A stretch of 38,053 bases of DNA from a virus (IMGVR_UViG_3300037424_001533:1-38053); one strand, 5' to 3'. Positions 1-38,053 are shown, counted from the first letter of the stretch. Notes: generated from the sequence alone by a model not told the origin. Program-made: numbers and translations.

Positions 1-1
1 A

Positions 2-301
2 ACATTTGGCCGTCCCAGCGGCTCAGTAATACCTGTTCCTGAAGGAATGCCTGATCCAAATGACTTTATAAACATGGATTCTATGCGGTATTGGTTACAA
101 TTTGCAGACTATTTTAATGAAACGGCGATGCCAAATCTCATACATTTTGACTCTTTTGATGAATTATTCTATAAAGCAATGCATCTTGACTTGAAAACAT
201 TAAGTGAAACTATGCTAATCTTTGGCAATTTACGAATAAGTAATGCAGTAAAGGCATGGGAAACGTTACTCGAAAGGGTAAAAAATGATCACGGGTTGTA
301 A
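2..301 (+). CDS. 5'-truncated gene, first member of the glyco-modification cluster (function unknown)
   Basis: Frame is open from position 2 to the stop at 301 and overlaps the next start. No diagnostic motif. Confidence 0.55.
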   Translation, partial: TFGRPSGSVIPVPEGMPDPNDFINMDSMRYWLQFADYFNETAMPNLIHFDSFDELFYKAMHLDLKTLSETMLIFGNLRISNAVKAWETLLERVKNDHGL

Positions 302-1748
302 CTGGGAATCCTGTTCTGAATTATATACTGATGGTAATAAGGCATTGGCTTTTGCAAAGGCAATTCCTGAAACCATTTACCCAGAGAAAACGAATTTTCA
401 TTTTTGTTGGAGAGTGCCAGGAGAATTTGGAAGAAAACAAGTTCTTGCAATAAAGTCAGCTATTGTTACTCAAAATCTTGAAAATGTAAATATAATACTA
501 TGGAGTAATGTTGATTTATCAAGAAATGAATTCATTCAACCAATTTTAAGGCATATAGAATTACGTATTTATGATCCATTTAAGGAAGCCCTCGATACGC
601 CTTTGGAGAGTTTGCGGCTACTCACTAAAGATGACTCGCATCATTGGCTCGGTGGTGATTTGTTTCGTTTACTTATTCTTTACAAATATGGTGGCGTTTA
701 TTGTGATCAAGACGTTGTTCTTTTACGGGACTTTGCCCCATTACTTGACCAAGAATTTATGTACCAATGGGGAACTGAAACTATTAATTCATCACAGAAT
801 ACCAAAATAAATGGTGCTGTTATGCGGATGTTCAAACAAAGTAAACTCGCAACCGATTTAATAACCCTTCTCCCAGCGATGCCAGCTGGTTTTGATAGCA
901 CGGATTGGAGTGCTACATTATATGGAGAGGTTAGAAAAACAAATAAGAACTGGACAATTTTTCCTTGTGCTTTTTTTAATACTGAGTGGCAGTTATTTAT
1001 TAATATGGGGGAATCTGCTCATCCTTTTAAAAAAGGTATTGACAGTAACTTGGATTTTGATGGTGCTTTTTCTTGGCACTGGCATAATAAATGGGATTCT
1101 GTTATAGAGAAAGGATCAAAGTTTTGTAGGTTAGAATCAAAAGTAAATGACACTTATGCTAATGGTTTTGATTATATGACCGATAAAAATAATAGGCATC
1201 TTGGTGGAAATTACGGTGGAGGTGACTCCGGTACTTTTTATCCAGAATTGTGGAATTGGGCAATTGAACGTTATTCTGTGAAATCAATATTAGATATTGG
1301 TTGTGCTGAAGGCCATTCTACGTTGTGGTTTCAAAATAAAGGAATAAACGCAATAGGAATTGACGGACTTGTACAAAATGTTAATTGTTCCAAAGAACGT
1401 GGTTGCACAGATATTTATTTAGTAGACTTGACAAAAAACTTTTGTATACTGAAAAATAAAATAAATATGGTTTGGTGTTGTGAAGTTGTCGAACATATAG
1501 ATGAAAAATTTATTGATAATTTAATGAAAACTATATGTCAAGCTGACATTGTTATGATGACACACGCACTTCCTGGTAAAACAGGATGGCATCACGTTAA
1601 TTGCCAAGATTCAAATTATTGGATAGATAAAATGGGACTTTACGGATATGCCATTAGTTATGGTGAAACTGAATTAGCACGAAAACAAGCACCGGAAAAT
1701 TCATATTTCAATAAAACCGGGTTTATCTTTAAAAGGGGGGCAAAATGA
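285..1748 (+). CDS. GT32-like (DXD) glycosyltransferase fused to a class I SAM methyltransferase
   Basis: N-terminal DLFRLLILYKYGGVYCDQDV; C-terminal ILDIGCAEG and CCEVVEH. Confidence 0.8.
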   Translation: MITGCNWESCSELYTDGNKALAFAKAIPETIYPEKTNFHFCWRVPGEFGRKQVLAIKSAIVTQNLENVNIILWSNVDLSRNEFIQPILRHIELRIYDPFKEALDTPLESLRLLTKDDSHHWLGGDLFRLLILYKYGGVYCDQDVVLLRDFAPLLDQEFMYQWGTETINSSQNTKINGAVMRMFKQSKLATDLITLLPAMPAGFDSTDWSATLYGEVRKTNKNWTIFPCAFFNTEWQLFINMGESAHPFKKGIDSNLDFDGAFSWHWHNKWDSVIEKGSKFCRLESKVNDTYANGFDYMTDKNNRHLGGNYGGGDSGTFYPELWNWAIERYSVKSILDIGCAEGHSTLWFQNKGINAIGIDGLVQNVNCSKERGCTDIYLVDLTKNFCILKNKINMVWCCEVVEHIDEKFIDNLMKTICQADIVMMTHALPGKTGWHHVNCQDSNYWIDKMGLYGYAISYGETELARKQAPENSYFNKTGFIFKRGAK

Positions 1749-2680
1749 TTGCAAAGTGTCGGAAGGAGCATTGTCAAACTGAATTTATTAAGACATATTA
1801 CGAGAATGCTTTAAGTATACCCGTATTGCATTTTGTAAATGTAAATAGATTAACAATGTTTCTTAACGATACTAATAATATTAAGTATGGTTTACTATCA
1901 GTACAAATAAATCCTACTTTTGGAATTACTGAAATTGAGGAAGTATGGAAAATGGCCAGAACAAAATATGACTATGTTCCTACGGATATGTCAATTACTG
2001 GTGTTATATTTTTAATTGAAAGTAAACTTGCAGATGGTAAATTTTCTCACTACCATCCTGGGGAAATGTACAATCGTTGTTTTAAAGACGTTCAAAATAT
2101 ACCTATTATTGCAAATGAATCCGTAAATTTTTATAGAGATTGTTTTGAGGGGCAAATGAACCCGGAAGAACGTACCGCTTTATACTCTTGTATACGAGAT
2201 ATAAAGCCAAAAAGAATTGTGGAAGTTGGAACTTGTCGTGGTGGGGGTTCAACGTACTATATAGCCTCTGCTATCATGGATGAAAAAATTATTTGTGATT
2301 TTAATACGACTGAAAATTTTATGGAATTTTATGATTACGCAAGAAAACTTTATGGTTCGGAAGGGCCATTATACTACCTTAATAATTTTATTCATTTTCA
2401 TTTTGAAAGCAGTCTTTTTTATTTGAAAAAATTTGACAGACAGAAAACTATAGACGTATTAATGATTGATGGTGGGTATAGTTCGCATTCAATGCTTTAT
2501 GAATTTGTACTTGGAAAGCAATTCATGCCCATAGGAAGTTTTTTAATATGTCATGACTGGGATAATGGAAAAAGCAATAATCTTAAACCTGTTATAGAGA
2601 ATGATCATGATTGGAAGTTGGTTTCATTGACAGTAGCACTTGTTATTTATCAACGTGTTGGAAATTTTTATGATGTATAA
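1745..2680 (+). CDS. Class I SAM methyltransferase (Methyltransf_24-like C-terminal domain)
   Basis: IVEVGTCRGGGS, LMIDGG and ICHD motifs; ATGA overlap with the upstream gene. Confidence 0.7.
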   Translation: MIAKCRKEHCQTEFIKTYYENALSIPVLHFVNVNRLTMFLNDTNNIKYGLLSVQINPTFGITEIEEVWKMARTKYDYVPTDMSITGVIFLIESKLADGKFSHYHPGEMYNRCFKDVQNIPIIANESVNFYRDCFEGQMNPEERTALYSCIRDIKPKRIVEVGTCRGGGSTYYIASAIMDEKIICDFNTTENFMEFYDYARKLYGSEGPLYYLNNFIHFHFESSLFYLKKFDRQKTIDVLMIDGGYSSHSMLYEFVLGKQFMPIGSFLICHDWDNGKSNNLKPVIENDHDWKLVSLTVALVIYQRVGNFYDV

Positions 2681-3491
2681 ATTTGATTTCTTGACAGAAG
2701 TGATTCACGGAGACAAGTACCGTCAAGCTGCTGATATAATAATTGACGGTACACCTACGTTTGAACAGGCAGAATACTTGTTAAATAATTCGTGCGTTAT
2801 CTTTTGTAAAACTGATTACGTTTTTCAGTTATTTGAAATAATGTTGGAAAGTAATAAAAAATACATATTGATTACCCATAATTCCGATTATTGTATTAAT
2901 ACGAAATACGCGGAAGTGGCTCCAGAAAATATTCAACGCTGGTATGCGCTTAATATTGATTTCATGCAATCTAATTTAATCCCTATTCCCAGCGGAATGG
3001 AACGGCCATTAGGTTGTGGGTATTCCAGTGATGCTAATGTTCTTTTTGAACAAATGAAACGACCAAAAGCGGTTAAGAATTTAGTATACATGAATCACAA
3101 TTCAAATAATAATCATGGTGAACGAGATTGTGTTGATAGTCATTTTCAAGACAAGCCTTGGGTAACTGTTCAAAAACACGGAACCTCTTTTAGAGACTTT
3201 ATTGAAAATTGTTATTTACATCAGTTTGTTGTTTCTCCCCCAGGTAACGGAATAGATTGTCATAGAACATGGGAAGCCTTGTACATGGGCTCAATACCTA
3301 TTGTTAAGCGTTCTATTCTTACTCAGGCTTTTAGTGATTTGCCAATATTAATAGTTGAAGATTGGGGTGTTATCACGGAAGAACTGCTCAAAATAGTACT
3401 GGATGAATTTGAAAACAGAAGCTTTAATTATGAGAAGCTTACTTTATCCTATTGGTTAAATAGGATTAAAGAAGACAGGGTATTATTATGA
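2670..3491 (+). CDS. Exostosin/GT47-like glycosyltransferase
   Basis: FVVSPPGNGIDCHRTWEALYMGSIPIV. Start moved to the ATG overlapping the end of the previous gene. Confidence 0.75.
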   Translation: MMYKFDFLTEVIHGDKYRQAADIIIDGTPTFEQAEYLLNNSCVIFCKTDYVFQLFEIMLESNKKYILITHNSDYCINTKYAEVAPENIQRWYALNIDFMQSNLIPIPSGMERPLGCGYSSDANVLFEQMKRPKAVKNLVYMNHNSNNNHGERDCVDSHFQDKPWVTVQKHGTSFRDFIENCYLHQFVVSPPGNGIDCHRTWEALYMGSIPIVKRSILTQAFSDLPILIVEDWGVITEELLKIVLDEFENRSFNYEKLTLSYWLNRIKEDRVLL

Positions 3492-4066
3492 TTTTATTTG
3501 ATGAAAAAGTGATACATCAATTATCTAAAGTACAAGAGGATGGTTATGGCGCATTATTTTATAATTCTGAAAAATGTATTAAAGAACAAACTAATTTTAT
3601 TAAAGAAATAGTAGAAACAGTACGTCCGAAAAGAGTGATTGAAATAGGAACTAATAAAGCATATTTTGATTATTTTATTTTAACAATTGATAATAATATT
3701 CTTATTGATACTTTTGAAGTATGGCCTATTTTTCAATATGGGGTAGATTTAGTAAATTCAATTTTTGGAAACAAGGTTACTTTATACCTTGGAGATTCAG
3801 TAAAAACCTTTACTAAATTTAATCCAGAATATATGGTAGATTTAGCTTTTATTGACGGGGATCACGAAGCAAAAAGTTTAATTGATATGATGAACTGTGA
3901 ACGATTAAAGATAAATCATATCATTATAGATGATTGTAATATAGGAACTACTGTTAGAACAAATGCAAATATCATGTGTGATGAATTTAATTGGAAATTT
4001 ATTAAAAGAACAGCAGATTTTGATGATAGGGGAATGTCTTATTTTACAAGAGGAAATGACAAATGA
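3488..4066 (+). CDS. Class I SAM methyltransferase (Methyltransf_24-like)
   Basis: VIEIGTNKAY, GDS, AFIDGDH and IIDD motifs. Confidence 0.75.
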   Translation: MILFDEKVIHQLSKVQEDGYGALFYNSEKCIKEQTNFIKEIVETVRPKRVIEIGTNKAYFDYFILTIDNNILIDTFEVWPIFQYGVDLVNSIFGNKVTLYLGDSVKTFTKFNPEYMVDLAFIDGDHEAKSLIDMMNCERLKINHIIIDDCNIGTTVRTNANIMCDEFNWKFIKRTADFDDRGMSYFTRGNDK

Positions 4067-5244
4067 ATAGGCTTGCTTTAAATATGATAGTTGGACCTGG
4101 AGACGCTGGGGTACTATTACGATTATTTTCTTCTATTGACATGAGAAAACTGTTTGATGAAATTGTTCTCATACGAACTACAAATGATCAAGATGTCATT
4201 GATATTATCAATTGTTATGCCGACAAAACAAATTACTTTGAATGGTCTACTCCAGAGTTTCCAAATGGAAATTTTGGCGAAGCAAGAGATATGGCAAGGA
4301 AACTTACTAACTCAGAATGGATTATGTGGCTCGATTCTGATGATATGTTGTCAAGTGAAAGCGATCTTGAAACAGTTTTCAATAAAATTAAAAAGGTTTT
4401 ATCAGAACATACTGATCGTGATTATTTTGTATGTCCTTATATCCTGACAATAAATCCTGACGGTTCCCCAGAGAACGTATTATCAAGGGAACGTATTTTT
4501 AAAAGAGAGTCTACAATTAAATGGATGAAACCGGTTCATGAACAATTGACTATCAATACTGAAATCCATAAGCGAGCCGATTTGACTGGACTCGAAATTG
4601 TACATTGTCCCATGAAAGATGGAAAAGTGAGTGCATTACGAAATCTAAAAATACTTACTAATGAATATTTAAGTAAAATCCATGGTGACAGACACATGGC
4701 TTTTTATTATGCAAGAGATTCTATTCAGGCAGATATGTGGCGGCAGGCTGTTCCGGTTCTTGTTGATTTTATCAATACCTTTGAAGATGATCTTAGAAAT
4801 GTTTATGAAGCATCATTGCAATTAGCAAGATTTTTTTTATACAAACAAGGAGATGAAGAGTCAAAGAAAATTGTTCTTTGTCAAACTACATCACCTATCG
4901 CTGAAAAATATGCCAGAATGTGTATTGCAATGACTGATGTGAATGCCGAACCATTCTCTGTTCTTGGGGATATTTATATCTCACAAAAAAGAAATGTTGA
5001 TGCAATTAAAATGTTCAAGACGGCAATGTCAAAAAAATTTGGAACAGGCAGTTTACAAGACAAACAATATTACGAAAAACTTCCGGCAAAAAGACTCGCT
5101 GAACTTTATATACAAGAAAATGAATTAGAACAAGCTCTGTGGTATAATAAAGTAGCATTGAAACATGATGAAAAAAATGTATGTCTTATTGATCAACGTA
5201 AAAAAATAGTGGAGAAATTGTATGGGAATTTCTGTCAAGGATGA
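4063..5244 (+). CDS. GT2-family glycosyltransferase with TPR-like C-terminus
   Basis: LNMIV, NFGEARD, WIMWLDSDD, RERIF..W..PVHEQL, followed by helical repeats. Confidence 0.8.
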   Translation: MNRLALNMIVGPGDAGVLLRLFSSIDMRKLFDEIVLIRTTNDQDVIDIINCYADKTNYFEWSTPEFPNGNFGEARDMARKLTNSEWIMWLDSDDMLSSESDLETVFNKIKKVLSEHTDRDYFVCPYILTINPDGSPENVLSRERIFKRESTIKWMKPVHEQLTINTEIHKRADLTGLEIVHCPMKDGKVSALRNLKILTNEYLSKIHGDRHMAFYYARDSIQADMWRQAVPVLVDFINTFEDDLRNVYEASLQLARFFLYKQGDEESKKIVLCQTTSPIAEKYARMCIAMTDVNAEPFSVLGDIYISQKRNVDAIKMFKTAMSKKFGTGSLQDKQYYEKLPAKRLAELYIQENELEQALWYNKVALKHDEKNVCLIDQRKKIVEKLYGNFCQG

Positions 5245-5719
5245 TATTCTTGATGCATTGGAATGGGGATTAAAACAAATTACCGAGGCATCAGGATACC
5301 AAAGTACGACTAAAAATGTATATGATCCGCCTATTGACGTAGGTGCCATGCAGGAATTTCCTTGCTTTAACGTATTTGAAGGTCCAGATGACTGTTCAAA
5401 TGTCAATTCAAATGTTCATGAACAGACTGGTGGAAACCAGTGCAAGCTTTTTAATAGTTTTATAGTCGAAATGGATGGGTATATCAATGATAAAAATACG
5501 CCAAGGAAAACGCGAAACAAACTTCTTGCTGACGTGCAAAAATACTTTGGTTTACATTGGAATATCCCGTCATCCAGCGGAACGGCAACGGCTTTTGCAT
5601 GTATGTATGCGGGAAGTACGCCATTTGGAGAAGATGTCAATGTGCCGCAATCTGGAGTAACAATTCGATTAAAGATATGGTATGATCAAAAATTGACTGA
5701 TCCGACTTTAAGAGGGTGA
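5222..5719 (+). CDS. Putative tail completion/terminator protein
   Basis: Size (165 aa) and position immediately before the tail tube gene. Confidence 0.55.
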   Translation: MGISVKDDILDALEWGLKQITEASGYQSTTKNVYDPPIDVGAMQEFPCFNVFEGPDDCSNVNSNVHEQTGGNQCKLFNSFIVEMDGYINDKNTPRKTRNKLLADVQKYFGLHWNIPSSSGTATAFACMYAGSTPFGEDVNVPQSGVTIRLKIWYDQKLTDPTLRG

Positions 5720-5743
5720 CAATAATATAAAAGGAGATGCTCT

Positions 5744-6718
5744 ATGAGCGGTTTTCTTACTATCAAAAGAACCATGGGGTGCAAAATTGAGAGCACTCCA
5801 TATACTGCCGAAACACTGGCGGTAACTGATTATGTCCAGTCCGCATACAACATCAATTATGATCCTGATGTTGCGATGTATATGCGGAAACTTGCACGCG
5901 GTGATGCGTCACGAGATGCGGCAATTGCAGGAAAACGAAAAATTAAAATTTCGTTTTCGATTGATGTTGCCGTGGGTTCCGCTGCTGCAACTCCGCCACA
6001 GTCATTCATTCCATTGCGTGCTTGCGGAATGAAACAGACTACCCACGGGTCCACCGGAGTTAGTCTTGTAACGCATTCTGGATACTTCAATGTTCCCATG
6101 ACCATTGAAGTCGTGGAAATGGATGAGGGAACTTCACCAGTCCAGCTTGTATTGAAAGCCCGTGGATGTATGGGCAACGCAAAACTGATTACTAATGGGG
6201 TTGGTTTACCAAAGAGAATTGATTTTGATTTTGACGGTGTTCTCGTTGGTATAACTGATCGCGCTTTTGCGAGTCAAATCGTTCCGACTGGTTTTGACGC
6301 AGCACTTCCTCAGGCTGTTCTCGCTTGTACGACTTCGTTATTTGCAGAGACGCAGTATTTTGACAAGATCACAATTGATCTTGGAAACAAAGTAGAACTA
6401 TGGGGAGATTCCACAAAGGCGGAAGGAATTGAAGGCGCACGTATCGTCGATCGTGAACCTACTATTGAAATTGATCCAGCAATGTCTCTTATTGCAACTA
6501 ATAGTCAGTTTGCAAGACAGACGGGAAATACTCTTGGTGCTTATTCGGAAACAATCGGCGGTGGTACAATCCCGATAACTATCTCAGCACCAAAGGCCCA
6601 GATTATTCAGGCGTATAAACCAGGGGAACGTGAAGGACGGGTGACGAATCAAGTCAAATGTATTCTTACACGTAATCTTGGTAATGATGAATTGAAAATT
6701 TTGCAAGGAGCAGAATAA
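5744..6718 (+). CDS. Major tail tube protein
   Basis: 324 aa, beta-rich, strong RBS AAGGAG, precedes the chaperone pair and tape measure. Confidence 0.75.
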   Translation: MSGFLTIKRTMGCKIESTPYTAETLAVTDYVQSAYNINYDPDVAMYMRKLARGDASRDAAIAGKRKIKISFSIDVAVGSAAATPPQSFIPLRACGMKQTTHGSTGVSLVTHSGYFNVPMTIEVVEMDEGTSPVQLVLKARGCMGNAKLITNGVGLPKRIDFDFDGVLVGITDRAFASQIVPTGFDAALPQAVLACTTSLFAETQYFDKITIDLGNKVELWGDSTKAEGIEGARIVDREPTIEIDPAMSLIATNSQFARQTGNTLGAYSETIGGGTIPITISAPKAQIIQAYKPGEREGRVTNQVKCILTRNLGNDELKILQGAE

Positions 6719-6724
6719 TGAATG

Positions 6725-6787
6725 ACAGGGGGACGAGCTTTTGCTTGAAGGGATACAGCCCTCGCCCTTCCCCCCTGTTCTCTTTTT
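6725..6787 (+). terminator. Hairpin/possible terminator after the tail tube gene
   Basis: ACAGGGGG...CCCCCTGT stem followed by TCTCTTTTT; the loop is long. Confidence 0.4.
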
Positions 6788-6824
6788 ATAATGAGGGCTT
6801 TTCACTTTTTACAATGGAGGGCTT

Positions 6825-7295
6825 ATGGAAGTCAAGAATGTTATTTTAGATGACAAAACAAAAGCAAGACTAAAAGGGTTTCTTGCATTTCAAACCGAAG
6901 CCAATTTTACTTATGTTCCTAAGGCATTTCGTGATAAAAATGCTAAGATTGACAGAAATCTTTGGCCTGTTTTTACATTGCGTTCTAAAAATGGCATTGA
7001 TGTTGCAGAAGCAGAGGATAAGGCTGGATTTTTTGAATATGATGAACATGATAAAAATAAATCAAGATTGATTATGAATAGTGGATCAGCACGTATTCAT
7101 ACCTTGAGAAAAGGTATTATCAAAGTTAAAAATTTGATAACTGAAGATGGGAAGATTTTTTCGTTTGATCTATCAAAAGAACAAAATATTGATGATTTAA
7201 TAAAAATGCTTCCAATTAAGTTGCAAGTTGAATTACAAGAGGCAATTAATGAACGTTCAATTCTTGCCCCGGATGAACTGTTGGGTTTAGAATAA
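6825..7295 (+). CDS. Tail assembly chaperone (gpG-like)
   Basis: Lies between tube and tape measure; RBS GGAGG; ends in a slippery heptamer. Confidence 0.7.
   Translation: MEVKNVILDDKTKARLKGFLAFQTEANFTYVPKAFRDKNAKIDRNLWPVFTLRSKNGIDVAEAEDKAGFFEYDEHDKNKSRLIMNSGSARIHTLRKGIIKVKNLITEDGKIFSFDLSKEQNIDDLIKMLPIKLQVELQEAINERSILAPDELLGLE
7283..7289 (+). other. -1 programmed ribosomal frameshift heptamer G GGT TTA
   Basis: X XXY YYZ in the correct phase just before the stop; the -1 frame is open from 7283 to 7642. Confidence 0.75.
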
Positions 7296-7642
7296 TAGCA
7301 GGATTTCACGCTGGAATATTTAAAGGGAAATTTGAATGTTCAAAATGCGAAGGTGAAAAAAATGTTTTTCCCAGCGTATGGGGCTGCGAGCAAAAAGCGC
7401 AAATGTCCATTCCACCCTATGAAGAAATCGAGAATGGTATTCATTTTAGATACTGGAACTGTCCTAATAATTTTATCCCAAAGTCTCTTGGAGATTTTAT
7501 GAAAATTTATCGTTATTATAAAGACTTTCCGGGTGCTCAAATGCCAAGTATTGAAAATTGTTCATATAGATTTTTTTTCGCTTATCAGTATTATGAAAAG
7601 AAATTTAATGAATTTAAACTTAAATTAGTGGAGAATAAATAA
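7289..7642 (+). CDS. Frameshifted extension of the tail chaperone (gpT-like)
   Basis: -1 frame reads RIIAGFHAGIFKGKFECSKC...WGC...MSIPP and is continuous with ORF 7403..7642. Confidence 0.7.
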   Translation, partial: RIIAGFHAGIFKGKFECSKCEGEKNVFPSVWGCEQKAQMSIPPYEEIENGIHFRYWNCPNNFIPKSLGDFMKIYRYYKDFPGAQMPSIENCSYRFFFAYQYYEKKFNEFKLKLVENK

Positions 7643-9804
7643 TGGGTAATGAAATAGACCTTCCTCCTCTATCAGTTGAAGCTCGGTTGAAAGATTATAT
7701 TTCAACCAATATCAAGATAATTGAAAGCAATATTGTTAAATTTGGGCAATCAACAGATAAAGTATTTAATGACGTAACCAATAGTACAACTACTGCGACA
7801 AATGCTATTAATAACTTTGGTAATAATCATAAACAAGTTTTTGCAAAAGCATCTCTTGACTTAGTTAAAGATAGAGAACTTCGTAAAGTCGCAATGGCAA
7901 AAACTATTGATGAAACCGAAACTGTGGGGGATAAACTTCATGTAATGATGACAAAATTTAAAAATGATAATGAAGTACTGACCCAAACAGGTGCAAAAAT
8001 GGGGAATACTATTACAGCATCATTTATGAAACTTATCCCCGCAATGGCGGGCGTTGCTTCTGCTGGATTTTTAATAAGTAAATTAAAGGAAGGATACGAA
8101 GCCGCAAGAGAAATGCAAAGAGCAAGCATTCAACTTACTGCAGGACTTGGGTATTATTCATCCGCTTTAAATGAACAATCTTCATCATTAGCAAAACTTA
8201 ATACAATGGAACGTTCTGGTATTGTTCTTGCCCAAGAAAGACTTGCAAATTACGTAAAAGATGAAGATCAAATAAAAAGACTTATCCCAGCAATAATGAA
8301 TCTTGCTGCGGCAAAAGGAATTAATCTTGCGACGGCTGCAAATATAGTAGGTGTTGCTATTGAAAGTAATTCAAAAACGCTGGGGAGGTATGGTATATCT
8401 CTCGATGGTGTTGCAGGAAGTACCGAAAAAATCGAATCTGCCATTGCAGGATTAAATAAAAGATTTAAAGGACAACAGGATGCGCTAAATGAAACAATAC
8501 CTCTTTGGGATAAAGCAAAATTAGCAGTGAGTAATTATTTTGAAGAGACTATGAAATATTTTACAGTCAGTACACAACAGGATGTTTATGAAAAATCAAA
8601 AAAATTAATTTCTGATAAAAATCCAAATCCTTTTGCAAGTCATGCGAGTAAAGAACAACTTGAAAAGGCTGCGGCATTTGTAGAAAAATTTGAGGCTGGA
8701 AATAGAGAAGCTCGTTTTTATGCTCAAATAGAACAAAGAAAAGATGAAATTAAACGGGAGGAAGAAGAAACATCAAAACTTCGAGAAAACTATTTAAAAA
8801 CTACTAATGCCGGAAAACTCATTGCTCTTCGAGAAGAAATGGCAAAAGAAATCGATTTACATGCTGGTCATGAGGATCAAATTAAATATATAAAACTTCG
8901 TTATGCACAAGAGATTAAAGACCTTTTGGAAAGAATGAATAAAAAAGAATTTGAAGTTGGCGGAACCGGGGTAGGAAAAGCATTAACTACTTCCCCCGCA
9001 GTAAAATTTCAAAAAGGAACAAATGAATTTAATGTTTCAAATTTAATGGCACAGGGACAACAATTTTTAGCTACGATGGCTCCAAAACAAACAGAAGAAC
9101 AAATAGAAATGGCTCATCGTAAGTATTTGGCTTTTGAATCTGCAATGTTGAAACCGCATGCTAATAATCTTCAACAGTTAAAAGATATGAATGAAACATA
9201 TTATAATAATGCAAATATTTCTTATGAGACGTATCTTAAAAATAAAGAAAAGCTGTCATTAACTGAAGTCGAAATTGCAGATAAAAAACGTAGAGCAATT
9301 CTTAGTATAACGGAAAGTGAAACACGTGCTTTAATGGAAGGATATGAACAGGGTACTTTTAATGCTAAAAAAGGTATGAAGGCAATGCTGAGTTTGGCGG
9401 TTGATTATATTGAAAAGTGGGCACTGGCTGCTGTTGCTTCCAATACATTACAAAATGAAACTTCTATGGGATATGTTGCCGGTACTATCGTAAGTATAGC
9501 TGAAGCAGCAGCAATTGTGGCTGGTGCAGCAGTTGCAAAAGGTGCTATCTCTTCTTTTGAAACAGGTACACGTGATGCCCCAGGTGGTTTGGCTTATGTT
9601 CATAAGGATGAAATGATTTCACTCCCGGCACATTCTCAGGTATACACTAAAAATGAAACTAAAAACATGATGGGTGATAACCTTACTTTTAATTTTAATG
9701 GTAATACGGATTCAACTACCGTTGATAAAATTGAATACTTGTTAAATAATGCGAATCGTACTGGTCGTTTGGAACGCTTTAAAAGCATGCTGAAAGGTTC
9801 CTAA
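7642..9804 (+). CDS. Tail tape measure protein
   Basis: 720 aa, helical and Ala-rich, C-terminal FETGTRDAPGGLAYVHKDE motif; synteny. Confidence 0.85.
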   Translation: MGNEIDLPPLSVEARLKDYISTNIKIIESNIVKFGQSTDKVFNDVTNSTTTATNAINNFGNNHKQVFAKASLDLVKDRELRKVAMAKTIDETETVGDKLHVMMTKFKNDNEVLTQTGAKMGNTITASFMKLIPAMAGVASAGFLISKLKEGYEAAREMQRASIQLTAGLGYYSSALNEQSSSLAKLNTMERSGIVLAQERLANYVKDEDQIKRLIPAIMNLAAAKGINLATAANIVGVAIESNSKTLGRYGISLDGVAGSTEKIESAIAGLNKRFKGQQDALNETIPLWDKAKLAVSNYFEETMKYFTVSTQQDVYEKSKKLISDKNPNPFASHASKEQLEKAAAFVEKFEAGNREARFYAQIEQRKDEIKREEEETSKLRENYLKTTNAGKLIALREEMAKEIDLHAGHEDQIKYIKLRYAQEIKDLLERMNKKEFEVGGTGVGKALTTSPAVKFQKGTNEFNVSNLMAQGQQFLATMAPKQTEEQIEMAHRKYLAFESAMLKPHANNLQQLKDMNETYYNNANISYETYLKNKEKLSLTEVEIADKKRRAILSITESETRALMEGYEQGTFNAKKGMKAMLSLAVDYIEKWALAAVASNTLQNETSMGYVAGTIVSIAEAAAIVAGAAVAKGAISSFETGTRDAPGGLAYVHKDEMISLPAHSQVYTKNETKNMMGDNLTFNFNGNTDSTTVDKIEYLLNNANRTGRLERFKSMLKGS

Positions 9805-9805
9805 A

Positions 9806-10657
9806 ATGCCATTCGCTGATGGTAAACTTAGACTATCACATAGTTATGGATCACATTATGTTGACTTAACCATACCTGAATATGGTTACAAGTCTATAAT
9901 TGATTTACCTTTTGATATTGACACTCTGGATACTGGATTAAAAACCATGTATGCTTATGATAACACACTTGACAAATATCGTTGTGATTGTGATTTGATA
10001 TTAGATGAAAATGATATGACTTTATTTAATGAATTTATGAAAACCAGTGGTAAAGGAAGAGCAGAAAACGATAGTGTCATTGATATGAATACAGGTTCTG
10101 GTTTCTTTCCATTTACCCCATTGCGTGGTGATGTTGGACCTTTTACAGTTGCTGTTATAATTAATAATACTGAAAAGATCCAAGAAAGCCCGTTTCGATA
10201 TTTTAAAGTAGCAATTTCTATTTTTAACCAAAGCACTTTCCCAGCGTTTGCACTACCCGCTGAAATTAATGAAGGTAGTTTGTCAATAGGTACTGTTGAT
10301 AATATACGTTTCCCGGAAAGTTATTTTGATCCAGATGAAAATAATGGAATGGTTTATAATATAACAGAAAATGGAACATTAAATTTTATTGACAGAGGAA
10401 GAGTTGCTTCATCTTGGAGAACTGGAATTAATTTATCTTGTGGTACTGGTAAAACGGCAGCTATTCTAAGCTATCTTATAGGTATACGTGATGGTCAATT
10501 TTTGCTATCAACACAACCCTACCATTATGCTTTTGGTCGAGATAAGCAAACGTCGGGGGAATATACCGTAAGTTTAATTCAGGATCAAATATCAATTATC
10601 AATTCTGCTTTTAATAAGTTTGAGTTTGGCTTAAACGTACAATACATATCAGGATAA
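9806..10657 (+). CDS. Putative distal tail protein
   Basis: Directly follows the tape measure gene; beta-rich. Confidence 0.5.
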   Translation: MPFADGKLRLSHSYGSHYVDLTIPEYGYKSIIDLPFDIDTLDTGLKTMYAYDNTLDKYRCDCDLILDENDMTLFNEFMKTSGKGRAENDSVIDMNTGSGFFPFTPLRGDVGPFTVAVIINNTEKIQESPFRYFKVAISIFNQSTFPAFALPAEINEGSLSIGTVDNIRFPESYFDPDENNGMVYNITENGTLNFIDRGRVASSWRTGINLSCGTGKTAAILSYLIGIRDGQFLLSTQPYHYAFGRDKQTSGEYTVSLIQDQISIINSAFNKFEFGLNVQYISG

Positions 10658-10660
10658 ACA

Positions 10661-13600
10661 ATGTCAACATCTACTGTTTATGGTGTTAGAATAAAGCTAA
10701 ATGACCGAAGCCTTCCAGTTACAATGGATAGTGATATAGGTCTTTACAATAGGATATTTAATCTAACAACAAGTATCCCGAAAGATGTGACTACAATTAA
10801 TGTTGCAACGCTATCACTTAATTTACTTGATTATGATGAAAGGCATGTCGTTACCATACGTGATGCTGCTAATTCTGAATCAAATATTATTACAAATGTT
10901 AGTTCTACCACTGGGATAGTTGGTCTTCTTTGGCCCACTACACAAGCTTATAATGTGTCAGCCACCGGAAGAGTACAAGCTGACTCAGTTTTTCAATTGA
11001 TCCAAAATGACATTACAGGATTAACTGAAAGCTGGAAAAGTGGTATTTTAATGGAGAATGGCATTGATTCATTTTCACGTAAGATAGATTTAAAACGAAT
11101 GGGAAATATTGCGATTCCGGGAAATACCAAAATTGAAGTTAAAAATACAAATAGATTTCAAAATAAAATGTCACAACGTGGTGTATTTTTTAATGGACTT
11201 GTGGCACGTATTTTTAAATTCTCAAGCAATGAAAGTATGTCAGTAAAGGCTTCCCAGTGGTTGGGAGAATGTGAAAAACCAACATGGACAACCAAGCGTT
11301 TTAAGATTCCTGTTCATGGAATTTATAATAAGCGAATAGCAAATCCCGGTATACTTATTAGTAATGATGCAACAAGCGGAAACTTTAAGTTAGCCGGTGA
11401 TGATCGAAATGGTGAAATGATTCCTATAACGCTGGGAGAAATGTTTCCTATTACGGGATCACTTAACCGATATGCAAAGTTAATTCGGACAAGTGAAAAA
11501 CAAACTGTTTATACAAATTATAAAGATGCTTCAAACTATTGTATTCCAAGTGGTGCTAATGTATTTCCGTTAGTGGCTTATGGTGATGATGTTACTGAAG
11601 CACATCTTGTTTATAAAATACAATTCGGGTCAAGTGTAATTGGTGCATTTACATCGGATTTATCAGAAAAATATATTCAAGTTGTGGTTGGCGGTGCATC
11701 TGATGGAACAATGTTTACTGGTAAGTATCGCAAGATAGTTAAGCATGCTTCATTAGCTGGAAATGCAACAAGTGGTTCTCCCATTATCACTGGTATATCA
11801 GATACAAAAGATATTGTCGTAGGAACAAAAGTTTTTTGCAGTAATGGTTTTGTTAGTGAATCTTTTGATTTGACTGTATTATCAAAAACAGCAACAACTA
11901 TAACCGTTGATGCTAATGCGGATGCCACTGTTGGTTTAACTGTTGTGCAAGGTTATTATTTTATTGGAACTGGTCTTACTGCCTTGGTTGTTCTTGAAAG
12001 CTTTTTTGAGAAAGACTTGGTGGTAAACGCGGCCGCAACAGCAGATTATAATGCTTGGGTTCAAATTGTTAATATACCTTTTGAGTATAATGCCGAAACT
12101 GTTGCATGTAAGGGGTTTGTTGATGAAGATGGGGATGCAATTGTAAATACTGATTATCCAAGATTAGCCGTACATACGGATGCAGCGGGGTTTGCCCCTA
12201 TTTCTAATTACGGATATAAGTCAATCATTGATTCTTTAAAGAATAAAATATCAATTAATTTGGAAATGTTTGATGGAAGCCCAGATCAATTAATATCATT
12301 TGACATTTTTCCCCTTAAAAATCTGACTAAATTTGTTGCTCCTAATTTGGATTTATGGGAGGAAGCGACACTTATATCTCAAGATTCAGTTGAAAATATA
12401 TATGCTGTTGTTGAATCACCATTAACAATTAACTCAAATCTATTTGAAAATGTTCCTTCATCAAATTCAATTCCAGCTTTTGATAAAGATGATGCAACAG
12501 AAAAACGAGCAACGCTTAATGCTACTAAGATAAGTGGACTTAATTTACTTGCAGCAATTGCTTTTGAGTGTGAAATAGATTTATCAAAAATATTAATTGA
12601 ATATTCTAATTATTATTTAGGTATCAAACTTGAATCACATATTAGTAAGGAAAATTATGGTTTTCAGAATACTTATGTTAAACTCAAATATCGACGTTTT
12701 ATGGGATTTTCATACTATATATTATCAAACACTTTAGGCGCAAAATATTGTGATGATGGTACTCTTGGTGGAAAAATAGATAATCTACCTGATTTTTATT
12801 TTTTAAATAGAACATGCCCCGATAGTAATAAGGCATTTAGATTTAATCCAACTGTTGTGGATCAAATGAGAGCAATTTTTGGATACACTAATTTTCAATT
12901 AATTGAAATAACCAATATCAATCAATTAAAATCTATTTATAAAATTGGATTAATTTTATATCCTATGGGAGACCAAGTAACGGCTACACCATTTGAACAT
13001 CTTATAAAAATTTATGAACTTTCATTAATTTGTAAATCTGTTGCTTCAATAGCTAATGAATTATACGGAAAATTTTCTGGTAGAATTTTTAATAATACTT
13101 GGGGTTCCCGTAAAACATGGAACTCCCTAATTTCAAATCCAGTTGACGTTCTTGAATTATTCTGTCGTTTACAACAAGGCAGTGAAAATGATTTTACAGA
13201 CGCACTTGGGTGGGGTAAGTCTTATTGGAAAAATGCTTTGATCAAAACAGCTGGTGATGGTAGTTTTGATGATACAACGGATGCTAACTTTGTTGCCCTT
13301 AAATCTATGAATGTGTCCGGTCAAATTTTAAATTATGATGATGCGTGGACTAACATTGTCAAGCGCAAACTATGCTACCAATTTGGAATGGCAAACTGGA
13401 TAGATAAAGATGGCAATGAATGTGTCAAGTCTATTCGCAAAGCAACTCTTTCTCCAGCGGATACAATAACCATTAATGACATCGTTGATCGATCTTCAAT
13501 ACAAATTATTGAACCCGACTCTGGGGATATTTATACTGAGCCTTTTGTTCGGTATAATAAAAATATGGCTACAGGAAATTTTGATTCTATAATTAAAATG

Positions 13601-14110
13601 ACAAATGTTGATTTTGAAAATCCAACAGCGGCACAAAAACTTTCTTTTGTAATAGGTTGCCAAAGTCAAGCTACTGCCGTTTATGTGTATGATCGTTGTG
13701 TCAACTTAATGAAACGGGTTCACGCAACAGAACCGCCTCCCAGTGATATGACCGATCTCGATTTTGTGTATGACTATGATACTGCAATGCAACACTTGAT
13801 TGACTGGTGTGACTGGATGTACAATCCTGAAATTGAATTAAGAACTTCCGCAACAAAGGTTGATGGTTGGGAAGAATGTCATCGTTTTAAAATTCAATTA
13901 CCACATCATACCGGAAATGTATTGATTGAATGCATCCTTGAAGATATAACCATTAACCCAAATGGGGAACATGAGGCCGATATAAAGGCTATTATGTTTT
14001 CAGATACAATACCTGATGGGTTTAGCTTTCAGGATTCACTGGAGATAATTGGTCAACTATGGCAAGACACCTTGATTAATACTAATCCTGGAAAGCAGGG
14101 AGTATTATAA
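10661..14110 (+). CDS. Large tail tip/baseplate hub protein
   Basis: 1149 aa; position in the tail module. Confidence 0.55.
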   Translation: MSTSTVYGVRIKLNDRSLPVTMDSDIGLYNRIFNLTTSIPKDVTTINVATLSLNLLDYDERHVVTIRDAANSESNIITNVSSTTGIVGLLWPTTQAYNVSATGRVQADSVFQLIQNDITGLTESWKSGILMENGIDSFSRKIDLKRMGNIAIPGNTKIEVKNTNRFQNKMSQRGVFFNGLVARIFKFSSNESMSVKASQWLGECEKPTWTTKRFKIPVHGIYNKRIANPGILISNDATSGNFKLAGDDRNGEMIPITLGEMFPITGSLNRYAKLIRTSEKQTVYTNYKDASNYCIPSGANVFPLVAYGDDVTEAHLVYKIQFGSSVIGAFTSDLSEKYIQVVVGGASDGTMFTGKYRKIVKHASLAGNATSGSPIITGISDTKDIVVGTKVFCSNGFVSESFDLTVLSKTATTITVDANADATVGLTVVQGYYFIGTGLTALVVLESFFEKDLVVNAAATADYNAWVQIVNIPFEYNAETVACKGFVDEDGDAIVNTDYPRLAVHTDAAGFAPISNYGYKSIIDSLKNKISINLEMFDGSPDQLISFDIFPLKNLTKFVAPNLDLWEEATLISQDSVENIYAVVESPLTINSNLFENVPSSNSIPAFDKDDATEKRATLNATKISGLNLLAAIAFECEIDLSKILIEYSNYYLGIKLESHISKENYGFQNTYVKLKYRRFMGFSYYILSNTLGAKYCDDGTLGGKIDNLPDFYFLNRTCPDSNKAFRFNPTVVDQMRAIFGYTNFQLIEITNINQLKSIYKIGLILYPMGDQVTATPFEHLIKIYELSLICKSVASIANELYGKFSGRIFNNTWGSRKTWNSLISNPVDVLELFCRLQQGSENDFTDALGWGKSYWKNALIKTAGDGSFDDTTDANFVALKSMNVSGQILNYDDAWTNIVKRKLCYQFGMANWIDKDGNECVKSIRKATLSPADTITINDIVDRSSIQIIEPDSGDIYTEPFVRYNKNMATGNFDSIIKMTNVDFENPTAAQKLSFVIGCQSQATAVYVYDRCVNLMKRVHATEPPPSDMTDLDFVYDYDTAMQHLIDWCDWMYNPEIELRTSATKVDGWEECHRFKIQLPHHTGNVLIECILEDITINPNGEHEADIKAIMFSDTIPDGFSFQDSLEIIGQLWQDTLINTNPGKQGVL

Positions 14111-14424
14111 TGGCACATGATAATATATACAATCAAGCTGGTGCGGCAAAAATTTATTTTACGACGGCAAATCAAACTGATGCAATTCTCGCAGATGATA
14201 TGGGCCCATGTAAAATTGCCCCAGCGACAGATACAGGATTGCTTTCGTATACAGACCATCTTGGTGTGAGAAGAATATGTGTTGCGCCTGTAAATGGTGT
14301 GACTAAAATAAGTGAACATTATGGATTGTTTGAAATAACTGAAGATGGGAATGTTCGACTTGGTATAAAAATTACAGCAGACGGAGGATTAACATGGACC
14401 GATACAGGAATGCGTTTACTTTAA
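14110..14424 (+). CDS. Hypothetical protein (tail module)
   Basis: TAATG coupling to the previous gene. Confidence 0.6.
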   Translation: MAHDNIYNQAGAAKIYFTTANQTDAILADDMGPCKIAPATDTGLLSYTDHLGVRRICVAPVNGVTKISEHYGLFEITEDGNVRLGIKITADGGLTWTDTGMRLL

Positions 14425-17171
14425 TTTTGTTATTTATATTTATGGTCAGTAGTTATGAAATGACTACTGATTCTATAAAAATGTTAAAGTCATCAGCGGC
14501 AACGGCTGCGTCGGATTCTTTTCTCGTTCAGCAACAAGGTAAAATTAAAAGGCGAACTAAAGCACAAGTACTTATAGATATTGAGGCACTTGGTTTACAC
14601 GCAACTGCCGACTCCGCCGCAAAAGCCTATCCTACTTCCCGCGCAACGGGTGATCTATCCGGCCAGTACCCAGCTCCGAAGGTGACAAAGATCAACACAG
14701 ACACGGTTCCTGGTCACGCGGTGGGGGCGTTATATTGGACGGGAGCGGCGCTGGCGTGGAAGGACAGCGTACACAAATCCGATACGGCCTTATGTGTTGA
14801 CAATCGCTATTTACCGAGGGTCAACGTTTCCGGCACGACAAATTACCTTGCCAAATTTACCGGAGTTGATACGCTGGGAGTCAGTCAATTTTTTGACAAC
14901 ACGACAAATCCGAGGGTAGGCGCGTCGGCATCTTCGAGTTTTTTTACAATCGGGGGCACATGCTATATAACAGGGTTGACTAAAATCAACGATAGCACAG
15001 TATCAGTTAAGGGGATTTCAGCGCCGATTATGACCGCGACGCGGTTTCAGGGTACGGCCGATAGCGCGACAAAAGCATATCCCACATCGGCGGCCGGAGG
15101 TGGTCTGGGCGGCTCGTATCCTAACCCTACAGTTGACGGAATGACAGGCGGGATAGCCGACAGTTCCCTCGACGCTGGCAAGTGGGCTGGGCGTGATTGG
15201 GGTAGTGTTGTAGATACAGCAAGGGGCGCAAATCTTCTTGACGGCTTACATTCGTCTGCATTTCTTTTGCTCCATGCCAAGGCCGACTCATCGGTCAAAG
15301 CCGACACAGCCCTAAACGCCCGCAATCACGGCGTGACCGTCGGTACTCTCCCGGTCGCTGCGGCAGGGGCGGCGTGGGGGCCGAGCTTGCTGAGTCAGAG
15401 CGGAGCAACATTGTCTTTTGCCGGAAATTTACAAACAGACGGATTAACGCGGTACATGGGATTTGCATATCCAGGATATACAACAACGTGGCTTGGTGGT
15501 TTTTATTTTGACTTAGGGAGCAGGGTTGTTAACATAAATGCGTTTTCGGATGTTGACGACCAGACCATAACAATTTCCGGCGGCTCTCTCGGCTCTCCAA
15601 AGATACGAATGATAATGCGCGGTGGGTATTCTGGTACGGCTGAATATGCGGGCAACATTGGGTTTGGCCCTACTACAATCGGTGAGTTGCAAAACGCAAT
15701 GATAACAGTCCAGCGCAGTGGAAACGGACCAACCAGTGGTAGCGGTTGGCCAGGAATACGGTTTTTAAATCCACTTGTGACAAAGGGAGATGGCGCGACA
15801 ACATTCAATTTTTCAGGGATGAAATTTGAGTCTGGAAATGGGATAGTTACGGGTTATTTTTTAACTCAATATGATGATGTTCGCAGTGGGTTTTTATTAG
15901 GCACATCCTCAAATCATCCTGCTTACATTGGTACAAATAATACCATACGACTCACGATAGGAGCAGACGGCACGTATACGTTTGCACCCCTCGGCACAGG
16001 CCGCCCGTTGTTGACAAGTGGGGTAATGTCCCTTGCCGCCCTGACCGCTGCGGAAATGGCGGCGCTGTTTACGAGCAATACGACAAACAAAATCGCCATT
16101 ATGTCGGGCACGAATACAATTGGAAACTCCCTGCACCTTGCGGAAAATGCGGCGGGGGTAGGCATCGGCACGACTGCGCCGGACGTAATAAACGGTATCA
16201 CGATAGCATCTCAAAAAATACTGAATTTGTATAATGCGGCCGACGTTGCACGCATAGCAATACAGGGCACCGCTGCTATAATCGACCTGGTTGATATAGA
16301 TGCAGCTGCACATTGTAAACACATGCAAATTAATACGGAAAGCAACGTCACAAAATTTCGGTCAATTGACGATGCTGGAGGGGTGCAGGCAGACAATATT
16401 TTATGCATAAAACACAATACGGGCCTCTTCGGCATCGGTACGACAGCGCCAGGTGCAAAGAACGAAATCGCGTCCGCATCTGCAATAACTCAAATTATCT
16501 CAGGCTATACGCAAACTCCCAAAATACAATTCCAGCGTAGCGGATCGGCAACTATTGGAACGCTCGTGGCTACCAGCGACCAGGACACGCTTGGCGGAAT
16601 GACAGCGTATGGTGTAAATGTTACCGATGATACACGGCTTAACGCGGGTGGAATTATCAATCGACAAATAGGAACCGTTGCATCATCCGGCGTAAAATCG
16701 CAATGGGAAATTCTGGCAAGAGGTGGACAAGGGCAACCGGACGGAACAGTGCTTGTAAAAAGTGATACAATTGACGCAACGCAAGCTTTAAATATCGGCG
16801 GAGGTCTTTATAGTGGCGGCGGATTCTCTTTTTTTCCACCCGAAGATTTTGATAATTGGGTAAGAGGTAACAATACAAACCGAACCTGGTTTGCCGGTGG
16901 TAGTTTTTATGTAATAACCGGAGATTCCGTCAGATTAATAGAGGCACAACAGGCCGACACTTCGGTTACATTGCTAAACGATATAAAATTCAAGGGCGGG
17001 CATACAACGACTCCACCAACATCGGCACAAATGGCTACAGGAGGTGGAGTTTATCAGGTTTATAGAGGTACTGCTGTTCCGGCAATTGATACGCTTTTGG
17101 CAAAACCGGCCGGATGGGTCAAGATTGTAATAAGTGGCCAAAATTACAAAATACCGTATTATCTCGAATAG
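14394..17171 (+). CDS. Tail fibre/adhesin-like protein with hydrophobic N-terminus
   Basis: RBS GGAGG; Gly/Thr/Ala-rich; two GIGTTAP motifs; internal repeat ADSAxKAYPTS..G.L.G.YP.P.V. Confidence 0.65.
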   Translation: MDRYRNAFTLILLFIFMVSSYEMTTDSIKMLKSSAATAASDSFLVQQQGKIKRRTKAQVLIDIEALGLHATADSAAKAYPTSRATGDLSGQYPAPKVTKINTDTVPGHAVGALYWTGAALAWKDSVHKSDTALCVDNRYLPRVNVSGTTNYLAKFTGVDTLGVSQFFDNTTNPRVGASASSSFFTIGGTCYITGLTKINDSTVSVKGISAPIMTATRFQGTADSATKAYPTSAAGGGLGGSYPNPTVDGMTGGIADSSLDAGKWAGRDWGSVVDTARGANLLDGLHSSAFLLLHAKADSSVKADTALNARNHGVTVGTLPVAAAGAAWGPSLLSQSGATLSFAGNLQTDGLTRYMGFAYPGYTTTWLGGFYFDLGSRVVNINAFSDVDDQTITISGGSLGSPKIRMIMRGGYSGTAEYAGNIGFGPTTIGELQNAMITVQRSGNGPTSGSGWPGIRFLNPLVTKGDGATTFNFSGMKFESGNGIVTGYFLTQYDDVRSGFLLGTSSNHPAYIGTNNTIRLTIGADGTYTFAPLGTGRPLLTSGVMSLAALTAAEMAALFTSNTTNKIAIMSGTNTIGNSLHLAENAAGVGIGTTAPDVINGITIASQKILNLYNAADVARIAIQGTAAIIDLVDIDAAAHCKHMQINTESNVTKFRSIDDAGGVQADNILCIKHNTGLFGIGTTAPGAKNEIASASAITQIISGYTQTPKIQFQRSGSATIGTLVATSDQDTLGGMTAYGVNVTDDTRLNAGGIINRQIGTVASSGVKSQWEILARGGQGQPDGTVLVKSDTIDATQALNIGGGLYSGGGFSFFPPEDFDNWVRGNNTNRTWFAGGSFYVITGDSVRLIEAQQADTSVTLLNDIKFKGGHTTTPPTSAQMATGGGVYQVYRGTAVPAIDTLLAKPAGWVKIVISGQNYKIPYYLE

Positions 17172-17182
17172 AAAGGTCTTTC

Positions 17183-17467
17183 ATGAAATCACTTCTTCTT
17201 GTTTTTGCAATCACGGCGTTCTCGTTTTCACAGATCGGCAAGAATGACAAACTGGACCATATTAAATTCAACGCCGACAGCACAAAGATAAAAGCGTTTT
17301 ACATCCACTATCCCGCAGGGCCATTTATGGGGGGTGGGGCGGATTCGATGTACCCGTATGTCAACATATACAAAATCAAAACGGGGAAGATCGTTCTGGA
17401 CACGATGAAAATCGGAGCATACGTGCCGCAAAAAGTAGTGCCTGACTCAATGAAATGGGTGGAATAA
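17183..17467 (+). CDS. Hypothetical protein with predicted signal peptide
   Basis: RBS GAAAGG then MKSLLLVFAITAFSFSQ. Confidence 0.6.
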   Translation: MKSLLLVFAITAFSFSQIGKNDKLDHIKFNADSTKIKAFYIHYPAGPFMGGGADSMYPYVNIYKIKTGKIVLDTMKIGAYVPQKVVPDSMKWVE

Positions 17468-17469
17468 TC

Positions 17470-17700
17470 ATGGCTGGCAGTGAAAGCGTCAGGGAAGAAA
17501 AACTGGATCAATTGCGAGAAACCACGGGCGCGGCAGGTGAATCAATAGCCGATATGTGCGGCGTATGCGCGCAACGAGAAAGAAACATAGGGTTGATTAA
17601 TGTTCGTATGGACTCGTTCGACGAACGCCTTTCAAAGTTGGAAAAAACGCGGGATGAAAAGCTTGACCTGATTATTGACATGCTGAAAAGGATGATATGA
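17470..17700 (+). CDS. Hypothetical coiled-coil protein
   Basis: Tightly packed ORF with ATGA overlap to the next gene; start inferred. Confidence 0.55.
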   Translation: MAGSESVREEKLDQLRETTGAAGESIADMCGVCAQRERNIGLINVRMDSFDERLSKLEKTRDEKLDLIIDMLKRMI

Positions 17701-17975
17701 AATTACAATCATGGGTATTATCAATTCTTGGGACCGTTATGGCGGCAGCTATTATCGGCGGTGGTAGCATGATAATCAATGCAAATTCAGAAATAAAATC
17801 CCTAAAAGTTACCGATAAATATTACGACGCACAGATGATAAATTTTAAAGTAGACACAAAGGCGGACATAAAAGAGGTGAAGGACCTTGTAAAAGAACTT
17901 AGAACTGAAATCAGACAAGACAACGATGAAATTAAGAAGATGATTGAACAAAGAAACGAAAGGCGGCCAAGATGA
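17697..17975 (+). CDS. Membrane-anchored coiled-coil protein (holin/lysis-associated candidate)
   Basis: One N-terminal hydrophobic helix, directly before the endolysin. Confidence 0.5.
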   Translation: MKLQSWVLSILGTVMAAAIIGGGSMIINANSEIKSLKVTDKYYDAQMINFKVDTKADIKEVKDLVKELRTEIRQDNDEIKKMIEQRNERRPR

Positions 17976-18325
17976 AATTAATCAATCATCAATTTGCTTT
18001 CATCCGAGACATTGCAAAGCTCTATAATTTTGTCGAAAATTCCGGCGATATGTGTACGCTCGGATGGGGATTTAGAACAACTGAAATGCAGGCGCTTTTT
18101 GTTAAAACCGGACTGTCAAAAACGATGAATAGCAACCACCCGAAACGGCTCGCGCAAGATTTGAATTTCTTCGTCAAAGGTGTTTTGACATATAAGAAAG
18201 AAGATTTGCAGCGGTATGGCGATTACTGGGAAAGTCTTTCGCCCGAGAACAGGTGGGGCGGAAATTTTAAAGACTCAAAAGGGGAACCGTTTGAAGACAC
18301 GGATCATTTTGAAAGGAACGCATGA
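17972..18325 (+). CDS. Endolysin, peptidase M15 family
   Basis: R...Q, SNHxxxLAQD, WGGNF and DTDHFE zinc-peptidase motifs. Confidence 0.85.
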   Translation: MKLINHQFAFIRDIAKLYNFVENSGDMCTLGWGFRTTEMQALFVKTGLSKTMNSNHPKRLAQDLNFFVKGVLTYKKEDLQRYGDYWESLSPENRWGGNFKDSKGEPFEDTDHFERNA

Positions 18326-18469
18326 ATGGACATTGATCTCGAATATCATCTTGCGAAACGGCGCAAGGAAATAAAAAAGCTCAAAATAGTAAAGCAGGAT
18401 TTTGAGACGTTGAAAGCGTTGAATGAAAAAACTGAGAAACAATTCAAAAACGACGGCGATGACGATTAA
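18326..18469 (+). CDS. Small hypothetical protein (47 aa, not in ORF track)
   Basis: MDIDLEYHLAKRRKE...DGDDD; AAGGA upstream; fills the gap between genes. Confidence 0.5.
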   Translation: MDIDLEYHLAKRRKEIKKLKIVKQDFETLKALNEKTEKQFKNDGDDD

Positions 18470-18491
18470 ACCTTAACAAAGGAGTGACGGT

Positions 18492-18704
18492 ATGATTAAA
18501 GCAATTTTCGGGCAGATTTTCAATGGTCAGAAATTGAACACTGGCCTGGTCATGGTTGCGGCGGTTTTTGTTTTGCAACAGCTCGGCCTTGACCATAGCG
18601 CGGCAGTGCAGACAGCATCCGCAATCATGGCGGGGATCGGCGGCGTGTGGGCGCTAATAGGTTTGATCCATAAATATATCAAGGGGATCAAAACCGCAAA
18701 ATAA
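18492..18704 (+). CDS. Putative holin (two TM helices)
   Basis: RBS AAGGAG; two hydrophobic segments and a basic C-terminus; near the endolysin. Confidence 0.6.
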   Translation: MIKAIFGQIFNGQKLNTGLVMVAAVFVLQQLGLDHSAAVQTASAIMAGIGGVWALIGLIHKYIKGIKTAK

Positions 18705-18776
18705 CCATTTTCCCAACATCAACACCATGGCCAAGTGGCACCGGCCTCGCGGTCCGGACTTTCCGCGCAATTCAAC

Positions 18777-18808
18777 AAGGCTGCTCAATCGAGCGGCCTT
18801 TTTATTTT
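18777..18808 (+). terminator. Rho-independent terminator of the late operon
   Basis: AAGGCTGCTC-aatc-GAGCGGCCTT followed by a T run, at the point where the two arms converge. Confidence 0.75.
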
Positions 18809-18985
18809 CAAGGGATGAAAAATAAGATGTGCCGGAAAATATCGCGCCCACCTATTCCGAGAAAAATGCAGAGCCACACCAACAAAGCGGAAATTATCAT
18901 GCTTGGAATTATCACGACGAGGCATGCGTGGAAGATCAGATAAAATCCGTTTACATGCCACCACAATTCAATCCGTATTCTGCGC

Positions 18986-19339
18986 TTACTTTTTCGATAG
19001 GACATTTGTATCCTCGTGTATCTTTTGCCACAAATCGCCGTTGCAGTTTGACCAACCACAACCACGAATGCAATTTTTGTAATCGCCACAAGTTAAGCAC
19101 GAACGATGAATTTCTTGCCCTTGCGCTGTTGTGGGTTTAAGCTCACCATCTACGCCCGCGAGTTTGGCCGCTTCCGCTGATTCTTGCGCGGCAATTTTAT
19201 TGTTAATGTCTTCCTCATACATAATTGACATGGTAATTCCAGCAATACTTGCAATGTCACTATTTGAAATATCACTTAGCGTGCACATTTCTCTTACTTT
19301 GTTAATAATCGCTATTGCGAGTTCGTCAACTGTTTTCAT
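18986..19339 (-). CDS. Cassette 10 hypothetical protein (117 aa, Cys-rich C-terminus)
   Basis: RBS AAGGAG before ATG at 19339 (MKTVDELA). Confidence 0.65.
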   Translation of the reverse strand: MKTVDELAIAIINKVREMCTLSDISNSDIASIAGITMSIMYEEDINNKIAAQESAEAAKLAGVDGELKPTTAQGQEIHRSCLTCGDYKNCIRGCGWSNCNGDLWQKIHEDTNVLSKK

Positions 19340-19380
19340 TTTTTTACTCCTTGCCACACTATTATCAGCGGCCAAATTAC

Positions 19381-19451
19381 CCACAACGTTGATGCATGGT
19401 GAAGTTGCGTTTCGCAATTTGCGTGTACACACCACCATGCATTTGTTGTAC
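19381..19451 (-). repeat. attC-like site (end of cassette 9)
   Basis: + strand: CCACAAC gttg ATGCATGGTG ... CACCATGCAT tt GTTGTAC. Confidence 0.8.
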
Positions 19452-19465
19452 GCACGTAAACCGAA

Positions 19466-19666
19466 TTACCGCTGTTTAAAACCGCGCATTCTTTTCTGAT
19501 TTTTGCCACGCTGATTATTTTTACGAGCACGCATGATCGATCCCATGTCGAAATCTCCCCCGTACATTTGCGGTGAACCAAAAACCGGAACGGCCAACCC
19601 GCTTTTCTTTGCCGTTCCAACTGCTGCCAGCATTAACGCTGCGCGTACCAACCCTGCTATTTTCAT
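19466..19666 (-). CDS. Cassette 9 hypothetical basic protein
   Basis: RBS AGGAGGAG; 66 aa. Confidence 0.65.
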   Translation of the reverse strand: MKIAGLVRAALMLAAVGTAKKSGLAVPVFGSPQMYGGDFDMGSIMRARKNNQRGKNQKRMRGFKQR

Positions 19667-19713
19667 TTTCTCCTCCTGCGCGGTTTACAATGTGAAAAAT
19701 TTGGTTTATTGTG

Positions 19714-19867
19714 TCGCAACGCGTGCGATTATGCGCAGTTCGGCTCTTTGGCCGAATTGAGGCGCATTAGTAAGTTGTCAACAGATTCTGCCCCTATGGT
19801 AAAATGATGCTCTTGACACCACCGAATTACCGTGTTGAATTGCGCCGTAGCATAGCGGCTGTTGGTG
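19714..19867 (-). repeat. attC-like site, long (end of cassette 8)
   Basis: TCGCAAC..ATGC GCAGTTCGGC ... GTTGAATTGCGC..GCATAGCGGC t GTTGGTG; imperfect pairing. Confidence 0.65.
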
Positions 19868-20043
19868 GACGGTTGCTTGCCTTTTATTTCGGAGGCGCGG
19901 AACACTATGTCGTCAAGAAAAAAATGCCTCTTGCAATATTTACCAATGCCCGCACATCCTGTATTATCGTTAATTTTAGTATATCTCCGCCTGAGACTAC
20001 GCAAATAAAATTGTTCGCCTACTACCAAATTTTTAAATAACAT
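19729..20043 (-). CDS. Cassette 8 hypothetical protein
   Basis: AGGGGG before ATG at 20043 (MLFKNL). Confidence 0.6.
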   Translation of the reverse strand: MLFKNLVVGEQFYLRSLRRRYTKINDNTGCAGIGKYCKRHFFLDDIVFRASEIKGKQPSTNSRYATAQFNTVIRWCQEHHFTIGAESVDNLLMRLNSAKEPNCA

Positions 20044-20105
20044 CGCGCCCCCTATATTCAACTGGCAATGTACACCAACGACCGGTAATGGTTCACCGGC
20101 ATTTA

Positions 20106-20179
20106 CACCAACGGTCCCGCGGTAAGCCCGACGTTGTGCTTCACAATGTGCGAATGCGAACGGGCTACCGCTGTTATAC
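20106..20179 (-). repeat. attC-like site (end of cassette 7)
   Basis: CACCAAC..GCGGTAAGCCCG ... CGGGCTACCGC t GTTATAC, with one extrahelical base. Confidence 0.8.
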
Positions 20180-20217
20180 GAAGTTTGCGACGATTCATTA
20201 ATGTTCTGCCGCCGCTC

Positions 20218-20544
20218 TTAGATTTTCCGCACATGGTTTACAGGACGAGTAAAGTTATACTCCAGCTTGCGTTGTACCGCCTCAATCATTAACTCAGGCG
20301 AAATATCAACACCTGTTAGGTTGCAAGCGCGAATGATTACATCAGCAAGTTCCGAGACAAAACCCTCCGGTTTGCCATCCGCCCTATACCGAAGGCCCAT
20401 ATCACCACCGCGAATGCACTCAGCCGCTTCAGCGCATTCCCCAACAACAAGCATAAGCGATTCAAGAGCACTGAGTTTACCCCAATCATGCCGCGCATTG
20501 TTTTCCCCCGAAAGGCGAATAATTTCACTAAGCGCTATATCCAT
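20218..20544 (-). CDS. Cassette 7: MazG-like NTP pyrophosphohydrolase
   Basis: LMLVVGECAEAAE...SELADVIIR (ExxE...ExxD), KLEYN. Confidence 0.75.
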   Translation of the reverse strand: MDIALSEIIRLSGENNARHDWGKLSALESLMLVVGECAEAAECIRGGDMGLRYRADGKPEGFVSELADVIIRACNLTGVDISPELMIEAVQRKLEYNFTRPVNHVRKI

Positions 20545-20595
20545 TTTATTTTCCTTTCTTGCGGCGGCCTATCAAACAGACTCGTCGCAAATTTT

Positions 20596-20747
20596 GTATA
20601 ACGTGCAACTAATTGCGAAGTTGCCGTACAAGATCGTCTATTAATGCAGTTACAGCCTCGCGATCTCCTTCAGGTAATTTAACACACAAATCCTCTATTT
20701 TATCAAGTACGGCAATTTGCGTAGCGCACGCAATTTGTTTGTTGGCT
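20596..20747 (-). repeat. attC-like site, long (end of cassette 6)
   Basis: GTATAAC gtgc AACTAATTGCG AAGTTGCCGTAC ... GTACGGCAATTT..CGCAATTTGTT t GTTGGCT. Confidence 0.75.
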
Positions 20748-20950
20748 GCGGCTACTGCCGGAACTATGCCCGGTGACTCCAATGTAATCTGGAGGCGGTT
20801 TGCCGTATCTTTGTCTACAGCAAAAACGGGAACGGTATATCCATCATCACCCTGACCACGACGCATCCTGTCGTCCTTAATGTCGGTATATTCAAAACGG
20901 CGAGATTGCGGGTTAAACCAGCCGACCTGCGAAAACTCTTTTACTGACAT
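20609..20950 (-). CDS. Cassette 6 hypothetical protein
   Basis: RBS AGGAGG; 113 aa. Confidence 0.65.
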   Translation of the reverse strand: MSVKEFSQVGWFNPQSRRFEYTDIKDDRMRRGQGDDGYTVPVFAVDKDTANRLQITLESPGIVPAVAAANKQIACATQIAVLDKIEDLCVKLPEGDREAVTALIDDLVRQLRN

Positions 20951-20986
20951 TGCAGCCTCCTATTTACATGGTTCACCGGGCATTGC

Positions 20987-21072
20987 AGCCAACGTGCGCC
21001 GCATGGCCGAAGTACCGGCCTATAAATCCAATACTAAAGTGTTGCCGGTATTTTGGCCTGCGGCTGTTAGGC
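20987..21072 (-). repeat. attC-like site (end of cassette 5)
   Basis: AGCCAAC gtgc GCCGCA t GGCCGAAGTACCGGC ... GCCGGTATTTTGGCC TGCGGC t GTTAGGC. Confidence 0.85.
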
Positions 21073-21691
21073 GCTGTACCGGCTCCGCTCCCTGTTCTGA
21101 GCGCGCATTCTTGATTGATTCGTAAACGTATAAGCCCAATTCTGGATCAGTACAGTTCCGCAACGACAGCCTTTTGTTTTCTATCTTGCTTTTTGAAATG
21201 TCCAATCCGTATGTAAAGTCGGATATTGCGTTTTTGCTTCGTATATCGCTCGGTTTGAATTGCTTGTCCTGAATATTAAAATTTGTCCAGACCAAGTGCC
21301 TACCCAAAACCGCCGATGGGGCAACGAGCGGTTGATAATAAGGTTTTGTGTTCTCAACACAATAAAGACCAGAAAAGTAATGTTTCAAAAAAATGATTTC
21401 TTCGTATAGTTTCATATCTGGAAATACCGCCGAATAACCCTTTGCGCGAAACCCAACATTGTACCGATACTGCCCGTGAGTTGGGCAAGGTGGACTCGAC
21501 CAAATAAAATCAAATTCAGAATAATGTTCCTGTAAATAAGAGTGAGCATCACCAACCACTACATTATCGTGAGGAAAAAATTGTAAGTAACAATGTGCGA
21601 TTTTCTGGTCGAGTTCCACAGCTGTTACTTCGCAATCCGTCCACAACTTGCGGTTGCCCCCGATGCCAGCGTATAGATTCAGTATTTTCAT
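21020..21691 (-). CDS. Cassette 5: short C5-cytosine DNA methyltransferase
   Basis: LYAGIGG (motif I), SPPC (IV), VEN (VI). Confidence 0.8.
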   Translation of the reverse strand: MKILNLYAGIGGNRKLWTDCEVTAVELDQKIAHCYLQFFPHDNVVVGDAHSYLQEHYSEFDFIWSSPPCPTHGQYRYNVGFRAKGYSAVFPDMKLYEEIIFLKHYFSGLYCVENTKPYYQPLVAPSAVLGRHLVWTNFNIQDKQFKPSDIRSKNAISDFTYGLDISKSKIENKRLSLRNCTDPELGLYVYESIKNARSEQGAEPVQRLTAAGQNTGNTLVLDL

Positions 21692-21738
21692 TTCTTAATT
21701 TCCTGCGCGCTCTTAAAAATGGTCGGAGCCGGTATTGC

Positions 21739-21809
21739 GCCTAACGGTTGACCAAGTGCGAAGTGCTGTACTCAGCATTTAGGCTTCCGGTGCACTTGGT
21801 TTGTTAGGC
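21739..21809 (-). repeat. attC-like site (end of cassette 4)
   Basis: GCCTAAC ggttg ACCAAGTGC ... GCACTTGGT tt GTTAGGC; canonical RYYYAAC/GTTRRRY boxes. Confidence 0.85.
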
Positions 21810-22072
21810 GCTGAATTGCCTGCTTCCGCAGTGTCAGCCGCGCCTCTTCCGTCTGTCTTTTTTCCATTGTGAATAACAAAACCGGACGGATCAACATATA
21901 CTTTTCCACAATCGCACAATTCTTTGTTTACGGTTATTGTGCGAGGCCCAACCACATGAATATCGTGAGCTATTAAATACGCCGATATCGCCATAGCAAC
22001 ATCGAACCCAGTAAGAAAAATATCAACACCGGGGCCATACTCTGTAATACCTTTACCGTATTCTATTTTCAT
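21779..22072 (-). CDS. Cassette 4 hypothetical protein
   Basis: RBS GAGGA; 97 aa. Confidence 0.7.
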   Translation of the reverse strand: MKIEYGKGITEYGPGVDIFLTGFDVAMAISAYLIAHDIHVVGPRTITVNKELCDCGKVYVDPSGFVIHNGKKTDGRGAADTAEAGNSAPNKPSAPEA

Positions 22073-22122
22073 TTTTCCTCTTTTCGGCGCGGCCTACTTG
22101 TATAAAGAGCAGGCAATTTTGC

Positions 22123-22199
22123 GCCTAACGGGAAAGTATGTTGCTGTTTGGTACAACCGCATATTCACTTTCCCAAATGGAAACATACGGTTGTTGTTT
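22123..22199 (-). repeat. attC-like site (end of cassette 3)
   Basis: GCCTAAC..GTATGTT..TTTGG ... CCAAA..AACATAC..GTTGTTT. Confidence 0.7.
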
Positions 22200-22239
22200 T
22201 TATGTTTGCCGGGCTTCCTTGATTTGCTTCCGGCGCATC

Positions 22240-22476
22240 TTACGTTCTTTGCAACCAAAACACGTCAATCCAATATTCGTTTCCGGTGTGACTTCGCACC
22301 TTGATCTGCTCACCAAATTCGGAAGTCTGAATAACCTCGGCAGAAATATTTTTTCGCCACTTAAAAAAATGCACCATAGACCCGACAGGAAAGGCCAAAG
22401 GAATAGTTTCTCGAATAGAGTTTGTTAATGCCTTCCTCTTTAGTTCCAACGATGTCAATTTGAGCTTATAATTCAT
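22240..22476 (-). CDS. Cassette 3 hypothetical protein
   Basis: RBS GAGGAG; 78 aa. Confidence 0.7.
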   Translation of the reverse strand: MNYKLKLTSLELKRKALTNSIRETIPLAFPVGSMVHFFKWRKNISAEVIQTSEFGEQIKVRSHTGNEYWIDVFWLQRT

Positions 22477-22522
22477 GTTTCTCCTCGCGCCGGACTATCC
22501 ATTCAGAAGCCCGGCAAATTGA

Positions 22523-22614
22523 AAACAACGGCGGTCGTACCGTCTGAAGTGACGGTAGCCGCTTTATTTTTGATCTCCATTGGCTACCGGCATTTCAGAC
22601 TGCGACTGTTGGAT
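22523..22614 (-). repeat. attC-like site (end of cassette 2)
   Basis: AAACAAC ggcg GTCGTA cc GTCTGAAGTG a CGGTAGCC ... GGCTACCG g CATTTCAGAC TGCGAC t GTTGGAT. Confidence 0.8.
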
Positions 22615-22878
22615 TTTGGCCGCGTCTGCGCGGACAGAATCCAACAGGCAATCTGGTACGACCGCCGTTGGATTCAAGCTCAGGCCGGGTTTATCCCGGA
22701 CTCCCGCTGCGCTGACTGCATACGATTCCACAAGTTTTTGTCGAGCCAAACACATGCCCGCGATGGCGTTCCTTGCTGCTTCGGCTGTACCAAACTTCGC
22801 ATCGTTTAATGCTGTTTCTAAAATCCTACAAAGATTCGTGAGATTGTTGTTGAAAACAGCTTCAGTTTCGTTTGTCAT
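22564..22878 (-). CDS. Cassette 2 hypothetical protein
   Basis: GAAAGGT upstream; 104 aa. Confidence 0.6.
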   Translation of the reverse strand: MTNETEAVFNNNLTNLCRILETALNDAKFGTAEAARNAIAGMCLARQKLVESYAVSAAGVRDKPGLSLNPTAVVPDCLLDSVRADAAKIQQSQSEMPVANGDQK

Positions 22879-22926
22879 TTGGCTCGACCTTTCAATTTAT
22901 AGGACTCAGAGCGCAGCGGGGCTTGA

Positions 22927-23009
22927 ATCCAACGTTCTGCGCTATGCTGACGTTGCCGGTTCCTCCGGCAATGTGGGCGCTGCGCCCGAACAGCATGGCG
23001 CTGTTGTAT
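22927..23009 (-). repeat. attC-like site (end of cassette 1)
   Basis: ATCCAAC gttct GCGCTATGCTG ... CAGCATGGCGC t GTTGTAT. Confidence 0.8.
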
Positions 23010-23256
23010 GCTGTAAACCGGCGCTCCCCATTTCTTCTGCCGCCTGCTTCTCAAAAACCTCGCGTAACGGGCCGTGCGGCAATAGTCTAAAATCCTTTTC
23101 CTTGATCGCCTGTTCAACCAGTACACGACAGGCGTTATCGCAATGAAGCGCGTTTACAATACCGACGATTGCAAAATTGTTGACACGCTCGTCTGGTTGA
23201 ACAGGCAGTATGTAATTGCCGCACACGTCACATTTTGCGCCAGAACTTGTTATCAC
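22942..23256 (-). CDS. Cassette 1 hypothetical protein with CxxC...CxxxC (possible zinc binding)
   Basis: RBS AAGGAGGT before GTG at 23256; CDVC and HCDNAC. Confidence 0.65.
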   Translation of the reverse strand: MITSSGAKCDVCGNYILPVQPDERVNNFAIVGIVNALHCDNACRVLVEQAIKEKDFRLLPHGPLREVFEKQAAEEMGSAGLQHTTAPCCSGAAPTLPEEPATSA

Positions 23257-23304
23257 GATGAACCTCCTTGCAGGCGGCCTATAATATGGTCGCCGGTTTA
23301 TTGC

Positions 23305-23340
23305 AGACAACTATACGTTTGATGAAATAATTAATACTAA
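23305..23340 (-). other. Candidate attI-like primary insertion site of the array
   Basis: First GTT core (AGACAAC on +) has no hairpin arm upstream; abrupt switch to AT-rich DNA. Confidence 0.5.
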
Positions 23341-23558
23341 CATATTGATTTTAAATAATTTTCACTTACATATTCTTTTAATAGTTTGTTCACGGCATAG
23401 TTACAAAAGTGAGAAATGCTCCCGATAAATGGACGAGGACATTTTGGTAATTTAACAGAATAAACTTTGCACAATTCGGCTTTTGCCCGTGTCATAGTAA
23501 TTTGTATAGGGTAATTTTGTAATTGTTTTTCTGTTAAACAGTTCTTTATTTTATTCAT
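23337..23558 (-). CDS. Small protein, possibly a ribbon-helix-helix DNA-binding protein
   Basis: IQITM...SISHFCNYAVNKLLKE pattern; weak. Confidence 0.45.
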   Translation of the reverse strand: MNKIKNCLTEKQLQNYPIQITMTRAKAELCKVYSVKLPKCPRPFIGSISHFCNYAVNKLLKEYVSENYLKSIC

Positions 23559-23610
23559 ATTAATAATATACTTAATAATTAATACAAAAGTATACTTTAT
23601 TTTAAATATT

Positions 23611-23808
23611 TTAATCCCCTATTTTTTCACGTTTAAAAAGAAACCATTCACAACAACGTTTAATCCACTCATCATTTTCTTCCATTTCATCAGGATTTAA
23701 ACTATGAAGAACTTGCTCAACTTCTTTTATGTTTCGTACCTGCTGTACCGGCTTCCTTGAACAATCTTTACACAATACTTCACGACATACTTCTTCAAGT
23801 TTATTCAT
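23611..23808 (-). CDS. Hypothetical protein
   Basis: Start MNKLEEV overlaps the stop of the upstream small ORF. Confidence 0.55.
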   Translation of the reverse strand: MNKLEEVCREVLCKDCSRKPVQQVRNIKEVEQVLHSLNPDEMEENDEWIKRCCEWFLFKREKIGD

Positions 23809-23938
23809 CTGAAAAATCCATCTTGACTTCTTTGACATCCATGAATATCTGTCCATCAAAATCTTGGCCGATGTTCTTGTCCGTAATTAATAATTCCATG
23901 GTAGTAGGATCGTACCGAACACTGATAGTTTTAAGCAT
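23801..23938 (-). CDS. Small hypothetical protein (45 aa, not in ORF track)
   Basis: RBS AAGGA; MLKTISVRYDP...DFSDE; fills the gap between genes. Confidence 0.55.
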   Translation of the reverse strand: MLKTISVRYDPTTMELLITDKNIGQDFDGQIFMDVKEVKMDFSDE

Positions 23939-23940
23939 AA

Positions 23941-24135
23941 TTATTCCTTATATCGTTTATTTTTAGGATTATACTTTGACAATTCTTTCCAAACAGCCCG
24001 ATATTTTTTACTATATAATTCTGATTCAGGGCAATAAGTTAAATCCCGCATAACTCCACATAGCCTTTGAAAACAACCAAAAGGATTACATACTTGGCAT
24101 TGATAAAAGTGTTGTTTAGTTTGTGGATCATTCAT
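23941..24135 (-). CDS. Small Cys-rich hypothetical protein
   Basis: Abuts both neighbours; CQVC..C...C...C. Confidence 0.55.
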   Translation of the reverse strand: MNDPQTKQHFYQCQVCNPFGCFQRLCGVMRDLTYCPESELYSKKYRAVWKELSKYNPKNKRYKE

Positions 24136-24828
24136 TTAAATTTTTCTTGTTATTTTTTTAATAGGTTCAATAATAGACTTTTCCCAGTTTCCAAGAGAAA
24201 GCCATTCCTCTTTGATTTCCGTTGAGGTAAATATGATCCAAACTCTTTGCCCCGTAAGTTCATTTACACTTCGCCACAATATTTTATTTTGTCCACTTGG
24301 CTCAATGAATACCGGGGCAAATTGCCCATCATACTTGCATGCCGCCGAGAGGGCATTGCAAGCTGATTCAAGTCGTGCCCTATTGTAAATGAATCGCTGG
24401 GGTGACGGTAAAGCAGTACCCTGCCACGTTTCCATGAATACCTTTTTCCAATCTCCTATAGGTCTATTAATTCTTCGTAATTCAAAATGCTGAGACTGTG
24501 TACCTGAACGGGTTTCAATGTTTACCAAAGGCCTATCTATCAGTGAGATGGAAGCGTGTTCGAGTATGCCCTTAAAAAGGGTGTCCTTCTGAATTGACTT
24601 GAACAACATTTCTATTGCTGACTTCGGGAATATGCATGCTTCTTTTAATGGGTTATGATCCCCAAAAGGTATTCTATTTAAAACTTCGGTTTTGACTGGT
24701 TCGGAAATATACAAAAGTAAACGATTGCTTGCCACAATAGTCCCATCAGGTTCTATTGAGCACACATCGGTTTTATCATCAAATAAACATGCGAGTGCAC
24801 CACCGAGTATTGCTTTATTTATGATCAT
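24136..24828 (-). CDS. Hypothetical protein, weak resemblance to a sliding-clamp domain
   Basis: 230 aa; IVASNRLLL recalls the beta-clamp VATDGHRL motif; ATGA overlap. Confidence 0.5.
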   Translation of the reverse strand: MIINKAILGGALACLFDDKTDVCSIEPDGTIVASNRLLLYISEPVKTEVLNRIPFGDHNPLKEACIFPKSAIEMLFKSIQKDTLFKGILEHASISLIDRPLVNIETRSGTQSQHFELRRINRPIGDWKKVFMETWQGTALPSPQRFIYNRARLESACNALSAACKYDGQFAPVFIEPSGQNKILWRSVNELTGQRVWIIFTSTEIKEEWLSLGNWEKSIIEPIKKITRKI

Positions 24829-25133
24829 ATAAGTATATTCTCTTTTATATGTTTTGCTATATGATACATCATCTTTGGCATAACAGCATTTCCAAGTAAA
24901 ATACCAGCATCTCCTTTTATTTTATAATCAATGGGAAAAGAACATATTGCTTTTAATTCGTTATCTGTTAAATGTCTTGGTTCTAACCAATGCCAATGTC
25001 TGTGCGTTTTAATCAATGTCGGAGAAACATCATTTGGATCAAGTTTAACAGATTGAAATGTTTCAAAAGACTTATTTTTTTTGCATATTTCCCATCTATC
25101 TAAAATATTTTTAGAATGCTTCTCCTTATTCAT
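24825..25133 (-). CDS. Stand-alone C-terminal module of a C5 DNA methyltransferase (variable region plus motifs IX-X)
   Basis: SPTL...EPRHLTDNELKAICSFP..Y...LGNAVMPKMMYHIAK; start inferred at MNKEKH. Confidence 0.7.
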   Translation of the reverse strand: MNKEKHSKNILDRWEICKKNKSFETFQSVKLDPNDVSPTLIKTHRHWHWLEPRHLTDNELKAICSFPIDYKIKGDAGILLGNAVMPKMMYHIAKHIKENILI

Positions 25134-26244
25134 TTTTATTTGTCCTTTGTGAACCAGTATAACCCTGTCCCGGTCCTTTAGGCATATCAAGCCATTCATT
25201 AAATGTCATCTTCTGGTAATATCCTGCAAGTAACCAAAAATTTCTGAATGCCCTGAGAGTTATTTTATCCCAGTGTTTTCCAATAAAATGATTATCACGA
25301 GAAGTAATATTTAACGGACTATATTGTTGAGGATATGGACGTATTTTAAGTCTGACACATTCTCGCATTCGATAATTTGCCTCATTAATATTATCCGTAA
25401 AATTAAATAAAGCATAGGCCATGATACTGTACTTTGATATTCCTTTTGATAATAATAATTTTATAGATTTTTGAAATATGCCTTCATCGGAAATACGATC
25501 AAAAGCAAGTCGTAAACCGCTTGTTACATAATTTATCTTAGCGAGTTCTCCTGCAATTTTATTATCAATCCATTTGCAATCAAGACCATTTTCAAACATA
25601 ACTTTTTTTTCTATCTTTACAAGATATGAAATGACATTTAAAGCATGGCCAGGAAAAGCAGGAATATTATTATCAAAAATCATAACATATTTTTTATCAA
25701 GTTTAATGCAATCTTTCCATATTGGATTTATCCAAAGTCCGGGCTCTATCCTCGGTACTGCACAATATCCGCATTTATTGACACACCCTCTTGTAGTAAA
25801 AACGATAGAATATTTATCATACGGGTCTTCTACTTTCCAGTCAATATTATAATCAGGAATATTTTCATCAAGTATTTTTGAATACCCCTTAAAAATAAAA
25901 ATATCAGGATATTGTTTATCAATTTCATTTGTTATTAATGATGCCGCTATTCCACCAAGCAATATTTTAGCTTTCGGGCAATATTTTTTTACATCATTAA
26001 TGCTTTGTTGAACCTTATCAAGATCATAAGTAAATAATGAAGTAATGCAAACAAGATCAACATTTTTAAAAAATATGGCATTGTACGCAAACCGATGAAA
26101 ATAAACTTTCTTTCCTTTAAGCATAGTTGCAATTTTCATAAGTCCCAAAGGAGGGTATTTTCTTGGATAATTGGGTTCTAACAAAATCACTTCTTTTCCT
26201 GATTTTATTATTTCAATCATATCTTTTTCATTTATAATAGGCAC
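25126..26244 (-). CDS. Radical SAM protein with B12-binding-like N-terminal domain
   Basis: PPLGLMKIA, LGGIAASL, TRGCVNKCGYC (CxxxCxxC), FDNN. Confidence 0.85.
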   Translation of the reverse strand: MPIINEKDMIEIIKSGKEVILLEPNYPRKYPPLGLMKIATMLKGKKVYFHRFAYNAIFFKNVDLVCITSLFTYDLDKVQQSINDVKKYCPKAKILLGGIAASLITNEIDKQYPDIFIFKGYSKILDENIPDYNIDWKVEDPYDKYSIVFTTRGCVNKCGYCAVPRIEPGLWINPIWKDCIKLDKKYVMIFDNNIPAFPGHALNVISYLVKIEKKVMFENGLDCKWIDNKIAGELAKINYVTSGLRLAFDRISDEGIFQKSIKLLLSKGISKYSIMAYALFNFTDNINEANYRMRECVRLKIRPYPQQYSPLNITSRDNHFIGKHWDKITLRAFRNFWLLAGYYQKMTFNEWLDMPKGPGQGYTGSQRTNKNE

Positions 26245-27251
26245 CGTATCTCCTTTGCAATATGGAACATCATTTTTGGCATGACAGCATTTCCTAATCT
26301 TGCTTTACGTTCCTGGTAACTTCCAAACAATTTATAATTATCAGGAAAAGAACAAAACCTTAATAATTCATTTATAGAAAAAACTCTATTTTCAAATGGA
26401 TGAATTAAACTTCCAAAGCCAATACCGCCAATAATTTTTGTTATTGTCGGACAAACTTTATTTGCATATATACGTATAGTTTGAAAATGTTTATTTTCTT
26501 GACTTACATCATTCATTGATTGGCCTTGTTTCATTTCAGGAATTAATTTTAAAAAACAAGTAGAAAGATTTGGTGGCATTTCATTATTTTGTATTCCTTT
26601 CAATGCCTCTTTTACCGTTATTACTTTCTTACCAGGAACAGGAAAAATCGGTTCTTTTCCAATATCTTTTCTTACTCCAATGAATATTAAGCGTTCCCTG
26701 CTTTGTGGAACTTCATACCACATTGCATTCATCAATTTGCATTTTACAATATATCCTGTTCCTTTTAATATTTCCAATATTTCATTGAATATGCCTTTCA
26801 TCGTTCCTTTCATCATGCCAGAAACGTTTTCCATAATAAATACTTTTGGTTGAAGACCCTTTATCAATCTAACATATTCAAGAAATAAAGTATTTCTGTC
26901 ATCAGAAACTATTCTTTTTCCGGCAGTAGAAAATCCCTGGCATGGAGGAGAACCATCAAGGACATCCAATTCTCCTTTTTTTATTTTGCAAAAAGAAAGT
27001 ATTTCTTCGGGGGTTACTTCTTTAATGTCTCTTTGCCATACTGGAAAATCAAAGTTTGCTTTCAAAGTATCACAAGAATTTTGATCGAAATCTATTGCGA
27101 GCAATTCTTTATATCCTGCCCAGTGATACCCAAGGCTTGATCCTCCACCTCCGGCAAACGTACTAATTACTGTAGGTTGATATTTTGCTATTTTTTTTAC
27201 CATATCGGACAATTCTCTATTTTCATTATATTCTATTTTTCTTGTTATCAT
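26232..27251 (-). CDS. C5-cytosine DNA methyltransferase
   Basis: FAGGGG, GSPPCQGFS, ENV, PQSRER and GNAV motifs; start inferred at MITRKIE just after the ParB stop. Confidence 0.92.
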   Translation of the reverse strand: MITRKIEYNENRELSDMVKKIAKYQPTVISTFAGGGGSSLGYHWAGYKELLAIDFDQNSCDTLKANFDFPVWQRDIKEVTPEEILSFCKIKKGELDVLDGSPPCQGFSTAGKRIVSDDRNTLFLEYVRLIKGLQPKVFIMENVSGMMKGTMKGIFNEILEILKGTGYIVKCKLMNAMWYEVPQSRERLIFIGVRKDIGKEPIFPVPGKKVITVKEALKGIQNNEMPPNLSTCFLKLIPEMKQGQSMNDVSQENKHFQTIRIYANKVCPTITKIIGGIGFGSLIHPFENRVFSINELLRFCSFPDNYKLFGSYQERKARLGNAVMPKMMFHIAKEIRCLL

Positions 27252-27252
27252 T

Positions 27253-27729
27253 TTAGTATCGGTACCCACATTTTGGGCATTCATGTTCGGTTTCTAATTC
27301 TCCTATTTCCTTTTCCTTATTTATCAAAGGTTCAAAAAGATTTTTTACCTCTACTTCATTGAATCCTGAATTGGTTACTATTTCCCTATTATCCATAAAT
27401 CTTAATAATACGCTATCATCCCACTGTGACCACTCACTTGATTTATTGTCGGCAATACCATACGCTATGGCAGCCTGTTCACTGGGAAAGTCTACGAATA
27501 AGACTTTGATCTTAGGCCATCCGAGTTTCTTTATTGCCTTCCATGTGGTATTTCCCTTGTATATGGTCATATTCTTATGCCACACGACAATAGGTGTGAC
27601 CTGTCCGCGGACCTTTAATATTTCCATAAGTTTTGGTACGGCGGCATCATTGATGCGTGGATTATCATTCCACAGTTTTACCGATAATAGTGATACTTCT
27701 TCAATATTATCTTGTTTTTTAGTAATCAT
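27253..27729 (-). CDS. ParB/Srx-like domain protein with C-terminal CPKCG
   Basis: NPRIN, GQVTPIVV, IYKGNTT, IADNK. Confidence 0.8.
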   Translation of the reverse strand: MITKKQDNIEEVSLLSVKLWNDNPRINDAAVPKLMEILKVRGQVTPIVVWHKNMTIYKGNTTWKAIKKLGWPKIKVLFVDFPSEQAAIAYGIADNKSSEWSQWDDSVLLRFMDNREIVTNSGFNEVEVKNLFEPLINKEKEIGELETEHECPKCGYRY

Positions 27730-27741
27730 TTCATTCTCCTT

Positions 27742-28035
27742 TTATAATTTAATAATAGGAATATTATGTTCATAAGCAAATTGACATTCAATATCAGCGC
27801 CTTTGCTTTCTCCCGGCAATCGGACAAGCATATCACATTTCAGTATTTTTGCTTTATCAATTTCAATCCATTCTTTATAATCATGAGAATGTCTTAATTC
27901 GTGATAATGGCTATATAACGGAATGATGGGACAATGGCCAAGTAACATGATCAATTCAGCAAAATCAATTTGTTTATTAACATTTTCTTCTTTACAACCT
28001 ATTGAATATGGCGAAGCAATATAAACTAATTTCAT
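27742..28035 (-). CDS. DUF1937/nucleoside deoxyribosyltransferase-like protein
   Basis: VYIASPYS...CD...RLPGESKGADIE. Confidence 0.65.
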   Translation of the reverse strand: MKLVYIASPYSIGCKEENVNKQIDFAELIMLLGHCPIIPLYSHYHELRHSHDYKEWIEIDKAKILKCDMLVRLPGESKGADIECQFAYEHNIPIIKL

Positions 28036-30728
28036 TTTACTGCCTCACAATTTCCTTTCATTTGAGTAAAATACGATTCTTTTAACTCTATCCCTATAAA
28101 TTTTCTTTCCATTTTCAGCGCAACATATCCGGTACTTCCTATTCCGCCGAAAGGATCAAGAACAGTATCTCCTTGTAAAGACCACAAACGAAGACATCTT
28201 TCAATGACAGAAAGCTGAAGTGGGCAAATATGCCGTTCATCCTCAAATTCTCTTGCACTGTTCTTTTGCAAAGTATCTGATGGATTAATGTCCATCCAAA
28301 TAGGGGAAGCATATTCCTGCCATTCTTTCACTGGAAAAGAAGTATTAGTATGTACTATTCTTTTTCCATTTATTCCAGGCTTTCGCATAGTCACAACATA
28401 ATCAGGAATACCTTGACGGCACATAGCAGAATCCTTTTTCAATTGCTTATGAAGCAATCCAAGTGCCTTTGTGCGTTGCATAGAAACAACGGGACTCTTC
28501 CATATACATACCTCACTATGATAAATAAATCCAAGTTCCTGAAACATTCGGATACATAAATCCCTAAAATTAGTTATTCCAATGTATCCATCTCTTGTTA
28601 AAGTTGTTGGCAAATTCAATACATGAAATGAAAAATTTCTTCCAGGATTTATTATTCTGAGTAAATGCTTTCCAAAGAATTTAAACTGATTGAAAAATTG
28701 ATGATAGTCAATGCAATTTCCCATATCCCTGGGAGAATCTGAATAGGTATACAAAGATGCAAAAGGAGGAGAAAATACACAGTAATCAATTGAATTGTCT
28801 TTGAATTTTTCCATGATAGAAATACAATCACCCATATAAAGTACATAATTATCTTTTTGTACTTTTGCTTCTTTGTACTCTGCTTTGAATATCTTTGGCG
28901 CTTTAAGATTTTGTTGAATAGAATCTTTCATAAAATCAATCATTTCTTTTTTCATCTGAGTAAATTCATATTCTTTACGTTGAATATTAGTCAATACGTT
29001 TTTCTCAGCAGATGAAACAATGCAATAAACATGAACAGTTTCTTTCTGCCCGGCACGCCAACAACGTCGTATTGCTTGGTAATACCTTTCAAAACTATCT
29101 GACATTCCGACAAATATCATATTATGGCAGTGTTGCCAATTCATCCCAAATCCAGCAATGCTTGCCTTAGTAACTAATTTTTTTATTTTTCCAGTACTAA
29201 AATCAGTCAATAATTTTTCTTTTATTTCAATACTATCCGAACCTTTTACTTGATTTACATTGAGTAATGTTTCAAGAGAATCACCTTCATTATTCAAATC
29301 TACCCATATTACACAAGGCTTTTCTTTTATCTCATTATTGATTATTTTTATTGCCTCATTAACTCGAACATCAATGGAATCCTTTCTTGCTTTTATCCTT
29401 CCGGTAATACCGGTATCTTTGCTTATAAAATCTGTTTCACATTCTACAATATGATATTGTAATTCCGGAAGATCAAAAAACTTTAAATAATCTCCCGTAT
29501 ATGCCATGTCTTTTGGATGATCGAACATTACGCACCAATTGGCCATCCATTTCCAGAAGTCTTCTTTTGCATGACCTTTCAATCTCCATTGTGAAGTTTT
29601 GAATCCGTCATGAACAAAGTACATTGAAAGCATTTCTGATCTTCTCATTATTCCTAAGAATTCCGCTTGTGTTCCTATTTCCATATAATCATTTGGTGCA
29701 GGTGTGGCAGAACAGCAAAGTTTATACGGTGTTTTATAAAACTTTTCAAGGACTTCATTTCTTATTGCACCTTCATAATTTTTAATGCAACTGCTTTCAT
29801 CAAGCACGACAGCTGAGAAATCGTCAGCATTCATTTTTCCAATGCGTTCGTAATTTGTCACATAAATATTTATATCTTTTGATAATATTCCATCAGACAA
29901 ATAAAGCAAATTTATTCCAATACTTTTTGCTTCCGCAATTGCCTGGTTTGCCGTTGCAAGAGGTGCAAAAATAAGAACAGGCTTTTTTGTTTTTTCATTA
30001 ATCAATCGTGCCCATTCTAATTGCATGATCGTTTTTCCCGTTCCCGTTCCAGTGAAAATTGCACATCTTCCTTTTAATATTGCCCAACGTATAACATCTT
30101 TCTGAAAAGGAAATGCTTTTTTATGTATTGCCGTGATAGGGATATCAAAACCATTTGGAGAAACGATAGGAATTTTTGTATTGATAAAATCAAGATATTC
30201 CTGATTTTCAGTAATATCAAATTCATTGTAATCTTTATTTACCTTTTCTTCTTCTTTTATTATAGGAACAATTTCTTTTTTAACGATTACGGTTTCACTG
30301 AATTTTACTCGATCATCTTTATCAAGAAGAAAACCTGTTCCTGAAAAATCAAATGAATCCTGAGACATCATTTTATTCAGGATACTATCATCCCACTGTG
30401 ACCACTCACTGCTTTTGTTATCCGATATGCCATAACTTATTGCCGATTGTTCTGATGGGAAATCAACGAATAAAACATTAATTACTTTATATCCTAATTG
30501 TTTCATTGCTTCCCATGTAGTATTTCCTTTATAAATAACCTTATTCTTTTTCCATACAACTATAGGCGTAACTTGTCCTTTTACTTTTAACAATTCCATT
30601 AATTTGGGAATTGCTTCTTTGTTCTTTCTCGGATTTCCTTTCCATAATTTTACAGAATTTATAGAAACAGATTCTATTTTACTATCAGGTTTAATAGTAA
30701 TTATTGTTTCTTTTTTCCTCGTAATCAC
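28032..30728 (-). CDS. ParB-like / SF2 (SNF2-like) helicase / amino (N4/N6) DNA methyltransferase fusion
   Basis: N-terminal ParB domain; TGTGKT, LDESS, SATP, QAIRRCWRAGQ; SPPF and DPFGGIGST. Confidence 0.85.
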   Translation of the reverse strand: MITRKKETIITIKPDSKIESVSINSVKLWKGNPRKNKEAIPKLMELLKVKGQVTPIVVWKKNKVIYKGNTTWEAMKQLGYKVINVLFVDFPSEQSAISYGISDNKSSEWSQWDDSILNKMMSQDSFDFSGTGFLLDKDDRVKFSETVIVKKEIVPIIKEEEKVNKDYNEFDITENQEYLDFINTKIPIVSPNGFDIPITAIHKKAFPFQKDVIRWAILKGRCAIFTGTGTGKTIMQLEWARLINEKTKKPVLIFAPLATANQAIAEAKSIGINLLYLSDGILSKDINIYVTNYERIGKMNADDFSAVVLDESSCIKNYEGAIRNEVLEKFYKTPYKLCCSATPAPNDYMEIGTQAEFLGIMRRSEMLSMYFVHDGFKTSQWRLKGHAKEDFWKWMANWCVMFDHPKDMAYTGDYLKFFDLPELQYHIVECETDFISKDTGITGRIKARKDSIDVRVNEAIKIINNEIKEKPCVIWVDLNNEGDSLETLLNVNQVKGSDSIEIKEKLLTDFSTGKIKKLVTKASIAGFGMNWQHCHNMIFVGMSDSFERYYQAIRRCWRAGQKETVHVYCIVSSAEKNVLTNIQRKEYEFTQMKKEMIDFMKDSIQQNLKAPKIFKAEYKEAKVQKDNYVLYMGDCISIMEKFKDNSIDYCVFSPPFASLYTYSDSPRDMGNCIDYHQFFNQFKFFGKHLLRIINPGRNFSFHVLNLPTTLTRDGYIGITNFRDLCIRMFQELGFIYHSEVCIWKSPVVSMQRTKALGLLHKQLKKDSAMCRQGIPDYVVTMRKPGINGKRIVHTNTSFPVKEWQEYASPIWMDINPSDTLQKNSAREFEDERHICPLQLSVIERCLRLWSLQGDTVLDPFGGIGSTGYVALKMERKFIGIELKESYFTQMKGNCEAVK

Positions 30729-30755
30729 ATTACCCTCCTTTATTTATTGTTATAT

Positions 30756-30968
30756 TTACCAATCAACAGAACATTTTCCGCTTTTCATATTTGGGCACAT
30801 TTTCTTGATGCCTTTTACTGCTTCATAACAAATATGGGCTATTGCAAGAGAATAACAAACAGCAACAGTTTTGGTATGTTGTAATTTTGATGCATCTGTC
30901 CATTGATTTCGTATTAACCAAAATGTTTGAACACCATTTTTAGTTATTTTTTCTAATTTATATGCCAT
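30756..30968 (-). CDS. Hypothetical protein
   Basis: GAAAGG before MAYKLEK. Confidence 0.55.
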   Translation of the reverse strand: MAYKLEKITKNGVQTFWLIRNQWTDASKLQHTKTVAVCYSLAIAHICYEAVKGIKKMCPNMKSGKCSVDW

Positions 30969-30981
30969 ACTATTTCGCCTT

Positions 30982-33081
30982 TCATTTAGGTAGTTCATTA
31001 GGATCAATAAATATTATTTCTCTTTTTTTCTTTTCAGCATATTTAATACAATTTGCAGTTCCGCCAGAACTCCCATTCCATTGATAAATTTCACAACTGT
31101 TTATTATTTCCAATATTTCAGACTTAACTCTATATATTGGTACAGCGCCTTGTAAAGATTTGTCTATTGCACCAAGCATAGAAAGATTCTCAAGTATAAA
31201 CTCAATCGTATTCCTGGGAAGGCCAACATGCTTTATTATTTCAGCAATGACGGCCAGTTCCTTTTGGTAAATAATTTCCATTACTTCATCGTATCTTGTT
31301 TGTATTGATGAACGGGCAACATGGACAAGTATCCTATAAATACTATTATCAACCTCTTTCATTCCGCGAAATAAAGCAATACCCTTTGCCAATTTATACA
31401 TTTCTTTTGATATTCGCGTAGCAAGTTCTGTAAAACTTTTGAAAATAATATCGTGATCCCTTCCATATTTATCCCGCGTTACTGTTCCCCTGAGAGTAGC
31501 CGTCCAATGAGAAATATTTACTATTTTGGTACTAATTTCATCACTGACAATAACTGAATTGGCATCGTATTCTGCTAAAAGAACTTGCTTTGCAATATTA
31601 TTAAATTCTGCTTGAATTTCCGGTTCTTTTCCAACATTAGATAATGCTTTACGCACATAAGGATCTCGGGCTTTTATCCCTTTTGGAAGTTTATTTTCCC
31701 AGCGTAAAAAACGTTCTCCAAGTGAGGCGTGTTCTTCAACAAATTGTTCAATCACTGGGGTAACGGCTGCAAGAATACCGAAATGACTTTTAATTCTTCG
31801 TCGCATGCCATTGCCAAAAGGTTTTGAACATTCTCCGTCGTATGCATCACGAAGGATTGAAAATATTTCATTCTGTTCTTGATTTGGTAAACCAATAATT
31901 GACGTAAAATCTTTATCTACCCATATCCCATCATTTAACTGGGGAATGAGGGAGGGGTCAATTCCGCCCTGTAAATTCATTCCGCTGATTAGAACGTGTG
32001 GAGTTATTCCAGTCCATGCGTGTATTCGTGGGCATCCTGTCAAGGCAATAAGTGGAACGGTTTTTGTTGAACCTGGTGGGCCTACTATAAACATCCAAAT
32101 AGGATCACCAGGAATACGATTACCAATGACCGTACCAAAAACCACATCCAATACGTCAGTATCCGGCAGATGTAAATGTTTTTGAAATACATTGTAAACC
32201 TGTTGAACTGGAATAGGATCACCCTTAATAATGTCAGCATCTATTTTACTTGTTGTGGAACTTTGAACATCATATAAAGAACTAAGACTCTTTAAATATT
32301 TGAGAGTTGTTTCGGCATTGCCTTTTTCTTTTTTATAAACATCTCGAACATCCCATCCATCAGGAGAACCTTTTGGCCAATTGATACTATAAATTTTCCC
32401 GGTTACTCCTGCAATAAGATTCAATGCTCTTAACTTTCCATTCTTTCCTGCCATATCATTATCATAAAAAAGGTAAACATTTTTTCCGGTTAAAAAAGGA
32501 AGCACTTCCGGTTTGAATGATCCCGCTCCGGGAACACCAATAACAACAGTTCCTTTTAATTTTAATTTTGTAATAATTTCAAGAAAAACAAGTGCATCCC
32601 ATTCACCTTCAGCAACAAAAACCGTATCAAATTGATCTGGAAATAACCACAGTCCGTACATGACTAAATGACTTCCTGCGGCATTTCTCATTTCAATAAG
32701 ATCAAATCTTTTCATATTCAAAATAGTTTTTCCATCTTTTGAATATGTTGGCAAGATATAAATTCCAACAAGAGGAAGCCAACCAGTCTTTACCATTTTA
32801 AAAGTGCTTTCTGCTATTCCTCTATTATCAACTAATCGTTTTGCCACTAAACCGGTAAAGTTCTTTTGACCTATCTCAACAATCTGCTCAAGAAACATTT
32901 TATATCCACCGGACCGACCGCATTTCTTGCAGTCCCATTTTTTTTCATCAACATTTATGAAAAAATGAACGTCTTTATTGCAAAAAGGACAACGACCACA
33001 GGCATGGTTATTTGACCTTGGCCGTTGTTCTACAAACCCGTACTGTTGAAAGATTATCAATGGATTTAGCTGTATTGGCAT
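30982..33081 (-). CDS. Primase-helicase (zinc finger, TOPRIM, AAA+-type ATPase)
   Basis: CPFC..CKKC; AEGEWD; YDND; GPPGSTKT; LRDAYDG. Start inferred at MPIQLN. Confidence 0.8.
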   Translation of the reverse strand: MPIQLNPLIIFQQYGFVEQRPRSNNHACGRCPFCNKDVHFFINVDEKKWDCKKCGRSGGYKMFLEQIVEIGQKNFTGLVAKRLVDNRGIAESTFKMVKTGWLPLVGIYILPTYSKDGKTILNMKRFDLIEMRNAAGSHLVMYGLWLFPDQFDTVFVAEGEWDALVFLEIITKLKLKGTVVIGVPGAGSFKPEVLPFLTGKNVYLFYDNDMAGKNGKLRALNLIAGVTGKIYSINWPKGSPDGWDVRDVYKKEKGNAETTLKYLKSLSSLYDVQSSTTSKIDADIIKGDPIPVQQVYNVFQKHLHLPDTDVLDVVFGTVIGNRIPGDPIWMFIVGPPGSTKTVPLIALTGCPRIHAWTGITPHVLISGMNLQGGIDPSLIPQLNDGIWVDKDFTSIIGLPNQEQNEIFSILRDAYDGECSKPFGNGMRRRIKSHFGILAAVTPVIEQFVEEHASLGERFLRWENKLPKGIKARDPYVRKALSNVGKEPEIQAEFNNIAKQVLLAEYDANSVIVSDEISTKIVNISHWTATLRGTVTRDKYGRDHDIIFKSFTELATRISKEMYKLAKGIALFRGMKEVDNSIYRILVHVARSSIQTRYDEVMEIIYQKELAVIAEIIKHVGLPRNTIEFILENLSMLGAIDKSLQGAVPIYRVKSEILEIINSCEIYQWNGSSGGTANCIKYAEKKKREIIFIDPNELPK

Positions 33082-33235
33082 TCGATGATCCCTCTTTTTT
33101 TTCAATGTAATCGGAAATTAATACAAGCTGTTCATGCGTGAAAAAGGCATTGGTATTCTTTGCACTCGGTGGTAGGCGCAATAACCGGCATATCTTTCTG
33201 TATACATCATCCCTATTCAATCGAAGTTTACTCAT
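33008..33235 (-). CDS. Hypothetical protein
   Basis: RBS AAGGAGG; overlaps the primase start. Confidence 0.55.
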   Translation of the reverse strand: MSKLRLNRDDVYRKICRLLRLPPSAKNTNAFFTHEQLVLISDYIEKKEGSSNANTAKSIDNLSTVRVCRTTAKVK

Positions 33236-33378
33236 GTTGCCTCCTTAATGAACTGTGCTATTTTTTCAAGAACTTCTTTTTTGCTTTTCACCTCGGTTTT
33301 CAATAACACTTCAATAATACCGTACCGGATTTCTTTTAAAATATCGTCGGCAATTGTTTCGGCTTCTTTTTTAGTCAT
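33232..33378 (-). CDS. Small hypothetical protein (48 aa, not in ORF track)
   Basis: MTKKEAETIADD...FIKEAT; coupled to both neighbours. Confidence 0.55.
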   Translation of the reverse strand: MTKKEAETIADDILKEIRYGIIEVLLKTEVKSKKEVLEKIAQFIKEAT

Positions 33379-33579
33379 TTAATAACCCCTTTCTTTAAAA
33401 TCATCAAGTTCATTATCAGAAATCCCAAAAATCCATTTTTCATTTATTGCAATAAATATTGCCCAGCTAATAATTATCAACAAAAAAATAGAAACAGTTA
33501 AAAAAGCATTATGAATCATAAATGAAAGGATTGCATAATCTAATCCTTGATCTGTTGTAAATGATGATATTAGTTTCAT
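33379..33579 (-). CDS. Small membrane protein
   Basis: Long hydrophobic segment; start inferred at MKLISSF. Confidence 0.5.
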   Translation of the reverse strand: MKLISSFTTDQGLDYAILSFMIHNAFLTVSIFLLIIISWAIFIAINEKWIFGISDNELDDFKERGY

Positions 33580-33581
33580 AT

Positions 33582-33764
33582 TCAATAACCCCTTTCCTTT
33601 AGATATTTCCATAAGTTGGGATAAAAAACCTTTAAATTTTCATGTGCAACATTATCATAAGTCCACGCAAGATAATCCTCAGGCACGTTTTCAAACTTCA
33701 CAAATTCATATTTGCCAAATCCCATACGTCCTGCTGAATCATAGGTATTTGCTTTGCTATTCAT
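33582..33764 (-). CDS. DUF3820-like small protein
   Basis: MGFGKY....ENVPEDYLAW motif. Confidence 0.6.
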   Translation of the reverse strand: MNSKANTYDSAGRMGFGKYEFVKFENVPEDYLAWTYDNVAHENLKVFYPNLWKYLKERGY

Positions 33765-35509
33765 TTATACTCCTTCATTTGTGACCATAGAAACGTAGAC
33801 ATTTCAGTCTCTATAGTAAGTTTAACGGTTATTTCTTCAATTTTAGTCATCAGTTTATCAATAGTACCAAGGATTTCTTTTTGATTAATAAGCAGTGCTC
33901 TCGGATATTCTAAGACCAATTCATCATGCACTGGAAGCAATATATGAATATCCAAATCTTCTTTTATCAAGTATTTATCAACAGTAACCTGATTTACTTT
34001 TAAAACTTCGGCAGCAGTCCCCTGGATTGCATAATCACAACCAGCATAAGGACGATCAGGAGGAGTATAAAGTTTACGACCAAAAAAGTCATAAACATAG
34101 CCTTTTCTTTTTGCTTGTTTAGTACATTCGTCCATAAAATCATAAAACTCTGGATACTCTGATTTGTCACGGGCATATCCTGCTTTTGTTTCTTCATAAG
34201 AAAGTCCTAATCCTTTCGATATAGTATCTATTCCTGCGCCATAAAACATAGGAAAGCGAGCACCATTTTTTGCTTTACCACGAAGGAATTTTTTTTCACT
34301 TTTATCCGCTTTTAAATATCTATCCCCATAAAAGTTTTTTGCGCAAGCGTCATGAAAATCAAAATCTTCTTCAACTAATTTTATAAGTCTTTTACTTCCA
34401 GTACCCTGAACGCCTATTCTCATTTCAATGCCAGAATGATCTTTACCAAAAAGAACATATCCCGGACGAGCACGAAAACAACAGCGTGCTGGTATGGGGT
34501 ATTTTGCCCTATGAGAAATTTCATTACTTACATTCTGCATATTAGGACCAGAACTTGACTCTCTTCCTGTGCGGTCATGATTCGTATTGATATTTGGATG
34601 AAGAATTCCGTTTTCATCTGCCGCTTCCAAGTATGATTGAATCGTTGATTTACCTTTTGTATAAGCACGCATTTTCAAAATATCATCAAGAACTTTATCA
34701 TCGGGAAATTGTTCCGATAGGATTTTAATGGATTCAGCATCTGTTGATGGTTCGCCTGTTGGAGATCGTTTTATAATAGGAAATTTCTTTTCGTCAAAAA
34801 GAACTTTTATAAGTTGTTTAGGACTATTGAGATTTACCGGAAGCCATTTATTTTCTATTTCAATTACTTCTTTTTCAAGCTTTTCCTTTAATACAATGGC
34901 ATGTGGCTTTGAAAGCATTATTCCACGACGTTCTATACGAACGGTTGTCTTAATCAATTCAATTTCATTGAGGTATATTTTATGCAATTTTGGATCACGT
35001 TTAATAATGGGAAACATAACTCCAAAAATTAATGCGGTCCGTTCTGCATCGGCATGTTGATATGGTGTCATTATATAGGATGGTATTTTTGAATAATCTT
35101 TGTAAATGAATGCCGCACTCTTAACATCAGAATCAAGATTTCCCCATCGTTTAATATCTTCTGGGGAACCATATTCGTTAGCAATATCATCAAGACCATG
35201 TTGCCCAAAAGCTTGATTATCTATCAATTGATGCATGATCATGGTATCGTGGAATTGTCCTCTCAAACGTATTCCCATAACAGCGCAATGATGCATTTCA
35301 AACTTGAGATTGTGCGCGATTTTTTCTATGTTTTCATTTCCCAATAATTGCCAAAGTCTTTCCATTCCTTCGGGTAAATTGTGAACTTCCGTTTCTCCAG
35401 TGTCACAAAAACCCATAGAATAAGTAAAGGCCCTTGATCCATTGAACACGTTTCCGGGAGTGGTCTCAAAATCGAAGGCGACGATATCCCCAGACTTAAA
35501 TTGACGCAT
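33761..35509 (-). CDS. polA: Phage family A DNA polymerase with 3'-5' exonuclease
   Basis: FDFET, HNLKFE, NLNSPKQL, TGRESS..PNMQN, DHSGIEMR, IQGTAA, VHDEL. Confidence 0.93.
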   Translation of the reverse strand: MRQFKSGDIVAFDFETTPGNVFNGSRAFTYSMGFCDTGETEVHNLPEGMERLWQLLGNENIEKIAHNLKFEMHHCAVMGIRLRGQFHDTMIMHQLIDNQAFGQHGLDDIANEYGSPEDIKRWGNLDSDVKSAAFIYKDYSKIPSYIMTPYQHADAERTALIFGVMFPIIKRDPKLHKIYLNEIELIKTTVRIERRGIMLSKPHAIVLKEKLEKEVIEIENKWLPVNLNSPKQLIKVLFDEKKFPIIKRSPTGEPSTDAESIKILSEQFPDDKVLDDILKMRAYTKGKSTIQSYLEAADENGILHPNINTNHDRTGRESSSGPNMQNVSNEISHRAKYPIPARCCFRARPGYVLFGKDHSGIEMRIGVQGTGSKRLIKLVEEDFDFHDACAKNFYGDRYLKADKSEKKFLRGKAKNGARFPMFYGAGIDTISKGLGLSYEETKAGYARDKSEYPEFYDFMDECTKQAKRKGYVYDFFGRKLYTPPDRPYAGCDYAIQGTAAEVLKVNQVTVDKYLIKEDLDIHILLPVHDELVLEYPRALLINQKEILGTIDKLMTKIEEITVKLTIETEMSTFLWSQMKEYK

Positions 35510-35933
35510 TTTCTCTTCTCTTTTTCCAATATAATGAAATTAATTTTTTACTTTTTTCCGTATGATGCTTTCCCTTCATTGGCGACTTTCTTCCTTTAAA
35601 AATTTCAGATAAATGCTTTTTAAATTGTTCAGTTCTGATACATCCTTTTGCATTTTTCTTTCCTTTTAAGCTATTTGATATTTTTTTCTTCCATAAAATC
35701 GTAATAGGATGAATTTTAGCATGACAATGCAAACAAATCCAAATAACCTGTAAGGGCTTTGAATAATCAGAATGATGCCCGACAAGATATTTCTTTTCAT
35801 CACAAATTTGGCATCTTTTTGTTTTTATTAATGTCCTATTTTTTAAATATGTTCGTACAAGTCTGTGGCATTTCTTTTTTGGAAATGCGGGGAAAATGCC
35901 CGCTCTAAGTTGCCCTAATTTAAATTTGCGCAT
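35496..35933 (-). CDS. HNH-type endonuclease with NUMOD3 repeats
   Basis: CQIC..HHSDYSKPL.V.W.C..CH; KGKHHTEKSKKLIS. Confidence 0.75.
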   Translation of the reverse strand: MRKFKLGQLRAGIFPAFPKKKCHRLVRTYLKNRTLIKTKRCQICDEKKYLVGHHSDYSKPLQVIWICLHCHAKIHPITILWKKKISNSLKGKKNAKGCIRTEQFKKHLSEIFKGRKSPMKGKHHTEKSKKLISLYWKKRRENASI

Positions 35934-36032
35934 TTTCCTCCATTTTAGGAACGCTCACGTAGTCCGAAGCAACGGTGTTTTCCCTTATACGTGAGCCGCA
36001 CACGGCTTAATCCTACCGTGCCTGTTTTGTAT

Positions 36033-36854
36033 TTACTTCTTTCCTTTCTTGGATGCAAACTTCGTTCCTTTGGTAACGGAAACCGGAGCAGCCTTTTTGA
36101 TTGGTGCCGGAGCGGCTTTTTTTACCAGTGCTGGATCCTTGCGAATGATAAGGTCTTCCCCACCATTGGCCTCAAGCAAGTCAATTTCTTCCTGACCGAG
36201 CGTGGGCAAAGCAAACGTACATCCACCTTCACGAAGACCCGCAATGATTGCTTCGTTTGTCATGTCCGTGGTCATACCCTCAAGTCCCTGAGACGCACAG
36301 AAATCAAGCAATGCCTGATTATCCGGAGCACTTTCGGCCAAGGCTTCTTGTTCGGCAGCGGTACTTTCTTCGGGAGTTTCTGCAGTTTCTTCGATCGTGG
36401 TTGGCGTTTCACCGTTAGGGAGATCATGAGCTTCACGAATGTAAATCCGCGTATTCATGTATCCCTGCTCGTTTTCTTTTGAACGGACTCGTGCCGTTAT
36501 ACTGGGACATCTTGTCGTAATGTCTTCGATGATTGCTTCAAGATCCACGATCTGTTCTGGCCATTGATAACCAAGATCATCAATGCGGGAATGACAAATA
36601 TTCATCCCGACCTTGTTATCTTCAATGATCGTTCTGTCCCATACCTGGCGGCCTTCGTATTCCCCATCGGCAACGACAAAACACCACGTTACCTGAAGAC
36701 GCTTCGGTTCTTTGTTCGTTTCGTCAAACGTTGCCTTGACTTTGAACAAGTAATCGTCGTCCGGGATTGGCGTAAAATTGCCACCGGGCTTATAATCCTG
36801 TGATGCCTCTTCCGCCTGTGCCTGCATTTTTGCAAGCCTTGCTTTGAAACTCAT
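36033..36854 (-). CDS. DUF669-like single-stranded DNA-binding protein
   Basis: FTPIPDDDY...V.DGEYEGRQVWD; RBS GGAGG before MSFKARL; follows the AAA ATPase. Confidence 0.7.
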   Translation of the reverse strand: MSFKARLAKMQAQAEEASQDYKPGGNFTPIPDDDYLFKVKATFDETNKEPKRLQVTWCFVVADGEYEGRQVWDRTIIEDNKVGMNICHSRIDDLGYQWPEQIVDLEAIIEDITTRCPSITARVRSKENEQGYMNTRIYIREAHDLPNGETPTTIEETAETPEESTAAEQEALAESAPDNQALLDFCASQGLEGMTTDMTNEAIIAGLREGGCTFALPTLGQEEIDLLEANGGEDLIIRKDPALVKKAAPAPIKKAAPVSVTKGTKFASKKGKK

Positions 36855-36864
36855 ACTTCCTCCT

Positions 36865-37158
36865 CTAAATAGGTTTAAGAAACATTGAATCAAATAAATA
36901 TTGCGTACCTTTTAAATAATCCTTTTTATAGTGATGACTTACATGTGCAATTATGCCTCCTTTGATATTTCTTTCTGTATGGGATAAGGTAAATGGTTCA
37001 TTTGATAAAACTGAAATCAAATATTGTGTCCCTTTTTTTTTAACAATTAAGAAAGTAATTTTATCAAAATATTTATATTCCAGGTACTTATGAAATTCTC
37101 CCGATTTCATAGGAAACCACTTTACTAATGTGTCAGGTAAAAGAGAACGACGAATCAT
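36865..37158 (-). CDS. Hypothetical protein
   Basis: ATGA overlap with the upstream gene. Confidence 0.55.
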   Translation of the reverse strand: MIRRSLLPDTLVKWFPMKSGEFHKYLEYKYFDKITFLIVKKKGTQYLISVLSNEPFTLSHTERNIKGGIIAHVSHHYKKDYLKGTQYLFDSMFLKPI

Positions 37159-38027
37159 GCTTTGTTCCTTTTTTTGGCATCCTTTCTAAGTTTTTCGTTG
37201 ACAGATACTTTTATGGCTTCCTGGACAAAAAGTTCGGTTTCCTTTTCAAAGGTATTAACCTGGTTATTGATAAAAGCTGCTTTAAGAAAACCAAAAGCCT
37301 GTTGAGCACTTGTTCCCATTGGGATAGCAAAAATCTGTTCTTCATCTTTTGTCAAAAAATGTTCATCAGACTGGACAGCTGTCCCGGCCATAGCATAATC
37401 AGATCCTTTGATAAGGAGAAATCGCTGGGATGCACGATAGTGATACCAGCATACGTTATCGATGACGGCACGATAATAAGAATCTGCTGCTTTGGGGAGA
37501 TTTGGAACTACCATATCAAATTTATTGCCCGTTCTGGTTTGATTTTCTTTAAGGTTCTCATGACAAAGCACAACGAGCCCGAGGTCGAGTGCCGCAATCC
37601 TATTATGAAAATTGCGGAATTCCGTGTCGATTTTTTTCCAGTCTTTGCCAAAGTTATCTTCCCTTGGATATTCAATATTATTTTCATCACATACCCAGGA
37701 AAAACACTTTTGATATGCTTCAAAACCGGTATCAATGACAATTGTTTTGTACTTCAGTGGTTTTGCTTTTTCCAGAAGTTTGAGATATTCCAGGGCATGT
37801 TTCCACGTTTTGCAATCTGCCTGATATGTTCGCAGTGCTTTCCCACCAGGTTCAAACATGAGAAACAATGCATCCGGAAACTGTGCTGCCAGAGAAGACT
37901 TTCCTATCTTCTTTGCACCGTAAATCAACCACGTGTAGTCACCCATATTTTCAGATGGGACGTTTTGAGAATCCGGTAAAGTCAAATTAAGGCTTCCTGA
38001 ATTCATTGCCTTTGTTAATTTACCCAT
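37155..38027 (-). CDS. AAA_24/Sak4-like ATPase (recombination)
   Basis: LIYGAKKIGKS Walker A, IVIDT Walker B, LCHE. Confidence 0.8.
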   Translation of the reverse strand: MGKLTKAMNSGSLNLTLPDSQNVPSENMGDYTWLIYGAKKIGKSSLAAQFPDALFLMFEPGGKALRTYQADCKTWKHALEYLKLLEKAKPLKYKTIVIDTGFEAYQKCFSWVCDENNIEYPREDNFGKDWKKIDTEFRNFHNRIAALDLGLVVLCHENLKENQTRTGNKFDMVVPNLPKAADSYYRAVIDNVCWYHYRASQRFLLIKGSDYAMAGTAVQSDEHFLTKDEEQIFAIPMGTSAQQAFGFLKAAFINNQVNTFEKETELFVQEAIKVSVNEKLRKDAKKRNKA

Positions 38028-38053
38028 TGGTATTGGTATTGATGCTTTTGGTA

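What the first reader, a model, noticed from the sequence alone, without database searches (positions are those of the whole stretch)
18970..23311. Phage-borne integron-like cassette array: ten accessory genes separated by attC-like sites
Seen: nine imperfect palindromes of 71-154 bp, each bounded by AAC and GTT, separate ten co-oriented single-gene units; the nine fully bounded units are about 330-750 bp. The right-hand box of each palindrome matches the left-hand box of the NEXT palindrome, i.e. the two ends of one gene unit. Pairs on the + strand: GTTGTGGGT 19128/ACCCACAAC 19379; GTTGGTG 19861/CACCAAC 20106; GTTATAC 20173/GTATAAC 20596; GTTGGCTGC 20741/GCAGCCAAC 20985; GTTAGGCGC 21066/GCGCCTAAC 21737; GTTAGGCGC 21803/GCGCCTAAC 22121; GTTGTTTT 22193/AAAACAAC 22522; GTTGGATT 22608/AATCCAAC 22926; GTTGTATGC 23003/GCAGACAAC 23303 (one mismatch). 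Established: this is the pattern left when circular integron cassettes recombine at G/TT, and attC sites are conserved in structure rather than sequence. Inference: the phage uses a site-specific cassette capture and shuffling system for its accessory region. The array looks more GC-rich than its flanks (by eye). The spacers next to the cores are asymmetric (about 1-2 nt versus 4-6 nt), unlike class 1 attC sites.
Basis: partly seen in the sequence, partly recalled or inferred. Interest (0 to 1): 0.93.

Follow-up and report, generated by a model that had tools for sequence, protein, structure and literature searches.

The report
Phage gene-cassette array, non-standard integron type
This sediment phage keeps ten small accessory genes as cassettes separated by folding DNA sites built like, but not the same as, bacterial integron sites; related phages gain or lose whole cassettes exactly at such sites and carry a short recombinase that likely does the swapping, although none was found in this incomplete genome.

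Summary
All nine box pairs lie at the stated coordinates. The array (19128-23311, genes on the minus strand) has ten GTT...AAC gene bodies, nine hairpin sites and a degenerate tenth. The sites are not canonical attC. The spacer is about 1 versus 4 nt. The extra base sits on the R' arm rather than the R'' arm. Each body's two ends pair for about 21 bp. G.T wobbles favour the non-coding strand 55:5, so that strand is probably the folded substrate. The 68%-complete contig holds no tyrosine recombinase. Other phage or metagenome contigs with the same site grammar carry a co-oriented recombinase of about 280 aa that lacks the IntI insertion, followed 18-35 nt later by the first cassette (5 of 5 close loci). 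Two such contigs differ by one 349-nt cassette inserted exactly at G/TT. One window hairpin is 58/58 identical in such a phage. Phage CALINs are in print (PMC9892861); I did not find this site type with this enzyme in seven searches. The scan has noted similar systems on other DNA many times. Enzyme activity is untested, and no circles or joints were seen.

The parts
23312..23345 (-). AT-rich stretch ending in TA before the first GTT; candidate attI-like or secondary insertion site, no recombinase upstream
   Evidence: GC step 0.49 to 0.22 at the core; lacks the small hairpin seen in relatives' attI-like sites (by eye)
23003..23311 (-). Body 1 (GTT...AAC), unknown gene reading through into hairpin 1 (stop 22942)
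22931..23005 (-). Hairpin site 1 (75 nt, spacer 1/5); 75% alike to a site in G006
22608..22933 (-). Body 2, unknown gene 22878-22564 reading into hairpin 2
22527..22610 (-). Hairpin site 2 (84 nt, spacer 1/4)
22193..22529 (-). Body 3, unknown gene 22476-22240
22127..22195 (-). Hairpin site 3 (69 nt, weak or irregular)
21803..22129 (-). Body 4, gene 22072-21779 of a family with 39 homologues found; two homologues keep the body's tail and diverge after the AAC
21743..21805 (-). Hairpin site 4 (63 nt); another organism's copy shows two compensatory pair changes
21066..21745 (-). Body 5, C5 DNA methyltransferase-like gene 21691-21020; the same frame holds other genes in L096 and L107
20991..21068 (-). 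Hairpin site 5 (78 nt, spacer 1/4, extra base at stem position 7)
20741..20993 (-). Body 6, unknown gene 20950-20609 reading through hairpin 6
20600..20743 (-). Hairpin site 6 (144 nt, long loop, weak fold)
20173..20602 (-). Body 7, MazG-like pyrophosphatase 20544-20218 (phrog_3301, E 2.4e-15)
20110..20175 (-). Hairpin site 7 (66 nt); 58/58 identical in recombinase-bearing phage G007 (L108) behind a different body
19861..20112 (-). Body 8, unknown gene, with a duplicated 5' end
19718..19863 (-). Hairpin site 8 (146 nt, degenerate; holds a 9-nt GTT-GAC-AAC mini-unit at 19775-19783)
19445..19720 (-).
19385..19447 (-). Hairpin site 9 (63 nt)
19128..19387 (-). Body 10, unknown gene 19339-18986 reading through the last site
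18970..19130 (-). Degenerate terminal site: AAC-A start present, no closing GTT recognised
   Evidence: z about 0 on the non-coding strand for the span tried
18777..18808 (+). Terminator-like stem closing the convergent lysis operon; marks the far boundary
   Evidence: consensus match only

Best explanation
This is an array of ten gene cassettes of a phage-type, non-canonical integron-like system, in which a short tyrosine recombinase lacking the IntI insertion likely cuts and joins folded single-stranded DNA at the G/TT core; no such enzyme is in this contig, so it would come from the unsequenced part, a co-infecting phage or the host. Shown: each cassette is a body (GTT, gene, AAC) plus a hairpin. 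Shown in relatives: the recombinase gene lies in the same orientation directly upstream of a docking site, and a whole body-plus-hairpin unit is present or absent exactly at G/TT. Inferred: the non-coding strand folds during replication. In an excised circle the two ends of one body pair for about 21 bp on one side of the AAC/GTT core and the hairpin pairs on the other, giving a two-armed site. Circles would thus be better substrates than in-array sites, which would favour insertion over loss. Inferred: without the canonical extra G and the I2 helix, strand choice is looser, so exchange sometimes falls on the AAC side and uncouples hairpins from bodies. Inferred: new cassettes arise when ordinary phage genes recombine into existing frames, possibly through the Sak4-like annealing protein. 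The likely purpose is turnover of accessory genes such as DNA methyltransferases and MazG-like enzymes. How the junction is resolved without I2 is unknown; replicative resolution is my guess.
For: Boxes and end-pairing far above chance. Among 39 hairpins from the window and 6 loci, mismatches that are G.T on the non-coding strand outnumber the reverse 55 to 5 with neutral scoring (window alone 9 to 1). In 34 bodies, unscored position 11 is A in 34 of 34 and faces a base making G.T on that same strand in 29 of 34. An inner stem of 7 nt or more occurs in 24 of 34 cognate ends against 8% of non-cognate pairs. Predicted circle junctions fold more stably than in-array junctions in 9 of 9. L109 and L111 share 594 identical bases of recombinase and docking site and differ by one 349-nt unit inserted at G/TT. 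A cassette start lies 18-35 nt after the recombinase stop in 5 of 5 close loci (4 distinct enzymes), in 0 of 10 distant recombinase loci, background 8%. The enzyme keeps invariant R, K, H, R, H, Y catalytic positions and has 21 residues where V. cholerae IntI4 has 63. Links to this window: a 58/58 identical hairpin in G007 and the same methyltransferase as a cassette beside the recombinase in complete phage G006. Compensatory changes occur in a body end and in a hairpin stem. In PMC9892861 the one phage site of six that IntI1 failed to recombine (P12002L_attC1) has, by my eye, this 1-versus-4 geometry, while the TJE1 and PH101 sites that worked are canonical.
Against: No tyrosine recombinase in the contig (68% complete). 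G001 (95% complete), with a larger array of the same grammar, also has none, nor do the incomplete G002 and G003. No joints or circles in two contig sets (low depth, contigs drop rare forms). No close relative of this phage with a different cassette order was found, so gain or loss is shown only in other phages, and in one pair. Three of nine hairpins fold weakly, and four of ten bodies (2, 6, 8, 10) pair poorly beyond the first stem, which points to decay. The array shares its 46% GC with the tail-fibre and lysis block, so it may have come in as one block. Only 6 of 80 methyltransferase loci had three or more sites on a strand. In print the I2 insertion is described as essential for integron function (PMC8138268, PMC7790495 passages). 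Adjacency is not activity.
Confidence: 0.7

Rival explanations
1. The cassette grammar is real, but in this phage the array is an orphaned relic. It arrived in one block with the 46% GC tail-fibre and lysis module and now changes only by homologous or annealing-type recombination between repeated frames.
For: No recombinase in the contig. Shared GC with 14394-18800. Degenerate sites and bodies, mostly in the distal half. Sak4-like protein at 37155-38027. Gene swaps inside frames need homologous recombination anyway. No variant order in the second run.
Against: The GC step falls exactly on the first GTT. A 58/58 identical hairpin in a recombinase-bearing phage suggests recent exchange. The proximal bodies 1, 4, 5 and 7 keep 15-17 of 19 end matches. 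This rival accepts the same origin and differs only on present activity.
Confidence: 0.17
2. An ordinary phage CALIN: atypical but genuine attC sites processed by a host IntI, with the short recombinase in relatives a bystander.
For: AAC/GTT cores, G after the R' AAC on the non-coding strand in 36 of 39 sites, the same strand bias and polarity as integrons. IntI1 accepts some phage sites (PMC9892861) and still recombines attC x attI without extrahelical bases at about 6-fold lower rate (PMC2727003 passages). Arrays occur in a near-complete genome without any recombinase.
Against: Canonical 5/5 and 5/6 settings find no site in the array on either strand. The extra base is never on the R'' arm alone (0 of 39). 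The short recombinase abuts the first cassette in 5 of 5 close loci, and the precise insertion is at its docking site. The one published site with this look failed with IntI1.
Confidence: 0.09
3. The hairpins and end repeats act at the RNA level (terminators, processing or stability stems) and spread by homologous recombination, as regulatory cassettes do in some T4-type phages (recalled, not from a call).
For: Several stems match terminator or promoter consensus. 7 of 10 genes read through the sites.
Against: Wobble pairs favour the non-coding strand, not the mRNA strand (55:5). Invariant AAC/GTT cores, exact G/TT insertion and a dedicated recombinase neighbour. Terminator-like count 11 against 6.8 +/- 2.7 in shuffles is not clearly enriched.
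Confidence: 0.04

Closest known systems
CALINs in phage genomes (Qi et al. 2023, PMC9892861; main text and supplement part 1 of 2 read)
   Same: Row of co-oriented single-gene cassettes with AAC/GTT-bounded hairpins in a phage, no intI, DNA methyltransferase cargo.
   Different: Their CALINs in Table S1 have 2-4 sites, and the TJE1 and PH101 sites are canonical (5/5-type spacer, extra G on the R'' arm, by eye from Table S3). This array has nine sites of 1/4 geometry, about 21-bp body-end repeats and phage-type cargo, and relatives have their own short recombinase. Their P12002L_attC1 may be of the present type and was the one that failed with IntI1.
Integrons (IntI, attI, attC cassettes; PMC2727003, PMC4889954, PMC7790495, passages read)
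   Same: G/TT insertion point, cassette = gene followed by hairpin, folded non-coding strand, G after the R' AAC, insertion next to the recombinase.
   Different: No IntI insertion or I2 helix in the associated enzyme. The enzyme is co-oriented with the docking site at its 3' end. Spacer 1/4; extra base on the opposite arm; end pairing about 21 bp against 9-11 nt reported for most cassettes (PMC2727003); most genes read into the site.
Xer-type simple tyrosine recombinases (archaeal XerA; 'integron-like' subgroup of PMC8138268, passages read)
   Same: Best profile and structure matches of the relatives' enzyme are XerA-type (NF040815 166 bits, below cut-off 220; PDB 4a8e, 5hxy). PMC8138268 notes that the insertion is not fully conserved in its integron-like subgroup.
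   Different: Here the enzyme sits in phages at the head of a cassette array of folded sites. The passages read describe no such role for members without the insertion.

Membership tests
Integron (complete) | intI gene with the IntI-specific insertion (I2 helix) next to the array | tested here: not met
   No PF00589 match in G000 at E<=10 (68% complete). The relatives' enzyme has 21 versus 63 residues across that region of IntI4; TIGR02249 matches in two pieces, 141.9 bits against cut-off 265.
Integron (complete) | attI site at the head of the array | tested here: inconclusive
   The first GTT at 23311 follows TA and a sharp GC step. It lacks the short hairpin of relatives' docking sites (by eye). 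In relatives a docking site is shown by a precise insertion.
Integron (complete) | Pc promoter driving the array | tested here: inconclusive
   Only weak sigma-70 consensus hits, one starting at the first core (23310-23281, 9 of 12).
attC site (canonical) | Inverted R''/R' boxes with AAC and GTT cores, complementary within one cassette | tested here: met
   The RYYY/RRRY flanks are often not kept.
attC site (canonical) | Bottom (non-coding) strand is the better-folded strand; G follows the R' AAC | tested here: met
   Wobble bias 55:5; C before GTT on the gene strand in 36 of 39. Free energy alone favoured that strand clearly in only 4 of 9 window sites.
attC site (canonical) | Near-symmetric central spacer (5/5 or 6/5 nt, as in aadA7, TJE1 and PH101 sites) | tested here: not met
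   1/4 in 23 of 39 resolved sites, 1/3 to 1/6 in 12 more, 2/4 or 2/5 in 4. No 5/5 or 5/6 site in the array.
attC site (canonical) | Extrahelical bases (conserved G) on the R''-L'' arm | tested here: not met
   Extra base on the R' arm in 22 of 39, on both arms in 4 of those, on the R'' arm alone in 0, none in 17; mostly at stem position 7.
attC site (canonical) | Recombined by IntI at G/TT | not testable with these tools
   Needs the conjugation assay. Natural insertion at G/TT is seen in relatives, enzyme unproven.
CALIN (IntegronFinder definition) | At least two sites matching the attC covariance model | not testable with these tools
   The IntegronFinder model was not available; Rfam gave 0 matches in the window.
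CALIN (IntegronFinder definition) | No integron integrase nearby | tested here: met
   the array lies more than 14 kb from both contig ends.

The most novel reading that the evidence does not exclude
Phages run their own integron-like gene economy with an I2-less recombinase on a two-sided folded site. Gene bodies and hairpins are separately exchangeable modules because crossover can fall on either side of the core. Hairpin swaps rewrite the C-termini of the many cargo proteins that read through the site. Enzyme-less phages such as this one trade cassettes in trans with enzyme-bearing phages of the same host. This would be a living model of single-strand cassette recombination without the domain thought to have made it possible.
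Probability: 0.35. Interest if true: 0.92.

Novelty: new variant of a known kind. Interest (0 to 1): 0.76.

Why it matters
The I2 insertion is held to be what let integron integrases work on folded single strands (PMC7790495, passages). Here a recombinase without it heads arrays of strand-biased hairpin sites, with a natural one-cassette insertion at G/TT. If the enzyme proves active, single-strand cassette recombination does not need I2, and the origin of integrons becomes testable with natural enzymes. It would also give a site-specific route for part of phage accessory-gene mosaicism, including methyltransferases, and suggests that attC-model searches miss a class of arrays. This window adds an enzyme-less member tied by an identical hairpin and a shared cassette gene to enzyme-bearing phages.

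Tried and rejected
Close relatives of this phage: none through gene 24136-24828, the MazG-like gene or blastn of the array against cultured phages (7 records, methyltransferase only). No host could be assigned: DNA polymerase homologues carried no useful names, and the recombinase clade gave only three distant hits (23-31%) in species genomes and none in cultured phages at E 1e-25. A profile search found 2,921 proteins at E<=1e-30 but gives no context, so it was not used as evidence. Pattern search for hairpin 7: 12 matches, 1 real (the same contig as L108), 11 chance. A generic site pattern gave 1 locus with one site. Of the 26 loci from the body-end pattern, three showed clear arrays (L092, L096, L107) and two partial ones (L087, L090). 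Circles and joints: none in two runs, contigs only, so absence is weak. Canonical attC read in the reverse orientation (suggested by earlier scan notes): rejected for this array, because 5/5 and 5/6 settings find nothing on either strand and wobbles, the conserved G and the natural insertion all make the gene strand the top strand. Per-cassette sigma-70 promoters: a TATAG-like motif recurs around +26 to +33 in 17 of 34 bodies, but the spacing does not fit consistently; left open. Recombinase remnant upstream of 23311: none. No covariance model, structure prediction or complex prediction was run. Literature searches. No listing described this site type with an insertion-less enzyme in phages; most subscription papers are outside the library. 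Part 2 of the Qi supplement and its Dryad annotation file were not seen and may hold further sites of this type.


Full report
Setting. The window is a whole 38,053-base linear virus record, estimated 68% complete, from sediment metagenomes. It encodes tail, lysis, DNA polymerase A, primase, helicase, methyltransferases and a Sak4-like protein; no head or terminase gene was recognised. The array lies at the end of the minus-strand early region and faces the lysis genes across a terminator-like stem at 18777-18800.

Observation. All nine box pairs are at the stated positions. On the gene strand the array alternates bodies (GTT, gene, AAC; 252-680 nt) and hairpins (AAC...GTT; 63-146 nt): ten bodies and nine hairpins from 23311 to 19128, then a degenerate half site. 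A detector found 7 sites on the gene strand against 0.37 expected (maximum 2 in 200 shuffles; settings tuned on these sites). Six of nine hairpins fold at z -2.9 or lower on the non-coding strand; three are weak. Ends of the same body match at 11.9 of 19 positions against 5.5 for other pairings, and 0 of 200,000 permutations reach that (body 9 was entered one base off there, which lowers its score). GC is high against the right flank only, with a step exactly at the first core. The probable source run holds 18279-24632 in one identical contig, and a second run bridges three cores identically; no joints were seen.

Anatomy. I pooled the window's sites with sites from other fetched phage or metagenome loci of the same grammar. 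Of 41 hairpins (seven other loci), 39 were resolved: A follows AAC in 37, C precedes GTT in 36, and the spacer is 1 versus 4 nt in 23 and 1 versus 3-6 nt in 12 more. An extra base occurs on the R' arm in 22 (mostly at stem position 7) and never on the R'' arm alone. Canonical sites, as printed in Table S3 of PMC9892861 (read by eye), have 5/5 or 6/5 spacers and an extra G on the R'' arm; PMC2727003 (passages) defines those features. With neutral scoring, mismatches that would be G.T on the non-coding strand outnumber the reverse 55 to 5. Body ends read GTT-N6-AA-N10 or 11. In 34 bodies (10 from the window, 24 selected for end matching at other positions) the unscored position 11 is always A and faces a base giving G.T on the non-coding strand in 29. 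An inner stem of 7 nt or more is present in 24 of 34 against 8% for non-cognate pairs. So the body, like the hairpin, is shaped to fold on the non-coding strand, with the gene in the loop. PMC2727003 gives 9-11 nt as the usual extended pairing; here it reaches about 21. Predicted circle junctions fold more stably than in-array junctions in 9 of 9 cases. Seven of ten genes read through the core into the hairpin.

The enzyme. The contig has no tyrosine recombinase. The closest relative of the cassette methyltransferase (67%, L001, complete phage G006) is itself a cassette with the same grammar, downstream of a co-oriented 279-aa recombinase, the only PF00589 match in that genome. The enzyme keeps the catalytic residues across 11 homologues, matches XerA-type models best and has 21 residues where IntI4 has 63. 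A cassette start follows its stop codon by 18-35 nt in 5 of 5 close loci (four distinct enzymes) and in 0 of 10 distant recombinase loci; background is 8%. The clade was not found in species genomes or cultured phages. Against a simple picture, G001 (219 kb, 95% complete) has a larger array of this grammar and no recombinase.

Natural variation. L109 and L111 are identical over 594 bases of recombinase and docking site. L111 then has one extra 349-nt body-plus-hairpin unit inserted at G/TT, after which 381 bases are identical again. The frame of window body 5 and hairpin 5 holds three different genes in the window, L096 and L107; similarity starts at the 5' GTT, ends at the 3' GTT, and includes a compensatory change in the end repeat. 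Conversely, the methyltransferase sits in different frames in L001 and L045. Three comparisons separate a body from its hairpin at or just after the AAC. Window hairpin 7 is 58/58 identical in L108 behind another body. L109 and L111 diverge 7 nt into the hairpin after an identical body. Two homologues of the body-4 protein keep the body's tail and change after the core (protein level only). PMC2727003 reports that removing extrahelical bases raises top-strand recombination and shifts its crossover to R'', which would fit; homologous recombination fits too. None of these variants comes from a close relative of this phage, as none was found.

Mechanism. Shown: grammar, strand bias, adjacency of the enzyme in relatives, one exact insertion. 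Inferred: the short recombinase acts on the folded non-coding strand at G/TT, circles are favoured substrates, strand choice is loose, and frames are reloaded with ordinary phage genes by homologous recombination. Only 6 of 80 methyltransferase loci had three or more sites on a strand, so this cargo is mostly a plain phage gene. Unknown: the enzyme source for this phage, how the junction is resolved without I2, and the host. I put 0.70 on this reading, 0.17 on an orphaned relic of the same system, 0.09 on host IntI and 0.04 on RNA-level elements.

Comparison with print. PMC9892861 (main text parts 1-4 of 7 and supplement part 1 of 2 read) reports 17 phage CALINs and IntI1 activity on five of six sites. 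The failed site looks by eye like the present type. [quoted passage not shown] PMC8138268 and PMC7790495 (passages) call the insertion essential or the basis of the single-strand activity. PMC9024848 (passages) gave nothing on this type. Seven searches (other papers seen as listings only) showed no description of this site type with an insertion-less phage enzyme. The array works like an integron cassette array but fails the IntI, spacer and extrahelical-base tests, so I do not file it as an integron or as canonical attC. The scan's own notes list 101 findings with these keywords in at least 88 genomes and 36 for arrays without an integrase; these are unchecked notes and are not counted as evidence.

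Verdict. A real, well-supported cassette array of a non-canonical integron-like system of phages: a new variant of a known kind, interest 0.76. The main open point is proof that the short recombinase acts on these sites.

Noticed in passing
window 19775-19783: A 9-nt GTT-GAC-AAC mini-unit inside site 8 splits it into two weaker tandem hairpins; possibly an empty cassette.
   Followed up: partly
window 20050-20112 (minus): Body 8 starts twice: two near-identical GTT starts 33 nt apart, with a tiny hairpin between; possibly a recombination scar.
   Followed up: no
window about 14400-23311: Tail-fibre-like gene, lysis genes and array form a block of about 46% GC in a 35% GC phage, which suggests a module swap.
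   Followed up: partly
window 285-5244: Five consecutive glycosyltransferase or methyltransferase genes just upstream of the tail genes; possibly virion or DNA glycosylation.
   Followed up: no
window 24825-30728: Dense DNA-modification cluster outside the array: C5 methyltransferase, a separate C-terminal methyltransferase piece, radical SAM protein, ParB-like protein and a ParB-helicase-N6/N4 methyltransferase fusion.
   Followed up: no
window 20991-21068; L001:5640-5719, L045:4893-4972, L096:5323-5405, L107:1632-1712: One hairpin family carries in its loop the same TATAGG-type leader and AACA-type trailer motifs that flank genes inside bodies, as if it were a body turned inside out.
   Followed up: no
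L111:940-1648: Two consecutive cassettes with nearly identical ends and hairpins but different genes.
   Followed up: partly
L092:1148-1320: A hairpin with an internal tandem duplication of about 50 nt that includes its AAC start.
   Followed up: no
L072, L076, L002, L012: Other phage contigs with three or more AAC...GTT hairpins on a strand near methyltransferase homologues; in L072 and L076 the units lie on the opposite strand and have a different sequence style.
   Followed up: no
L001, L108, L110, L111 just after the recombinase stop: A short inverted repeat overlapping or following the stop codon precedes the docking GTT in each; absent by eye at window 23312-23345.
   Followed up: partly
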